Shown piece after piece: positions 1 to 64,000 of a stretch of DNA of 64,000 nt. The number at the start of each line of letters is the position of its first letter. Position 1 is the first letter of the stretch. The position numbers and the translations under genes were made by a program. Source of the DNA: an uncultured Alphaproteobacteria bacterium (GTDB taxonomy: Bacteria > Pseudomonadota > Alphaproteobacteria > Rhodobacterales > Rhodobacteraceae); contig OY969797.1 in NCBI GenBank assembly GCA_963703195.1, positions 2,127,569 to 2,191,568 of the forward strand. Direction: 5' to 3'. The notes under the pieces were generated by a model. The model worked only from the letters and a program-made list of their open reading frames with translations. It searched no databases and was not told where the DNA came from.

Positions 1-866
1 GTGCGGGCGGCACCTCCACCAATCTGTTGACGGAAGGGAACGGCGGAAGCCAAGCCGAATCCGTCGTACTGCTGAACCCCGCGACGGGTGAATACATCGT
101 CTTCAACTTTGGCCCCAACCCCTTCGTTCCGTCCAACATCGCGGGCTTTCCGGGCACCACCAACCTCGGCGAGGTCGATGCTGCGGCCATCCAGGCCGAT
201 CCGACCCATGGCTTCTCGGTGCAGTACGATCCGGTCACGGACGACTACGTGCTCGGCTCCGTGTTCGTTCCCTGCTTCACTCCGGGCACGCTCATTGCCG
301 TGCCGGACGGGCAAAAGCCGGTCGAGGATATCCGGGAAGGCGATATCGTCGTGACCGGCTCCGGCTTCGAAGTGGTACGCGCCGTGCTGGAGCGTTCGCT
401 GGACCTGACCAAACCTTCGCTTGAAGATCAAAAGCCCGTCTCCTTCGCCATCGGCTCGCTTGGCAGTGGCAGGCCCACGCGCCCGCTGCTCCTCTCGCCG
501 CAGCACCGGGTTCTGATGCAGGATGAGGACGGATCGCCGGTACTGGTTCCCGCAAAGGCGCTGCTGTCGTGTAAGGGCGTTCGCGTCGCACATGGCAAGC
601 GCCACATCCACTATATCCAGCTCGTTTGCGCACATCACAGCGTTCTGTCCTCCGAAGACGTCTGGACGGAGAGCTTCTATCCCGGCAAATATGCGCTGCT
701 GGCCTGTGATGCCTCTGCGCGCCTCAAGTTGATACGCATTTTCCCGAAGCTGGATCAGGGTCAATTGCCGCGCACCGCCTTCCCCTGTCTGAGCGTGGGC
801 GACGCAGCTCAACGCAGGCTGCTGCCCCCGCGCGACATGCCCGCCCTCAGCCGCAGGCACGCCTAG
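1..866 (+). CDS. Hint (Hedgehog/intein-like, BIL/Hint_2) domain protein, 5'-truncated by window edge
   Basis: VPCFTPGTLI...LLLSPQHRVL...TESFYPG are Hint_2 motifs; the frame is open back to position 3. Confidence 0.85.
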   Translation, partial: AGGTSTNLLTEGNGGSQAESVVLLNPATGEYIVFNFGPNPFVPSNIAGFPGTTNLGEVDAAAIQADPTHGFSVQYDPVTDDYVLGSVFVPCFTPGTLIAVPDGQKPVEDIREGDIVVTGSGFEVVRAVLERSLDLTKPSLEDQKPVSFAIGSLGSGRPTRPLLLSPQHRVLMQDEDGSPVLVPAKALLSCKGVRVAHGKRHIHYIQLVCAHHSVLSSEDVWTESFYPGKYALLACDASARLKLIRIFPKLDQGQLPRTAFPCLSVGDAAQRRLLPPRDMPALSRRHA

Positions 867-1255
867 GCGGGCGCAGGGTAGCTGCCGTCAGGCCCGTGCA
901 CCTCGTCTCCTTCGAGCGCGGGCGAAAAAACGCAGATAAGATCCAGTGGCGCACCGCCCTCCGGCACCCGCACCTCATGGCGCTCATGCGCATCCGGCGC
1001 ATAGAGAATGCCCGCATGGATCTGGTGCACCGCCCCGGTATCGAGCTCGACCACCTCCCCCACACCGCCCGTGCACAGACATGCCTCAATGTGATGTTTG
1101 TACTGAAGCCGTAGCACTGCCCCCGGCAGCACGCGGGTCCGGGTCATCGAAAACCCCATTCCGTCCGACCGCACGAGCAGCCGCAGGCTCTCCCAGCCCA
1201 GTCCCGATGCGTCCCGCGCCGTGCCTCTCAGTTTCTCCGTCTCCGCGATGATCAT
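863..1255 (-). CDS. ectC: Ectoine synthase-like cupin (solitary EctC)
   Basis: WESLRLL..DGMGFS, YKHHIEA, LYAPDAHERH, CVFSPAL.G.EVH..DGSYP match EctC; no ectA/ectB nearby. Confidence 0.85.
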   Translation of the reverse strand: MIIAETEKLRGTARDASGLGWESLRLLVRSDGMGFSMTRTRVLPGAVLRLQYKHHIEACLCTGGVGEVVELDTGAVHQIHAGILYAPDAHERHEVRVPEGGAPLDLICVFSPALEGDEVHGPDGSYPAPA

Positions 1256-1328
1256 TCCCGTTCTCCCGTTACGTCACGGCCAGAGTGACCAGCTTTGCAG
1301 CGCGGTGCAAACCCCATAGACTGAGCGT

Positions 1329-1937
1329 ATGATTACACTGCATCATCTCAACCGCTCCCGCTCCCTTCGCATCCTGTGGCTGCTGGAGGAGATTGGCGAA
1401 CCCTATGCACTGGTCCGGCACCAGCGCGACGCCAAGACCAACCTCGCGCCACCTGCGCTGCGCGCCCTGCATCCGCTTGGCAAATCGCCGGTCCTGGAGA
1501 TGGACGGTGAGATCATCGTCGAAAGTGCGGCCATCACCGAAGCGCTTTGTGCGCGCCATGCGCCGGAGATGATCCCGCAGGCAGGCACGCAAGCGCATCT
1601 GCGTCATCTTGAAGCCATGCATTTTGCCGAAGGCTCAGCAATGACGCCGATCCTGCTGAACCTCTATGTGGGTCGGCTGGGCGAGGCGGGCGCCCCCCTG
1701 CACCCTCGCATCGCCTCCGAGCTCGACAACCACTTCTCCTACATGGAAAGCCTCCTGCGCCCCTCTGGCCATTTCGTCCTCGACACGTTGAGTGCGGCGG
1801 ACATCATGCTGAGCTTTCCAGCGCAGATCGCCATGCGGCTCGACCGCCGCGCGCAATACCCGCGTCTTGCCGCCTTCGTCGACGCAATCGAGGCGCGCCC
1901 GGCCTATATTCGTGCGGTGGAGAAGGGCGGCGTCTGA
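1329..1937 (+). CDS. Glutathione S-transferase family protein
   Basis: LHHLNRSRSLRILWLLEE, HPLGKSPVL, ESAAI, SAADIM. Confidence 0.92.
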   Translation: MITLHHLNRSRSLRILWLLEEIGEPYALVRHQRDAKTNLAPPALRALHPLGKSPVLEMDGEIIVESAAITEALCARHAPEMIPQAGTQAHLRHLEAMHFAEGSAMTPILLNLYVGRLGEAGAPLHPRIASELDNHFSYMESLLRPSGHFVLDTLSAADIMLSFPAQIAMRLDRRAQYPRLAAFVDAIEARPAYIRAVEKGGV

Positions 1938-2101
1938 CCCCTTCGCGGTCTTCGTTGAAGCCAATGCTAGAGATCGGCGGCATACGCCTTGGATCGCCCC
2001 AGTGAAAGGCGCAACACGCTTGTTGTAAGCCATGCTGCGCGATCGTGCGAATTGCCGCGTTTTGCGTTGCGCCCCCGCTGTGCGCGTGCCAGAAATCGTG
2101 T

Positions 2102-3037
2102 ATGAGCGCATCTCTCACCAGCCCCGATGGCACCCCGGTCAGCCGCCTTGTATTCGGCACCATGCAATTCGGCGGCCGCGCCGATGAAGCCGCGTCGACC
2201 GCGATGTTCGACGCCTCGCTCGCCGCCGGGATCACCCATTTCGACACCGCCCACGTCTATACGGGCGGCGCCTCCGAAACGCTGCTGGGGCGGATGATCA
2301 AACCGCACCGCGACCGGCTCTTCATCGCCACCAAGGCCGCTTATGAAGGCGGTGCCTCCGCTGCCAACATCATGACCTCGGCGCAGACATCGCGGCGCCG
2401 CATGGATCTCGATGTGCTCGACGCGCTCTACCTGCACCGCTTTGATCCCGACACCGACATGCACGAAAGCTTCGAGGCGCTCGCGACGCTCAGGAATGAT
2501 GGCGTCATCCGCCATGTCGGCATCTCGAACTTCGCCGCATGGCAGGCGGTGAAGGCCGCGAACATCGCCGCAAAGTTCGATCTGACCATCGATCTGATCC
2601 AGCCCATGTACAGTCTTGTGAAACGTCAGGCAGAGGTCGAGATACTGCCCATGGCGCAGGATCTTGGCATGCTCTGCGCGCCTTATTCGCCGCTCGGCGG
2701 AGGGCTGCTCACGGGCAAATACGCCGCCGGGGGCACAGGCCGCTTGACCGAGGATGACCGCTACGCCGCGCGTTACAACTTCGCCCATATGCATGAGGCC
2801 GCGACAAAGCTCAGTGACATCGCCGCGCGCGAGGGGCAGCACCCCGCCACGCTCGCGGTGGCATGGGCCGCCGCACATCCCGCAGCGCCCGCGCCCATCG
2901 TCTCGGCCCGCTCCGCCGCTCAGCTGGCGCCGTCCCTCGCGGCGATGGATTACACGATGACACCCGCGCTTTATGCCGAGCTTGCAGCGCTCGTCCCCGC
3001 ACCGCCGCCCGCGACCGACAGGGCCGAAGAGCAATGA
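2102..3037 (+). CDS. Aldo/keto reductase
   Basis: FGTMQFG, FDTAHVY, YLHRFD, GISNF, PYSPLGGGLLTGKY; start taken at ATG 2102. Confidence 0.9.
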   Translation: MSASLTSPDGTPVSRLVFGTMQFGGRADEAASTAMFDASLAAGITHFDTAHVYTGGASETLLGRMIKPHRDRLFIATKAAYEGGASAANIMTSAQTSRRRMDLDVLDALYLHRFDPDTDMHESFEALATLRNDGVIRHVGISNFAAWQAVKAANIAAKFDLTIDLIQPMYSLVKRQAEVEILPMAQDLGMLCAPYSPLGGGLLTGKYAAGGTGRLTEDDRYAARYNFAHMHEAATKLSDIAAREGQHPATLAVAWAAAHPAAPAPIVSARSAAQLAPSLAAMDYTMTPALYAELAALVPAPPPATDRAEEQ

Positions 3038-4104
3038 GCGACATCATCGTCATCGGCGGCGGCATCGCCGGTCTGTCCGCAGCCGCCCGGCTCTCCGAGC
3101 ATGCACAAGTCACCGTGCTAGAGATGGAGAAGGCGCCCGGCTATCATGCCTCCGGCCGCTCCGCCGCGCTGATGGAGGAGAACTACGGCGCAGCCTCCGT
3201 CAAAGCGCTCAACAAGCTCGGCATGGCGTTCTACCGCGACGGCGGCTATCTCACACCGCGCGGCCTGATGGTCGTGGGCCACGCGCGCGAGGAGGAGGCG
3301 TTCCGCGCGGATGCCGAGCACATGGGGGTGGAGCCGATCTCCCCCGCCGAAGCGCTTGAACTTGTGCCGGTTCTCGACCCTGCTGCCGTGGCCTTCGCAG
3401 GTTACCACGCCGATGCCTTCGACATCGATACTGACAGGGTGATGCAGGATTTCATCCGCACCCTGCGCGCCAATGGCGGGCAATTGGTCACCGATGCCAC
3501 CGTCACCACCATCCGGCAGGACGGCCATGGATGGCATGTGACGGCGGGGGCGGAGTATACTGCGGGAACGCTCGTCAATGCCGCAGGCGCCTGGGCCGAT
3601 TTGATCGCGGGCATCGCAGGTGTCACCCCCCTCGGCATCGTGCCGCACCGCCGGTCCATGGCGCGGATCGCGGCCCCCGGCGGCCATGACACCACCCGCT
3701 GGCCGATGTTCTTCGGCGTGGGCGAGAAATGGTATGCCAAGCCCGACGCAGGCGCGCTGCTGGTGTCCCCCGCCGAAGAGGTCGCGACTTATCCCCATGA
3801 TGCCTATGCCGATGACATGACGCTTGCCGAAGGGTTCGAACGCTATCAGGAAATGGTGTGCGCGCCCGTCACCCGTCCGATCGCCACATGGGCGGGCCTG
3901 CGCAGCTTTGCGCCCGACCGGACGCTGGTCCTCGGCCGGGACGGTGAAGTGCCGGAGTTCGTGTGGTGCGCTGGTCAGGGCGGCTACGGCTTTCAGACCG
4001 CCCCGGCGGCGTCGCGCCTGCTCGCCGATCTTGTGACCGGCAGGGCGCCGGAGCCGGACGCGGCGACGATTGCCGCGCTGAACCCTGCGCGTTTCGCCCC
4101 ATGA
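3034..4104 (+). CDS. FAD-dependent oxidoreductase (DAO family)
   Basis: IVIGGGIAGLS, ASGRSAA, VNAAGAWAD, WAGLRSF, GQGGYGFQTAPA; ATGA overlap with upstream gene. Confidence 0.9.
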   Translation: MSDIIVIGGGIAGLSAAARLSEHAQVTVLEMEKAPGYHASGRSAALMEENYGAASVKALNKLGMAFYRDGGYLTPRGLMVVGHAREEEAFRADAEHMGVEPISPAEALELVPVLDPAAVAFAGYHADAFDIDTDRVMQDFIRTLRANGGQLVTDATVTTIRQDGHGWHVTAGAEYTAGTLVNAAGAWADLIAGIAGVTPLGIVPHRRSMARIAAPGGHDTTRWPMFFGVGEKWYAKPDAGALLVSPAEEVATYPHDAYADDMTLAEGFERYQEMVCAPVTRPIATWAGLRSFAPDRTLVLGRDGEVPEFVWCAGQGGYGFQTAPAASRLLADLVTGRAPEPDAATIAALNPARFAP

Positions 4105-4754
4105 ACCGGCTCCCGCCCAGCGCCAGCATTGCTACGCCGACGGGCGACGGAACGCTCACCGCGCCCTCGGCCCTGCGCAACATCCCCGCAATCGTGGCGC
4201 TGATGCGCGAGGTGGCTCCGGCGCGGGGCCGCGCGCTCGAAATCGCCTGCGGCACGGGGCAGCACGTGACCGCCCTGGCAGGCGCCCTGCCCGGCATCGA
4301 CTGGCAACCGAGCGAGATCGCGCCGGACCGCATCGCAAGCATCGACGCCTACGGCGCGCAGAGCGGGCTCGGCAATCTGCGCCCCGCCCTCCTGCTCGAT
4401 GCGACCCTGCCCGGCTGGGCCGCACAGCAGCAGCCCTATGACCTCGTCTACATGGGCAACCTGCTGCACCTCATTTCGGAAGAGGCAGCTTCGGCGGTGG
4501 TGACTGAGGCAGCCCGTGCCGTGGCACCCGAGGGTCTGTTGGCGATCTACGGACCGTTCAGACGCGCGGGCGTGCTCACCTCCGAGGGCGATGCGACCTT
4601 CGACGCCGAACTGCGCGCCGCCGATCCTGCCATCGGCTACAAGGATGACGGCTGGCTCCTCGGTGTGCTGACAGCAGCGGGCCTGGCCCCCGCCGACGTG
4701 CGCCAGATGCCCGCCAACAACCTCGCGTTCCTCGCGCGGAGGCGTGGGCGGTGA
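4101..4754 (+). CDS. SAM-dependent methyltransferase (DUF938 family)
   Basis: APSALRN, LEIACGTGQH, WQPSE, YGPF, MPANNL. Confidence 0.85.
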   Translation: MNRLPPSASIATPTGDGTLTAPSALRNIPAIVALMREVAPARGRALEIACGTGQHVTALAGALPGIDWQPSEIAPDRIASIDAYGAQSGLGNLRPALLLDATLPGWAAQQQPYDLVYMGNLLHLISEEAASAVVTEAARAVAPEGLLAIYGPFRRAGVLTSEGDATFDAELRAADPAIGYKDDGWLLGVLTAAGLAPADVRQMPANNLAFLARRRGR

Positions 4755-5536
4755 GAGCGCGCATGGCCCTCGCCGCCATGCTATTGGCTCTGCTTGCCGC
4801 CTGCGGTGGCGACGGGCCTGCGATGCCCGTAGGCGCCCCCGTTGCACCGAATTTCCGCGATGCGGATCCGGTGGATTTCAAAAGCCCCGCCCCCTCTCGC
4901 TTTGCCGTACACGGCATAGACGCCGCTAGGTTCCAGACCGGCATCGACTGGCCACAGGCCCGGCGCAACGGCGTCAATTTCGCCTTCATCAAGGCGACCG
5001 AAGGCGGCGACATGCTTGATCCGTCCTTCGAGAGCCATTGGCGCGGTGCGGGCCAGGCCGGTGTCGCGCGGGGCGCCTATCATTTTTACTATTTCTGCAC
5101 CACGCCTGAGGTGCAGGCGCGCTGGTTCATCGAAAACGTGCCGCGCACGAAGGGCATGATGCCTCCGGTGCTCGACATGGAATGGAACGCCTTTTCACCC
5201 ACCTGCGCGCACCGTCGCCCCGATGCCGCTACCGTACGCGAAGAAATGCGCCGATGGCTGCGCATCGTGGAGGCGCATTATGGACAGCGCCCGATCATCT
5301 ACACGACGCCGGGCTTCTACGAGGATGCAGGTCTTAACCGCTTCAAGGGCTATGACTACTGGCTGCGCGCCACGGCCAAGACCCCGCACGAGGCCTATCC
5401 CGACCAGAGCTGGCGCTTCTGGCAATATTCGGCCACAGGGCTCATCGACGGGATCGACGGCAGGGTCGACCTCAACGCCTTCAACGGCAGCCGCACCGAT
5501 TGGACCCGCTGGCTGGCGGTCCGCGCACTCAAGTAA
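4751..5536 (+). CDS. GH25 lysozyme/muramidase lipoprotein
   Basis: Lipobox LAAC; GIDAARFQ, FIKATEG, GAYHFYYF, VLDMEW, FWQYS, VDLNAF. Confidence 0.9.
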   Translation: MRARMALAAMLLALLAACGGDGPAMPVGAPVAPNFRDADPVDFKSPAPSRFAVHGIDAARFQTGIDWPQARRNGVNFAFIKATEGGDMLDPSFESHWRGAGQAGVARGAYHFYYFCTTPEVQARWFIENVPRTKGMMPPVLDMEWNAFSPTCAHRRPDAATVREEMRRWLRIVEAHYGQRPIIYTTPGFYEDAGLNRFKGYDYWLRATAKTPHEAYPDQSWRFWQYSATGLIDGIDGRVDLNAFNGSRTDWTRWLAVRALK

Positions 5537-5538
5537 CG

Positions 5539-6033
5539 TCAGGAGATCCGACCCAGCCCCATGGGGAGGATCCAGACCGGCAGCCGCGCCGCCTCGCTGC
5601 GGCAGGACGGATCCACCGCCCGCAAGGATCGAAGTTCATGGCCCGCGCGGCTGGCCACGCAGCCGAGATCACCGCCGAAATCCGGCAGATGGAAGATCAC
5701 CACCTTGCGCGTGGCACCGAACCGCATCCGGGTAAGCGTGATCTGCGGCGCCGAACGGAAGTGGCAGGCATCCCAGCACAGCTCCGCGATATCGGGCAGA
5801 TGCCGCAGGCTGTCCCAGCGGTTGAGCAGAACGATTGTGACCGTGGCATCCGCCGCCTGCGACGTGCCGAGCGCCGCGCGCACCTCATCCGCGCGATCGC
5901 CGATCACCGCGACTGTCGGCGCGCGCGGTGGAGAAAGTGCCATACCTATCACGAACACCAAAGCGAGCATCAGCCCCGCGATGGTGATCCAATGTTTAGC
6001 CGTCCACCCGGATGGCAGTATTCTTCGGGTCAT
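5539..6033 (-). CDS. Hypothetical membrane-anchored/exported protein (start uncertain)
   Basis: Fills the gap between convergent genes; hydrophobic segment WITIAGLMLALVFVIGMAL; four Cys. Confidence 0.5.
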   Translation of the reverse strand: MTRRILPSGWTAKHWITIAGLMLALVFVIGMALSPPRAPTVAVIGDRADEVRAALGTSQAADATVTIVLLNRWDSLRHLPDIAELCWDACHFRSAPQITLTRMRFGATRKVVIFHLPDFGGDLGCVASRAGHELRSLRAVDPSCRSEAARLPVWILPMGLGRIS

Positions 6034-8490
6034 AGGGGCTGTCCTCGACGATCTCGGCATCCCACAGCCGGTCGAACATCTTGACCTTCAGCTTGGTCCC
6101 GACCACCGCAGTCTCGGGCTTGACATAGCCCATCCCGATGGACTTCCCAAATGCGACCGAATAACCGCCCGATGTCAGGCGCCCGACGCGGGTTTCGCCG
6201 TGATAGAGCGACTTCGCGGCCCCAGGGATCCGCATCCGGTCGGGCCATCGATGAGCAGGGTGACGCATTTCGCCTTGATCCCGTGATCGGCCATCGCCTG
6301 CTTGCCGTCGAAGTCTTTGGACAGATCGACAAACCGCGGCAGATCCGCCTCCAGCGGCGTCGCATCCCGGCCGAGCTCGGTGCCGAAGGCGCGGTAGGAT
6401 TTCTCCTGCCGGAGCCAGTTCTGCGCCCGTGCGCCCACCAGCTTCATGCCATGGGCCTCTCCCGCCTTCTCCAGCAGGTCGAAGAGATGGTTCTGCATCT
6501 CGATGGGATGGTGCAGCTCCCAGCCAAGCTCGCCGGTGTAGGCCACGCGGATCGCGCGGACGGGCACCATCCCGAGCTCAATGTCGCGCATCGTGAGCCA
6601 TGGGAAGCGCTTGTTGCCCAGCGCCGTGTCGGGATCGGCGTCCTTGATTACCTCGCGCAGCACATCGCGGGATCTGGGACCGGCAATGGCGAAAACACCC
6701 CATTGCGTGGTCACGTCATGGCACTCGATGTAGCCGAACTCGGGCGCCTTGTCCTCGATCGCCTTGCGCAGGTAATCGCTGTCATAAGCGGTCCAGGCGC
6801 CCGCGCTCACGAGGTAGTATTCATCCTGCCCCAGCCGCACGATGGTATATTCCGTGCGCGTGGTCCCGGCCCCGGTCAGCGCATAGGTCAGGTTGATGCG
6901 CCCGACCGAAGGCAGCTTATTGCAGGTGAACCAATCGAGGAAGGCCGTCGCACCCGGTCCCTTGACCAGATGCTTGGTGAAGGCGGTCGCGTCGATCAGC
7001 CCCACGCCTTCGCGCACGGCGCGGGCTTCCTCCACCGCATACTGCCACCAGCCGCCGCGTCGGAACGAGCGCGCCTCATGGTCGCTGAACCCCTGCGGCG
7101 CGTAGTAGTTGGGACGTTCCCACCCGTTAACGAAGCCGAATTGCGCGCCACGCGCAGCCTGCCGGTCATAGGCAGGCGAGGTGCGCAGCGGGCGGCAGGC
7201 GGGCCGCTCCTCGTCAGGGTGGTGCAGGATGTAGACGTGCTCGTAGGCTTCCTCGTTCTTGCGCGCGGCGAATTCGGTCGTCATCCAGTCGCCGTAGCGT
7301 TTGGGGTCCAGCGACGCCATGTCGATCTCGGCCTCGCCGTCGACCATCATCTGCGCGAGGTAGTAGCCCGTGCCACCGGCAGCGGTGATCCCGAAGGAGA
7401 AGCCTTCCGCCAGCCACATGTTGCGCAAACCGGGTGCCGGACCCACCAGCGGGTTGCCGTCTGGGGTGTAGCAGATCGGCCCGTTGAAATCGTCTTTCAG
7501 ACCGCAATTCTCGGCAGAAGGGATACGATGGTTCATCGCCATGTACTGATCTTCGATCCGCTCCAGATCGAGCTGGAACAGATCCGCACGGAAGCTATCG
7601 GGCACCCCATATTCGAAGCGCGCGGGCGCGTGTTTCTCGTAGACCCCGAGGATCCAGCCGCCCCGCTCCTCGCGCACGTAGGATTGCGCATCGGCATCCC
7701 GGACAACCGGATGCTCCACATTCCCCTCGGCCCTGAACTTCACCAGTTCCGGATCGCGGTCCATCACGATGAACTGATGCTCCACCGGGATCGCGGGCAT
7801 CTTGATGCCCAGCATCTTCGCGGTGCGCTGCGCGTGGTTGCCCGACGCGGTCACCACATGCTCTGCCGTGATCACCACCTGCTCGTCGGAGGGCACGAGG
7901 TTGCCGCCCTTCTCGACCATCCGGGTCAGCGTCACCTCCCAGGCTTCGCCGGTCCAGTGAAAGGCGTCCGCCTGCCATTTGCGTTCGATCGTCACACCGC
8001 GTTGCCGCGCGCCCTTGGCCATGGCCATCGTCACATCGGCCGGATTGATGTAGCCGTCCGTCTGGTGATAGAGCGCACCCTTGAGATCCTCGGTGCGGAT
8101 CAGCGGCCATTTCGCCTTGATCTGCTCCGGCGTCATCCATTCATAGGGCACACCGCACGTCTCGGCGGTGGAGGCATAGAGCATATACTCGTCCATCCGC
8201 TCGTCGGTCTGGGCCATGCGCAGGTTGCCAACGACGGCAAAGCCCGCATTCAGGCCCGTCTCTTCCTCCAGCGTTTTGTAGAACTTGATGGAGTAGTCGT
8301 GGATATGCGTTGTCGCGAAGGACATGTTGAAATAGGGCAGCAGCCCCGCCGCATGCCAGGTCGAGCCGGACGTGAGCTCGTCCCGCTCCACCAGCATCAC
8401 ATCGTCCCAGCCCGCCCGCGCCAGATGATAGGCGATGGAGGTGCCCACGGCACCGCCGCCCACGACCAATGCTTTGACCTGCGTTTTCAT
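5996..8490 (-). pseudogene. GcvT-family FAD-dependent (dimethylglycine/sarcosine dehydrogenase-like) oxidoreductase with two +1 frameshifts near 6200-6240 (or sequencing errors)
   Basis: VVGGGAVG, TSGSTWHAAG, NGWERPNYY, YTGELGWELH; C-terminus continues over three frames: LLIDGP / DADPWGREV / LYHGETRVGRLTSGG...PYDP. Confidence 0.85.
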
Positions 8491-8545
8491 GTCCCGATTC
8501 CCTCCGGCTCGTGTTTGCCCCGTTTTACGCGCAAGCGGTGAATTC

Positions 8546-8596
8546 CGACGCCGGGCCGCGACCGGACAGCGTGAAAAACCGACCTCTGCCGCCGAC
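8546..8596. promoter_or_regulatory. Possible AraC/GlxA-type direct-repeat site upstream of the GcvT-family gene
   Basis: CGAC repeats at 8546, 8559, 8580, 8593 (8559 to 8580 is 21 bp); weak. Confidence 0.25.
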
Positions 8597-8681
8597 TATC
8601 TTTCCTGGCCGAAAGCCCACTTGGCGCTGCTTGCCCAGGTAGCGACGGCGCAGCGCCCGTCCCAGGCCCGACACATGGCCG

Positions 8682-10082
8682 TCAGATCAGAATCTTGCCC
8701 GGATTCATGATCCCGTCGGGATCGAGCGCATGCTTGATCGCACCCATCACATCGACCGCGCCGCCCAATTCTTTGCGCAGGTAGGGCCGCTTGCCCTGCC
8801 CGATGCCATGCTCGCCCGTGCAGGTACCGCCGAGAGAGATCGCAAGGTCGTTGAGCCAGCTCACGAATTCCTCGGCGCGCGCAACTTCCGTCGCATCCTC
8901 CATATCGAGCAGCAGCGAGGCATGGAAATTCCCGTCGCCCGCATGGCCGACAATGGGTGCGATCAGCTTCAGCTCCGCGGCCTTCTCGCTCGCGCCCGTC
9001 ACAGCCTCCGCCAGTTTCGAAATCGGAACGCAGACGTCCGTCGCCACCGCTTTACAGCCCGGGCGCAGCGCCAGCATCGCCCAATAGGCATCATGGCGCG
9101 CCTGCCAGAGCGCGGTGCGCGCCTCCGCCGTGGTCGTCGCGGCGTAGCCGGTGCCGCCGAACTCGTCCGCCAGCGCGCCGAAGGTCTCCGCCTGCTCGGC
9201 CACACCCGCGTCCGAGCCGTGAAACTCCAGCAGCAACAGCGGCGTCTGCGGCAGATCGAGCTTGGAGTAGCTGTTAACGGCCTGCACGACGAGCGCATCC
9301 AGCAACTCGATCCGCGCCACAGGCAAGCCGTACTGGATGACTGCCATGACAGTCTCGCAGGCGGCCGCCACGGTCGGGAATGAACAACTCGCCGCGGAAA
9401 TCGCCTCCGGTATGCCTTGCAGGCGCAACGTCACCTCCGTGATGATGCCGAGCGTCCCCTCGGAGCCGACCATCAGCCGTGTGAGGTCGTAGCCGGCGGA
9501 GGACTTGCGCGCCCGGCTGGCGGTGCGGATCACCTCGCCGTTGGCCATCACCGCCTCGACGCTTAATACGTTGTCCTTCATCGTGCCGTAGCGCACCGCG
9601 TTGGTGCCGGACGCGCGCGTGGCGGCCATGCCGCCGATGCTCGCATCCGCGCCCGGATCAATCGGGAAAAACAGCCCCTGATCGCGCAGATGCGTATTGA
9701 GGGCCATGCGTGTGACACCGGGCTGCACCCGGCAATCGAGATCGCCCGCATTGACCTCCAGCACGGCGTTCATCTGGCTTACGTCGATGCTGATCCCGCC
9801 TGCGGGCGCGTTCACATGCCCCTCGAGCGAAGTACCCGTTCCGAAGGGGATGACAGGCACCTTATGGGCCGCACAGACCTTGACCACATCCGCCACTTCT
9901 TGCGTGGAGTGTGCAAAGACCACGGCATCGGGTGGCTGGTTCACGATCCAGGTGGTGGTATGGGCGTGCTGCGCTCGCATCGACGCGCCGGTGTGGAACC
10001 GTTCGCCGAATTGCTGCTTGAGGATGCCGAGCGCCGCGCCGATACCCTCTTCGTTGCGCGGCAGTGCTGTTGCCTGTCCCAT
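8682..10082 (-). CDS. FAD-linked oxidase (D-lactate dehydrogenase/GlcD family)
   Basis: PFGTGTSLEGH, FPIDPGADASIGGM, GSEGTLG, GHAGDGNFH, GEHGIGQGK, MNPGK. Confidence 0.92.
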   Translation of the reverse strand: MGQATALPRNEEGIGAALGILKQQFGERFHTGASMRAQHAHTTTWIVNQPPDAVVFAHSTQEVADVVKVCAAHKVPVIPFGTGTSLEGHVNAPAGGISIDVSQMNAVLEVNAGDLDCRVQPGVTRMALNTHLRDQGLFFPIDPGADASIGGMAATRASGTNAVRYGTMKDNVLSVEAVMANGEVIRTASRARKSSAGYDLTRLMVGSEGTLGIITEVTLRLQGIPEAISAASCSFPTVAAACETVMAVIQYGLPVARIELLDALVVQAVNSYSKLDLPQTPLLLLEFHGSDAGVAEQAETFGALADEFGGTGYAATTTAEARTALWQARHDAYWAMLALRPGCKAVATDVCVPISKLAEAVTGASEKAAELKLIAPIVGHAGDGNFHASLLLDMEDATEVARAEEFVSWLNDLAISLGGTCTGEHGIGQGKRPYLRKELGGAVDVMGAIKHALDPDGIMNPGKILI

Positions 10083-10085
10083 GTC

Positions 10086-11864
10086 CTATTCCCCCAACGC
10101 GATGCCTTCACGGCGCGGATCGGCCCCGCCGCGCAATGTTTTGCCGATGGCGATCAGATGCAGCCCCGAGGTCAGCGCGCGCGTGCCTGTCTCATAGCCC
10201 AATGCGCCCAGCCCCTCCGCCAGCGCCGCCGCCGTGGTTCCCTCCTCCAGATCATAGGTGCCGAAGCGATTGACCGCATGGGGCAGCGCCGCGGCCGCCT
10301 GCGGGTCGAGGCCCCAGTCGATCATCGCGATGAGCGCCTGCGCGGTGTAGCCGATGATGCGGCTCCCGCCAGGAGAACCCGCGACGATCACCGGCGCTCC
10401 ATCCCGCAACACAATCGTCGGCGACATGGAGGAGCGGGGCCGCTTGCCCGGTGCCACGCTGTTGGCCACCGGTACGCCGTCCACATGGCTCTGGAAGGAG
10501 AAATCCGTGAGCTCGTTGTTGAGCAGAAAGCCCCCCACCATCAGGCGGCTGCCAAAGCCGTTCTCGATCGTCGTCGTCATCGAGGCAACATTGCCGAACC
10601 GGTCCACGATCGAAATATGCGAGGTCGAGGGCAACTCGATCGCGCCGCCATCGGCCCAGTCGAGCGCGTGATCGAAAGCGGGCACGCCGGCACTCACCTC
10701 CGGCAAAGCGTCATCGCCCGCCAGCAGGGCACCGCGCTGTGCGAGATAGGCCGGGTCGAGCATGCCCTGCACCGGCACCGGCACGAAATCACTGTCCGCC
10801 ACGTAGCGACCGCGGTCCGCAAAGGCGAGCCGCGCCGCGTCGCCCATCAGGCGACGCACGTCGAGGTCATCGGGCCCGGCGGAGAGGTCATAGCCCTCCA
10901 GCATTCCGAGGATCTGCCCGACCGCGAGCGCACCGGAGGACGGCGGCCCCATGCCGCAGACATCATGCCCCCGGTAGTCGGCACAGACCGCCGCGCGCTC
11001 CTTGACGCTGTAGATCGCCAGGTCCACCTCCGACATGACGCCGGGATTGCCCACTGCGCCCTGCACCGTATCCACGATCCGGGCCGCGAGATCGCCGGTG
11101 TAGAAGGCGTCCACCCCCTGCGCCGCGATCAGCCTCAGCGTCTGCGCATAGGCTTCGTTCACCAGCCTCTCGCCTTCGGCCACGGGCACACCGCCGGGCA
11201 GAAAATAGCTTGCCGTGACGGGCGAGCTTGCCAGCCGCTCCGCATCTTCCGCCACCAGCGCGGCGAGGCGCGGGCTCACCGTGAACCCCTCCTCCGCGAG
11301 CGCTGCCGCAGGCTCCAGCAGTGCGGCCCAATCCTGCGTGCCGAAGCGCGCGTGCACTTCGGCCATCAGCGCGGGCGTGCCCGGCACGCCCACGGAACGC
11401 CCGCCCACGACCGCGTCGAAAAAGCCCAGGGGCGTACCGGTCTCATCCTGAAAGAGCCGCGGCGTCGCCGCGAGCGGTGCCGTCTCGCGACCGTCGAAGG
11501 TGGTCAGCTCCTGCGCCTGCGCGTCATACCAGACGAGAAACGCACCGCCGCCCAGACCGGAACTTTGCGGTTCCACCAGACCCAGCATCGCCTGCACCGC
11601 GACCAGCGCATCCGCCGCCGTGCCGCCCGCGGCCAGCACATCGGCCCCTGCTTGCACCGCATGCGGATTGGCCGCGACGACCATCCATTCCGCCGCTTCC
11701 ACGGGCAGTCCTGCCTCCTTTGCCGCGAAGGCCGCAGCCACGGCAGGCGACAGGTTCTCAAACGCTCCGACCCCCGCAGCCTCGGGCGCCACGGTATCCG
11801 CCGCCTGCTGGGCCTGGACCTGTCCAGCCCCCAGCATCAGTACCGCCATTACCAGTCCGCGCAT
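10086..11864 (-). CDS. ggt: Gamma-glutamyltransferase
   Basis: Signal peptide; EPQSSGLGGG, DGRETAP, STSHISIVD, LNNELTDF, PGKRPRSSM, GADPRREG. Confidence 0.95.
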   Translation of the reverse strand: MRGLVMAVLMLGAGQVQAQQAADTVAPEAAGVGAFENLSPAVAAAFAAKEAGLPVEAAEWMVVAANPHAVQAGADVLAAGGTAADALVAVQAMLGLVEPQSSGLGGGAFLVWYDAQAQELTTFDGRETAPLAATPRLFQDETGTPLGFFDAVVGGRSVGVPGTPALMAEVHARFGTQDWAALLEPAAALAEEGFTVSPRLAALVAEDAERLASSPVTASYFLPGGVPVAEGERLVNEAYAQTLRLIAAQGVDAFYTGDLAARIVDTVQGAVGNPGVMSEVDLAIYSVKERAAVCADYRGHDVCGMGPPSSGALAVGQILGMLEGYDLSAGPDDLDVRRLMGDAARLAFADRGRYVADSDFVPVPVQGMLDPAYLAQRGALLAGDDALPEVSAGVPAFDHALDWADGGAIELPSTSHISIVDRFGNVASMTTTIENGFGSRLMVGGFLLNNELTDFSFQSHVDGVPVANSVAPGKRPRSSMSPTIVLRDGAPVIVAGSPGGSRIIGYTAQALIAMIDWGLDPQAAAALPHAVNRFGTYDLEEGTTAAALAEGLGALGYETGTRALTSGLHLIAIGKTLRGGADPRREGIALGE

Positions 11865-11940
11865 CGCTCTCTCTCCCTTGATTGCTCTTCTTTGCCCTTA
11901 ATCTGCATCCCGGACCCTCGACAGGCACAGGAGGCCGCGT

Positions 11941-12927
11941 CTACAGCATCGACGGCACAACCTGATCCGGCGGACGGTGGCCATCCTGGAACGTCTTGAT
12001 GTTGATGATCACCTTCTCGCCCATCTCGATCCGCCCCTCCAGCGTGGCGGACCCCATATGCGGCAAGAGTACCACGTTATCGAGTGCGCGCAGGCGCGGG
12101 TTGATCTCGGTGCCATGTTCATAGACATCGAGGCCTGCCCCCTTGATCTCGCCCGCGCGCAGCATCCGCGTCAGCGCATTCTCGTCGATCACCTCCCCGC
12201 GCGAGGTGTTGACGATTACCGCATCGGATTTCATCAGTTTGAGCCGCCGCGCATTCAACAGATGGAAGGTTGAGGGGGTATGCGGGCAGTTGACCGAGAT
12301 CACATCCATCCGCGCGACCATCTGGTCGAGGCTCTCCCAATAGGTGGCCTGCAAATCCGCTTCGATCTGGGCGTGCAGGCGGCGGCGGTTGTGATAGTGG
12401 ATCTGCATCCCGAAGGCGATCGCGCGCCGCGCCACCGCCTGACCGATCCGGCCCATGCCGAGGATCCCCAGACGCCGCCCCGAGATGCGCCCGCCCAGAA
12501 GCGCGTTGGGCGCCCAGCCGTCCCAGGCCCCGCGCTGCATCTGCGCCATGCCCTCCGGCATCCGCCGGGTCACCGCCAGCAACAGCGCCATGGTCATGTC
12601 GGCGGTGTCGTCGGTCAAAACGCCCGGCGTATTGGAGACGATCACCCCCTGCTGGCGGGCGGTCGCCACGTCGATATGATCCACGCCCGCACCATAGTTC
12701 GCGATCAGCTTGAGCCGACCACCCGCCTGCGCGATGAGGGCGTTGTCGATCCGGTCGGTGATCGTCGGCACGAGGACGTCGCAGCCCTTGATCGCTTCGG
12801 ACAGCTCCGCGCGGGTCATCGGCGCATCGCTCTCGCGCAGACGCACATCGAAAAGTTCCGCCAGCCGCGTCTCGACGACCTCGGGCAACCGTCGCGTGAC
12901 TACAACACTCAGCCGTTGTTTTGGCAT
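11941..12927 (-). CDS. D-isomer specific 2-hydroxyacid dehydrogenase (glyoxylate reductase-like)
   Basis: NYGAGVDHID, NTPGVLT, GILGMGRIG, VNTSRG, LDVYE, LPHMGSAT; start MPKQRL. Confidence 0.92.
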   Translation of the reverse strand: MPKQRLSVVVTRRLPEVVETRLAELFDVRLRESDAPMTRAELSEAIKGCDVLVPTITDRIDNALIAQAGGRLKLIANYGAGVDHIDVATARQQGVIVSNTPGVLTDDTADMTMALLLAVTRRMPEGMAQMQRGAWDGWAPNALLGGRISGRRLGILGMGRIGQAVARRAIAFGMQIHYHNRRRLHAQIEADLQATYWESLDQMVARMDVISVNCPHTPSTFHLLNARRLKLMKSDAVIVNTSRGEVIDENALTRMLRAGEIKGAGLDVYEHGTEINPRLRALDNVVLLPHMGSATLEGRIEMGEKVIINIKTFQDGHRPPDQVVPSML

Positions 12928-13067
12928 TTGTTCATTCTCCAGTCTTGGCGGGACGCATCGTTTGGATGCATGGTGGCCCAAGCAGCGACGGGGCACAAGA
13001 ACCACGCGCGGCCAGAGCGAGACCAAGACAAATAAACAAAACAAACAGACAGTGCAGGCAGCACAAC

Positions 13068-13601
13068 ATGAAGAGACTGACATTGCGCAGACGGGGCGCA
13101 GCGCTGCTGGTGGCAAGCGCGCTTATCCTGACGACCGGCTTCGCCGCCCCGGTGCTTGCGGCGGAAGACGAGGATGTTGGCAAGATCACGAACCGCCCCA
13201 TCCCGCGTTATGTCTCGATGAAGGCGGCGGAGGGCAACGTGCGGCGCGGCCCCTCGCTCACCCACCGGATCGATTGGGTTTTCAAACGGCGCGACATGCC
13301 GCTGCGCATCACCGCGGAGCATGGCCATTGGCGCCGGGTGGAGGATCGCGACGGTATGGGGGGCTGGGTGCATTATTCGCTCCTTTCCGGCACCCGCACC
13401 GTTCTGGTGGAGAAGGACATGCTTACCCTGCATGCGCGCCCGGATGCGACCGCTCCGGTGATGGCGGCGCTTGAATTTGGCGTGGTCGCGCGGGTGAGCG
13501 CCTGCGAGGGCGAATGGTGCCTGCTGCGCTCCGGCGGTTTCCGGGGCTGGGCGCCCAAGGCGCGGCTTTGGGGCGTACAGCCCGACGAGGTCTTTGACTG
13601 A
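13068..13601 (+). CDS. Exported bacterial SH3-domain protein
   Basis: Signal peptide; PIPRYVS, NVRRGP, WRRVEDRDG..GWVH, WC...GW. Confidence 0.85.
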   Translation: MKRLTLRRRGAALLVASALILTTGFAAPVLAAEDEDVGKITNRPIPRYVSMKAAEGNVRRGPSLTHRIDWVFKRRDMPLRITAEHGHWRRVEDRDGMGGWVHYSLLSGTRTVLVEKDMLTLHARPDATAPVMAALEFGVVARVSACEGEWCLLRSGGFRGWAPKARLWGVQPDEVFD

Positions 13602-13664
13602 TTGCAGCCGCAGCGCTCTTGGATCATGTTGTGACTCTCACGCCTGATCCAGAGGACCACCTCC

Positions 13665-14654
13665 ATGCATGCAATCGTCTATGACCGCTTCGGCCCCGCG
13701 GCTGATGTCCTGTCGCGCGTCACGCTCGACACGCCCGCCCCCGGACCGGGAGAGGTGACAGTGCGGCTGGCATTCTCCGGCGTGAACCCCTCCGACATCA
13801 AGGCGCGCGCGGGCAGCAGGCCCGGCGTGACCAAGCCCGCTTTTGCACAAGTAATCCCCCACAGCGATGGTGCGGGTACCGTCGAGGCGGTGGGCGATGG
13901 CGTGGATCCCGCACGCATCGGCACCCGTGTATGGATCTGGAATGGTCAGTGGCAGCGCGCCTTTGGAACGGCGTCGAGCCATATCACCCTGCCGCAGGCG
14001 CAGGCCGTCCCCCTGCCGGACGGCGTTTCCCTGGAGACGGGTGCCGTGCTGGGCATTCCCGGCCTGACCGCCGCCGAGGCTGTCTTTGGTGCAGGCGATG
14101 TGGCGGGGCAGACCCTGCTGGTGAGCGGCGGCGGCGGCACGGTCGGCTACCTCGCGGTACAGCTTGCGGTCTGGGGCGGCGCCCGGGTGATTGCCACCTG
14201 TAGCGCGCGCGACCGGGCGCGGGTTGCCGCCGCAGGCGCGCACAGCGTGCTCGACTACCGCTCAGAGACACTCCCGGCGGAGATCCTCGCTGCCAATGGT
14301 GACGCGCCGGTGGACCGGGTCATCGAGGTCGAGTTCGGTGTCAATGCGGCGATGAATGCGGAAGTGGTCAAACCCAACGGCGTGATCGCCGCCTACGGCT
14401 CGCAGCGCGAGATGGCGCCGGTGCTGCCCTTCGGGCCACTGCTGTTCAAGGCGGCCACGATCGACATCATCCTCATCTACCTTCTACCCGAGGCCCCGCG
14501 CGGCGAACGGATCGCGCGTCTGCATGCCGCGCTGGAGGCGGGCGCACTGCACTGTCCCGTGGCGCAGGTCTATGCACTTGATGACTGCGCGGCGGCGCAT
14601 GAGGCGGTGCTGGATGGCGGGCGCGCGGGCGCGGTTCTGGTTTCCTGCGCCTGA
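13665..14654 (+). CDS. NADPH:quinone reductase (MDR family)
   Basis: SGVNPSDIK, PHSDGAG, GGGGTVG. Confidence 0.9.
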   Translation: MHAIVYDRFGPAADVLSRVTLDTPAPGPGEVTVRLAFSGVNPSDIKARAGSRPGVTKPAFAQVIPHSDGAGTVEAVGDGVDPARIGTRVWIWNGQWQRAFGTASSHITLPQAQAVPLPDGVSLETGAVLGIPGLTAAEAVFGAGDVAGQTLLVSGGGGTVGYLAVQLAVWGGARVIATCSARDRARVAAAGAHSVLDYRSETLPAEILAANGDAPVDRVIEVEFGVNAAMNAEVVKPNGVIAAYGSQREMAPVLPFGPLLFKAATIDIILIYLLPEAPRGERIARLHAALEAGALHCPVAQVYALDDCAAAHEAVLDGGRAGAVLVSCA

Positions 14655-14731
14655 GCTTGGGCGGGATTGCCAGTGCCTGCCAGCAGACCTAAGCTCTTCG
14701 TTTTCTCATGGCTGATGTAGCGAGATTTGAA

Positions 14732-16042
14732 ATGCGCCTGATTGCCCTCCTCTTGTGCCTGATGCTGCCGCTCTCACTGGCTGCGCAGACAACCGATCAG
14801 CCCTCCGGCACCATCACCGTCACCGAAAGCGGGGAGCAGGATGCAGCTATCGCCCTGCGCATCCGCAACATCCTGGGCGAGCTCGACGGCTTCGAGGATG
14901 TGACTGTTTCTGTGAATTCCGGCATCGTGACCCTGCGCGGCAACACGCTGGACCTGCCATCCGCACAGCGCCTCAACGAACTGGTGGGACGGATCGAAGG
15001 CGTGGTGGCGATCGAGAACGAGGTGACCGAGACCACGGATGTCGTGCAGCGGCTCAACCCTGCGGTGGAACGCTTCATTACACGGGGCGAACAGCTCATT
15101 GCGTTTCTTCCGTTGGCGCTAATCGCGCTGACGCTCTTTGCGCTGATCGTGGCGCTCGGCTTTGCCATCGCGCGGCGCCGCGAGCCCTGGGAGCGGCTGG
15201 CACCCAACGCCTTTATCGCTGACATCTACCGCCAAATCCTGCGGCTGCTGTTCGTGGTCGGCGGGCTGGTCGTCGCACTCGACATCGTGAACGCCACGGG
15301 CCTCTTGTCGGGGATCCTGGGCGCCGCGGGCATCGTCGGCCTCGCCATCGGTTTTGCCGTGCGCGACACGGTTGAGAATTTCATCGCCTCCATCATGCTC
15401 TCGATCCGCCAGCCTTTCCGCCCCAACGATACCGTTGAGATCGAGGGCGACACCGGCAAGGTGATACGCCTGACCTCCCGCGCGACGATCCTGCTGAGCT
15501 TTGATGGCAACCACATCCGCATCCCGAACTCGACTGTATTCAAGAGCCGCATCGTCAACTTCACCCGCAACGCCGAGCGGCGCTTCACCTTCGAACTGGG
15601 CGTGCGTCCGGATGCAGATCTGGCCCGCGCGCAGGAGATCGCACTCTCCACGCTGGAGGGCCTGCCCTTCGTACTGGGAATGCCGCAGGCATCGGTCTGG
15701 ATCGAGACCATCGGCGACAGCTCCGTGGTGATGGGGCTTGCCGCCTGGATCAACCAGAACGACACCAGCATCGTGCTCGCCCGGTCCGAGGCGATCCGGC
15801 TGGTGCAGGCGGCCTATGATGGGGCAGGGGTCGGCGCGGACCTGCCCGGCTACCGCGTGATCCACTCAGGCTCCATTCCGACCGAGGAGGCGCACGCCCA
15901 GCCGCAACAGGGCCCGCAAGCCCCGCCCGTGGGCGCAAAAGACGTCAAGGCGACCGAGGAGCAGCAATTGGCAGAGATCATCGAGCTCGAACGCGCCGAG
16001 GAGCCCAGCGATTTGCTCCGCAAGAATGGCGATCAGGAATAA
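14732..16042 (+). CDS. MscS mechanosensitive channel with N-terminal BON domain
   Basis: Signal peptide; VSVNSGIVTLRG (BON); GLAIGFAVRDTVENF, PFRPND, IPNS. Confidence 0.88.
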   Translation: MRLIALLLCLMLPLSLAAQTTDQPSGTITVTESGEQDAAIALRIRNILGELDGFEDVTVSVNSGIVTLRGNTLDLPSAQRLNELVGRIEGVVAIENEVTETTDVVQRLNPAVERFITRGEQLIAFLPLALIALTLFALIVALGFAIARRREPWERLAPNAFIADIYRQILRLLFVVGGLVVALDIVNATGLLSGILGAAGIVGLAIGFAVRDTVENFIASIMLSIRQPFRPNDTVEIEGDTGKVIRLTSRATILLSFDGNHIRIPNSTVFKSRIVNFTRNAERRFTFELGVRPDADLARAQEIALSTLEGLPFVLGMPQASVWIETIGDSSVVMGLAAWINQNDTSIVLARSEAIRLVQAAYDGAGVGADLPGYRVIHSGSIPTEEAHAQPQQGPQAPPVGAKDVKATEEQQLAEIIELERAEEPSDLLRKNGDQE

Positions 16043-16076
16043 CTGTTCGAATGACCCGATTTCCACCGATAAAGGC

Positions 16077-16105
16077 TTGCGCCCCGCGCCAAGCCGCCCT
16101 ATTTA
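16077..16105 (+). promoter_or_regulatory. Sigma70-type promoter of tRNA-Gln
   Basis: TTGCGC-17 bp-TATTTA just upstream of the tRNA. Confidence 0.5.
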
Positions 16106-16116
16106 ACGGCCCACGT

Positions 16117-16191
16117 TGGGATGTAGCCAAGTGGTAAGGCAACTGTTTTTGGTACAGTGTACCGTAGGTTCGAATCCTACCATCCCAGCCA
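16117..16191 (+). tRNA. tRNA-Gln (anticodon TTG)
   Basis: TGGGATG/CATCCCA acceptor stem, D-loop GTGGTAA, anticodon arm ACTGT-TTTTGGT-ACAGT, GGTTCGAATCC, encoded CCA. Confidence 0.97.
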
Positions 16192-16399
16192 ACTTTTCCC
16201 TATTAGAAGACTATGCGACTGCCGACCCTGATGGTCGCCTGATTTCCGTTTGACATCGGATCGCGCGCCGAATGCAAAACGCCCGCACCCCACAGAAAAG
16301 CCGCAATGTGCCCTAGGATCCGCGGTCGGGCCTTTTACGATGCGAGTATCCGGTGAATTGAGGTCGAGGAGTCGCGATCAGAGCTTGCTCGTCCTGTTC

Positions 16400-16760
16400 C
16401 CTTGGTCAACCTCTCGTCGGCGTCAGCCATGATTTTCGCTACATACCGAATGCAAACCGTCGCTATCGTCAATGTACCGGGGCGCAGATCAAATACGTCG
16501 GCGATTTCTTGATGGGCGCCCACCTCTTAAAGGGTTCTTTGAAAGGTCCTTATCTCCTCTGCGCAGCGCTCCGGGACAAGCCCGCCAGTAGAGGTCATGT
16601 CGTTAGATCACTGCAATTCAGAATTGCAGCCTTGCTCAAGGTTCATACCCGCTGCTGCGTTGAACGGTTGCGTGACCGAAAAAGCGAGGCTCTTGCAGCA
16701 ATGTCTCAAGAGCGTGCCGATCCACTCATCCGCCCGACGGGCCGTCATCATAATGTTCCG
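16400..16760 (-). pseudogene. Degraded LysR-family regulator remnant
   Basis: Minus-strand fragments IAARA, VTQP...NLEQG and QEIADVFDLRPGTLTIATV resemble the LysR HTH and linker, broken by stops and shifts. Confidence 0.35.
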
Positions 16761-16914
16761 GCAGCACTACCCGGCTCTCATGCAGCCGGCTGGCGATGGA
16801 GGCGCCGTTGCGAACAGGTGCTTGCTCATCCGGCAAATGTGCTTTCCAATAATTCGCAGTGCTGCAACTCAAAAGCAGCTGATTTGAATGGATATTGCGA
16901 GAGGACGTCAATGC

Positions 16915-17574
16915 ATGGATATCCCGTTCCTATTTGAAGACAAGAGTATCACCCTGGCGATCAACTCGGTTGTCGTGGCGGGGTGGACGGGGCGGGACCT
17001 GGCGGCGGTGCAGCATCACATCGAAGAGCTGGCCGAGCTGGGCATCGCCCCGCCCAGTCAGGTGCCGCTCTACTACCGCGTCTCGCGGGCTCTCTTGACG
17101 CAAGACGGTGAGATTCAGGTCTTGGGAGCGGGATCTTCGGGGGAAATCGAGCCGCTTCTGGTCCGCTCCGGTGGCGTGACCTACTTCGGGCTGGCTTCCG
17201 ACCATACTGACCGGCATCTCGAGGCGCATTCGGTCGCTGCCTCGAAACAGTCCTGCGCCAAGCCCGTTGCATCCGAACTCTGGCGCCTTGACGACATCGC
17301 GGATCACCTCGACGACATTGAATTGAAATGCTGGATCACGGAAAACGGGCAAGAGGTCCTCTATCAGGACGGCACCCTGGCCAAGATCCGACCCCTCGCC
17401 GAGCTTTGCGACGGCGCAGGGTTCACGGACGGCACGGCAATGCTCTGCGGGACACTTGGCGCAATCGGCGGCGTGCGCGCCGCGTCACACTACAAGATGG
17501 TGGTGTCGGACCCTCATACTGATAAGTCCATCTCACTGTCCTACAGCGTCTCGACACTGCCGGTTGTGTCGTGA
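16915..17574 (+). CDS. DUF2848 family protein
   Basis: VAGWTGRD..AVQHHIEEL, SSGEIEP, SDHTDR.LE..SV..SKQ.C.KP, YQDG. Confidence 0.85.
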   Translation: MDIPFLFEDKSITLAINSVVVAGWTGRDLAAVQHHIEELAELGIAPPSQVPLYYRVSRALLTQDGEIQVLGAGSSGEIEPLLVRSGGVTYFGLASDHTDRHLEAHSVAASKQSCAKPVASELWRLDDIADHLDDIELKCWITENGQEVLYQDGTLAKIRPLAELCDGAGFTDGTAMLCGTLGAIGGVRAASHYKMVVSDPHTDKSISLSYSVSTLPVVS

Positions 17575-17583
17575 CGTTTCGCA

Positions 17584-18591
17584 TCAGGGCTGGTCGAACA
17601 CGCAGCCGTGGATCAGGTTTTCCCGCATCAGACGCTGCGCGAGGGACCCGCGGGCGACAGAAATCTGCCCGAGGTACTCTGCCTTCAGCGCTGCGTACCT
17701 GCGGACATCCTTGATGGCCCTCTGGCTTGATATCGCCATGAACCGCACCGGTTGCCCCGCGCGGTATTGCGCCAACCTGTCCGTCTCCAGTGAAATGACG
17801 GTCGCAATCTTGGGGTAGCCGCCCGTCGTCTGGTGGTCGGCCAACAGAACCGTCGGCACACCGTCGCCCGACACCTGCACGGATCCGCGCACGATCGGCT
17901 CTGACGGGATTGACAGGGCGTCGGCGAGATCGAGTGCAGGCCCCTTCAGCCGCATACCCATGCGGTCATAGGCGTCCGAAACATGGAACGTCGCGGAGGT
18001 GAATGTATCCGACGCCGTCTTGAGAAAATGCCGATCCTGCGGTCCGGTGACCACGCTAAGGGGCCCGTTGGCACCGAAGTCTGGTCGCGCGATCTCGCCC
18101 AAACGGTCCTCACGGATCGACGTCTCAGACACCTTGAGCGTCTGGCCGGTCCGAACTGCCCCCCCGCCAAATCCCGATGTCGAATGCGTCGCCTGACTGC
18201 CAAGCCAGTCGGGCGCATCCACCGTGCCCGCAAAGGCAAGATAGGCCCAGCTTCCGGCCTTGCCCGCGGTGATCGAAAGCCGCTCGCCTTTCCGGATCGT
18301 CAGGATCGTCCAGGACAGGGTCTTGCGGGTGTCGTGCTGCACGACAAAGTCGCCGCCCGTAACGGCAAGCGTCACAGACCCTTGGGTGCAGGCGAGCGTC
18401 AGTCCGCCCAGCGAGATCTCGATGGCGGTTTGCCCGGGTTGATTGCCCAGCGCCGCATGGGCCGCATCGAAGGCGAGCCGGTCCATTGGACCGGAGGCGG
18501 GGACGCCAAACCGCATGTTTCCCGGACGCCCCGCATCTTGCAATGTGACCAATGGCCCGGCGTGGACGATGGTAAATGCCGCATCAGCCAT
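17584..18591 (-). CDS. pxpC: 5-oxoprolinase subunit C / allophanate hydrolase subunit 2
   Basis: LQDAGRPG, GPMD, DRMGMRL, GSVQV, DHQTTGGYPKI. Confidence 0.88.
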   Translation of the reverse strand: MADAAFTIVHAGPLVTLQDAGRPGNMRFGVPASGPMDRLAFDAAHAALGNQPGQTAIEISLGGLTLACTQGSVTLAVTGGDFVVQHDTRKTLSWTILTIRKGERLSITAGKAGSWAYLAFAGTVDAPDWLGSQATHSTSGFGGGAVRTGQTLKVSETSIREDRLGEIARPDFGANGPLSVVTGPQDRHFLKTASDTFTSATFHVSDAYDRMGMRLKGPALDLADALSIPSEPIVRGSVQVSGDGVPTVLLADHQTTGGYPKIATVISLETDRLAQYRAGQPVRFMAISSQRAIKDVRRYAALKAEYLGQISVARGSLAQRLMRENLIHGCVFDQP

Positions 18592-19273
18592 CGGCGCGCC
18601 CCTTGTCCAGCCGGTCGAAGGTGGCCGCATCGATCCTCTCAAAGGTCACGGGATCACCCACATCGAACAGAAACGCCCGGTGCGTATCACCGGTCAGGAT
18701 CGCCGTCGGTGATCGCCCGATGATCGACCATCCCGTGGGCATGGTCAGGGTGGTCACGAGGCACTGCGGCCCCGCAATGATCACGCTGCCCGCGGGCACA
18801 TCGCGTACAGGCGCGGGTTTGCGTGGCACGCGTATCTGGTCCGGGACACCGGACAGATAAGCATAGCCTGGCGCAAATCCGTACATCAGCACGCGGAAAT
18901 CCCCCGCGAGGTGGGCATTGATGACGGCGTCGCGCGCGAGGCCCGTGGCCGCGGCGACGGCATCCAGATCCGGCGAAAACACCCCGTCATAGCAGACCTG
19001 AACGATCCGGGGGGTTGCCGTAGCCCGGCTGGCCGATTTGGCCTTCAGGCATTCGCGCAGATGGGCTTCCACGGCTGCATGATCCGTCGCCACGGGATCG
19101 AACGCCACCAACAGGTTGACCATGGCTGGCACCGTCTCAATCATCCCCCGGGCGGGGTTCGCGGCGATCGCGGCATCGAGAGCCAGCACCGATGCGTGCG
19201 CCTCGTCCGAAATCTCATCGGCAAAGCTCACCAGCACTGCGTGATCGGCGATTGCATTGAAGTGGGGGTACAT
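18584..19273 (-). CDS. pxpB: 5-oxoprolinase subunit B / allophanate hydrolase subunit 1
   Basis: GFAPGYAYL, VPAGSVIIAG, PTGWSIIGR, GD.VTF. Confidence 0.9.
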   Translation of the reverse strand: MYPHFNAIADHAVLVSFADEISDEAHASVLALDAAIAANPARGMIETVPAMVNLLVAFDPVATDHAAVEAHLRECLKAKSASRATATPRIVQVCYDGVFSPDLDAVAAATGLARDAVINAHLAGDFRVLMYGFAPGYAYLSGVPDQIRVPRKPAPVRDVPAGSVIIAGPQCLVTTLTMPTGWSIIGRSPTAILTGDTHRAFLFDVGDPVTFERIDAATFDRLDKGRADG

Positions 19274-19281
19274 GACGGTCT

Positions 19282-19530
19282 TCAGCTGTCCGTGAAGCTG
19301 GCGGACTGCAGGCCCCCGGCTCTCAGCCGCGCACGGGTCTCGCGCGCCACCTCGTTGGCACCGGCGTTGTCGCGGGCCAGTGGCGGCGTTCGGACCATCG
19401 CCTCAGAATCGCCCGCATGCCCGCCGCAGTCGATATTGGCGGGGGCCTCACTGGACAACATCTGCGCGTCACCGCCCACGGTCCAGGGGCCAAACCTTTC
19501 GCCGAGATCAGAGTTGAAGTCGATCCGCAT
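19282..19530 (-). pseudogene. pxpA: 5-oxoprolinase subunit A (LamB/YcsF), internally deleted remnant
   Basis: 82 aa: degenerate N-terminus (MRIDFNSDLGERFG...ANIDCGGHAGD) joined in frame to the C-terminal helix (DNAGANEVARETRARL). Confidence 0.85.
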
Positions 19531-19538
19531 GATCCGCC

Positions 19539-20822
19539 CTATTGCAGCGCATTGGGCAGGAACAGGGCGATGCTCGGGAAGGCGATCAACAGGAACGCCA
19601 TGGCCAGCATCGTCAGGCAATAGGGCAGCGCGCCCAGCATGACCTCATTCAGGCTGCCTGATTTGCGCGCGCCCTGCACGACGTAGAGGTTGAGGCCAAC
19701 GGGCGGAGTGATCAGCGCCATCTCGATGAGAACGATCATCAAGATGCCAAACCAGATCACGTCATAGCCCTGCACCAGCACCATGGGCACGATGATCGGG
19801 ATCGTGACAACCATCAGCGACAGCGTTTCGATGAAAAAGCCCAGCACGATGTAGAGCACCACAACCACGAGGATGAACCCCAGCGGCGACAGCCCGAGCC
19901 CTTCCATGAATGCCGTTAACTCGCGGCCCAATCCGGCCGACGCCAGGGTGAAGTTCAAGAACGATGCGCCGATCACGATCAGCATGATCATCGACGTGAT
20001 CTTGACCGTGCCGGTCAGACTCTGCGCGAGCATGTCCCATGACACGCCCCCAAAGGCGAAAGCGATCAGGAAGGCGCCCGCGACGCCCACCGCCGCGGCC
20101 TCCGTCGGGGTGGCCCAACCGCGGTAGATCGAGCCCACGATGAGACCGAAAAGTATGATGATCGGGATCAGGTCGATCAGTGCGCGCAACATCTGCGGGA
20201 TGGGGAACGTGCGGCGCAGCCCGCCAAGATCGGGGCGGATCATGCAGATGATCACGGTGACAAGCATGAACATCAACGCCAATGCGATGCCCGGAATGAG
20301 GCCCGCGAGAAAAAGCTGAGGGATCGAGGATTGGGTGAGGAACCCGTAGACGATCAGATTGATCGACGGCGGGATCATGATGCCCAATGTGCCGCCCGCG
20401 GCGATCGCGCCGGAAAACAGCTTCGGATCATAGCCCAGCTTTTCCGCCTGCGGCATGGCGACAGTCGCGACAGTCGCTGCAGTGGCGACGGAGGATCCGG
20501 AGGTGGCCGAAAACATCGTCGCGGTGGCGATATTGGCATGCACCAGCCCGCCCGGCAGCCATGACACCCAACGGTCGAGCGCCGCATAGGTCCGCGTCGC
20601 GACCCCGCTGCGCACGAGGATCTCACCGAGCAAGACGAAGAACGGGATGGCGATCAAGGTGGCCGAATTGGACGCCGACCAGACCATGTTGCCGAGGCCC
20701 CGGATCAGCGGAAAGCTGGAGAAGAACGTATCGATGCCAAATCCCAGCAGGAAAAGCACGATCCCTACTGGAATGGACAGGGCCAGCAGCCCCAGAAGGC
20801 CGACAGAGACAAAGGCGATCAT
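19539..20822 (-). CDS. dctM: TRAP transporter large permease
   Basis: AIPFF, SGSSVAT, GGTLGIMIPPS, TPTEAA, ITPPVGLNL. Confidence 0.93.
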   Translation of the reverse strand: MIAFVSVGLLGLLALSIPVGIVLFLLGFGIDTFFSSFPLIRGLGNMVWSASNSATLIAIPFFVLLGEILVRSGVATRTYAALDRWVSWLPGGLVHANIATATMFSATSGSSVATAATVATVAMPQAEKLGYDPKLFSGAIAAGGTLGIMIPPSINLIVYGFLTQSSIPQLFLAGLIPGIALALMFMLVTVIICMIRPDLGGLRRTFPIPQMLRALIDLIPIIILFGLIVGSIYRGWATPTEAAAVGVAGAFLIAFAFGGVSWDMLAQSLTGTVKITSMIMLIVIGASFLNFTLASAGLGRELTAFMEGLGLSPLGFILVVVVLYIVLGFFIETLSLMVVTIPIIVPMVLVQGYDVIWFGILMIVLIEMALITPPVGLNLYVVQGARKSGSLNEVMLGALPYCLTMLAMAFLLIAFPSIALFLPNALQ

Positions 20823-21367
20823 TGCAGCATATCCTGTTCCGCGAAGGCACCGACGATGGCTTCGGTTTCCGCATGGCGGCGCTTCAGCAGGAGGCTCAGC
20901 GCGCAAAGGGTGGTGAGGGTCGACATCACGGCGAACCAGACCCAGCCTGCGAACCACGGCATCTGCACCCAGACGAGAGGCGTCTCGAGCGGCGTGTTTG
21001 CGCGCGATCCGTTGGTCAGTGAATTGGCCACGACCGGCCATGCCATGACCGCGATGGTGATGACGACACCGGTCATGACGATCATCGAAAAGACGTCGAA
21101 CAACGCCTTGCCGAAGGACTGGAACCGCGTGCGCACCAGATCGATGCGCACGTGGCCGAGTTCAAGCAGCGTAAAGGACATGCCCCAGGAGGTAGCGAGC
21201 GCCATCGCGTAGCCCGCGATTTCCTCGGTCCCGCCCAGGCCCGCACCGAACCGTCGCAAGATGATGTCAGCCAGCACGAAGGCCGCGCAGGCCAGCAGCC
21301 CGAGCCCGACCGCGAGGGCTACGCCTTTGTTGAATGCCCGCAGGCGTTCTATCATCTTGAGTTCCAT
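20819..21367 (-). CDS. dctQ: TRAP transporter small permease
   Basis: Four TM segments, GHVRID; lies between dctP and dctM. Confidence 0.9.
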   Translation of the reverse strand: MELKMIERLRAFNKGVALAVGLGLLACAAFVLADIILRRFGAGLGGTEEIAGYAMALATSWGMSFTLLELGHVRIDLVRTRFQSFGKALFDVFSMIVMTGVVITIAVMAWPVVANSLTNGSRANTPLETPLVWVQMPWFAGWVWFAVMSTLTTLCALSLLLKRRHAETEAIVGAFAEQDMLQ

Positions 21368-21395
21368 GTCCGGTGCGCCCTTCTGTTGGTGCAGT

Positions 21396-22427
21396 TTACT
21401 CGATCACGACGCCGACGACCGCGCCTACGCTGTCGTTCCAGCGTGTGGCCCAGTCACCGCCCGACCGCTCGGCCCAATCGGGCAGAACTTCGGTCGTCAG
21501 GATCGTGCGGGCACGGTCGAAGTCCTCTTCGCTCACCTCAACCAAGGTCATGGAGCGCGCTTCGCCAGAGGCACATTCGCCATTGCCGGTCAGGCAGGCG
21601 ACGTCATTGTCCAATGCACCTTGGGCGCTGGCCCATGCAGGATCCTCGAACCCCGACACGATCTGGGACGAGATCAAGGTTTGCGTCTCCGCGTCGAGGC
21701 TGTTCCACTTGTCCATGTTGACGGCGGTCACCACGGGATCCCAGCCACCCAGCGGAATCGGCAGCAGATGTGTGGACACTTCCCACCAGCCGGCGGAATA
21801 GCCCGAACCGGCCCCGGTCACGGCGCAATCGACGACGCCGTTCTGCAATGCGCCCGGAACTTCGGCAAAGGACACGTTCACACCTTCGGCGCCCAGTGCC
21901 TCGAGCAGAAGTGCGGTCATGCGCCCCGATGCGCGCACCTTGAGGCCTTCGAGATCTGCAAGGCTGTTGATCTCGTGGTTGCAGAAAACAACCTGCGGCG
22001 GATAGGGCGCAATCGCCAGCACGTGGCTGTTGAACCGGTCACGGAATATATCGCTGACCATGGGGCGGGCCGCGTCGATCATCGCGCGCGCCTCATCCGC
22101 CGTCACGGCGAGCAGCGGCACGTCGAGGCCTTCAAGCTCCGGCGCGTCGGCCACGGCATAGTCGCCCACTGTCATCGCGACGTCATAGACACCCTGACCC
22201 AGCAACGGGTAGACGTCACCCAGCCCGAGGCTCATCTGGTTGTGGGTCGTCAGCTCCACGGTGATGTCACCGCCCGAGGCTTCCGGCAGGGTCTTGGTCC
22301 AGAACGGGGCCTCATATTCGTTGTGCAGCGGCAGGCTGGACCAGCTGCCGACGACCGATAGATTTTCGGCAAATGCCGGTGTGGCCAGCGCCGTCGTTGC
22401 AGCAAGAATGGGAAGTAACTTTTTCAT
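21396..22427 (-). CDS. dctP: TRAP transporter substrate-binding protein
   Basis: Signal peptide MKKLL...AFA; DLEGLKVRA, ALQNGVVD. Confidence 0.9.
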   Translation of the reverse strand: MKKLLPILAATTALATPAFAENLSVVGSWSSLPLHNEYEAPFWTKTLPEASGGDITVELTTHNQMSLGLGDVYPLLGQGVYDVAMTVGDYAVADAPELEGLDVPLLAVTADEARAMIDAARPMVSDIFRDRFNSHVLAIAPYPPQVVFCNHEINSLADLEGLKVRASGRMTALLLEALGAEGVNVSFAEVPGALQNGVVDCAVTGAGSGYSAGWWEVSTHLLPIPLGGWDPVVTAVNMDKWNSLDAETQTLISSQIVSGFEDPAWASAQGALDNDVACLTGNGECASGEARSMTLVEVSEEDFDRARTILTTEVLPDWAERSGGDWATRWNDSVGAVVGVVIE

Positions 22428-22459
22428 TTTGGTCGTCTCCTTGTTGGATCGGTTCGGTT

Positions 22460-23278
22460 TCATGTGAGGATTGTGGTCTCGGCGTCTTCGGCCACGTCAG
22501 CGATTAGCATGTGGCCCGGTGAATGGGTGATGCAGATCGGCAGCTTGGCATCCAGAAGAACATTCTGCGGTGTGACGCCACAGGCCCAGTAGACGGGCAC
22601 TTCGCCATCCTTGATCTCGACCGCGTCGCCCCATTCTGGCGCGGACAGATCGGAAATCCCGATCTGGGCAGGGTCGCCAATCGCAATGGGCGCGCCGTGG
22701 GCTTGGGGGTAGCGGCGGCTGATGTCGCGCGCGGCATCCACCTGGGCGGCGGGGATCGGGCGCATGGTCACGACCATCTGCCCGGCAAACCGGCCCGCAG
22801 GTACCAGATCGATGTTCGATCTGAACATCGGCACGTTGCGGCCCGTCTCAAGATGGCGCACGGGGATGCCATTGCGCACTAGGGCGTTCTCAAAGGTGAA
22901 CGAACAGCCAAGCGCCACGGTGACAAGGTCATCTGCCCAATCATCAGAAATATCCGTTACCTCATCGGCCAGCGCGCCGTCGCGGAAGACACGGTATTTC
23001 GGCACATCGGTGCGGATGTCGATGTCGCGACCCAGTGTCGGCAGCATAGGATCGCCGGTGTCGCCGACGCCCACGATTGGGCAAGGCTTTGGATTGCGCT
23101 GGCAGAACCGCAGAAAATCGAGGGCATATCGCTCGGGCAGAATGGCAAGGTTACATTGCAGCTTGCCCGCCGCGAGCCCGGCAGTGTGTCCGGCGTAGGA
23201 CCCCGACCGGATGGCGCCGCGCACTTGCGCAGCAGATGCCCCGATCAGATCCGAATGTGAAACAGCTGATGTGATCAC
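22460..23278 (-). CDS. DUF1445 putative hydro-lyase (D-glutamate cyclase-like)
   Basis: FCQRNPKPCP, DIRTDVPKY, GCSFTFE, WACGVTPQ, THSPGHM; GTG start after a GGAGG RBS. Confidence 0.88.
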   Translation of the reverse strand: MITSAVSHSDLIGASAAQVRGAIRSGSYAGHTAGLAAGKLQCNLAILPERYALDFLRFCQRNPKPCPIVGVGDTGDPMLPTLGRDIDIRTDVPKYRVFRDGALADEVTDISDDWADDLVTVALGCSFTFENALVRNGIPVRHLETGRNVPMFRSNIDLVPAGRFAGQMVVTMRPIPAAQVDAARDISRRYPQAHGAPIAIGDPAQIGISDLSAPEWGDAVEIKDGEVPVYWACGVTPQNVLLDAKLPICITHSPGHMLIADVAEDAETTILT

Positions 23279-23355
23279 GTCGCCTCCCCCTGTGAACACC
23301 ATTAGCATCACATGGTGCCGCCACTTCGATCAAATTATCATTTTGTATGAGGGCT

Positions 23356-23372
23356 GATAGATATTCTTTATC
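23356..23372. promoter_or_regulatory. Probable LysR operator (T-N11-A) upstream of the DUF1445-TRAP operon
   Basis: GATA-N9-TATC inverted repeat in an AT-rich spacer. Confidence 0.45.
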
Positions 23373-24250
23373 TACTTCAGATGCGTTCGATCCCAGTGTT
23401 CCGCCACCTCGCGGGCAATTTGGGCACTGGTTTCAATCAAAAAGCTGCGCGGTTCCGAGAGATAGGACGCGGTGAACGCCAACGGCCGCGGACGAAAGCC
23501 GGGGTCAAACTCCACGATTTGCCCGGAGACGAGCAGGTTTTCGGCCAGCGCGCGCGGATACGGCCCCACGGCGATTCCCGCCGCGATCATCTTCAGGCTC
23601 GCCGACAGAGAGGCCGACGCATAGACTCGCAGCGCGGGTCCGACCCTGCGCGAAAGCTCGGACATCAATTCGCGGTAGGGGCGCGTTTTGCTTGAGTAGG
23701 AAATGACGGGGATTTGGGCGAGGTCAGTCTGCGGGTTCGAGGTGGACCGATACCAATGCAGATTGAAGGACGGCAGATCGACGTTCTCGACCGAATACTC
23801 CGACACCGGCCCCATCAGCAGCGCGAGGTCCAGTTTCCGCTCCAAAAGCTCGGCCCGCAGATTGATGGAGATATCGACCGTGAGGTCCACGTTGACGCGA
23901 GGGTATTGCAGGTTGAACGCCTTGAGGAAATCCGGCAACCACGCCTGAGCGATTGTTTCGGACGCGCCGACGCGGAACAAGCCCTCGGCTTCGGACGGAT
24001 TGGCGACGCGCTGCTTGATTTCCTCCTCAACAAACAGCATCTGCTCTGCGTAGGACAACAGGAGCGTTCCGTGCTTGGTCAGCACCAGCTCCCCCGGACC
24101 CCGCTCGAACAAGGGCACGCGCAATTCCTGCTCCAAGTTGGCGATCCGTGTCGAGACGGCGGGTTGCGACAGGTTCAACCGTTCTGCCGCGCGCCGGAAT
24201 CCGCCCAGACGGGCCACCCAGAGAAACGTCTTGATCTGATCGAACGTCAT
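23372..24250 (-). CDS. LysR-family transcriptional regulator
   Basis: MTFDQIKTF...GGFRRAAERLNLSQPAVSTRIANLE. Confidence 0.92.
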   Translation of the reverse strand: MTFDQIKTFLWVARLGGFRRAAERLNLSQPAVSTRIANLEQELRVPLFERGPGELVLTKHGTLLLSYAEQMLFVEEEIKQRVANPSEAEGLFRVGASETIAQAWLPDFLKAFNLQYPRVNVDLTVDISINLRAELLERKLDLALLMGPVSEYSVENVDLPSFNLHWYRSTSNPQTDLAQIPVISYSSKTRPYRELMSELSRRVGPALRVYASASLSASLKMIAAGIAVGPYPRALAENLLVSGQIVEFDPGFRPRPLAFTASYLSEPRSFLIETSAQIAREVAEHWDRTHLK

Positions 24251-24589
24251 GAACCATTCATAGAATGGATCAATCGGGCCGCAAGTCGATAAGCAGCGAT
24301 TGACGAAAAACACGCTGAGGTCGATCACGACGCGGCGAAAAGGCCCCTCTTCGTCAACAGTACCTGGTGCAGGTTCAGACCCGCTGCGCTTGACACAGCA
24401 ACGGGATGGTGCATTTCGCCCCCAAGGTTCTGCCTTGATCGCGCTCACGCCCGCGGTGGAAAATTGTGCGTTTGCCCATCTGCCGGGATATGCACCAAAC
24501 TGCTGCTGACAGCTGGCAATCGCGCCAGCGCCTGTCTCAGATCTCCTCGACAGGCGTGGGCAGATCGACGGTTGGGTTCGCCGCAATTC

Positions 24590-24731
24590 CCGCAAAAGGC
24601 GGTGATGTCTGCTGATGTCAGGGATACGCTGCATGATATCGCATGGACCATTGGTCTGATTGATACTTCAGAACCCGCGCCAAAGAAGCGCGGACCCTAC
24701 CGGAAAAAGCAATTCGAACTGAAACAGTACC
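24590..24731 (+). mobile_element. IS1-like transposase 3' remnant with degenerate terminal inverted repeat
   Basis: AVMSADVRDTLHDIAWTIGLID..PAPKKRGPYRKK followed by AATTCGAACTGAAACAGTACC, resembling alphaproteobacterial IS1-like ends (recalled, not searched). Confidence 0.6.
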
Positions 24732-24803
24732 GGCGGATCAGTCCGATTTTTCTGACCGGGACCCGCACAAGGGGCTTGCATAGCCACCATTAACATCCAT
24801 ATA

Positions 24804-24819
24804 CCATCCACATGGATGG
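24804..24819. promoter_or_regulatory. Palindromic operator, probably for the adjacent RHH regulator
   Basis: CCATCCA-CA-TGGATGG perfect 7-bp inverted repeat plus an upstream CATCCA, overlapping the RBS region. Confidence 0.55.
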
Positions 24820-24828
24820 AGAACGCAT

Positions 24829-25245
24829 ATGAGCAACGTCAGACAACTGCGCGATAAGCAGCCCGAGAACGAGAAGATAACGATAAACCTTGGCTTTGTT
24901 GATCTCGGCCGCATCGATCTTCTGGTTCAGGAGGGATTCTATTCCAATCGGACCGACTTGATCCGGACCGCAATTCGTAATCAGCTGGAATCCCACACGG
25001 AAGTCGTCAGCAAATCGCTTGAACGGCATACGATGGAATTGGGTCTGCGCGACTATTCCGCTGCCGATCTCGAAGCGTTGAGAGACGCGGGCGAAATGCT
25101 GCATGTGAAGGTCGTCGGGCTCGCGCGGATCGCCTCTGACGTGACGCCGGAACTGGCCCGGCAAACTATCGGATCAATCACCGTGCTGGGCGCCCTTCAG
25201 GCCAGCGCAGAAATCAAAAAGGCACTCGCCGACCGCATCACCTAG
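24829..25245 (+). CDS. CopG/ribbon-helix-helix family regulator
   Basis: EKITINLGFVDLGRIDLLVQEGFYSNRTDLIRTAIRNQL. Confidence 0.88.
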   Translation: MSNVRQLRDKQPENEKITINLGFVDLGRIDLLVQEGFYSNRTDLIRTAIRNQLESHTEVVSKSLERHTMELGLRDYSAADLEALRDAGEMLHVKVVGLARIASDVTPELARQTIGSITVLGALQASAEIKKALADRIT

Positions 25246-25276
25246 GCACTGCCCCTCTCTCGAACAGGAAAACCAA

Positions 25277-26359
25277 ATGAAGTCATTGAACGCTGGCGCA
25301 CCGCGCCGGGCGACTGACGCCGCACGTCTGTCTGCCGCAAACGATCTTGTCCAACGCACGCTGGCACAGCACGGGTTGCTGGCGCCGCAAGGCCCAACCG
25401 GTATGGAGCCACTAGCCGCGATGCCGCCCTTCGACGGCATACTGTCTCGTCTCGCGGGATCAGGGCATGGCCGAACCGCTCCCCGCGCCGACCTGCCTCA
25501 AGGCGCGGCGTTTCGGCAAGACACGTACGCTTGCGCGTCGGGAAGCCGCCGGTTCCGAACCTATGTGCCCGCCAGTGCGGCGGGCGGCATCAAAGGCGTC
25601 GTCGTGATGCTGCATGGCTGCACCCAGACCCCCGAAGATTTTGCGGTCGGGACGGGAATGAATGCCTTGGCCGAACACCATGGGTTCATTGCCGTGTACC
25701 CCGAGCAGTCGCGGGGCGATAACGCGCAATCCTGCTGGAACTGGTTCAGTCGGGGCGATCAGCGCCGGGGCCGGGGCGAACCTGCCATCATTGCGGGTAT
25801 GACGGCGCAGGTCTGCGCGGAATTCGGCGTCGGGCGTGATATGACCTTTGTGGCTGGTCTCTCCGCCGGTGCCGCAATGGCGGCGATCCTCGGCGAGACC
25901 TATGCCGACGTCTTCGCGGGTGTCGGTGCGCATTCCGGGCTGCCATGTGGTTCGGCCAAAGACGTCGGGTCCGCCTTTGCGGCGATGGCGGGCAATGCGC
26001 TTGCCATGCCGACCCCGACAGACGCCGATCACAAGGTCAGGACAATTATCTTTCACGGAACCGGCGACGCGACCGTGCATCCATCGAACGGTCAGGATCT
26101 CGCGCGGCGCGCGCGCCGGATAAACGCACCGCAAAGCATCGAAAGCGCCATCACGGGCGATGCCGGGGGACGCCGTTTCAGCCGGGAGATTTCCTGCGAT
26201 GCACAGGGCGTGGCTTGGATAGAGCACTGGACCATCGACGGACAGGGCCACGCGTGGTCCGGCGGCAACGCCAGCGGCTCCTTCACCGACGCCAAGGGAC
26301 CGGACGCGAGCGCGGAAATGATCCGCTTCTTCTTTGAAACTTCCGATGAGGACCTTTGA
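25277..26359 (+). CDS. PHB-depolymerase-family (LpqC-like) esterase
   Basis: LHGCTQ, CWNWF, GLSAG, FHGTGDATV, GHAWSGG. Confidence 0.9.
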   Translation: MKSLNAGAPRRATDAARLSAANDLVQRTLAQHGLLAPQGPTGMEPLAAMPPFDGILSRLAGSGHGRTAPRADLPQGAAFRQDTYACASGSRRFRTYVPASAAGGIKGVVVMLHGCTQTPEDFAVGTGMNALAEHHGFIAVYPEQSRGDNAQSCWNWFSRGDQRRGRGEPAIIAGMTAQVCAEFGVGRDMTFVAGLSAGAAMAAILGETYADVFAGVGAHSGLPCGSAKDVGSAFAAMAGNALAMPTPTDADHKVRTIIFHGTGDATVHPSNGQDLARRARRINAPQSIESAITGDAGGRRFSREISCDAQGVAWIEHWTIDGQGHAWSGGNASGSFTDAKGPDASAEMIRFFFETSDEDL

Positions 26360-26360
26360 G

Positions 26361-27533
26361 ATGACCCAGATGACTTTGACTTTCGATGCCGTTGACGAGA
26401 GCGTGCCCGGCCCGAAATGGGCAGCACGTTGGGAGCGGTCATGGCCCGCCTATCAGGCGTGGTTTACGGCAAGAGGCGGGGATGCCGGCCCGTCGCGCGC
26501 GGCGTGTCGCGATGCCTTGGAGCGTCACATGCCGGAGCTGCTGAACGTATATGACAGGCTGGTGACACTGGCCGGTGGATCAGACCGGGCGGCGCGGTTC
26601 CTCTCGACATGGTGTCCGCCAACCTATCTCGGCGGGTGTTCCCTCGCGGCACTGTCGGACGGCAGGGATGTCCGCCTCGTGCGGAACTACGATCTGTCGC
26701 CGGAGCTCAACGAAGGGCTGCTTCTGCGCACCGAATGGACCGGACGCGCGGTCATGGGCATGGTCGAATTCCTCTGGGGCCTGTCGGACGGGATCAACGA
26801 TGCGGGCCTGAGCGTCGCACTGGCCTATGGTGGTCGCTCAGAGTCAGGGCGCGGTTTCGGCATCACCACCATCGTCCGCTACCTGCTCGAGACATGCGAC
26901 ACGGTGGGCGACGCGCTGGCCGCGCTGAAACGCGTGCCGTCGCATATGGCCTACAACCTCGTGCTTGCGGATGCTGCGGGCTGGACGGCCAGTGTCGAGT
27001 TGTCTCCCGGTGGCGGGGTGAAGGTAATGGCGCAGGCGATCGCCACGAACCATCAAGGCGCGAATACCGTAGCGGATCGCCCTGCATTCACGCGCACGTT
27101 TCAACGCCACGCGCATCTGAAGGGCTTGCGTGTCAGCCCCCGAAAATTGAACCGTCAGTTTCTCAAGCGGCCGCTTCTCCAGGACCGTTACGCAGAAGGG
27201 TTCGGAACGCTTTTCACGGCAGAGTATGACCCCAAAGCCCGCACTCTGGGCCTGACAATCGATGGAACCCGCTGGGATCAGGCGCTTGATGCGTTCACGG
27301 AAGGTCGTCGCGAAGCGAGATACGTGACGCCGGTCCCGACCGCTGAACATAGCCATGGCACCGTTGATGAGCACGGCGGGGTGGACTGGTCCAATGCCGC
27401 GGCATTCGATTGGCAGATGATGGCGCGCGACTATGCCAAAGGCCGCGGGCGCGCGGTCACGGCCTATATGCCCGGTGCACAGGGAAACTGCAGAGAACCG
27501 CACCCGCGCTGCGTCGATCAGGGAGGGTTGTGA
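26361..27533 (+). CDS. C45 family autoproteolytic Ntn acyltransferase/hydrolase
   Basis: HMPEL, GG|CS cleavage site, LVRNYD, DGINDAGL, ATNHQ. Confidence 0.82.
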   Translation: MTQMTLTFDAVDESVPGPKWAARWERSWPAYQAWFTARGGDAGPSRAACRDALERHMPELLNVYDRLVTLAGGSDRAARFLSTWCPPTYLGGCSLAALSDGRDVRLVRNYDLSPELNEGLLLRTEWTGRAVMGMVEFLWGLSDGINDAGLSVALAYGGRSESGRGFGITTIVRYLLETCDTVGDALAALKRVPSHMAYNLVLADAAGWTASVELSPGGGVKVMAQAIATNHQGANTVADRPAFTRTFQRHAHLKGLRVSPRKLNRQFLKRPLLQDRYAEGFGTLFTAEYDPKARTLGLTIDGTRWDQALDAFTEGRREARYVTPVPTAEHSHGTVDEHGGVDWSNAAAFDWQMMARDYAKGRGRAVTAYMPGAQGNCREPHPRCVDQGGL

Positions 27534-27830
27534 TGAAAGTGTTGCTTCGCGATGCGCTGACCGTAGTGTGAATTCGGCAAAACCCCTTGGGTGTAGTTGC
27601 CTCGGGAACTTCCATCAGGAAATAAGGGGGCCAGTCGGACCGACTTGCTGGGTCTCAAAGGCTAGGCTGCTCAAGCTAGTACAGCTTTGCCCGTAGCAGT
27701 TGATCTGCAAGAGCCCGAAGCGCGCGTCGGGCGGCGGATAGGCAGTATCCATGACCGAAGCAGCTTGTGCACCGCTCAATGTATAATCAAGTGGGCGCGC
27801 GCCCATTGGCTCAGCGACTCTCTATATATC

Positions 27831-27864
27831 AAAACGAAAACGGCGGTGCCCCAAGGCACCGCCG
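27831..27864 (-). terminator. Rho-independent terminator of the DUF4394 gene
   Basis: 10-bp stem CGGCGGTGCC/GGCACCGCCG, 4-nt loop, then TTTTCGTTTT on the minus strand. Confidence 0.85.
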
Positions 27865-27889
27865 CAATCCGCTGTCCTTCAATCCCGGC

Positions 27890-28734
27890 TCACATCCCGG
27901 ATGAAACCGCGAAGCTGGAGATGTCGGTCGTGCCCAGATCGGACAGGAGCGTCGCGGCGCCGGTCGTCAGGTCGATGGCGTAGAGCCCGGCGCTGTCCTG
28001 CCCGTCGATCTGGAGGACGGCATAGGCTGCGTCCTCGCCTTCCGCAGGGGAGACGATATCGAAGCCGCCGACCGGCAGTATGTCGGCTGGCTCGCCGTCG
28101 ATGGTCACAAGCCCGACTGTCTCGAGCTCGCCTGCGTTATTGGCAAGGCTCACCAAGGCGTTTGCCCGCGCGTCGAGGGCGTATTGAAAGGTGCCGCTCG
28201 CCTTCGCGCCGTTGATCGCGTTGGTGTAGGCGTTGGCGAAGATCAGAGGCTCCGCACCGTTCGACATGTCACCCTCCGCATAGAAGAGATCCGTGAAGCG
28301 GCGCACGGAGTTGGCCTTGTCATCACCGAAATCGGCGGGGAAGTAGACCAGGTTGTCGCCCGCGGTGGATACCGCGCGCACGGCGTCGATGGCATTGTTG
28401 AAGTCGAAGGCGACCATGGCGTCACCCGCGATCATCGCATCCTCCATGAAGGTTGCGCCCTGATCCGCAGTCTCGCCGGTTGCGGTATCGATCGTCACGA
28501 TGGAGCCATCGGCATAGCCTACAAGCTCGCCTGTCACGGGCCGCCATGCGATGCTGCGCACCGGCGCGGACAGGGTGACGGTTCTGGCATCCGCGGGGGC
28601 GGCGATGCTGTCCATCACCAACAGGCTGCTGCCATCGGCGGAGAGCGCGTAGCCCATCGTACCCGCATGGCCACCAGCAAAGCGGATGTGGCAAGCAGGG
28701 CGAAAGCGGAAGTCGTCATTGTAAATCGAAACAT
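27890..28734 (-). pseudogene. DUF4394-like exported protein with a 1-nt deletion at the end of the signal peptide (or sequencing error)
   Basis: RBS AAGGA plus MFRFTMTTSAFALLATSA is out of frame with FAGGHAG...RPVTGELVG...FDFN..IDAVR..AYTN; span is 845 nt. Confidence 0.7.
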
Positions 28735-28797
28735 GTTGTTTCCTTTCGTGGGTGAGTTGAGGGTCGGGCGCCGCATGGAACGCGGCACCGCGATGGA

Positions 28798-29253
28798 TCA
28801 GGTTTTGAACGTGAGGCTGATGCCGTTCAGGCAATGGCGTTTGCCGGTTGGCTGCGGCCCGTCGTCAAAGATATGGCCGAAGTGTGACCCGCAGCGACGG
28901 CAATGAACCTCCGTCCGCGTGACGAACAAGGTATTGTCCGGCTTGGTACGGACGGCATCGGGCAGGCTTTGCCAAAAGCTCGGCCAACCGGTGCCGCTGT
29001 CGTATTTATGCGCCGAGCTGTAGACGGGCAGATCGCAGCCCTTGCAATGATAGGTGCCATCGCGTGTCTCCTTGTCGAGCGGGCTCGAATAAGGCGTCTC
29101 GGTCTTCTCGTCGCGCATGACCGCGAATTCATCCGCGGTCAGCATGGCGCGCCATTCCGCGACGCTGCGTGTGATCTCAAACTGGCCTTCGCGCGCGGTC
29201 ACACCTGTGCCCGCGCAGGCCAGCAGCCCGGCCAGTAGCGTTCTACGTTGCAT
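28798..29253 (-). CDS. msrB: Exported peptide-methionine (R)-S-oxide reductase
   Basis: Tat-like RRTLL; CKGC, KYDSGTGWPSF, CRRCGSHFGHIFDDGP, RHCLNG. Confidence 0.95.
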   Translation of the reverse strand: MQRRTLLAGLLACAGTGVTAREGQFEITRSVAEWRAMLTADEFAVMRDEKTETPYSSPLDKETRDGTYHCKGCDLPVYSSAHKYDSGTGWPSFWQSLPDAVRTKPDNTLFVTRTEVHCRRCGSHFGHIFDDGPQPTGKRHCLNGISLTFKT

Positions 29254-29322
29254 GATGAACCTCGTGGTTGGATGGGGTTGCTCCCCCCGCCGGGGCGGAG
29301 GGAGGGTGCGCGCAGGCTCCGG

Positions 29323-29874
29323 TTACTTTGGTACGAGCACGGCGTCGATCACATGGATCACGCCATTCGACTGGTCGACATCGGCCACTGTCACCAGGCT
29401 GGCATTGCCGTTCTCATCGAAGATGTAGACCTTGTTGCCCCTCACCTGTGCCGACAGCGCATCGCCCGAAACCGCATTGAAGTGGTAGAAGCCATCGCTG
29501 CTCGCGCGGGCGGCCGCGATGATATCGGCTGCGGACCAGTCACCGGCCACGACATGGGCGGTCAGGACTTTCTGCAGCATCGCCTTGTTTTCCGGCTTCA
29601 GCAGCGTCTCGACAGTCCCGGCAGGCAGGGCGGCAAATGCGTCATTGACCGGTGCGAAAACGGTGAAGGGGCCTTCGCCCTGCAGCGTCTCGACCAGATC
29701 CGCAGCCTGAACGGCGGCAACGAGCGTTGTGTGGATCGGTGAATTGACCGCGTTTTCGACGATGTTGCGTGTCTCCAGCATCGGCGCGCCCCCGACGGTT
29801 GGATTGTTGGCGAAAGCAGCCGTTGCGATGGTCAGGGCAGCAGCCGAAGCGGCAGCAAATGTCTTGATGGTCAT
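29323..29874 (-). CDS. Fasciclin (FAS1) domain protein
   Basis: Signal peptide; GPFTVFAPVNDAF, SNGVIHVIDAVL. Confidence 0.93.
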   Translation of the reverse strand: MTIKTFAAASAAALTIATAAFANNPTVGGAPMLETRNIVENAVNSPIHTTLVAAVQAADLVETLQGEGPFTVFAPVNDAFAALPAGTVETLLKPENKAMLQKVLTAHVVAGDWSAADIIAAARASSDGFYHFNAVSGDALSAQVRGNKVYIFDENGNASLVTVADVDQSNGVIHVIDAVLVPK

Positions 29875-29999
29875 GTTCTTCTCCTTGGTTGCGGATGGCC
29901 TCTGCGGGCCAGCGATGGAGAAGACACGGAAGGTGCGGGCGGGAAGTTTCAAAAGTTGAGAAATAATCTGGCGCTGCGGGCGTTTTTCAATGCGGACGG

Positions 30000-30689
30000 T
30001 CAGGCGTCCGTCACAGGACCCGCGGCGAGCACCGCGCCGGTGGGCGCTCCGGTTGGCGAGCCACCGGGCGGCTCGTCGCTGATCGCGAGGACTGCATTGG
30101 CCATCTGTTGCGCAATCGCGGGTGGCACTTCGATGCGGGCCTGAGGATCCTCGGGCAACACACCCAAGGAAACTGGAGCGGCAGCCCCATCGGCGATCAG
30201 CCACAGCTCAAGCACACGTCCCGGCAACGCCCCACCCGCCTGACGCACAATCTCGAGCGTGTTCGTCTGCGCGATGAAACTTGCCGTAACGACGAGCGAG
30301 CCATCTTCGGCGGCGACACTCGCTGTGAAGGTCGGCGTCCCTGATATGCTGTCCTGACCCAGATTGGGCACCAGAAGGAGCGCGCCGATTGCCAGAGCGG
30401 CGGCGACGAGACCACCCGCGAGCCAGTTCCAGATCCCGCCCCTCTTCTCGGCAGTCTCGGGAAACAGGGTCTTGTGCAGCCTCGCTTTCACTGCGGCCGG
30501 CGGCACCAGGGGGGCAATGCCATCTGCCAGCGCGACGACTTGTGCGTCCCACTCGCGCATGAGATCGCGCAGCGCAGGCTCATCGGCCAGGCGCCGCTCG
30601 AACGCGGTGCGCTCCGCATCTTCGAGAAGGTGCAACACGTATTCACCCGCGAGGGCGATATCGTCGCTATGATCCTCTTGAGTGCTCAT
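30000..30689 (-). CDS. Anti-sigma factor, RskA family
   Basis: AGEYVL.LL, single TM, LELWLI, PVSLG, AISDEPPGGSPTGAPTG. Confidence 0.9.
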   Translation of the reverse strand: MSTQEDHSDDIALAGEYVLHLLEDAERTAFERRLADEPALRDLMREWDAQVVALADGIAPLVPPAAVKARLHKTLFPETAEKRGGIWNWLAGGLVAAALAIGALLLVPNLGQDSISGTPTFTASVAAEDGSLVVTASFIAQTNTLEIVRQAGGALPGRVLELWLIADGAAAPVSLGVLPEDPQARIEVPPAIAQQMANAVLAISDEPPGGSPTGAPTGAVLAAGPVTDA

Positions 30690-31228
30690 GCGCTCAGGCA
30701 GTCCCTTAGTTTAAGCAGGCTGCGCCGCAGCCAGGTTCGCATCGTATTGAGCGGCACATCGTAGCGCGCCGCCAGATCCTTGTAGCTGTCCCCGTCCAGA
30801 TAGGCGCGCCGCACCGCATCGGACTTGTCAGCCTCCAACTCATTCAGGCAACTGTTCAGCCGCGCCCTCTCGGACGCGTTGACGGCCTCGTCCTCCGGCG
30901 TCGGCGCCCCGTCGGAGAGGTCGTGCACGTCGTCGATATCGACGCTGATCCCCTTGCGCGCGCGCAGTTTGTCGATCGCCGCGTTGCGCGCGAGCGCGAT
31001 CAACCATGTCATCGGGCTGTAGCCATTTACCTTGTAGAGATCGGCCTTGTGCCAGATCTTCACAAAGATCTCCTGCAGCGTGTCTTCCGCTTCCGCCCTG
31101 TTGGACAAGACACGCAGGCAAACGCCAAAAAGTTTCGCGGAGGTCGCGTCATAAAGCGCGGAGAAGGCAGCGCGATCCCCAAGCGCGACCCGGAGGATCA
31201 TGTTCTCGATGTCGCTCGGTTCGGTCAC
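30686..31228 (-). CDS. ECF sigma factor (SigK-like)
   Basis: GDRAAFSALY, AEDTLQE, WLIALARNAAID, VPLNTMRTWLRRSL; start uncertain (GTG 31228 chosen). Confidence 0.9.
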   Translation of the reverse strand: MTEPSDIENMILRVALGDRAAFSALYDATSAKLFGVCLRVLSNRAEAEDTLQEIFVKIWHKADLYKVNGYSPMTWLIALARNAAIDKLRARKGISVDIDDVHDLSDGAPTPEDEAVNASERARLNSCLNELEADKSDAVRRAYLDGDSYKDLAARYDVPLNTMRTWLRRSLLKLRDCLSA

Positions 31229-31601
31229 TCGGTTCCGGATCCCCGCTTGAATTAGGTGGAACACTGCATGATGGGTTTCGAAAACACCAGTGGCAAAGGG
31301 AGAGTGAGGGAAGTGCCCGAAGGGACGGAAGGGCACCGTTCGGAGATTGGTATGCCACAACCCGGTCAGCATGCTGTCACCGCATGAGTTTGTTGCGCTG
31401 AGATCAGCCTGTAGGAGGTCGACCTGATGGTTCGCGCTCAGAAAAGCAAAGACCGATGCCGTGCGGCGGGGCCTATCTGACCCCGCTCAACCGCCCTTCT
31501 CTGTTCGCTGTACAACAAACACACAATCACTTAGCCTTTTCTGATTAGCGTATTTTATCGAAGATCATTTCTGTTCCAAACATCCGCAAGGGGCGCGCAA
31601 C

Positions 31602-34600
31602 ATGGGTTCCGATATTTCTCGGACAGGCACGGCACTCGAAGGCAGACTCAGCGAACTGGAGGCGGAACTGGCCGATCAGCGCGCACAAGCCGCGGCATCG
31701 GCTGAAATCCTGCAGCTGATCAACGGTGCCCGCGACGATCTGCAGCCCGTGTTCGACACCATCCTGCACCATGCCGCGACACTCTGCGGGGCGCCGATGG
31801 CGGGGCTGGTCCTCGGGACGGCGCAGGATGAGGCGATGACGCTTCCCGCAGAAATCGGTATATCGCCTGAAGTGGTCGCACTCTTTGATACGGGCCAGAT
31901 GAAGATCGACCCGAGCCTATCCTACTCCGCGAAATGCATCGTCGAGGGCAAGCTCTTCGCCTTCGGCGACATGGGGCAAAGCGATCTCTACCGGGCGGGC
32001 AGTCCCATCGTGAAGGCAATGGTGGAGGTCTCGGGCATCCGCAGTGTCCTGTTCGTGCCTCTGATCAGGGACGGCGCTGCAATTGGCCTGATCACCCTCT
32101 ACCGGCATGATGTGAGCCCGTTCACCGAGAACGAGAGCGCACTGGTCGAAACTTTCGCCGCGCAGGCGGTCATCGCCATCGAAAACGTGCGACAGTTTCG
32201 CGAATTGCAGATCAGGCTGGAGCGGGAGGCGGCGACCAGCGACATATTGAGTGTCATCAGCCAGAGCCATGAAGATGAATCGCAGGTCTTCGACATCATC
32301 TTGCAAAAAGCCGCGACGCTGTGCCGTGCAGATCAATCTGCGCTGATCCTCGCCAATGAGCAGCGCACATCCTTTCGCCTGGCGGCGAACTGGGGACATG
32401 ACCAGACGGGGTTTCAGATCGGAAAGTCATGGCCGTTCGACTCGATGCTGACCGCAGGTGTCGCAATCCGCTCGGCCGAACTGCTGCACATCCCGGACTA
32501 TGCCCAGACGGAACGCTACAAGAGCGGCGATCCGGACGCGGTCCAGATGGTCGAGACGGAGGGGATCCGGACCCGGCTGGTTGTCCCGCTGATGCGCGGC
32601 GATATCGCCATCGGCGCCATTGCCCTGAGCCGCCGCGAGGTGCGCGTGTTTGATCCCTCGGAGATCAAGCTAGTCGAAACCTTCGCCGCGCAGGCCGTCA
32701 TCGCAATCGAGAATGTCCGCCAGTTCCGAGAGCTGCAGCGCCGACTGGAGCGGGAGGCGGCGACCAAGGAGATCCTGTCGGTCATCAGTCAGAGCCGCGA
32801 CGATGAGACCCCTGTGTTCCGCGCCATTCTGGACCGTGCCGAGCGGCTGTGCGACGCGCAAGGCAGCGGACTGCAACTGGTCAACGAAGCGGGTACCCAT
32901 CTGCTGATGATGGGCTCCAAGGGCGAGGACAAGGGTTCATTCCCCGTCGGCCATACCTTCGACCTGCGCGAACCCTTGGGCATTTGCATCGCCGTCAACG
33001 AGGCGCGCGTGGTCCAGACGGAGGATCTCAAGGATACCGATCTCTACCGTGCGGGTCATCCCGGCCGGGTCAAGCTGGTGGATGTCGAAGGGTCGCGCAC
33101 GCATCTCAACGTACCCCTGCTCAAGAACGGTGTCGCCTTCGGCAACATCACACTGAGCCGGAAGGAGGTAAGGCCGTTCACAGCGGATGAGATCGCACTG
33201 GTGGAGGCTTTCGCGGATCAGGCCGTGATCGCGCTCGAGAACGTGCGCCAGTTTCGCGCGGTTCAGCAGTCGCTTGCGCGCCAGACGGCGACCTCCAGCA
33301 TCCTGCGCGTGATCAGCGGCTCGCCGACCGATGTGCAGCCTGTCTTCGACGTGATCGTGAGCACCGCGACCCAACTCTTGAGGTGCGATGCCGCCCATGT
33401 CCACCTGACGGACGGCACCTATTATTGGCCCGCGGCCAGTGCGATGGGCGGGGGCGTGATGACCACCGACACGGTGATCGAGCGCATCCGGAAGATGAGC
33501 GACCTGACGACAGCTGACGGCATGCCGAAATTTCTCGTCGATGCCGCGCTCAACTTCCCGTCGCGGGCAATCACCTCGAAATCCATGCTGCATGTTCCGG
33601 ACTGGTCGGTCGCGGATCTGCCGCCCCATGAAGTGAAACGCAGGGAAGAACTCGGTTTCGAGGCGTCGCTCTTTCTGCCGCTGATGCGCGGGGATACCTG
33701 TGTGGGGCTGCTGTCGTTCGCGCAGCAATCGCCGCGGGAATTCACGGAAGCCGAGATCGCGCTCGCGGAGAGTTTCCGCGATCAGGCGATGATCGCGCTG
33801 GAGAATACCCGGCTCTTCGCGGAGACGCAGGAGGCACTGGAGCAGCAAGAAGCAACATCCGAAGTCCTCCGGGTGATCAGCAATTCGACCTCCGACATCC
33901 AACCCGTCTTTGACATGATCGCACGCAGCGCGACGGAGCTCTGCGGCAGCCGGTTCTGCATGGTCTGGCGCTATGACGGCGCCCGGATGGACTATTGCGC
34001 AAGCTACGGCTTCGATGCGGAGTTCATCGAGAGCTACCGCGCGAACTGGCCCGCGCTGCCGTTGGAGGGATCGCTCACCAAGGCGGTGATTGATGCGCGC
34101 GAGGTGGTGCGCGTGCAGGACGCCTACGACGAGAGCTATTCCGACCACGCGACCGCGCGCAGATACGGCTTTCGCCAGATGATCGGCGTGCCTGTGCTCC
34201 AGGGCGACACGCTGTGGGGTGCGATCATCATGGGCTGGCCCGATGGGGAGGCGCCCAAGAAGTCCGACATCGACCTCGCGCGCACCTTCGCGGGTCAGGC
34301 CAGCATCGCCATAGAGAATGCACGGCTCTTCAACGAAACGCAGGAAGCGCTGGAGCAGCAGACGGCGACTGCGGAGGTGCTCAAGGTCATCAGCCAGTCC
34401 GCCTTCGATCTGCCAACCGTGCTGCAGGCCCTGATCGAGGCCGCGGCAGAGCTGTGCGAGGCGTCGATCTGTATCCTGTTCGACAGGGTCGGTGACGAGT
34501 TGCACCTTGGGGCCAATGTCGGCTGCTCTCCTGAAATGATCGACTATCACAACCGCAATCCACACAAGCTCAGTCGTGAAAACATCGCGGGCCGCGCCGT

Positions 34601-37600
34601 TCTCGACGGTCGCACGCAGCATGTGCCGGACATTCAACTCGATCCCGATTTTGCCAATCCCAAATCCGTGGCCCTTGGCGGCTGGCGGTCGATCATCGCG
34701 GTGCCGCTCATCCGCGACGGCGAGGTCATCGCGGTGCTGGATCTGGCGCGCCCCACGCCGGGCCCGTTCACGCCGCGCCAGATCGAACTGGTCGAAACCT
34801 TCGCCGATCAGGCCAGCATCGCCATCAACAACGTGCGGCTTCTGCGCGAAACGCAGGAGCGCACGGCAGAAGCCGTTGAGGCGCTGGAATACCAGACCGC
34901 CACGTCCGAGGTGCTCGACGTCATCTCCCGCTCTCCCAATGAGCTGATGCCGGTTCTGGATGCAATTCTGGAAGTGGCGGCGCGCATCTGCGATCCGCAA
35001 TATGCCTATGTCGCACTGCTCAACCCGGATGACGGTTTGTACCACATGGTCACGACGCTGAATTGCGATGCCGAATTCTTCGAGTATCTCAAGGCCCACC
35101 CGATGAAGCCGGAACCCGGTACCTGCACGGGCCGCACGGCCATGCTGGGCGAGACGGTCTACATCGAGAATACCGAGACGGACGACACCTACGAATGGAA
35201 AGAGGCAGCGCGACGCGGCGCGTTCCAATCGACCGTCGGCGTGCCGCTGATCAAGGACGGCGTGGTCGTCGGGGTCATCTCGCTGGCCCATAGCAAGCCC
35301 TATGCTTTCGCGGCCAAGCAGATCCGGCTCGTTGAAACCTTCGCGGCGCAGGCCGTGATCGCCATCAGCAACACGCGGCTGTTCGAGGAGGTGCAGGCGC
35401 GCACGGCGGAGGTGACCGAAGCATTGGTGCGCGAACAGGCGAGCGCGGAAATCTTGCAGGTGATCAACGAGGCCAAATCCGATTTGCAGCCTGTATTCGA
35501 CCTGATCGTTCAGAAGTCAGCGGAACTGTGTGGCGCGCAATTCTGCACGCTGGATCGGTTTGACGGGGAATTCTATCATTTCTGTTCGCAATACGGCTTC
35601 TCGGAAGATGCGATGGGTGAATTTCAGGCAGGTTACCCCTATGCCTATGAACCGGGTGAAGCTGACATCATAACGATGGTCGTAGACACCGGCGAGGTTG
35701 CGCATATCGCCGACGCGCAAGAGCAAGAGGAGGAGCTCTCGCGAGATCTGGCAAAGAGAGCCGACTTTCGGCGCCTGCTTGGCGTACCGATCCGCGCGGC
35801 TGGCCGCAGCGTCTGGGGCGTGATCGCTCTGGGATGGCCCGACATTTCGCCGCCCGCGCCCGCCCATATCGAACTGGTCCAGAGCTTTGCAAACCAAGCC
35901 AGCATCGCCATCGAGAACGCGCGGTTGCTGCGTGAGACGCAGGAACGCACGGCGGAAGTGACCGAGGCGCTGGAACAGCAAAAAGCCTCCGCCGAAATCC
36001 TGAGCGTCATCAGTCAGTCGGTCGAGGACACCCAGCCAGTGTTCGAGAAGATCCTGGAGAGCTGCAGGCATCTGTTCGGAGGCGAGGAGCTGGACGTGTT
36101 GCTGATTGACGAGCAGGGCCAGCTGCAAGTTGCGGCCTACTTGGGCGACTACCGCAAGGAGCTGCTGAAAACCTTCCCGGCGCCATGGGAGATCACACCC
36201 GCGGGCGAGGCCATCCGCACCGGCAAGGTCATCAACTATGCCGATTGCGCCAACAGTCCGGAGGTGCCCGCGGTCCTGCGCAAGATGGCAAAGATCGCGG
36301 CCTATCACTCCGTCGCCTTTGCGCCCATGATCTGGGAGGGCAAGGGCATCGGCGTGATCGGCGTTGCGCGATCGAGACAGGATTTCAACGCCAAGGAACT
36401 GCGCATAATGCAGGGATTTGCCGATCAGGCGGTGATCGCAATCCAGAATGCGCGGCTGTTCAAGGAGACGCAGACCGCGCTTGTCCGGCAGACTGCAAGT
36501 GCCGACATCCTGCGGGTGGTCAGTGAAACGCAAACCGATCTCAAACCGGTTTTCGACGCGATACTGAGCCGCGCCGCGGAGCTGTGCAATGCCCCGATGG
36601 CCAGCCTCTACCTCGTGAATGAAGAGCGCAGCCACGCGGTAATGGAAGCCTACCGCGGCGACGATCTCGCGTCATGGGCCACAGGTGAGACAAAATGGGA
36701 AATGAAAAAGGGCATCGCCGTCGCAGATTGCATTCTGGACCGCGTCCCCATCCACATCCATGACCTGAAGGACACGGAAAACTACCGCAACAGCTCCCAC
36801 GTCCGGCGCGCAGCTGTCGATCAGGAAGGGGTGCGCACGTTTCTGGCCATTCCGCTGGTCCACAAGGGCGAAGGGATCGGGGACATGGTGCTCTTCAAGC
36901 GCGAAGTCAAACCGTTCACGCGGGAGGACATCGTCCTGCTGGAAAACTTCGCCGATCAGGCGGTGATCGCAATCCAGAACGCGCGTCTTTTCAATGAGAC
37001 CCAGACCGCCCTGGCGCGTCAAACTGCCAGCGCGGATGTGCTTCGGGTCATCAGCCAGTCCCCGAATGACACAAAACCCGTCTTTGATGAAATCGTCCGC
37101 CTCGCGCTCTCGCTTGTCTCTTGCGACGAGGCGGTGGTGTTTGAATGCGACGGCACATCCTACTGGGAGGCCGCCGCGGCACGGCCGGATAAACGAAACA
37201 TCGAGATTTCCGGTAAACTCAACGCCATTGACCCTACGTTTGATCTGCCCTCGCAAGTGTTCGCGAGCAAGAAGGTCATCCATACGCCGGATTGGAACGC
37301 CGCGAAACTGCCACCGCGCGATCAGAAACTCCGAGACGAGTTTGGCTTTCGATCCTCATTCATGGTACCGGTGATGCGCGGAGACACATGCATCGGCGGC
37401 CTTGCATTCATTCGCGAGGTCCAGCGCGCGTTTTCGGAAGACGAGATATCGATGGCGGAATCCTTTGTCGATCAAGCCACCATCGCCATTGAAAACGTGC
37501 GGCTCTTCAAAGACACGCAGACTGCCTTGGCGCGCCAAACCGCCAGTGCCGACATCCTTCGCGTGATCAGCGAAACCCAGTCCGATCTCAAACCGGTGTT

Positions 37601-40142
37601 TGAGGCGATTGCCGGCACAGCAGTGCGCTTGCTGGATTGTGATGTCTGCTCAGTGATGATCTGCGAAGGCGACAAATTCGTCCCGCGCGGTGCGATGAGC
37701 GCCGAGGGACCCATCCTCACCCTCGGAGAAGGCCACCTGATCGATCCGGAGCTCAGCTTTCCGGCTCAGGCCATCGTCACCAAGGAAATGGTTCACGTCC
37801 CCGACTTCTGGGCCATAGACCTGCCTGCAGACGAATACTGGGCACGCGATAAATTCGGCATCCACTCCGGCCTCTATCTGCCGCTCTTGCGTGGTGGCGA
37901 ATGTGTGGGTGTGGTGGCTTTCGCGCGTCAGGTAACCCGCGCGTTCAGCACCGAGGACATCGAGCTCGCCCGCAGCTTTTGCGATCAGGCGGTGATCGCC
38001 ATTCAAAACGTGCGTTTGTTCAATAAAACCCAAACTGCACTTGTCCGCCAGACCGCCAGTGCGGACATTCTGCGCGTGGTCAGCGGTGCGCAGGATGATG
38101 CGCGCCCGGTTTTCAACGCCATCGCCAAGGCCGGAATGCGGCTGCTCGACTGCGACGGCTCGGCCGTCTTGATGCGGGACGGCGATCATTTCATTCCGGT
38201 AGAAGGCATGGTCGGCGGCGAAGACTTGGCAGTGCCTTTTGATCCGTCGCCGGTCAAGATCGATTCCACGCTGAACTTTCCATCACGTGTGTTTGAGACC
38301 GGAAAAATGGTCCATGTTCCGGATTTCTCAGCTGCGGATTTGCCCAGACATGAGATCGGCACAGTTGCCAAGTTCGGGATGAAATCCGCGATCTATCTGC
38401 CAATGATACGGGATGATTTTTGTGTCGGGGTTTTGGTTTTTGACCGCACGACCGAGACGCGTGCTTTTACCCCTGAACAGATCGAACTGGCCAATTCCTT
38501 TTGCGACCAAGCCGTGATCGCCATCGAAAACGTACGGCTGTTCCGGGAGGCACAGGACGCCCGCGCTGCCGCCGAGAAGGCCAACGAGGCCAAGAGCGCT
38601 TTCCTCGCCACGATGAGCCACGAGATCCGCACGCCGATGAACGCCGTTATCGGGATGAGCGGGCTCCTGCTCGACACCGAGCTCAACCCCGAACAACTCG
38701 ACTATGCGGAGACCATCCGGACCAGCGGCGACGCGCTTCTGGGGATCATCAACGAGATCCTGGATTTCTCGAAGATCGAGGCCGGGCAGATGGATATCGA
38801 GACGGCGCCCGTCGATCTGCGCGATTGCATCGAATCCGCCCTCGATCTGGTCAGCGGCAAGGCGGCGGAGAAGCAGCTGGACATGGCATACGTCTATGAC
38901 GACAGCGTGCCCCCCGCGATTAGCACGGACCTCACGCGGTTGCGCCAGATCCTGCTCAACCTTCTGTCGAACGCCGTCAAGTTCACCGACGCGGGCGAAG
39001 TGGTTCTGTCGGTCAAGGCCACCCCCGCGAAAGGTGGCAAGCTCGAACTCGCGTTCACCGTGCGTGACACCGGCATCGGATTGTCGCTCGACGGGATGAA
39101 GCGCTTGTTCCAGTCCTTCAGCCAGGCGGACAGCTCGACCACGCGCAAATACGGCGGCACGGGGCTGGGTCTCGCGATTTCCAAACGGCTGGCCGAGCTG
39201 ATGGGCGGCACGATGACCGCGCAGAGCAAGGGCCTCGGCGAAGGCTCCGCGTTCAGCTTCACCATCATGGCGAAACCCGCAGCGCTGCCCCATACCCCCG
39301 CCCGCGATCTGCTGGGCGAGCAGAACGAGCTGCGCGGCAAGCGGATCCTGATCGTCGATGACAACGCCACCAACCGCAAGATCCTCACCCTGCAGACGGA
39401 TAAGTGGGGCATGCTCGCCCGCGATACCGAAACGCCGCAGGAGGCGCTCGATTGGGTCAGGGCCGGTGCGGAGTTCGACATCGCCATCCTCGATATGCAC
39501 ATGCCGCAGATGGATGGCCTCGCACTCGCGCGGGCCCTGCGCGAGGTGAACGCACACCTGCCGCTCATTCTGTTCAGTTCGCTGGGCCTGCGGGAGGCGG
39601 AAACGCAAGGCGATGTCTTTGACGCCTTCCTCGCCAAACCCCTGCGGCAATCGCAGCTCTTCGACACCCTCGTGACCGTCTTCGCCCCCAAGGAGGCGGC
39701 ACCCGAGCCGGAAAAGCCGCGCGGCGAGCAGGATGGGCCGAAGCCGGGCGAGAGCCATCCGCTGCGCATCCTGCTGGCCGAGGACAACCTCGTGAACCAG
39801 AAGCTCGCCATGCGCCTGCTGGAACAGATGGGCTACCGCGCGGATCTGGCCAGCAACGGTGTCGAGGCGGTCGAGAGCGTTGCGCGGCAGGTCTACGACG
39901 TGGTGCTGATGGATGTTCAGATGCCGGAGATGGACGGGCTGGAAGCCTCGCGCCGCATCACGCAGGACACCGCACCGCACCAGCGCCCGCGCATCATCGC
40001 CATGACCGCCAATGCCATGCAGGGCGACAGGGAGATGTGTCTGGCCGCGGGCATGGACGACTACATCGCAAAACCCATCCGCGTGCCGATCCTGATCGAA
40101 GCGCTCAGACAGGTGCCGATCCGAAAGGGAAAGACCAAATGA
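31602..40142 (+). CDS. Giant soluble hybrid histidine kinase: 13 GAF + HisKA + HATPase + 2 REC
   Basis: 13 copies of F..QA.IA..N.R; [36 protein letters not shown]; REC motifs DMHMP and DVQMP; no TM segment seen. Confidence 0.95.
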
Positions 40143-40486
40143 CAAACGACGTGATCGACATGGCCGTATATGATGAGCTGAAAGACGCGGCAGGCGCTGA
40201 GTTCGTTGTCGAGTTGGTGAGCGCATTTCTGGAAGAGGCGCCGGGTCTTCTCATGGAACTGCGCACCGCGCTTGGCGCCGGGGATGCAGATGGGTTCCGC
40301 CGCGCGGCCCATTCGCTCAAATCCAACGCAAATGTCTTCGGGGCTGACGCCCTCGCCATCCCGGCGCGGCGGCTCGAACTGATGGAAGTGTCGAATGCCA
40401 CGCCCGAGGTGCAAAAGCTCATCGCAGAGCTCGAGGCGGAATACGCGCGCACCTCTGCGGCGTTGAAGGAGTTGCAAGATGGGTGA
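40139..40486 (+). CDS. Hpt phosphotransfer protein
   Basis: [11 protein letters not shown]; ATGA overlap with the kinase. Confidence 0.9.
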
Positions 40487-41513
40487 CACCGCAGGGCATC
40501 TGCTCATCGTCGATGACAACCGCGTCAACCGGCTGCTGCTGTCGCGCAGTGTGGAATTGCAGGGCTATACCGCGACACTGGCGGAGAATGGCCGCGCAGC
40601 GATGGAGTGCCTTCAATCGGGCAGCTACGACCTGATGCTTCTCGACATAGAGATGCCGGAAATGGACGGTTTTCAGGTGCTCGAAGCGATGAAGCTGGAC
40701 CCCAAGCTGAAGGATCTGCCGGTCATCGTCACCTCCTCGGTCGAGGGGGTCGAGAATATCGTGCGCTGCATCGATCTGGGGGCGGAGGACTATCTGCCCA
40801 AGCCGGTGAACCCCGTGTTGCTGCGCGCGCGCCTGACCTCCAGCCTCGAGAAGAAGCGCCTGCGCGACGAGCAGAAAACGCTGCTGCGCCGCTTCGCCAC
40901 CAGCGAGGTCGTGCAGGACTTGCAGGACACCGGGTTCAAGCTCGGCGGCCGCCGCGTGCACGCCTCTATCCTGTTTTGCGACATCCGCGGGTTCACCGCG
41001 ATTTCCGAACGCCAGTCACCCGAGGATACGATCGAGCTGTTGAACATCTACTATACACTGATGTTCGAGGCGATCGAACAGCTTGGCGGTATCGTCTCGT
41101 TGATGATCGGCGACGGGCTGATGGTCCTGTTCGGCGCGCCCAAGCCGCTGGAAAACCCCGCCGCGAGTGCTGTTGCCGCTGCGCAGGACATGCTGGCGAT
41201 CATCGCGCAGTTCAATTCCGAACAGGCGATGGTGCAGAAACCACAGATCCATCTCGGCATCGGGATCGCCACAGGCGAGGTGGTCGCGGGTTATGCAGGC
41301 ACCAAGCAGCGAGCAACCTATACCTGCATCGGCGACAAGGTGAACCTCGCGTCCCGCCTCGAAGGACATACCAAGGCCGCCGCCTGTCCCATCCTCATCG
41401 ACGAGGCGACCCGTTCCGCCGTGGGCATGAGCAGCGAATGCACCGCAATCGGCGACGTCCAGTTCACCGGGTTCTCATGCCCCGTCCCGGTCTTCGCCGT
41501 CACGCCTGAGTGA
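40479..41513 (+). CDS. Response regulator-class III nucleotide cyclase fusion
   Basis: LIVDD...LLDIEMPEMDG...PKP; LFCDIRGFT, IGDGLM, GIATGEV, TCIGDKVNLASRLE. Confidence 0.93.
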   Translation: MGDTAGHLLIVDDNRVNRLLLSRSVELQGYTATLAENGRAAMECLQSGSYDLMLLDIEMPEMDGFQVLEAMKLDPKLKDLPVIVTSSVEGVENIVRCIDLGAEDYLPKPVNPVLLRARLTSSLEKKRLRDEQKTLLRRFATSEVVQDLQDTGFKLGGRRVHASILFCDIRGFTAISERQSPEDTIELLNIYYTLMFEAIEQLGGIVSLMIGDGLMVLFGAPKPLENPAASAVAAAQDMLAIIAQFNSEQAMVQKPQIHLGIGIATGEVVAGYAGTKQRATYTCIGDKVNLASRLEGHTKAAACPILIDEATRSAVGMSSECTAIGDVQFTGFSCPVPVFAVTPE

Positions 41514-41575
41514 CGCCGGTGAGACGCCCCACCTTCACCCTTGTGAATAGCGGCGTTTAGGCGTCCGATGGCGCC

Positions 41576-42817
41576 ATGAAACTCAACGGCCCCTTCCTCT
41601 TCATCCTCGCGACCCTGATGATCGACGCCATCGGCATCGGAATCGTCTTCCCGATCATGCCAGACCTGATGGACCGCGTCGGTGCGGGCAGCACGGCTGA
41701 GGGCGCGTTCTGGGGCGGTGTGATGATGTCGGCCTATGCCGCAGCGATGTTCCTGTGCGGGCCGATCGTGGGCAGCCTGTCGGATGCCTACGGACGCAGG
41801 CCGGTCCTGATCGCGGCATTGGCCACGCTCGCGCTCGACTACGTCATCATGGCTGTGGCGCAGACCTATTGGGTGCTGCTCATCGGGCGCGTGATCGCAG
41901 GGATGGCGGGGGCGACCTACATCACGGCGACCGCCTATATCTCGGACATCGCCAAACCTGATGAGCGTGGCGCGGCCTTCGGCATGATCGGCGCCGCCTT
42001 CGGGATCGGGTTCGTCTTCGGGCCTGCGCTGGGGGGTGTCGCATCGGGCTGGCACATCACCGCACCCTTCTGGATCGCGGCGGGGCTCTCCACGCTCAAC
42101 GTGATCTTCGGGCTGCTGATCCTGCCGGAATCGCTGAAACAGGAAAACCGACGGCCCTTCGGGCGGCGCGACCTCAATCCTTTCGGCGCCATCATCCGGG
42201 CCTTCGCAATCCCCGGTCTCGCGATCCCGCTCATCTGCATCTTCGTCTTCGAGCTTGCGAATATGGTCTATCCCTCGCTCTGGGCGTTCTGGGGGCGCGA
42301 GGTCTTCGGCTGGGACGGCTTCATGATCGGCCTGACGCTGTCGGCCTACGGCGTCCTGATCGCGGTTGTGCAGGCCGGGATCCTGCCCCGGATGACCCGC
42401 CGTTTGGGCGATTACCACACGCTTCTGATCGCCACTGCCACAGCGGTGATCGGGCTGGTGGGCTTCGGCTTCACGACCGCAGCTTGGGCCGTGGCCGTCG
42501 TCCTGCCCATCGCGTCGCTTGCCGATATGGCTCCGCCGCTGCTCACGGCCTTTGCGGCAAACCGTGTGGGTGAAGACATGCAGGGGCTGGTTCAGGGCGT
42601 GATCGCCTCTCTCGCCTCCGTCGCGGCGGTCTTGGCGCCACTGGCGCTGACCGGCGTGTTCGAACAGTTCGTGACCGGCACGGGGATCTACTTCCCCGGC
42701 GCGCCGTTCCTCGTCGCGGCGGTCCTGGTTCTCGCGACCGTGCCGCTGGTCCTGCGGCTCAACCCGGCGAGATGGACGAACGGGCGCAGGATCAAGGGTG
42801 ACCCGCCGGCGCGTTAG
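41576..42817 (+). CDS. TCR/Tet (DHA1) family MFS efflux transporter
   Basis: DAIGIGIVFP, GSLSDAYGRRPVL, GR.IAG..GAT, GF..GPALGG. Confidence 0.9.
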   Translation: MKLNGPFLFILATLMIDAIGIGIVFPIMPDLMDRVGAGSTAEGAFWGGVMMSAYAAAMFLCGPIVGSLSDAYGRRPVLIAALATLALDYVIMAVAQTYWVLLIGRVIAGMAGATYITATAYISDIAKPDERGAAFGMIGAAFGIGFVFGPALGGVASGWHITAPFWIAAGLSTLNVIFGLLILPESLKQENRRPFGRRDLNPFGAIIRAFAIPGLAIPLICIFVFELANMVYPSLWAFWGREVFGWDGFMIGLTLSAYGVLIAVVQAGILPRMTRRLGDYHTLLIATATAVIGLVGFGFTTAAWAVAVVLPIASLADMAPPLLTAFAANRVGEDMQGLVQGVIASLASVAAVLAPLALTGVFEQFVTGTGIYFPGAPFLVAAVLVLATVPLVLRLNPARWTNGRRIKGDPPAR

Positions 42818-42837
42818 CCCCCTTGCCGAGGTCGAAG

Positions 42838-43485
42838 TCAGGCGGGCGTGAGCCTGCCGCCCAGCGTGCGCATCGTCCAGTCGGCAAATTCAATCAACAG
42901 CGCGTCAGACGCCGTGTCGAACGCGCGGATCAGCACCGGCGTTTCCGTCGTGGCGGCGCGCGCGCTGCTGGTGAAGCTGCGGGTGGCGATCACGCGCGCA
43001 TCGCTTTCACGGATGATCCGGGAGGTCATGCGGATGACCACCTGCGCGCCCTCTCCCTGCCCCACGGTATCGGCATGAAAATCGATCAGCTCGGTCAGAA
43101 TGGCGAAATCACCGCTCCCGGCCAAGGGTCTGCGCCCGACGTAGCGCAGGCCGCCGGTATTTTGCAGCGTCCGCACCAGCAGTGTCTGCATCAGAACAGG
43201 CGCCTCGTCGCCCCAACGGGCATCGGGCAGGTACTGCGCCTGCAGTTCATCGGGGCGGATCATGATCCGGTCGGTGACAAGCACACCGCCCGATGTCGGC
43301 AGTTCCACCACCACATCGCGCGCCAGTGGCCCACCGCGCGCCACGGGTGCACCGTCAGGCGCGCGCAGGTCATAGACGTCGAGCGGTGTGCTCGCATCCC
43401 CCAGAACACCGAGTGCGGCACATCCCGCCACCATGGAGGCCAGCAGGATGGACAGGAACGCTCTTGAAATGGCTGCCATGGTCAT
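42838..43485 (-). CDS. PqiC/ABC-type auxiliary lipoprotein
   Basis: Lipobox VAGC; TDRI, ARW...P; last gene of the MCE operon. Confidence 0.82.
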   Translation of the reverse strand: MTMAAISRAFLSILLASMVAGCAALGVLGDASTPLDVYDLRAPDGAPVARGGPLARDVVVELPTSGGVLVTDRIMIRPDELQAQYLPDARWGDEAPVLMQTLLVRTLQNTGGLRYVGRRPLAGSGDFAILTELIDFHADTVGQGEGAQVVIRMTSRIIRESDARVIATRSFTSSARAATTETPVLIRAFDTASDALLIEFADWTMRTLGGRLTPA

Positions 43486-43492
43486 ACGCGGA

Positions 43493-45211
43493 TCACCTTC
43501 GGAATGTGGGTGCTTGGGAATCGAGGAAGAAGCGCGCGGGGTCGCGCTGGATCTGCTGGGTCAAACGGTCGAGATTGCTCACGAGCGTGCGCGTCTCCTC
43601 GGCAAGACGTGTATACAGCGGCAGACCTGTCCGCGAGAAGTCGATGACGGATGGACCCGCCGACGAAATCGTACCCTGAAGCCCGGCAAAGGCGGCTTCG
43701 GCGGATTGGCCCGCGGCCCGCAGATCGGCGGTGATGCCGGGGATGTCCGCGGACACCTGCGCGATGGCGCCGTTCAGCGCCGTCATGCTCTCCTGCAACC
43801 CGTCGATCAGCCCGTCCAGATCCTCATTGATGAGCCGGTCCGCGCCGGTAAAGGCACCTTCGGCAGCTTCCAGCGTCCGGTTTCCGGTCTCCATCGCCGT
43901 GTTGATCGCCGCGAGCGTCTCGTTGGCATTGGCAAACGTGGCAGTTACCGTGGCAAGGGTGTTGTCCGCCGACAGGCTCAGCGCGTCGATCCGTCCGCTT
44001 GCGGCCGAGAGGTCCGCGCCCACATCCGTGATCACCGTGCTGGCAGTTTGCGCCGCCGTCCGGATATCGGCCATGATCTGGGGCAGATCGTTTTCTGCCG
44101 CGGCACCGATCGTGGCAACGGCCGCATCGACCTGCGCCACCGCTGCACGCGCCTCCGAAAGCAACGGCGCGCCCTCGGTCTCGAGCAGGGCATCAAAGCG
44201 CGCCGCCGCCGCGTCGACAGTCCCGATGGCCTCCGTCAGGCGCGACAGAACCGTATCGACCGATGAAAGCGTGGTTTCGGCCTCCGTCAGGCGGGTCGTC
44301 GCGGTGGCCCCTGTGGTATTGAGTGTCGCCATCATCCCGCGCGCATCGGTGCCGATGGCGGCAACCTCCTCGCGCAGCGTCACGAGCGTATCGCGCAGCT
44401 CCTGCGTTGTGGCCGTCAGATCCTCGGCGAGGTAGGATTGAGCCGTGTTCAGCGTCGCCGTCCCGGTCTCCAGCAGGGTTTCCGCCTCCCCCGACAGGGC
44501 GTTGATGCGCGTCAGCGTCGTATCCGCGTTTTGCATCAACCCCTCGAAATCGTCCGAAAGATCGACAAGGAGCTGGCTCACGTTGGCGATCTGGCTCGCG
44601 AACTCGTTTGCCGAGCCCGCGAATTCGGAAAACCCCTCCAGCGTCGCGGAGAAGGTCTCCGATGTCTCGGCCACATTGGCGAGGATCAGCTCGATCTGTG
44701 CCCGGTTCCGCTCCCCGAAAAGCTCGTTGAGCGCATCGACCGTTTCTAGCGTCTGGGCGACCAGCTCGGGCGCATCCTCGGTGAGCGACTGAATGACCGA
44801 ACGCCCGGCGGTGATTTCGGGAAAGGGTATGGCATCCGTAGGCTCAAGCAGCGGCACCGAGGGCGAGCCGGGCGCGATCTGGACGAAAGACACGCCCGTT
44901 ACGCCCTGCGCCTCGATGGTCGCGACACTATCCTCGCGGACCGGCGTGTCCGCGTCCACCTCGACGCGCACGAGGATCGTGCCATCGCGGTCGGGGGACA
45001 GGCGCACATCCACGACCTGACCCACCGGCAACCCGCTGAAGCGCACGTCGGAGGCTGCCGACAAGCCTGCAACCGATGAAAACCGGACTTCGTAATAGTC
45101 GAACTGCCGGTCGAGCTCGACCTGCGCGAACCAGAGCACCACGGCCACGAGGCCCAGAAGCCCCGCAAGGGTGAAAGCGCCGATCAGAATGAAATTGGCC
45201 CGCGTTTCCAT
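43493..45211 (-). CDS. MCE (MlaD/PqiB-like) protein with long helical region
   Basis: METRANFILIGAF, VAGLS..SDVRFSGLPVGQV, QGVTG; C-terminal DPARFF. Confidence 0.9.
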   Translation of the reverse strand: METRANFILIGAFTLAGLLGLVAVVLWFAQVELDRQFDYYEVRFSSVAGLSAASDVRFSGLPVGQVVDVRLSPDRDGTILVRVEVDADTPVREDSVATIEAQGVTGVSFVQIAPGSPSVPLLEPTDAIPFPEITAGRSVIQSLTEDAPELVAQTLETVDALNELFGERNRAQIELILANVAETSETFSATLEGFSEFAGSANEFASQIANVSQLLVDLSDDFEGLMQNADTTLTRINALSGEAETLLETGTATLNTAQSYLAEDLTATTQELRDTLVTLREEVAAIGTDARGMMATLNTTGATATTRLTEAETTLSSVDTVLSRLTEAIGTVDAAAARFDALLETEGAPLLSEARAAVAQVDAAVATIGAAAENDLPQIMADIRTAAQTASTVITDVGADLSAASGRIDALSLSADNTLATVTATFANANETLAAINTAMETGNRTLEAAEGAFTGADRLINEDLDGLIDGLQESMTALNGAIAQVSADIPGITADLRAAGQSAEAAFAGLQGTISSAGPSVIDFSRTGLPLYTRLAEETRTLVSNLDRLTQQIQRDPARFFLDSQAPTFRR

Positions 45212-45217
45212 ATTGGC

Positions 45218-46030
45218 TCAATTCGTCCCTTCAGAGCTATCCGCCGCATCCTTGGTGTCGAGGGCAGCACGCGCCCGAGGGCCATGAAAATACTCATGAA
45301 CCCAAGGGTGATCGACTGCAAGCATATCATGCATCGTTCCCGATACCAGCACCCGCCGCTCCGCGAGTACCGCAATACGGTCACAGCAGGCGTGCAGCGT
45401 GTCGAGATCGTGGGTCACCAGAAATACCGTGAGGCCCAGCGCGCGGCTCAGCTCCCGGATCAGGATGTCGAACTCGGCGGCACCGATGGGATCGAGCCCG
45501 GCGGTGGGCTCATCAAGAAACAGGATCGGCGGATCGAGCGCGAGCGCTCGCGCAAGACCGGCGCGCTTGCGCATGCCGCCCGACAGCTCAGAGGGGTATT
45601 TGTCTCCCGCAAAGAACTCCAGCCCGACCATGGAGATCTTGAGATCCGCGAGCGCCACCCGGATCGCCGGATCGAGACCTTCGACGGCGCGCAGGGGCAC
45701 CTCGACATTCTCGCGCACCGTCAGCGATGAAAAAAGCGCGCCGTCCTGAAACATCACACCCCAGCGCGCCGCTGTACTGCGCTCCGATTTCTGTTCACCG
45801 TTCAGCACATCATCGCCCAGAACCGTGACACTGCCTTCCTTGGGCGGGTTCAACCCGATGATCGTGCGCAAAAGCACGGATTTGCCGGTGCCGGATCCGC
45901 CGACCACGCCCAGGATCTCGCCCTCGTAGATGTCGAGATCGAGGTCTTCATGCACGACCTGCTTGCCGAACTGGTTGCGCAGGCCGCGGATCGAGATGAC
46001 GGTCTTGCGGTCCTCGGGCGCCACGCTCAT
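45218..46030 (-). CDS. MCE-system ABC ATPase (MlaF-like)
   Basis: GGSGTGKS, FQDGALF, LSGGMRKR, LDEPTAGLDP, THD. Confidence 0.93.
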   Translation of the reverse strand: MSVAPEDRKTVISIRGLRNQFGKQVVHEDLDLDIYEGEILGVVGGSGTGKSVLLRTIIGLNPPKEGSVTVLGDDVLNGEQKSERSTAARWGVMFQDGALFSSLTVRENVEVPLRAVEGLDPAIRVALADLKISMVGLEFFAGDKYPSELSGGMRKRAGLARALALDPPILFLDEPTAGLDPIGAAEFDILIRELSRALGLTVFLVTHDLDTLHACCDRIAVLAERRVLVSGTMHDMLAVDHPWVHEYFHGPRARAALDTKDAADSSEGTN

Positions 46031-47157
46031 ATCCCGATCTGAGCGAAGAAGATGGAAAAGAGCGCGTCGGCCACGATGACCGCAAAGATGGACGCGACCA
46101 CCGAGGCCGAGGTCATCTGGCCCAAGGATTCAGCATTGCTCTTGACCTGCATGCCCGCGTGACAGCCGACCACCCCGATGATGAGCGCGAAGACCGGCGC
46201 CTTGATCATCCCGACGATCAGATGGCTCACATCCGTCCCCTCGACGAGGCGCGTTGTGAACATGGCGGGTGAAATGCCCAGCTCCACCCAGGACATGATG
46301 CCCCCGCCCAACAGCCCCATCAGATTGGCCACCAACCCCAGGATCGGCAGCATCAGGAAAAGCGCGAGGATACGCGGCACGAAGAGGATCATCGCCGGGT
46401 CGAGCCCGAGGCTGCGCATGGCGTCGATCTCCTCGCGCATCTTCATAGAGCCGATCGCCGCCGTGAAGGCGGAGGCGGAGCGGCCCGCGACGATGATCGA
46501 GGTCAGCAAAATACCGAGTTCCCGCAGAATGGAGATCGCGATCAGATCGACGACGAAAACCTCCGCGCCAAACTGGCGCAACTGGGCCGAGCCCTGAAAG
46601 GCGAGCACCACACCGATGAGGAAGGCCATCAACGCGACGATGGGCACGGCCTTCAGGCCGACCTCCTCGCAGTGATGGACGAGCGCTGTCAGCCTGAACT
46701 CGCTCGGGTGGCGGACGGATCGCGCCAGCCGCGCGAGGAACAGGCCGAAGTAGCCGGTCAGTGCCGCCAGGAACCCCGCGCCACCCGACACCGATTTGCC
46801 GAGCTGTGCGATCCGGTCCGCGAGGCTTGGCCGTTCCGGGGGAACTTCCTCGGGATCCGGCATCGCCGCCGCCACAGTCCTGAGCAGGCTCGACGCGCCT
46901 TCTGCCGCGCCGGTGATCTCGACCTGCTGGCCCGCGGCTGAACCGCGTTCGCGCAAGCCCGTCAGAACCCAAGCGGCGGCGGTGTCAAAGCGGGTGACGC
47001 CGGACAGGTCCACATGGATCGTGCGATCATCCGGAAGACCGCGCAGCCGGGCCGCGAGATCGGTCACCTCAAGCACCGTAAAGGCACCCTGCAGCGTCAC
47101 CGTGACACCGCCGTCCGCTGATGCAATCTGGATGTCGGAAGCCGAAATCTGGTCCAT
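46027..47157 (-). CDS. MlaE-family permease with N-terminal STAS domain
   Basis: DLSGVTRFDTA (STAS); LRELG, AGRSASAF, EEIDAM. Confidence 0.92.
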   Translation of the reverse strand: MDQISASDIQIASADGGVTVTLQGAFTVLEVTDLAARLRGLPDDRTIHVDLSGVTRFDTAAAWVLTGLRERGSAAGQQVEITGAAEGASSLLRTVAAAMPDPEEVPPERPSLADRIAQLGKSVSGGAGFLAALTGYFGLFLARLARSVRHPSEFRLTALVHHCEEVGLKAVPIVALMAFLIGVVLAFQGSAQLRQFGAEVFVVDLIAISILRELGILLTSIIVAGRSASAFTAAIGSMKMREEIDAMRSLGLDPAMILFVPRILALFLMLPILGLVANLMGLLGGGIMSWVELGISPAMFTTRLVEGTDVSHLIVGMIKAPVFALIIGVVGCHAGMQVKSNAESLGQMTSASVVASIFAVIVADALFSIFFAQIGI

Positions 47158-47524
47158 GTCCGCGATGTTATGCGATCCGTCACAGACAGGACAGATCGAA
47201 TCAGCGCGCGCCGAGCAGCGGGACCGACGTCATGCGAGAACTGCTCCCGAAGGCGGTGGCAGAGGACCCGGGCGCCACCTGTGTCTCACGCTCCGCGCCA
47301 CCGGAATCTTTCCAGCACCCCGCGTTGGTTGGCGCCGACGGCGCCACCGGGAGGATCAAAGCCGTCGGCAAGCAATGGCCTCCGCGCAAACCTGACGCCG
47401 TTCCGGCAGATCAGAAGCGCGGCGGATTTTTCCCGCCACACGTGCAATTGCACGCCCAATGTACTGTATGCGCGCCTGCTTTGCCCAACAGCCTTGCCAA
47501 ACGTCCTGCAAATGCCGACACTGA

Positions 47525-47540
47525 TTAACATTAAATTAAC
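47525..47540 (+). promoter_or_regulatory. CtrA-type box TTAA-N7-TTAAC
   Basis: TTAA CATTAAA TTAAC exact consensus match, ending 57 bp before ATG 47597. Confidence 0.6.
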
Positions 47541-47596
47541 GAATATTGACATTGGGTCGCTTTTTTTCTGGCCCGACGCACATTGGAGGTCTGCCT

Positions 47597-48538
47597 ATGG
47601 CATTGGATCTGAAAGAGGTTGCGAGCGGTCTGGGGTTTCCCGAGGGGCCGGTCGCCATGGCGGACGGCACGCTGCTGTTCGTCGACATCAAGAATGAAAC
47701 GCTATGTCGGCTGGGTACGGATGGGACCGTGTCGGTGGTCGCGCATATGCCCGGCGGCCCGAACGGCGTCGCGATCGGGCCCGACGGCGCGGCCTATGTG
47801 TGCAACAATGGCGGTGCCTACGGGTTTGTCCCGTTCGATGCAGGTCATGGCCCCATCACCGTGCCAAGTCCGGACCGGCCTGACTATACCGGCGGCAAGA
47901 TCCAGCGCGTGGATCTGGATACGGGCGAGGTCACACCGCTCTACGATTCCTACCGCGACAAGAACGGCGAGCACAAGCTGCTGGCGCCGGACGATATCGT
48001 TTTCGATGACAACAAGCATTTCTATTTCACCGAGACGGGGATGCAGGACGACTATAAACTGCAGAAAGGCGGTGTGTACTACGCCGCCTGTGACGGCTCC
48101 TCGATCACCAAGGTTGCGACCGTCGACATGGCGAACGGCGTGGGCCTCTGTCCCAAGGGCAAGGTCCTTTATGTGTCCGACACGATCTTCGGCAGGCTCT
48201 GGGCGCTGGACCTCGAAAGCCCGGGCAAGGCCAAGCCCGGCCCGATGCCAGGTATGCCGGGACGGGTGATCCAGACCCTGCCGGGCTATCAATGGCTCGA
48301 CAGCCTCAAGGTGGAGGCGGACGGCAAGATCTGCGTCGGCACGATCTTCAATCCCGGCATCACCGTATTCGACGCGGACGGCAGTCATGAGCTGTTGTCG
48401 GTGCCGGACCTCTTCACGACCAACCTGTGCTTCGGGGGCGATGACATGCGCGATGTCTGGATCACCGCGTCGAGCACCGGCAAGATCTACAAGACGCGCT
48501 GGCCGCGGCCGGGGCTGAAGCTCGCCTACAACGCCTGA
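47597..48538 (+). CDS. SMP-30/gluconolactonase/LRE family beta-propeller
   Basis: GFPEGPV, GPNG.AIGPDG, PDD, ANGVGL, LDSLKV, TNLCFGG; GGAGG RBS. Confidence 0.9.
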   Translation: MALDLKEVASGLGFPEGPVAMADGTLLFVDIKNETLCRLGTDGTVSVVAHMPGGPNGVAIGPDGAAYVCNNGGAYGFVPFDAGHGPITVPSPDRPDYTGGKIQRVDLDTGEVTPLYDSYRDKNGEHKLLAPDDIVFDDNKHFYFTETGMQDDYKLQKGGVYYAACDGSSITKVATVDMANGVGLCPKGKVLYVSDTIFGRLWALDLESPGKAKPGPMPGMPGRVIQTLPGYQWLDSLKVEADGKICVGTIFNPGITVFDADGSHELLSVPDLFTTNLCFGGDDMRDVWITASSTGKIYKTRWPRPGLKLAYNA

Positions 48539-48572
48539 AGCGTGGGCGCCGGAAAATCTGGGGGGATGACGC

Positions 48573-49586
48573 ATGGACGATCACGCGATTGCAGAGGAGC
48601 TGGTCCGCGAGCTGGCGCGGCCCGACGGCAGCCCCAAGCTGCGCCCCGTGCACACCATCGGCGTCGGGGTGACCGGTCACTTCCGCGCCTCCGACATCGC
48701 GGGCGAATATTGCAAGGCGGCGCATTTTCAGGGGGATGTCATCCCGGTGACGATGCGCTTTTCCAATGGGTCGGGGAGTGCGACGCCGCATGACGGCTGG
48801 TCGGATGTGCGCGGCATGGCCACGCGCTTTCACCTGCCGGACGGCAGTGCGACGGATCTGGTGTGCATGACCCTGCCAGAATTCTTCGCGCCCACGCCGA
48901 AGACGTTCCTCGACTTTACCATCGCGGCGAAACCGGTCCCGGTGCAACGTGAAAGCCCCTGGAACAAGTTCGTCGGGATGCTGCGCCTCATGCCGCCCAT
49001 GCCCGATCCCTACCCCGGCGAGACGATCAGCCCGAACCCCGGCGGCATCGCCTATGCCAACGCCCATGCCCATGCGCAACTGGCAGTGTTCGAGGCCGCC
49101 TCCATCGGTGCGCCGCAGAGCTATGCCCGCGCGTCCTACCACGCGGTGCATACCTTCATCGTGACCGGCGCGGACGGCGTGCGCCGCTGGGTTCGCTTCA
49201 CCTGGCAGCCGGTGGCGGGCGTGCTCAACACGGACCCGCTGAAAACGCCCGAGGATGAATACCTGCAAGCCGAGATGCGCGCCCGGCTGGCAAAGGGAAC
49301 GGCACGCTTCACCCTGACCATGGTCATCGGCGAGACCGGGGATGCCTTCAGCGATTCCACCAGACCCTGGCCGCCGCACCGGCGCCGCATCGAAATGGGC
49401 GAGCTTACGCTGGAGCATGTGCCGCAGGACCAGATCGAGGGCTGCGAGCGGCTGAGCTTCAATCCGTGGCTGCTTACCGAAGGAATCGAGCCGTCGGATG
49501 ATCCGATCCTGCACGTGCGCAAGCATGCCTATGAGTATTCTGCGAAACTGCGCGGCGGCAATGCCTGCCCCTTCTCGAGGAGTTAG
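48573..49586 (+). CDS. Small catalase-like heme protein (SrpA/catalase-related peroxidase family)
   Basis: RPVH (distal His), RFSNG, DVRGMATRF, FNP...GIEPSDDPIL..R..AY (proximal Tyr). Confidence 0.85.
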   Translation: MDDHAIAEELVRELARPDGSPKLRPVHTIGVGVTGHFRASDIAGEYCKAAHFQGDVIPVTMRFSNGSGSATPHDGWSDVRGMATRFHLPDGSATDLVCMTLPEFFAPTPKTFLDFTIAAKPVPVQRESPWNKFVGMLRLMPPMPDPYPGETISPNPGGIAYANAHAHAQLAVFEAASIGAPQSYARASYHAVHTFIVTGADGVRRWVRFTWQPVAGVLNTDPLKTPEDEYLQAEMRARLAKGTARFTLTMVIGETGDAFSDSTRPWPPHRRRIEMGELTLEHVPQDQIEGCERLSFNPWLLTEGIEPSDDPILHVRKHAYEYSAKLRGGNACPFSRS

Positions 49587-49589
49587 AGC

Positions 49590-50306
49590 ATGTCCGATCA
49601 AGGTGGTTGGCTCAACCGTTTCGTAAACAGCCTGCCCGACCGTGGCTGGTTCCAGTTCCTGTCACGCTATATCGTGGTGCCCTACTGGGTCTGGAAAGAC
49701 CCAAAGCCGAAGCTGCCCGGCGGGCCGCGCCCCTCGCCGCAGCCGAGCGAGAACGTACAGCGCATGATGAACCTGATCATGCCTCTGCGCGATCCTTCGC
49801 CGGTGGGGCGGGCCAAGGCCGTGCTGGCCATCGCCCAGAACGTGGACGAAATCTTCGACGGGCTCGACAACGTCGGCACCGTCCACACGGCGCGGTTCCT
49901 GCTGCTGGGGGACAACCTCTGCATGATTTCCGTCTATGACGGCGATTTCAGCAACTACATCCGCGATTTCATCGAAACGATAGGCTCCGTCTTCGACGAT
50001 GTGATGCGGCTGGTGGAGGGGGGCGATGCGCTGATCCCCACCACCCATAACGTCGAGGCGTTCATCGACTGGGTGCACGCGCATGACCTGTTTCAGGCCC
50101 CCGATTTCCCGACCGACCTCTTTACCTTGCAGGATCAGGCGAAGGGCATCGGGCCTGACGGGCCGCCGCATGAGTTGATGACGCTCCCCCGCGAGCTGGT
50201 GCTGCAACTGGCGGCGAACCCGGACATTTCGCTTGGCGGGGGCTACCGCGCCTACCCCGGCATTTCGGTCGGACAGGTGCGCAACAAGTTCGAGATGGGC
50301 TGGTGA
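49590..50306 (+). CDS. Uncharacterised protein of a type associated with DyP genes
   Basis: GTVHTARF, S.YDGD...YI.DF, F..W, Y.AYP..SV..V; tightly coupled to neighbours. Confidence 0.7.
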   Translation: MSDQGGWLNRFVNSLPDRGWFQFLSRYIVVPYWVWKDPKPKLPGGPRPSPQPSENVQRMMNLIMPLRDPSPVGRAKAVLAIAQNVDEIFDGLDNVGTVHTARFLLLGDNLCMISVYDGDFSNYIRDFIETIGSVFDDVMRLVEGGDALIPTTHNVEAFIDWVHAHDLFQAPDFPTDLFTLQDQAKGIGPDGPPHELMTLPRELVLQLAANPDISLGGGYRAYPGISVGQVRNKFEMGW

Positions 50307-51718
50307 GTATGGAAATCGATCTTGACGATGTACAAGGCAACATCCTGCGCGGCTACCGCCGCCACTTGGTGCGCCACCTGATCCTCGAAGTCACCGACCG
50401 CAAAGCCGCCCGCGCGTTCCTGGCCACCGCTGCGGACGGCGGTAGCCCGGAGGTCCCCGGCATCACACCTGCGACCGACTGGGAAGACAGCAAGCCGCGC
50501 GATTGCTTCAACATCGGGATCACCTTCGAAGGGCTGCGCGCGCTCGGCCTGCCCTCGGGCCAGCTTGCCAGCTTTCCGACGGAATTCCGCGACGGGATGA
50601 CCAACCGCGCCATGAAGCTGGGCGATTTCGGGAGCAGTGCGCCCGCCCATTGGCCCTCCCCCTTCGACACTCCCGAAAGGGTGCATGTCATCGCCTCCCT
50701 GCATGGCGACAAAGAGGAACACCTCGATGAGGTCGAGGCGCAGGTGGTGCGCGGCTTTTCTGTCATCGGCACTCGCGACGGGCGCGGCCTGGGCGACCAC
50801 CGGGTATTTTTCAACTACGTCGACAACATCTCGCAGCCGCGCTTCCACGGCATCAGCGACCCGATCAACAAGGGCGTGGATGAGCCTTTCGACCCGTTCG
50901 GTACCATCCTGCTGGGCTATCCCACCAGCATGGAGAACCTGCGCTTTCGTGTGCCCTCGCCGGATGCCCTGGGCAAGAACGGCACATTCAATGCGTTCCG
51001 CATCCTCGCGCAGGATGTCGAGGGGTTCGAGATCTACCTCAGCGAGGCGGCTGACGTGCTGATGGCCCATCCCGATGGCGACAAACTGCTGCCCGACGGG
51101 GACGAGGGGCGCATCGGCAAGGGGCTCGACCGGCACGGCGCACTGCGCGAGATCGTTGCGGCGCAGATGTGCGGCCGCTGGCGCGCCAGCGGCAATCCCT
51201 ACGAAAGCTCGCCCGATACCCCCTTTCCGGATCGGAAAATATCGCGGACAAACTTCGACTACGGACCGCAGGCGCGCTGCCCCGCGGGCGCGCATATGCG
51301 GCGCGGCAATCCGCGCGGCGGCCATATCGTTCAGCGCATCGCCAACTACAGCCGCAGGCTGGTGCGGCGCGGCATGTCATATGGCCCCGATTTCGACGTG
51401 GCCAGCTTTGACCCCACGCATCGCGACGGCGCGGAGCGCGGCCTGCTGGGCAATTTCATCGGTGCCAATCTGGGCGCGCAGTTCGAGGCGGTGATGTGCG
51501 ACTGGCTGAACCTCGGGCTGCAGGATCCCAACATCACCGGGTCCAACGATCCGCTGCTTGGCGCCAATGAGCCGGAGACGAGCTGGTTCGATCTTGCGCT
51601 GAAGGACGGCGGCAGCATCAGGTTGCGCGGCTTTCCGCGATTTGTGAATACGCGCGGCGGGGCCTATACCTTCCTGCCGAGCCTGACGGCGATCCGCTAC
51701 CTTTCCAAGCTGCGCTAG
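50303..51718 (+). CDS. Dyp-type peroxidase (long form) with atypical motifs
   Basis: DVQGNIL, D.ISQP, NGTF.AFR.L.QDV, CP.GAHMRR.NPR, RRG.SYGP, QFE, GGAY.FLPS. Confidence 0.9.
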   Translation: MSMEIDLDDVQGNILRGYRRHLVRHLILEVTDRKAARAFLATAADGGSPEVPGITPATDWEDSKPRDCFNIGITFEGLRALGLPSGQLASFPTEFRDGMTNRAMKLGDFGSSAPAHWPSPFDTPERVHVIASLHGDKEEHLDEVEAQVVRGFSVIGTRDGRGLGDHRVFFNYVDNISQPRFHGISDPINKGVDEPFDPFGTILLGYPTSMENLRFRVPSPDALGKNGTFNAFRILAQDVEGFEIYLSEAADVLMAHPDGDKLLPDGDEGRIGKGLDRHGALREIVAAQMCGRWRASGNPYESSPDTPFPDRKISRTNFDYGPQARCPAGAHMRRGNPRGGHIVQRIANYSRRLVRRGMSYGPDFDVASFDPTHRDGAERGLLGNFIGANLGAQFEAVMCDWLNLGLQDPNITGSNDPLLGANEPETSWFDLALKDGGSIRLRGFPRFVNTRGGAYTFLPSLTAIRYLSKLR

Positions 51719-54700
51719 GCGTCGAGCTTGGCCAGCGCCTCCTCGATCCGGGTGAGCATGGGCGAGGGGCCGGTCGGCGCCACGATGCGCCGCGCTTCGG
51801 TCAGATGCTGCCGCGCCTGCGCTGTCTTCTTCTTGATCTGAAAGAGCAGGCCAAGGATCATTTCCATCCGCGCAACGTAGTGCCCGTCGGGGTCGTAGTC
51901 CGAATTGGCGCGCACGTAATCCAACGTCTCGATGATCCGCTTGGGACCGAACAGGATGATGCTTCCCAGCGCACGGATGTTGCGCAGCAGCACACCCGCA
52001 GAGGCGCCGCCATTGCCGGCGAGGATCTCCAGATAGATCTCGCAGAGGAACAGCCGGTACCAGTTGGCGGCGATGTTGTAGCCTTCGGCTTCGCGGCGCG
52101 CGATCGCCTTCTCGATATGATCGAGCCCCTTGGTGATCTGGCCCTCAAGAACCAGGGCCACGCCCAGCATGGTGTCGGGCCCGGCCAGGAACAGTGTCAG
52201 CCCCCGCTCCGCGCAGCGCGCGACGTACCGCTCCACCTGTGCCACGGCATCGGGATGGCCCAGCGGCACCAGGGCGGAGTGTTTGGATGCATCCGCGATG
52301 GCACTCTCGAACGCCGCACGCGACACCGCGAGGGCCTGCTCGGACTTCTCGAGCGCCTTTTCATAGTCGTTGCTCACCATGGCGATCAGCGCCTTCATCG
52401 CCGTGCCGTAGCCCAGCGCGCGCGGATCGTTCATCGCGTTGCCCTCTTCGATGAGCGCATCGGCCGCGGCATGGGCGCCCAGCACGCGGCCGCGTCCCAC
52501 CTCGTTCCAGCCAATATGTGCCATGAAAAAGTTCTTTAGATAGGCGTCATCTAGCCCTTCCATCAAGGTTCCCGCGCGGTGGCGCAGATCCTCGAACGAC
52601 TCGTTTGTGAGCCGCCCGTTGTAGCATGAAACCGACATTTGCGTGACTAGCGCATAGGCGGTCACATCATCGTCGCCCAACCGCTCGGCCATCGCGGCAA
52701 GATCGCCACTCACCTCCTGCGCGTCGCGGTAGCGGCCGTTCCAGATCAGGCAGGATGTATAGTGGTGCAGGAAGTGCGCGTGATTTCGGCTGTCGCCGAA
52801 ACGCTCCAGAATGAGCCGCACCCGCACGGCAAGCTCGGTCAGTGTCTTGACCTCGAGCGACAGGCTGCAGCTGAGTGCGTAATCCGCCAACATCGCGGCG
52901 AATTTTTCGTCCTCCGCGCAGGAAGGGTCGGCCTCGTAGAGCGACAGCGCGGTGGCGAAGTAGCGGTTGGCCTCGTCCAGCGAGAAGATCCCCAGACCCC
53001 GCGCACCGGCGAGCGCCGCATAGGTGAAGGCGAGACCCGACCGCTCCGTCAGGCCATAGTGATAGGCCAGACTGCCCGCGACTTCGCTGAGCCGGTCCGC
53101 ACTGCGCGCGGCGATCGCATCCCCGATGGCAAGGTGCAGCGCCGCGCGCTGGTCCGCCAGTAGGCCGAGATAGACGGAATCGCGCAACAGCACATGCTTG
53201 AAGATGTAGTCGGTCGAATTTTCCTCGCGATGGATCACGTCGTGCTGCTCCAGCCTGAGCAGAACCGCGTCGATATCGGGAAGCTCAGGCAGCACCATCG
53301 ACAGCACCCAGGGCGCAAAACGGCGGCCCATCGCCGCGGCGGCCTGCAGCACGGTGCGGTCGCGCTTGTCGAACCGGTCCATACGCGCCGTGAAGAGGCT
53401 CTGCATGCTCGCCGGAAGTCCGGTCGCACCCAGCTCCGCATCGAAAGACACGACACCTTCCTCGACCTTGAGGGCGCCAAGGTGCAGCAGAAAGCTCAGG
53501 ATCTCCTCACCAAAAAGTGGATTGCCCCCTGCCCGCTCCGTCACCTGCGCCACCAAAGCGTCGGGAAGGCTCTGCGCGCCGAGCCGGGTCTGCACCAGGT
53601 CGCGGATGTCCTGCGCGCTCAGCGGCTCAAGCGCCAGCGTGGTGACGCAGTCCGTATCCACCCAGGGCGGTACGTACTCCGGCCTGCGGGTCTGGATGAT
53701 CATCAGGTTGGGCTGGGTGCCGTCGCCCACCAGCCGTTCCAGAAATGCCTCCGACGCGCTGTCGAGCCAGTGGATGTCCTCCAGCCGCAACACGACCATG
53801 CCCGTCTCGCAGACCGCGTGCAGCATGGCGGGCAACAGATCGCGCGTGCGCAGACCGATCAGAACCCCGTCGAGCCCGTCGAGCGCGCCATCCGGCGGGT
53901 CGATCCCGAGAAGGTTGAGCATCAGGCCGAGGTTTTCCTGAGAGTGCATGCCCGCATTGCGCAGGCCCTTGTCGAGCTTGCGCGCGACTTCGGCGGCGGG
54001 ATCCTCCTCGAGGATCCGGAACGCGCCGCGCACGACCTCCAGGAAGGGGTAGAAGGGCACCTGCTGGCCATCGATGGCGCATTGGCCGACAAGCTCGGTC
54101 AGACCCTCGCCACGTGCCCTTTGCATGAATTCGAACACCAATCGCGTCTTGCCGAGCCCCGGTTCCGCCACCAGATCCAGCACCCGCGTGCGGTTCTGAG
54201 CCTCCGCGAGGGCGGCATCCATCGTCGCTTGCTCCTGCGCGCGCCCGATGTAGGCACTCAACCCACGGGCGAGCGAGGCGTCAAAGCGCGTGGCGGCAGT
54301 GTGGACCTTCTCCAAAAGCCACAGCTTCTGGGGCTTTGCCAGGCCCCTGAGCTTGTGCGTCCCATCGAGCCGGACCGCGCACAGGCCATCGACGAGGCGG
54401 CGGGTCTCATCACACAGCAGCGTGCCGCGCTCCGGCGCCAGCGCCTGAATGCGCGAGGCCAGATTGACGGTGTGGCCGACCGCCGTCAGCTCCGACCCTG
54501 CGCCTTGCACGGAGGCCATCACCGACAGGCCCGAGCTGACACCCACGCGCATCTGCGGCTGCACGCCGAACCGCTTGGCGATCTCGTCTTCCTCCTCGGC
54601 GAAACTGGCATGGATCGCCTCCGCCGCGCGGCAGGCGCGCAGCGCGCAATCCTCCTGCGCGTCCGGAATGCCGAACACGGCCATGATGCTGTCCCCGGCA

Positions 54701-54915
54701 AAACTGCGCACGATGCCGCCATGGGCAAGCACAGCCTTGGTGAGTCGCTCGTAGATCATCTGGGTGAAGTCGAGGGCGCGGTCCTCGCCCAGCTCTTCGA
54801 CAATCGCGGTATAGCCAACCATATCGGTAAACAGGATGGTTACCTGCCGCCGCTCGCCACGCGCCGCTTGGGCGCTTGCATCGATGGTTACTTCTTCACT
54901 CATGATGTATGTCAC
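51715..54915 (-). CDS. Class III cyclase - STAND (AAA_16-like) ATPase - TPR-like protein
   Basis: ILFTDMVGYT, AGDS, VG.TVNLASR; Walker A AEPGLGKTRL, Walker B LEDIHWLD, GGNPLF, FKH.L.RD; helical C-terminus. Confidence 0.92.
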   Translation of the reverse strand: MTYIMSEEVTIDASAQAARGERRQVTILFTDMVGYTAIVEELGEDRALDFTQMIYERLTKAVLAHGGIVRSFAGDSIMAVFGIPDAQEDCALRACRAAEAIHASFAEEEDEIAKRFGVQPQMRVGVSSGLSVMASVQGAGSELTAVGHTVNLASRIQALAPERGTLLCDETRRLVDGLCAVRLDGTHKLRGLAKPQKLWLLEKVHTAATRFDASLARGLSAYIGRAQEQATMDAALAEAQNRTRVLDLVAEPGLGKTRLVFEFMQRARGEGLTELVGQCAIDGQQVPFYPFLEVVRGAFRILEEDPAAEVARKLDKGLRNAGMHSQENLGLMLNLLGIDPPDGALDGLDGVLIGLRTRDLLPAMLHAVCETGMVVLRLEDIHWLDSASEAFLERLVGDGTQPNLMIIQTRRPEYVPPWVDTDCVTTLALEPLSAQDIRDLVQTRLGAQSLPDALVAQVTERAGGNPLFGEEILSFLLHLGALKVEEGVVSFDAELGATGLPASMQSLFTARMDRFDKRDRTVLQAAAAMGRRFAPWVLSMVLPELPDIDAVLLRLEQHDVIHREENSTDYIFKHVLLRDSVYLGLLADQRAALHLAIGDAIAARSADRLSEVAGSLAYHYGLTERSGLAFTYAALAGARGLGIFSLDEANRYFATALSLYEADPSCAEDEKFAAMLADYALSCSLSLEVKTLTELAVRVRLILERFGDSRNHAHFLHHYTSCLIWNGRYRDAQEVSGDLAAMAERLGDDDVTAYALVTQMSVSCYNGRLTNESFEDLRHRAGTLMEGLDDAYLKNFFMAHIGWNEVGRGRVLGAHAAADALIEEGNAMNDPRALGYGTAMKALIAMVSNDYEKALEKSEQALAVSRAAFESAIADASKHSALVPLGHPDAVAQVERYVARCAERGLTLFLAGPDTMLGVALVLEGQITKGLDHIEKAIARREAEGYNIAANWYRLFLCEIYLEILAGNGGASAGVLLRNIRALGSIILFGPKRIIETLDYVRANSDYDPDGHYVARMEMILGLLFQIKKKTAQARQHLTEARRIVAPTGPSPMLTRIEEALAKLDA

Positions 54916-55001
54916 AATACGCGACCGGACGGCACTGCGCTAGCCTGTCGGGCGCAATTAACCCCCTCGACGGGCCCTCGACGGTACGTTTCTAGCTGCG
55001 G

Positions 55002-58000
55002 TTGTTTCGAGCAAAACCAAACGCTAAGCGCTTTGCGAACCCGCGCAGGCGCGCTAGGCTCGGGGCGAACGCCACCGCGCCAATCCGGATCGGACCCGTC
55101 ATCGACAGCTCTCTCTTTTCCTTCATCTGGACCCATTCCAGACGCGACCAGATCTATCTCCTGCTGGTGACGCTGGCGCTGTTTCCGCTGCTCTATCTGA
55201 CGCTCGAATTGCCCAAGCGGATCATCAACGATGCGATCGGCGCGCCGCAGGGCATGGTCGAGGTCTGGGGCCGCGAGATCGCACAGCTGCCATTCCTGAT
55301 GCTGCTTTGCGGGGTGTTCCTGCTCGCTGTTCTGGTGCACGGGCTGATGAAGATGTACATCAACACGCGCAAGGGCATCCTGTCGGAACGGCTGCTGCGC
55401 CGCCTGCGCTATATCATGATCGCGCGGATGCTGCGCTTTCCCGCCCCCTATTTCGAGCGGGTGAGCCAGGGTGAGCTGGTGAGCATGGTCACCTCCGAGG
55501 CCGAGCCGATGGGCGGGCTCATGGGGGATGCGGTGGCCCAGCCGGTGCTGCAGGCGGGCCAGATGCTCACGATCCTCGCGTTTCTCTTCTTGCAGAGCTT
55601 TGCCTTCGGGCTCGCGGCCTGCGCGCTGATCCCGCTGCAGGCGTGGCTTATTCCGCGGCTGCAGCGCCAGATCAACCAGCTCAACAAGGCGCGGGTCATC
55701 GAGGTGCGCGCGCTCGCCGCGGAAATCGGAGAGAGTGCGGCAGGCGCCTCCACCCTGCGCATCAACGGCGGTGCGCGCTTTCGTCTCGCGCTCATTTCCC
55801 GGCGGCTGGGTCGGCTCACGCGGGTGCGCTTCGAGATCTATCAAAAGAAGTTTTTGATGAAGTTCGTCAACAACTTCATCGGCCAGCTCACGCCGTTCTT
55901 CTTCTATGCCGTGGGTGGTACGCTGGCCATCCGCGGCGAGATCACCGTGGGCGCGCTGGTGGCGGCACTTGCGGCCTACAAGGATCTGTCGAGCCCCTGG
56001 AAGGAACTGCTGGCCTATTACAACCAGACGCAGGACATGGCGACGCGCTGGGACACCCTGCGCGAGCGTTTTGCACCGCAGGGCATGCTGGACGCCGGGC
56101 TGTTCGAAGGCGCGCCGGAGGAGATCCCGCGTCTCAAGGGCGACATCGTACTGCGCCACGTGAGCGTCACCGATGCCGACGGCACACCGGTATTACAGGA
56201 CCTCGACGTAACCCTGCCCGAAGGCAGCACCATCGGCATCACCGCGCCAGACGACGAAGAACGCCACGCCCTCGCCGCCGTGCTGACGCGGGAGCTTTTG
56301 CCCGCGGCTGGCAGCGTGCACATCGGTGCGCAACCTCTCGCGGAGCTGCACCAGTCTGTCCTCGCCCGCCGTATCGGGTATGCCACCTCACGCCCTGTCC
56401 TGTTCGAGGGCCCGCTCGGCGAGAACATCAACATGGCGCTGCGCACCGGCCCGCAGGCCCCCGCCGCCGACCCTACGCTGCCCGAAGAGAGCACGCTCAC
56501 CGGGAACAGCCCCGATCCCGCCGATGTGCCCTGGCTCGACCTGAGCGCCGCGGAGGTTGCCGACACGGAGGCGCTGGAGCGGTGGTGGTTGACCCTGCTC
56601 AACGCGATGAAACTCGACCTGCCGCTGTTCCTGCGCGCGTTGGAGCAGCCGCTGGAGCCTGATCTGCATCCGCAGCTGTCCAAGGCGCTCGTGGCGCTGC
56701 GCCCCGAGATAGGACAGACCGTGCGAGAGGCGGGGCTGGCCCAGAACGTGAGCTTTTTCGACATGGCGCACTACAACCCGTCCCTGCCGGTGGCCGAGAA
56801 CCTGATTTTCGCGACCCCGCTGGTGCCGGTCACGGCGCAGGTGCTGATCGACACACCCGATTTCATGGCCCTGCTGGAGCGCCTGTCGCTCGATGCCGAT
56901 CTGCTGGACCTTGCCGCCCAGATGCTGGGACTGCTACGGCAGATCTTCGGTGTGGACGGCACCGACCATCCGCTGTTTCAAAAACTGGGGCTGGAGGCGG
57001 AAGCATTCGATGCCGCCCTCGAGGTTCTGCCGCTGCACCAGCGCGGCGCGGCCCTCACGCTGGCCCAGAAGGCGCAGATGCTCGCCGTGCCCTTCGTTAT
57101 CCCGGCGGAGAAGATCGGTCGCGCCTTCCCGCAGGAGGTGATCGCGCGCGTGCTGGAGATGCGCAAAAATCATGCAGACGCCCTGCAACGCAGCTCCCGT
57201 GAGATCTTCGCGCCGCTCGATTTCGAGGCGCCGGTGAAGGGTCTTTCCGTTCTGGAAAACACACTCTTCGGCAAACTCTGCGACGGGGCGGACAGCAATG
57301 CGGTCCTCACCCTGGTGGGTCAGGAGCTAAGCGCGCGTGGCTTGGCCCCTGCAGTCCTGAACCAGCTTTTCGATCTGCCGCTGGGGCTGGGCGGGCGCAA
57401 TCTGCCGCGGATGCTGGCAGAACCGCTCGCCGTGGGCCGCGCCGCCATCAAGCGCCCCGATATCATGCTGCTCGAAAGCCCGTTGGAGAGCTTCGAGGAG
57501 CCGATCAGGGACGGTCTGCCCGGCGCCCTGCGCGAGCTTTTGCCCCATAGCACCATCATTTGCCTTGCGCGTGCGTTCGACGCAGATGCCGTCTTCGATC
57601 ACCGCTTCGAGATCCGGCAGGGGCGCCTTTCCACCGTGACGGCCGATCTGGCCGCCCCGCTCGATCAGAGCGTGAGCGCCGATCTGGCACGCAAGCTGCG
57701 CGCGCTGGAACAGGCGGAGCTCTTCGCCGGGCTTGCGCGCAAGCAGCTGCGTCTGCTGGCCTTCGGTGCGCGGTGGTACGAGGCAAAAGCGGGCGATTAT
57801 GTCTTCCGGCAGGGTGACGATCCCTCCAGCGGCGCATTTCTGGTGATCGAGGGCGAGGCGGATCTCGTCGATCCGTCCAAGGACGCAATCATCGGGACGG
57901 TGACCGCAGGCGCGCTCGTGGGGGAGCTGGGGCTGATCCGCAAGGTGCCACGCGCCCTCGACATGCGCGCAAAGAGCGATCTGAACTGCCTGCGGATCGG

Positions 58001-58082
58001 GGAGGAGGAGTTCATGGACGTCGTCCGGCACGACGCCGCCACCGCCTACAAGCTGCTACAGGTCGTTGCAGGCTACGTCTGA
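55002..58082 (+). CDS. ABC transmembrane domain + degenerate split NBD + cNMP-binding domain fusion (start uncertain)
   Basis: Exporter-type TMD (LELPKRIIN, G.ITVGALVA); Walker A and LSGGQ eroded; C-terminal VFRQGD...GELGLIRKVPR. Confidence 0.85.
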   Translation: MFRAKPNAKRFANPRRRARLGANATAPIRIGPVIDSSLFSFIWTHSRRDQIYLLLVTLALFPLLYLTLELPKRIINDAIGAPQGMVEVWGREIAQLPFLMLLCGVFLLAVLVHGLMKMYINTRKGILSERLLRRLRYIMIARMLRFPAPYFERVSQGELVSMVTSEAEPMGGLMGDAVAQPVLQAGQMLTILAFLFLQSFAFGLAACALIPLQAWLIPRLQRQINQLNKARVIEVRALAAEIGESAAGASTLRINGGARFRLALISRRLGRLTRVRFEIYQKKFLMKFVNNFIGQLTPFFFYAVGGTLAIRGEITVGALVAALAAYKDLSSPWKELLAYYNQTQDMATRWDTLRERFAPQGMLDAGLFEGAPEEIPRLKGDIVLRHVSVTDADGTPVLQDLDVTLPEGSTIGITAPDDEERHALAAVLTRELLPAAGSVHIGAQPLAELHQSVLARRIGYATSRPVLFEGPLGENINMALRTGPQAPAADPTLPEESTLTGNSPDPADVPWLDLSAAEVADTEALERWWLTLLNAMKLDLPLFLRALEQPLEPDLHPQLSKALVALRPEIGQTVREAGLAQNVSFFDMAHYNPSLPVAENLIFATPLVPVTAQVLIDTPDFMALLERLSLDADLLDLAAQMLGLLRQIFGVDGTDHPLFQKLGLEAEAFDAALEVLPLHQRGAALTLAQKAQMLAVPFVIPAEKIGRAFPQEVIARVLEMRKNHADALQRSSREIFAPLDFEAPVKGLSVLENTLFGKLCDGADSNAVLTLVGQELSARGLAPAVLNQLFDLPLGLGGRNLPRMLAEPLAVGRAAIKRPDIMLLESPLESFEEPIRDGLPGALRELLPHSTIICLARAFDADAVFDHRFEIRQGRLSTVTADLAAPLDQSVSADLARKLRALEQAELFAGLARKQLRLLAFGARWYEAKAGDYVFRQGDDPSSGAFLVIEGEADLVDPSKDAIIGTVTAGALVGELGLIRKVPRALDMRAKSDLNCLRIGEEEFMDVVRHDAATAYKLLQVVAGYV

Positions 58083-58085
58083 CGC

Positions 58086-58931
58086 CTACCCCGCGCCGAG
58101 CCGGGACAGCAGCCAGTCCCCGAAGGCCGCCGCACCCGGATTGGCGGGTTTGACGCGCAAGTAATAACCCTCTGTCCCCTCCGGCGCGTGGGGATGGGCC
58201 TGCACCAGCCGCCCCTGCGCCAGCGCCTGCATCACGAGGATCTCGCTCACCAGCGCGATCCCGTTGCCTTCTTCAACGAGGTTGAGTGCCGCGCCGAACG
58301 TATCGACGAAGATCTGCGGCGCACGGGACGGGCCGAGTGGCGCCTGCCAGGAGGCCCAGCCATCCGATGTGCCGACCGCCTCGATCAACGGATGATCCGC
58401 CCAACTCCCCTCCAGCGCAGGGGCCTTCACCGCGATCAGGCGGTTGGGCGCGAGCAGCACGGCATCCTTGCCGAACTGGCGGTGCGAGCCGAAGGGGATC
58501 TCCACGTCCGCGCGCAAACTATGAAAGTCATCGGGCCAGATCGTCCCGACGAACCGCAGGCCGAGCGTCGGATGCGCGGCGATAAAGTCCGGCAAATGCG
58601 GCGCGATCAGCCATTGCGTCACGCTCACCGAGGCGGCGATGGTCAAGAGCTCGCCTTGGGTCCCGGTTTCGAAGCTGCGCGCGGCGTTGGTCAGCGTCTC
58701 GAGCGCCGCTGCGACCTGCGGCAGCAGCTTGCGTCCCGCATCCGTGAGCGCGAGACCCCGCGGCAATCGGGTAAAGAGCGGCGCGCCCAGCGCGCCCTCC
58801 AGCGCCTTCACATGCTGGCTGACCGCCGATTGCGTCATGCCGATCTCGCCCGCCGCCGCGGTGAAGCTCAAGCGCCGCGCCGCCGCCTCGAAGGCGCGAA
58901 ACCACGCGAGCGGCGGAAGGGTCTTTGCCAT
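58086..58931 (-). CDS. LysR-family regulator (GcvA-like)
   Basis: LPPLAWFRAFEAAARRLSFT.AA.E..MTQSAVSQHVK.LE. Confidence 0.92.
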   Translation of the reverse strand: MAKTLPPLAWFRAFEAAARRLSFTAAAGEIGMTQSAVSQHVKALEGALGAPLFTRLPRGLALTDAGRKLLPQVAAALETLTNAARSFETGTQGELLTIAASVSVTQWLIAPHLPDFIAAHPTLGLRFVGTIWPDDFHSLRADVEIPFGSHRQFGKDAVLLAPNRLIAVKAPALEGSWADHPLIEAVGTSDGWASWQAPLGPSRAPQIFVDTFGAALNLVEEGNGIALVSEILVMQALAQGRLVQAHPHAPEGTEGYYLRVKPANPGAAAFGDWLLSRLGAG

Positions 58932-58944
58932 GGTCAAGCGATCC

Positions 58945-58959
58945 ATTAGTCAGGCTAAT
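58945..58959. promoter_or_regulatory. GcvA-type LysR operator
   Basis: ATTAG-N5-CTAAT inverted repeat (T-N11-A) between divergent genes. Confidence 0.6.
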
Positions 58960-59034
58960 AGCTAAGCCCATAAATCATTCGTTTGTCAATTTCCGCGCCC
59001 CGCCTCAACGTTGCCGCACAGCGAGAGAGGCAGC

Positions 59035-59634
59035 ATGGTACCAGAGATCCGAAAAATCGTGACCTATGAGGAAGAGATCCTCATCGAGGGGTTCCGCAAG
59101 GCTGCGACCCCGTGGCGCCTCTTTGCCGTGGCCGCCGTCCTGCGCAACCCCTGGGCAGGCCGGTACGTCGAGGACCTGAAGCCCGAGATCATGGCCTTCG
59201 GCCCCGTACTGGGTGAGATGATGACCGCGCGGATGATCGCGCTTGCGGGCTCGGGTGATGCGGTCGAAGCCTACGGCAAGGCGGCGGTGGTCGGGCTCGA
59301 CGGTGAGATCGAGCATGCCTCCGGCCTCATTCACACGCTGCGTTTCGGCAACCATTACCGCGAAGCGGTGGGCGCCAAATCCTATCTGGCCTTCACCAAT
59401 ACGCGCGGCGGGGCGAATGCGCCGATCATGGTACCCCTGATGGACAAGAACGACGCGGGCCGCCGCTCACATTACCTCACGATCCAGTTCGCGATCCCCG
59501 ATGCGCCGCGCAATGATGAGGTTGTTGTCGTGCTCGGTGCCGCGACCGGCGGGCGCCCGCATCACCGTATCGGCGACCGTTACCAAGATCTCAAGGATCT
59601 GGGTCATGATCTGGACAACCCGGCCGCGGTCTGA
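59035..59634 (+). CDS. Amino acid synthesis family protein (DUF1185)
   Basis: NPWAGRYVEDL, YGKAAVVG.DGE.EH, RSHY, DAPR.DE, GGRP..RIG. Confidence 0.88.
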   Translation: MVPEIRKIVTYEEEILIEGFRKAATPWRLFAVAAVLRNPWAGRYVEDLKPEIMAFGPVLGEMMTARMIALAGSGDAVEAYGKAAVVGLDGEIEHASGLIHTLRFGNHYREAVGAKSYLAFTNTRGGANAPIMVPLMDKNDAGRRSHYLTIQFAIPDAPRNDEVVVVLGAATGGRPHHRIGDRYQDLKDLGHDLDNPAAV

Positions 59635-60394
59635 TCTCGGACCGCTCGCCGCCATCACGGCGGGCAGCGGGACGGACATCGTGCTGCTGCACGGCGTGGG
59701 CCTGCGGGCGGAGGCTTGGGGCGCGCAGCTCGACGTACTGGCCCGCGTCGGTCGGGTCACGGCGGTCGACCTGCCCGGCCACGGGCAGAGCGCGCGACTG
59801 CCCGGCGCGCCCACGCTGACCGCCTTCACGGACAGTGTCGCGGGCCTGCTGGACGCGCCCGCGGTCGTGATCGGCCACTCCTTCGGTGCGATGATCGCGC
59901 TGGATCTCGCGGTGCGCCATCCGGCAAAGGTGCGCGCCGTGGCTGCACTCAACGCCATCCATCGCCGGAGCGCGCGGGCCGCGCAAGCGGTAAGGTTGCG
60001 CGCCCAGAGCCTTGACGGCATCACCGTCGCAAACCCCGAACCGACGCTCATGCGGTGGTTCGGAGCAGAGCTGAGCCCGCAGCGCGCGTCCTGTGCGCAG
60101 TGGTTGCGCACCGTCGATCCGGCAGGCTACCGCGCCGCCTACGGCGTATTTGCCGCGGAAGACGGCTCGAACGAGGACGCGCTGCGGCGGCTCGCTTGTC
60201 CCGCCCTCTTCGTGACCGGCGCGCTGGAGCCCAACTCCACCCCCGCGATGTCGCACGCCATGGCCGGGCTCGCACCGTTGGGCCGCGCGGAAATACTCGG
60301 CGGGGCCGCGCATATGCTGCCGATGACCCACGCCGATGCGCTCGAGCCGCATTTGCTCGACCTCATCAGACAGACCGCTTCATGCCTGCCCTGA
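59606..60394 (+). CDS. Alpha/beta hydrolase (TgnD-like)
   Basis: LLHGVG, DLPGHG, GHSFG, HM. Confidence 0.88.
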   Translation: MIWTTRPRSDLGPLAAITAGSGTDIVLLHGVGLRAEAWGAQLDVLARVGRVTAVDLPGHGQSARLPGAPTLTAFTDSVAGLLDAPAVVIGHSFGAMIALDLAVRHPAKVRAVAALNAIHRRSARAAQAVRLRAQSLDGITVANPEPTLMRWFGAELSPQRASCAQWLRTVDPAGYRAAYGVFAAEDGSNEDALRRLACPALFVTGALEPNSTPAMSHAMAGLAPLGRAEILGGAAHMLPMTHADALEPHLLDLIRQTASCLP

Positions 60395-60421
60395 CATCCC
60401 GACCCTGAAAGGATCCGAGCC

Positions 60422-61456
60422 ATGGATTTCTCCCTTTTCGCGCATATGGAGCGCATTTCGCCCGAGCAGGAGCAGAAGACCCTGCGCCACGAACTCATCA
60501 CGCTCGCGCAGATGGCCGATGAGGGCGGCATGCGCGCGATCTGGACGGGCGAGCATCATGGGATGGATTTCACCATCGCGCCCAACCCCTTCCTCAGCCT
60601 TGTCGATCTGAGCCATCACACCAAGAACCTGCGCCTCGGCACGGGGACGGTGATCGCGCCTTTCTGGCATCCCATCGCACTGGCGGGTGAAGCGGCAGCG
60701 GCGGATCTGATGACCGACGGGCGGATCGAGCTCGGGATCGCGCGAGGTGCTTATTCCTACGAATACGAGCGCCTGATGCCTGGCATGGACGCGTGGGAGG
60801 CAGGCGGGCGCATGCGCGAGACGACGCCCCTGCTGCGCCGTCTCTGGGCGGGCGATTGCGCGCATGAGGGGGCCTATTACCGCTTTCCCGCCACAACCGC
60901 CACACCCAAACCGGTGCAGGAGGGCGGGCCACCCATCTGGATCGCCGCACGCGATGCCAACAGCCACGCGTTCGGCGTCGAGAACGGCTGCAACATTCAG
61001 GTCACGCCCCTGTGGCAGGGGATGGAGGAGATTGAGAGCCTGATGGAGAAGTTCAACGACGCCTGCGCAGCCTTTGCAGGCCCCCGCCCGAAAATCATGC
61101 TGCTGCACCATACCTATGTCGGCGCCGATGCCGATGACGTCGGACAGGCGGCGCGTGAGCTTTCGCAATTCTACTGTTATTTCGGCGCATGGTTCCAGAA
61201 CAAGCGACCCGTCACCCAAGGCCTGATCGAGACGCTGAGCGCGCAGGAGATGGCCGCCAATGCGACAATGTCGCCTGCAAACATGCAGCGCGACCTGACC
61301 GTCGGCACAACGCGCGAGGTCATCGACAGGATCAAATGCTACGAGGATCTGGGCTATGACGAGTATTCATTCTGGATCGACAGCGGTATGAGTTTCGAGC
61401 GCAAGCGTGCCTCGCTCGCGCGTTTCATCGACGAAGTCATGCCCGCATTCACATGA
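60422..61456 (+). CDS. Luciferase-like flavin-dependent monooxygenase, TgnB (trigonelline oxygenase)-like
   Basis: FSLF.HMER, WTGEHH.M.FTIAPNPF, PFWHPI.LAGEAA, YSFWID.GMSFERK; resembles Acinetobacter TgnB as recalled. Confidence 0.85.
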   Translation: MDFSLFAHMERISPEQEQKTLRHELITLAQMADEGGMRAIWTGEHHGMDFTIAPNPFLSLVDLSHHTKNLRLGTGTVIAPFWHPIALAGEAAAADLMTDGRIELGIARGAYSYEYERLMPGMDAWEAGGRMRETTPLLRRLWAGDCAHEGAYYRFPATTATPKPVQEGGPPIWIAARDANSHAFGVENGCNIQVTPLWQGMEEIESLMEKFNDACAAFAGPRPKIMLLHHTYVGADADDVGQAARELSQFYCYFGAWFQNKRPVTQGLIETLSAQEMAANATMSPANMQRDLTVGTTREVIDRIKCYEDLGYDEYSFWIDSGMSFERKRASLARFIDEVMPAFT

Positions 61457-61464
61457 GGTCCGCC

Positions 61465-62943
61465 ATGCCCGAGCTTCCCCATTACCAGCTTTTCATCGAT
61501 GGCACCTGGTGCGAGGGACATGCAGGCCAGACCATGATGAGCGAGAACCCCGCGACCGGGCAGGACTGGGCCAGCTTCGCCTGCGCCGCACCGCAGGATG
61601 TGGACCGCGCCATCGCCGCCGCGCGCCGTGCGCTCGGCGATCCGGCGTGGCGTGATCTGAGCCAGACCGCGCGCGGCAGGCTTCTCTACCGGCTTGCCGA
61701 TCTGGTGGCGGAAGAGGCGCAGGCGCTGGGGCGCATCGAGACCACTGACAGCGGCAAGCTGCTTGCCGAAACGGCGGCCCAGACCGGATATGTCGCGGAG
61801 TACTACCGCTACTACGCCGGGCTCGCGGACAAGATCGAGGGCGCGGTCCTGCCCATCGACAAGCCCGACATGCATGTCTTCACCCGACGCGAGCCGATTG
61901 GCGTGGTGGCGGCCATCGTGCCATGGAACGCACAGATGTTCCTGACCGCGACAAAGCTGGGACCGGCACTCGCGGCGGGTTGTAGCGTGGTGCTCAAGGC
62001 CTCCGAAGTGGCGCCGGCACCGATGCTGGCGTTCGCCCGGCTGATCGAACGGGCGGGATTTCCCCCCGGTGTGGTCTCCGTCATCACCGGGGATGCGCAG
62101 AATTGCGCAATCCCGCTGACGCGGCATGGCGATGTGGACCGCATCGCCTTCACCGGCGGGCCGGAAACCGCACGCCATGTGGTGCGCAATTCGGCCGAGA
62201 GTTTCGCCGTCACCTCGCTGGAGCTGGGAGGAAAATCGCCGATACTGGTCTTCGAGGATGCCGATCTGGAAGGGGCAGCCAACGGGCTGATCGCGGGCAA
62301 TTTCGGCGCCTCGGGACAAAGCTGTGTCGCAGGCTCACGCGGGTTGGTGCAGCGGTCCGTGTTCGACGCGCTGGTGGCGCGGATCATCGATAAATCCGAA
62401 GGCATCGTCGTCGGGGACCCGCTGGAGGCGGCCACGCATATGGGTCCGCTCTGTACCTCTGCGCAGATCGACAAGATCACCGCCACGCTCGCCCGCGCCA
62501 CGGCGCAGGGCGCGCGCATCCGGCTGGGCGGCGCCCCGCTTGAGCGTTCCGGCAACTACATGCCGCCCACCTTGGTTGAATGCGCGAACGCGCGGACCGA
62601 AACACTGCTGGTGGAGATGTTCGGGCCGGTCATGTCGCTCCTGCCCTTCGACACAGAGGAGGAGGCGATCGCACTGGCCAATGACACGCCTTTCGGCCTC
62701 GGGTCCGGGCTTTTCACCCAGAACCTTGCGCGGGCGCACCGTGTCTCGGCGCAGCTCAAGGCGGGGATCTGCTGGGTCAATACCTACCGCGCGATCTCAC
62801 CCATCGCGCCTTTTGGCGGCTATGGTCAGTCGGGCTATGGCAGGGAGGCGGGGATCGACGCGGTGCACGATTACACCCGCACCAAGACCACATGGATCAA
62901 CACCTCCGACGCGCCGATGGCCAATCCCTTCGTGATGCGCTGA
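61465..62943 (+). CDS. Aldehyde dehydrogenase (TgnC-like)
   Basis: PWN, FTGG, LELGGKSP, SGQSCVAG, EMFGPV. Confidence 0.92.
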   Translation: MPELPHYQLFIDGTWCEGHAGQTMMSENPATGQDWASFACAAPQDVDRAIAAARRALGDPAWRDLSQTARGRLLYRLADLVAEEAQALGRIETTDSGKLLAETAAQTGYVAEYYRYYAGLADKIEGAVLPIDKPDMHVFTRREPIGVVAAIVPWNAQMFLTATKLGPALAAGCSVVLKASEVAPAPMLAFARLIERAGFPPGVVSVITGDAQNCAIPLTRHGDVDRIAFTGGPETARHVVRNSAESFAVTSLELGGKSPILVFEDADLEGAANGLIAGNFGASGQSCVAGSRGLVQRSVFDALVARIIDKSEGIVVGDPLEAATHMGPLCTSAQIDKITATLARATAQGARIRLGGAPLERSGNYMPPTLVECANARTETLLVEMFGPVMSLLPFDTEEEAIALANDTPFGLGSGLFTQNLARAHRVSAQLKAGICWVNTYRAISPIAPFGGYGQSGYGREAGIDAVHDYTRTKTTWINTSDAPMANPFVMR

Positions 62944-62946
62944 GGA

Positions 62947-63087
62947 TCAGTCGTCGTCGAGCAGGATGCGCGCGGCATTGCCCTGGTCGTCGTCATATTG
63001 GTCGGAGCGGACCGTCCAGAGGAACCCGACCAGCCCAATCGCGCCCAGAATGAGCGAAACCGGGATCAGCACCACCAGAACATTCAT
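62947..63087 (-). CDS. ccoS: cbb3-type oxidase maturation protein
   Basis: 46 aa, absent from the ORF track: MNVLVVLIPVSLILGAIGLVGFLWTVRSDQYDDDQGNAARILLDDD; overlaps the ccoI stop. Confidence 0.9.
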   Translation of the reverse strand: MNVLVVLIPVSLILGAIGLVGFLWTVRSDQYDDDQGNAARILLDDD

Positions 63088-64000
63088 CTTATCCACCTCA
63101 TGCGTTGCGCGTTGAGCAGTACCGTAATCGAAGAGAGCGACATCGCCAAGGCCGCCACCAGCGGCGTGACGTAGCCCGCCGCCGCTACCGGCACCGCGAT
63201 GAAGTTATAGACCGTGGCGATGGCGAAATTCTGGGTCGAGAGCATGTGCGTGGCCCGCGCCACCGCCAGCACCAGCGGCAGATCGGAAAAGCTGTCCTTG
63301 AGCACCACGACATCCGCCGCCGTCCGGGAGGCATCGAGCGCCGAGGCGGGCGCGATGGACGCATGGGCCCGGGCAAGGGCCGCGGTGTCGTTGAGCCCGT
63401 CACCCACCATCAGCACGTGACGCCCCCGGGCTGCCAGATCGTCGAGATGATCGAGCTTGTCGCCGGGCCGCGCGTCCCAGCGCACAGGCAGACCCAGCTG
63501 CGCCGCCAGCGCCTGCGCCGGTGCTGCGGTGTCGCCGGTAACCACTTCGCAGGGCAGATCGAGGCCATTCAAGGCATCTTCCACGCCCGCGCGCAGCGTT
63601 TCCGTAGCGGTGATCGCCACCGGTGGCGCGTCGCCGCGCCGGTAGCCGAAGCCTACGAACCCGGCATCCAGCCACGCCCCGCGCCCGAGCTTCACAGGCT
63701 CGCTTCCCGCGATGGCAGCGACCCCCTCGCCCGCGACTTCCGTGATTGCGCGCAGATCGGCGACATCGGTATCACCGAGGGCGGTCACGACCGCGCGCGA
63801 CATCGGGTGCTGAGACGCCTGCGCAAGCGCCTTGAGCACGGCGCGGTCGCGCGGCCCCAGATCCGCCGGTATCACCACCGCAGGACGCGTCAGCGTGCCG
63901 GTCTTGTCGAAGACGATGTGATCGACCTCCGCCAACCGCTCCAGCGCGGTGGCATGCTTGACCAGGATCCCGCGGGAAAAAAGCCTGCTGATCGCGGCGG
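63084..64000 (-). CDS. ccoI: Heavy-metal P1B ATPase CcoI/FixI, 5'-truncated by window edge
   Basis: FDKTGTLT, S.HP, VGDGLND, YN, AM..SS; directly upstream of ccoS. Confidence 0.9.
   Translation of the reverse strand, partial: AAISRLFSRGILVKHATALERLAEVDHIVFDKTGTLTRPAVVIPADLGPRDRAVLKALAQASQHPMSRAVVTALGDTDVADLRAITEVAGEGVAAIAGSEPVKLGRGAWLDAGFVGFGYRRGDAPPVAITATETLRAGVEDALNGLDLPCEVVTGDTAAPAQALAAQLGLPVRWDARPGDKLDHLDDLAARGRHVLMVGDGLNDTAALARAHASIAPASALDASRTAADVVVLKDSFSDLPLVLAVARATHMLSTQNFAIATVYNFIAVPVAAAGYVTPLVAALAMSLSSITVLLNAQRMRWIR

Follow-up and report, generated by a model that had tools for sequence, protein, structure and literature searches.

Haem proteins with a catalase fold can serve purposes other than catalase chemistry. 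In the coral allene oxide synthase-lipoxygenase (3DY5, 3FG1) and in cyanobacterial mini-catalase-lipoxygenase fusions, a hydroperoxide-consuming haem enzyme of this fold is joined to a hydroperoxide-making lipoxygenase (LOX). The coral allene oxide synthase domain (cAOS) reportedly keeps the distal Asn, the position held by Met in the mini-catalase described below. A 2014 paper (J Biol Chem 289:13101) is said to describe a pair made up of a small haem protein related to catalase and a fatty-acid dioxygenase, also with haem, from the animal-peroxidase/COX superfamily, and the 33-kDa MAP-2744c from Mycobacterium avium subsp. paratuberculosis reportedly has peroxidase activity with organic hydroperoxides (Pakhomova et al. 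2009). Among DyP haem peroxidases, the class V enzyme DrDyP from Deinococcus radiodurans (DR_A0145; 8RE2/8RE3) adjoins the catalase-like DR_A0146. DrDyP has six-coordinate low-spin haem and shows no activity at neutral pH, and DR_A0146 was reported to be without catalase activity (PMC10820274, PMC6300522).

A haem-protein triad is the core of a mobile island

Four genes lie on the plus strand of the window (the whole stretch of DNA analysed, 64,000 nucleotides): a lactonase (ORF from 47546, likely start ATG 47597, to 48538), a catalase-like protein or mini-catalase (48573-49586), a 238-amino-acid protein that we call the partner (49590-50306), and a DyP (50303-51718). Re-reading the ORFs bore out the preliminary description of these genes as co-directional, with spacings of 34 bp and 3 bp followed by an overlap of 4 bp, and of their products as devoid of signal peptides, with no signal or Tat motif at any of the four N termini. 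The overlap holds for a DyP starting at GTG 50303 (471 amino acids) and becomes a 2-bp gap for the 469-amino-acid form in the protein collection, which starts at ATG 50309. Position 47525 was discarded as operon start: it belongs to a non-coding, AT-rich box upstream, and the lactonase ATG at 47597 follows a GGAGG.

The proposal that these four genes form the functional unit did not hold. Across 80 loci from 80 genomes, the invariant core is the triad of catalase-like protein, partner, and DyP, complete in 77 loci and truncated by contig ends in the remaining three, with the lactonase peripheral to it. The gene-neighbourhood comparison that had been suggested as a check for co-conservation thus found the triad genes kept together far beyond chance. 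The triad is accompanied by a STAND-type class III nucleotide cyclase (51715-54915, minus strand) in 65/80 loci and by the lactonase in 65/80, and a CapV-like patatin phospholipase lies directly upstream of it in 29/80. Pairwise-identity matrices of the five island proteins correlate with r values of 0.72 to 0.92. Their flanks are non-syntenic; when all flanking ORFs were clustered, no other family appeared in more than 14 loci. The four genes account for the plus-strand half of this discrete island, which is horizontally mobile.

This island is rare and horizontally spread, mainly in Alphaproteobacteria. It occurs in 10 of the 301 genera of its family and is absent from a complete genome of the same genus; no copy turned up in a class-wide sample of 400 other genomes. 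Its hosts include Rhodobacterales, Sphingomonadales, Hyphomonadaceae, Aurantimonas, Bradyrhizobium, Acidiphilium, and Roseomonas, at 60 to 82% identity. One locus (L089) has an integrase and a transposase as neighbours; copies of the island linked to plasmids or phages were not found.

Cyclase and lactonase as companions of the triad

The cyclase, although outside the operon as first outlined, accompanies the triad as consistently as the lactonase does and is part of the island. This protein of 1066 amino acids combines Pfam Guanylate_cyc, an AAA_16 P-loop domain, and TPR_12; its gene is convergent with that of DyP, the stop codons overlapping, and the same arrangement directly after DyP recurs in 65/80 loci. 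The metal-binding Asp and the Asn and Arg of the cyclase domain are kept, and the substrate-specifying Lys position is occupied by Ser71 (consensus Gly). Divergent from it in the window is an ABC_membrane protein that is cNMP-binding. Among relatives, a distinct cyclase-NB-ARC-TPR protein is found upstream in four loci (L079, L081, L082, and L085), 35 of 80 distant metagenome loci include a STAND partner, and a BTAD DNA-binding output replaces the cyclase in L104 and apparently in L107.

The lactonase is a six-bladed beta-propeller of the SMP-30/SGL type (313 amino acids from ATG 47597; Pfam SGL, E 3e-37). Its closest solved protein is Rpa3624 from Rhodopseudomonas palustris (7RIS/8DJF; E 5e-70), a Ca-dependent lactonase of broad specificity from a subclade favouring hydrophobic substrates, and not a gluconolactonase (PMC9843451). 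Of its 65 occurrences, 13 are upstream and co-directional, as here, 6 upstream and divergent, and 46 behind the cyclase, so that the lactonase is an accessory island member of variable position.

Haem-pocket residues of the two haem enzymes

The mini-catalase (337 amino acids; Pfam Catalase, E 1e-33) is the sole catalase-family gene product of the genome, which encodes KatG elsewhere. Its haem ligand pair Arg316/Tyr320 and its distal His27 are invariant among 79 orthologues, 75 of which carry Met99 at the position of the catalase distal Asn. The best solved match is MAP-2744c (3E4W; E 6e-38), which resembles the mini-catalase in size, proximal Arg/Tyr, and distal His; according to the alignment, neither protein conserves the distal Asn, which is Gln in MAP-2744c.

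Family searches returned weak results for the DyP, with 28.5 bits for DyP_N and a TIGR01413 score under its cut-off. Its assignment as a class V (C/D-type) DyP haem peroxidase is nevertheless secured at the sequence level because it matches DrDyP (8RE2), its closest solved DyP, with an E value of 1e-48; matches to fungal class V DyPs range from E 1e-20 to 1e-13. All 80 sequences have the proximal His331 and, on the distal side, Asp174 and Arg355; the catalytic distal residues are therefore not changed. The claim that both haem enzymes keep their ligands but have altered distal residues thus stands for the ligands and for the Asn-to-Met99 exchange of the mini-catalase, and fails for the DyP, whose distal Asp and Arg are those expected. 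NxxDN was likewise rejected as a DyP motif: N171 is found only in the window copy (G in 75/80), and position 175 is G in 39, S in 27, and N in 14 sequences, so that the family motif reads G-Y-x-D-[G/S/N]. The fifth position of GXXDG is non-Gly both in the window DyP (Asn175) and in DrDyP (Met190).

Two further invariant DyP residues are Leu381 and Trp401, the latter aligned with Trp377 of AauDyP from Auricularia auricula-judae (4W7J), a surface site of high turnover. AauDyP is also a class V enzyme, and the aligned Asp, Arg, His, Leu, and Trp377 are common to both. In contrast, Gly383 occurs family-wide in the island DyP where DrDyP retains Phe375 and AauDyP has Phe359. The natural glycine is equivalent to the engineered F359G of AauDyP (5IKD), a variant listed as highly stereoselective for phenyl sulfide oxidation.

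The partner protein and its predicted complex with DyP

The most conserved protein of the island is the partner, which had zero matches in Pfam, NCBIfam, and PADLOC and whose sequence holds no hydrophobic stretch of transmembrane grade. Its AlphaFold model (pLDDT 88, pTM 0.80) shows an N-terminal aromatic helical hairpin and a ferredoxin-like core of the Dabb/ABM type. Fold matches were exclusively ABM/Dabb proteins (Foldseek probability 1.0, E about 5e-3; VIA Z 7.3 to 5), pointing to a Dabb/ABM ferredoxin-like fold with a match of moderate strength (Z about 7). His99, Arg102, Phe103, Asp117, and Tyr123 are invariant even when distant relatives are included.

The partner also occurs in natural fusions, among them catalase-partner proteins in 21 clusters (one verified in canonical context) as well as partner-DyP, P450-partner-DyP, P450-partner, and c-haem (CxxCH)-partner arrangements. 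Modelling of the separate proteins predicts that partner and DyP form a complex: the score was 0.76 versus 0.00 for the best control, a mark reached by 58/80 solved complexes and 2/110 mismatched pairs, these counts being rough because our own alignments were used. The DyP-partner runs share at least 90% of contacts, with a partner pLDDT of at least 82, and the predicted interface brings together invariant residues from both sides and flanks Trp401 of DyP.

Lipases and fatty-acid oxygenases in relatives of the island

The CapV-like patatin of the relatives has an intact GGGxR/GxSxG/DGG set. On two contigs from separate metagenome assemblies (L178 and L175), the gene order is cyclase-STAND, mini-catalase, partner, a DyP-lipoxygenase fusion, an alpha-dioxygenase homologue, and patatin. 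Identity is 38% for the mini-catalase there, again with Met at the Asn site, and 39% for the DyP part of the fusion (E 5e-102). Its LOX part matches 11R-LOX/ALOX12 (E 1e-15); for the alpha-dioxygenase homologue, the match is 4KVJ (E 7e-114). Elsewhere, L115 carries a TPR-An_peroxidase and a Tle1-like lipase, and in L089 a patatin is coupled to a c-haem-partner protein, with two small partner paralogues and a DyP alongside. Among the 80 distant loci, many of which lie on short contigs, just 3 showed the association with oxygenases.

The island in the window has no lipoxygenase, dioxygenase, lipase, or patatin gene, and a CapV-like patatin query against the whole genome gave no match. The three patatin-family genes of the genome are far from the island, and its sole animal-haem-peroxidase gene is of the RTX lactoperoxidase type and not a dioxygenase.

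Proposed function and alternatives

From the established gene content, co-conservation, residue patterns, fusions, fold, and predicted DyP-partner complex, we infer a substrate class, an order of reactions, and a role for the cyclase. Judging from homology and gene context, the island is probably a cyclic-nucleotide-linked pathway that transforms fatty-acid hydroperoxides; most likely it acts on oxidised fatty acids and not on hydrogen peroxide. Oxidised fatty acids are the likely substrates because relatives of the island are joined to, or lie next to, phospholipases and oxygenases of fatty acids. The triad would work as a three-protein haem machine. In it, the mini-catalase, with its Tyr-ligated haem, retained distal His, and Asn-to-Met exchange, would act with a DyP whose haem pocket may be opened by the Phe-to-Gly change, and the small Dabb/ABM protein would bind DyP, as in the predicted complex, and probably the mini-catalase too. 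This machine may convert hydroperoxides of fatty acids (acyl hydroperoxides), or oxidised lipids closely related to them, rather than H2O2. Its substrates might be released by the island phospholipases in relatives and, in distant lineages, be made by the DyP-fused lipoxygenase and the alpha-dioxygenase. Since the window island encodes neither lipase nor oxygenase, hydroperoxides in this organism would arise non-enzymatically (e.g., by photo-oxidation), come from outside, or be supplied via lipases encoded elsewhere. The lactonase, of the hydrophobic-lactone type, could open a lactone product or by-product. The STAND cyclase may be the sensor or regulator of the island: its TPR/ATPase part would sense a ligand, perhaps the product or lipid damage, and its output would be a cyclic nucleotide, with a BTAD DNA-binding domain in its place in some relatives.

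The earlier interpretation is therefore upheld in its co-conservation, its non-H2O2 role, and its analogy to hydroperoxide enzymes, and revised in its functional unit and in the supposed distal change of DyP. A role other than plain H2O2 detoxification agrees with the lost distal Asn, the KatG encoded elsewhere, the inactivity of DrDyP at neutral pH, and the lack of catalase activity in DR_A0146. The likeness to catalase-related hydroperoxide-transforming enzymes fits, and comparative genomics independently supports fatty-acid hydroperoxide chemistry through the patatins, the DyP-lipoxygenase fusion, and the alpha-dioxygenase homologue that adjoin orthologous triads. Against this reading speak the lack of lipoxygenase, dioxygenase, and patatin in the window island together with the few distant loci (3/80) that have oxygenases, the fact that patatin and STAND cyclase are equally typical of conflict systems, and the moderate Dabb fold match, with DyPs and ABM proteins also using aromatic and quinone substrates.

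The island might instead be read as a conflict system of the anti-phage or abortive-infection type, whose STAND cyclase would detect an invader and whose cyclic nucleotide would activate a membrane-attacking effector, either the CapV-like patatin (in relatives) or the adjoining cNMP-binding membrane protein (in the window). The haem triad would then amplify damage or yield a toxic or signalling lipid, in partial overlap with our best explanation. The STAND ATPase with its TPR sensor, the cNMP-binding ABC_membrane protein divergent from the window cyclase, the matches to PADLOC models (cyclase domain to PycC, E 7e-15; patatin to phospholipase effectors, E 1e-43), and the rare, patchy, cross-order spread with non-syntenic flanks, in L089 beside an integrase and a transposase, would all suit such a system. 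However, weak PycC matches arise with any class III cyclase, PADLOC models match neither triad nor lactonase, and the candidate effectors are inconstant, the patatin being limited to 29/80 loci and the cNMP-binding protein to the window. The invariant core is the haem triad and not a sensor-effector pair, the high conservation (60 to 82% for the partner) is unlike that of fast-evolving defence genes, no plasmid- or phage-linked copies were found, and the BTAD transcription-activator output of STAND in some relatives suits a regulator, so that we regard defence as unlikely. Quite unlikely, too, is stress protection in which peroxides (H2O2, organic or lipid hydroperoxides) are reduced to alcohols and membranes repaired with no defined product or signal. 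The mini-catalase and DyP do come from peroxide-handling families, many host genera are marine surface bacteria in which photo-oxidative stress would be plausible, a lipase could excise damaged acyl chains, and the window island encodes no oxygenase. Yet the lost distal Asn and the reported inactivities of DR_A0146 (as a catalase) and DrDyP (at neutral pH) argue otherwise, a lactonase and a dedicated STAND sensor would be unexpected for plain detoxification, the DyP-lipoxygenase fusion with its adjoining alpha-dioxygenase suggests that those relatives make the hydroperoxide on purpose, and rarity (3% of genera) suits a niche function.

Two further readings were weighed. In one, a small non-lipid molecule of aromatic or quinone type would be tailored or degraded, and the lactonase would open an aromatic lactone. 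Polyketide cyclases, decarboxylases, and cofactor-free oxygenases head the fold matches of the partner; anthrones, quinones, and dyes are substrates of ABM/Dabb proteins and DyPs; and P450s stand in for the mini-catalase in some fusions. DyPs indeed oxidise anthraquinones and phenolics (PMC10820274), and Rpa3624 also hydrolyses aromatic lactones (PMC9843451). But polyketide, non-ribosomal, and aromatic-catabolic genes are not recurrent beside the island, whose recurring companions are lipases and fatty-acid oxygenases, which renders this reading improbable. Haem or iron handling, with an EfeB/YfeX-like deferrochelatase (DyP), an IsdG-like haem-degrading or chaperone subunit (Dabb), and a haem store (mini-catalase), is very improbable: it would leave the lipase, oxygenase, lactonase, and STAND associations unexplained, and neither transporters for iron or haem nor Fur-type regulators nor siderophore genes are recurrent neighbours of the island. 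DyP orthologues are annotated as deferrochelatase/peroxidase EfeB, the invariant His99/Arg102 of the partner could bind haem, and the partner domain is fused to three kinds of haem protein; IsdG and MhuD are also among its fold matches (Z 5.4 to 5.5), but such matches rank below many ABM proteins.

Comparison with described systems

As the preliminary description had supposed, the island does not correspond to a described pathway, in that no published description of it was found in the literature searched. Pycsar and CBASS (PycC; CapV effectors) likewise combine a nucleotide cyclase with a patatin or a cNMP-binding membrane protein; the island differs in having no CD-NTase, in the fusion of its cyclase to a STAND ATPase-TPR sensor, and in a haem-enzyme triad as conserved core, which is not known in those systems. 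The Deinococcus locus resembles the island in that DR_A0145 lies beside DR_A0146 as the island DyP accompanies the mini-catalase, but neither a cyclase nor a lactonase has been reported from it. AauDyP, in contrast, is a secreted fungal peroxidase of dyes and lignin models that has no partner subunit, whereas in the island DyP the Dabb partner is predicted to lie over the equivalent Trp region.

The mini-catalase/dioxygenase pair of 2014 resembles distant relatives of the island, where an alpha-dioxygenase homologue is found next to the mini-catalase; the window island has no dioxygenase. To our knowledge, that pair includes neither a DyP nor a Dabb partner, and neither a STAND cyclase nor a lactonase. 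The coral and cyanobacterial fusions, to whose catalase fold without catalase chemistry the mini-catalase can be likened, couple hydroperoxide consumption to its production in the same way as the DyP-LOX fusion of L178 and L175, the LOX part of which matches 3DY5/3FG1 with E about 1e-10. In these relatives, however, it is a DyP and not a catalase-related domain that is fused to LOX, and a separate mini-catalase and a Dabb protein are present as well.

Gene layout and conservation of the operon

The preliminary description had placed four co-directional genes in one operon, and the ORF coordinates on the plus strand bear out its spacing of 34 bp, 3 bp, and a 4-bp overlap: an SMP-30/SGL lactonase (47546/47597-48538), a small catalase-like protein (here, mini-catalase; 48573-49586), a 238-aa protein (here, the partner; 49590-50306), and a DyP (50303-51718, GTG start at 50303). 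The overlap hinges on this GTG, as the window is ambiguous at 50303-50311; with the alternative ATG at 50309, which yields the 469-aa form found in public protein collections, the partner and DyP genes are separated by 2 bp. The lactonase most likely starts at the ATG at 47597, with a GGAGG ahead of it, and not at 47525, where the operon had been thought to begin. That position instead belongs to an AT-rich box within the divergent spacer ahead of the lactonase gene, a perfect CtrA-type TTAA-N7-TTAAC at 47525-47540. Of 78 loci inspected for a perfect TTAA-N7-TTAA in the 2.6 kb ahead of the catalase-like gene, 6 have one and 72 do not, and we therefore rejected the box as a feature of the family. 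In six other loci, the sole TTAA-N7-TTAA per 20 kb sits just upstream of the operon; with one mismatch allowed, six loci have a TTAA-type site less than 200 bp from the first gene; this is roughly six times background, in spacers that are richer in AT. A consensus scan within the operon gave no convincing promoter or terminator. As had been noted before for signal peptides, no signal or Tat motif is found at the N terminus of any of the four proteins, and the partner has no transmembrane-grade segment.

First look-ups in Sphingomonas and Sedimentitalea revealed the same genes together with a convergent cyclase-AAA_16 gene. A genome scan, in which contents were determined by tblastn with the window proteins, then yielded 80 loci, which come from six or more alphaproteobacterial orders or families. 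The gene-neighborhood analysis of partner homologues that had been proposed as a check on the operon showed mini-catalase, partner, and DyP together in 77 of these loci, the other three being cut by contig ends. The lactonase is adjacent in 65 loci, where it leads the operon as in the window in 13, lies upstream and divergent in 6, and follows the cyclase in 46. Thus, the unit is not the four-gene operon first described; its actual core is the triad. A STAND cyclase gene lies convergent after the DyP gene in 65 of the 80 loci, and four of those lacking it have another gene upstream, of the cyclase-NB-ARC-TPR type. In 29 of the 80 loci, the gene immediately before that of the catalase-like protein encodes a CapV-like patatin; its catalytic motifs are intact, and PADLOC phospholipase effector models match it at E 1e-43. 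When all flanking ORFs were clustered, no further family occurred in more than 14 loci, so this island of triad, lactonase, and cyclase genes sits in unrelated surroundings.

The island was detected in 10 of the 301 genera sampled in the family and is missing from a complete genome of the same genus; sampling of 400 other genomes from the whole class turned up no copy, and a tblastn search with the partner found no match in 72,556 plasmids. The pairwise-identity matrices of the five proteins correlate with r values of 0.72 to 0.92, which relatedness inflates. This pattern fits an island that is inherited and transferred as one block.

Active-site residues of the haem enzymes and family of the lactonase

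The mini-catalase (337 aa) matches Pfam Catalase in two separate pieces (E 1e-33) and scores 71 bits against the NCBIfam catalase HPII model, for which the cut-off is 1102; among solved proteins, it is nearest to the 33-kDa MAP-2744c (PDB accession no. 3E4W; E 6e-38). The proximal Arg316 and Tyr320 and the distal His27 align to Arg411, Tyr415, and His128 of HPII and do not vary among 79 orthologues. The Tyr/Arg/His set of monofunctional catalases (PF00199, KatE type) is therefore present, and the protein falls short of their core length of ~480 aa or more. We also inspected the distal Asn (Asn148 in human catalase), which is required for H2O2 dismutation, and found Met99 at this position, with Met in 75 and Thr in 4 of the 79 orthologues. 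In its small catalase fold, its Tyr ligand to the haem, and its distal His, the protein resembles cAOS, catalase-related HPL, and mini-catalases. The gene is the sole catalase-family gene of the genome, and KatG is encoded 0.9 Mb away.

The DyP belongs to class V (C/D type), with the two-domain ferredoxin-like architecture of this class. Its best match is DrDyP, the Deinococcus radiodurans protein DR_A0145 (PDB accession no. 8RE2; E 1e-48), followed by fungal DyPs, and all 20 solved matches are of the C/D type. A search for homologues of the window DyP gave close orthologues only, DR_A0145 not being among them. It passes the Pfam DyP_N cut-off (28.5 versus 27.5) and lies below that of TIGR01413 (50.6 versus 100.5). 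Residues were mapped through the list in the DrDyP paper, with the numbering of the paper and that of the chain differing by 18; the key residues reported are His324, Asp189, Arg348, Leu373, and Phe375 (PMC10820274). His331, Asp174, and Arg355 of the window DyP align to the first three, and Leu381 to Leu373, all being invariant in 80 sequences. The H2O2-pocket Phe, on the other hand, is replaced by Gly383 in 80 of 80 orthologues. The expectation that both haem enzymes keep their ligands and have changed distal residues thus holds for the mini-catalase, with its Asn-to-Met99 exchange; in the DyP, the distal Asp174 and Arg355 are unchanged, and the altered residue is the pocket Phe. In an alignment to the Auricularia auricula-judae enzyme (AauDyP), Gly383 corresponds to Phe359 and the invariant Trp401 to Trp377, which in AauDyP is a high-turnover surface site. 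An engineered F359G variant of AauDyP (PDB accession no. 5IKD) is listed as highly stereoselective for sulfide oxidation. The distal motif of the window copy reads N-Y-V-D-N, of which N171 is found in this copy alone (75 of the 80 sequences have G), and position 175 varies across the family (G in 39, S in 27, and N in 14), so that the family motif is G-Y-x-D-[G/S/N].

The lactonase matches Pfam SGL over residues 31-309 (E 3e-37) and falls into the SMP-30/gluconolactonase/LRE-like family, its nearest relative being Rpa3624 (E 5e-70 across 306 residues). Rpa3624, which depends on Ca, is a lactonase from a subclade with hydrophobic substrates and explicitly no gluconolactonase (PMC9843451).

Predicted fold and binding of the partner protein

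The partner had been described as a protein without a known family, and this stands: it has no match in Pfam or NCBIfam (E 0.01), its family profile has none among PDB sequences (E 1), and its 743 close homologues are all unnamed. At 50% identity, its homologues form 419 cluster representatives. In the structure model (pLDDT 88), residues 7-36 form a helical hairpin, and a ferredoxin-like core comes after it. Foldseek ranks ABM/Dabb proteins at the top, with probabilities of 0.99-1.0 and E values of only ~5e-3, and with unrelated low-probability folds interspersed. Nearly all 50 VIA matches are likewise ABM/Dabb, covering residues 51-224 with Z scores from 7.3 to 4.9; because Z scores under 8 are moderate, they speak for a likeness in fold and not in function. 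As modeled, and with these moderate scores, the partner is a protein of the ABM-type ferredoxin-like beta-alpha-beta fold.

Natural fusions offer a second view of this protein. Its core is fused behind the catalase-like protein in 21 clusters, one of which was verified in its canonical context (locus L095), and ahead of the DyP in some homologues. It also occurs in a 1,031-aa P450::partner::DyP protein (P0212; L086:8-3103), in a P450::partner protein (P0187), and as the C terminus of secreted proteins, ~600 aa long, that have a CxxCH (haem-c) motif (P0226 and P0219; L089:9001-10950 and L087:1626-3458). The P450, c-type, and DyP cases thus indicate that the partner domain accompanies three chemically different haem proteins. 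As a separate observation, the lactonase of L095 is called in two pieces of 124 and 193 aa (6940-7900), possibly through a frameshift or a sequencing error.

Complex prediction for DyP and partner gave a score of 0.76 versus 0.00 for the best control. Of 80 solved complexes, 58 attain this mark, as do 2 of 110 mismatched pairs; both counts are rough given the custom alignments used. At least 90% of contacts are shared between the runs, with a partner pLDDT of at least 82. On the partner side, the predicted interface comprises the invariant residues 94-97, 117-133, and 224-238; on the DyP side, it comprises the invariant segment 389-415 around Trp401. These predictions support a putative binding of the partner to the DyP. 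The AlphaFold model of a natural catalase::partner fusion (pLDDT 46, from 21 near-identical rows) was uninformative on how the mini-catalase docks.

The STAND cyclase and its neighbors

The convergent cyclase (51715-54915, minus strand) consists of Guanylate_cyc (residues 22-200), AAA_16 (222-406), and C-terminal TPR segments by Pfam and thereby has the P-loop module, repeat sensor, and N-terminal output of a STAND protein; its relatives carry NB-ARC or nSTAND1 modules or a BTAD output. Both metal-binding Asp residues, the Asn, and the Arg are kept. The purine-specifying Lys position of class III cyclases is occupied by Ser71 (codon 54703-54705) and by Gly in the orthologue consensus. In soil relatives, a BTAD/Trans_reg_C (SARP-type) DNA-binding output takes the place of the cyclase in one distant metagenome locus (L104:11973-15032) and apparently in a second (L107:3649-7956), which argues that the STAND component is the sensor or regulator of the island.

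Divergent from the cyclase, a plus-strand gene (55002-58082) encodes a 1,026-aa protein with ABC transmembrane and C-terminal cNMP-binding domains. It is plausible that this protein receives the cyclase product in this genome; it occurs in none of the 80 other loci. An ORF on the opposite strand (54912-56159) without a Pfam match is probably a spurious shadow of this gene.

Lipid and oxygenase genes in distant relatives

To the close loci we added 80 metagenome loci, many on short contigs, whose partner homologues are 40-77% identical to the query P0141; this query and the window partner share 42% identity. For several other distant homologues, the contigs were too short for their surroundings to be informative. 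DyP was present in 63 of these loci, catalase-like/partner also in 63, a STAND protein in 35, patatins of two families in 8, the lactonase in 4, and an animal-haem-peroxidase protein in 3. Two loci from different metagenome assemblies (L178 and L175) share the gene order cyclase-STAND, mini-catalase, partner, DyP::lipoxygenase, alpha-dioxygenase homologue, and patatin. Their mini-catalase is 38% identical to that of the window and again has Met at the Asn site. The DyP::lipoxygenase fusion is a 1,076-aa open frame (L178:7257-10484 and L175:2475-5702), in which the DyP part is 39% identical (E 5e-102) and retains the Gly and Trp, and the C-terminal lipoxygenase part matches 11R-LOX and ALOX12 (E 1e-15). 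We know of no described DyP-lipoxygenase fusion. The adjoining 899-aa protein is a homologue of plant fatty-acid alpha-dioxygenases (PDB accession no. 4KVJ; E 7e-114). A further metagenome locus (L115) combines a TPR-fused animal-haem-peroxidase protein with a Tle1-like lipase, and in L089 a patatin is translationally coupled to the c-haem::partner gene, beside two small partner paralogues and a DyP 30% identical.

Oxygenase fusion or adjacency, seen near the 38%-identity orthologues in L178, L175, and L115, is absent from the window and the 80 close loci, and the window's island has no lipase gene either. A search of its own genome with the CapV-like patatin gave no match, and the three patatin-family genes of this genome lie far from the island. 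The genome does encode an An_peroxidase of 805 aa with C-terminal RTX repeats, likely secreted (C1:675266-677683; L179:1255-3672). It is of the lactoperoxidase/peroxinectin type, 27% identical to the island-linked alpha-dioxygenase homologue and unrelated to the island, and was rejected as a candidate oxygenase. A lipoxygenase family search of the genome gave no match, but control genomes likewise gave none. The Mla/MCE-type lipid-transport operon divergent from the island (42838-47157, minus strand; STAS-MlaE, ABC ATPase, a long MlaD protein, and an auxiliary lipoprotein) would be a tempting addition to a lipid pathway; it was set aside as an island member, not being co-conserved in other genomes.

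Interpretation

Judged by sequence, these data best fit two haem enzymes that, in complex with a Dabb adaptor, would act on fatty-acid hydroperoxides or related oxidised lipids. The lactonase would act on a lactone product, and the STAND sensor would give a cyclic-nucleotide output. Plain H2O2 scavenging, which the preliminary description had already doubted, is disfavored because the distal Asn is lost, KatG is encoded elsewhere, and the island has the companions it has; moreover, DrDyP, whose substrate is unknown according to its authors, is inactive at neutral pH and under physiological conditions, and its catalase-like neighbor DR_A0146 was reported to be without catalase activity (PMC10820274, PMC6300522).

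The main rival is that the island is a conflict system, which the pairing of a STAND cyclase with a patatin in 29 of the 80 close loci would fit as well. Neither the triad nor the lactonase has a PADLOC match, we saw no CD-NTase among the genes of the island, and the PycC-like match of the cyclase (E 7e-15) is generic for class III cyclases. Of possible Pycsar/CBASS effectors, the membrane protein with the cNMP-binding domain is a neighbor in the window alone, and the CapV-like patatin is found in those 29 relatives. A role in conflict is compatible with a haem complex acting on oxidised lipids, which we continue to prefer.

It is tempting to speculate further, although we consider the full scheme rather improbable, that an NLR-like STAND sensor controls, via a cyclic nucleotide, a phospholipase-fed oxylipin pathway run by a hitherto unrecognized three-subunit haem machine of mini-catalase, Dabb scaffold, and open-pocket DyP. 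Such a system would be a prokaryotic counterpart, and possibly a forerunner, of eukaryotic signaling from sensor to lipase to oxygenated fatty-acid mediator, and the Dabb protein would represent a new adaptor family coupling DyPs to catalase-like, P450, or c-type haem enzymes.

The physiological substrates of bacterial DyPs and mini-catalases are long-standing questions. The island supplies both enzymes with a defined genetic context, an obligatory family-less partner, and a dedicated STAND sensor, and its family adds naturally occurring fusions with lipoxygenase, P450, and c-haem proteins; the proposed action of the complex on fatty-acid hydroperoxides is therefore directly testable with few recombinant proteins and commercial hydroperoxides. 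If this proposal is correct, bacterial oxylipin metabolism would gain a new branch, and STAND/NLR-type sensing and cyclic-nucleotide signaling would be tied to lipid oxidation in bacteria. Many of the carriers are marine Rhodobacterales, from whose habitats oxidised lipids are known as proposed signals and toxins.

The pathway had not been recognized as a described one, and in agreement with this we found no published description of the island in the literature searched. Known parallels are the Nostoc 10S-DOX/HPL and coral AOS-LOX systems, which follow a similar logic in pairing an oxygenase with a catalase-related enzyme. Unlike these, the alphaproteobacterial form of the island comes without an oxygenase; compared with them, the island adds an obligatory DyP, the new Dabb partner, a STAND cyclase, and a lactonase.
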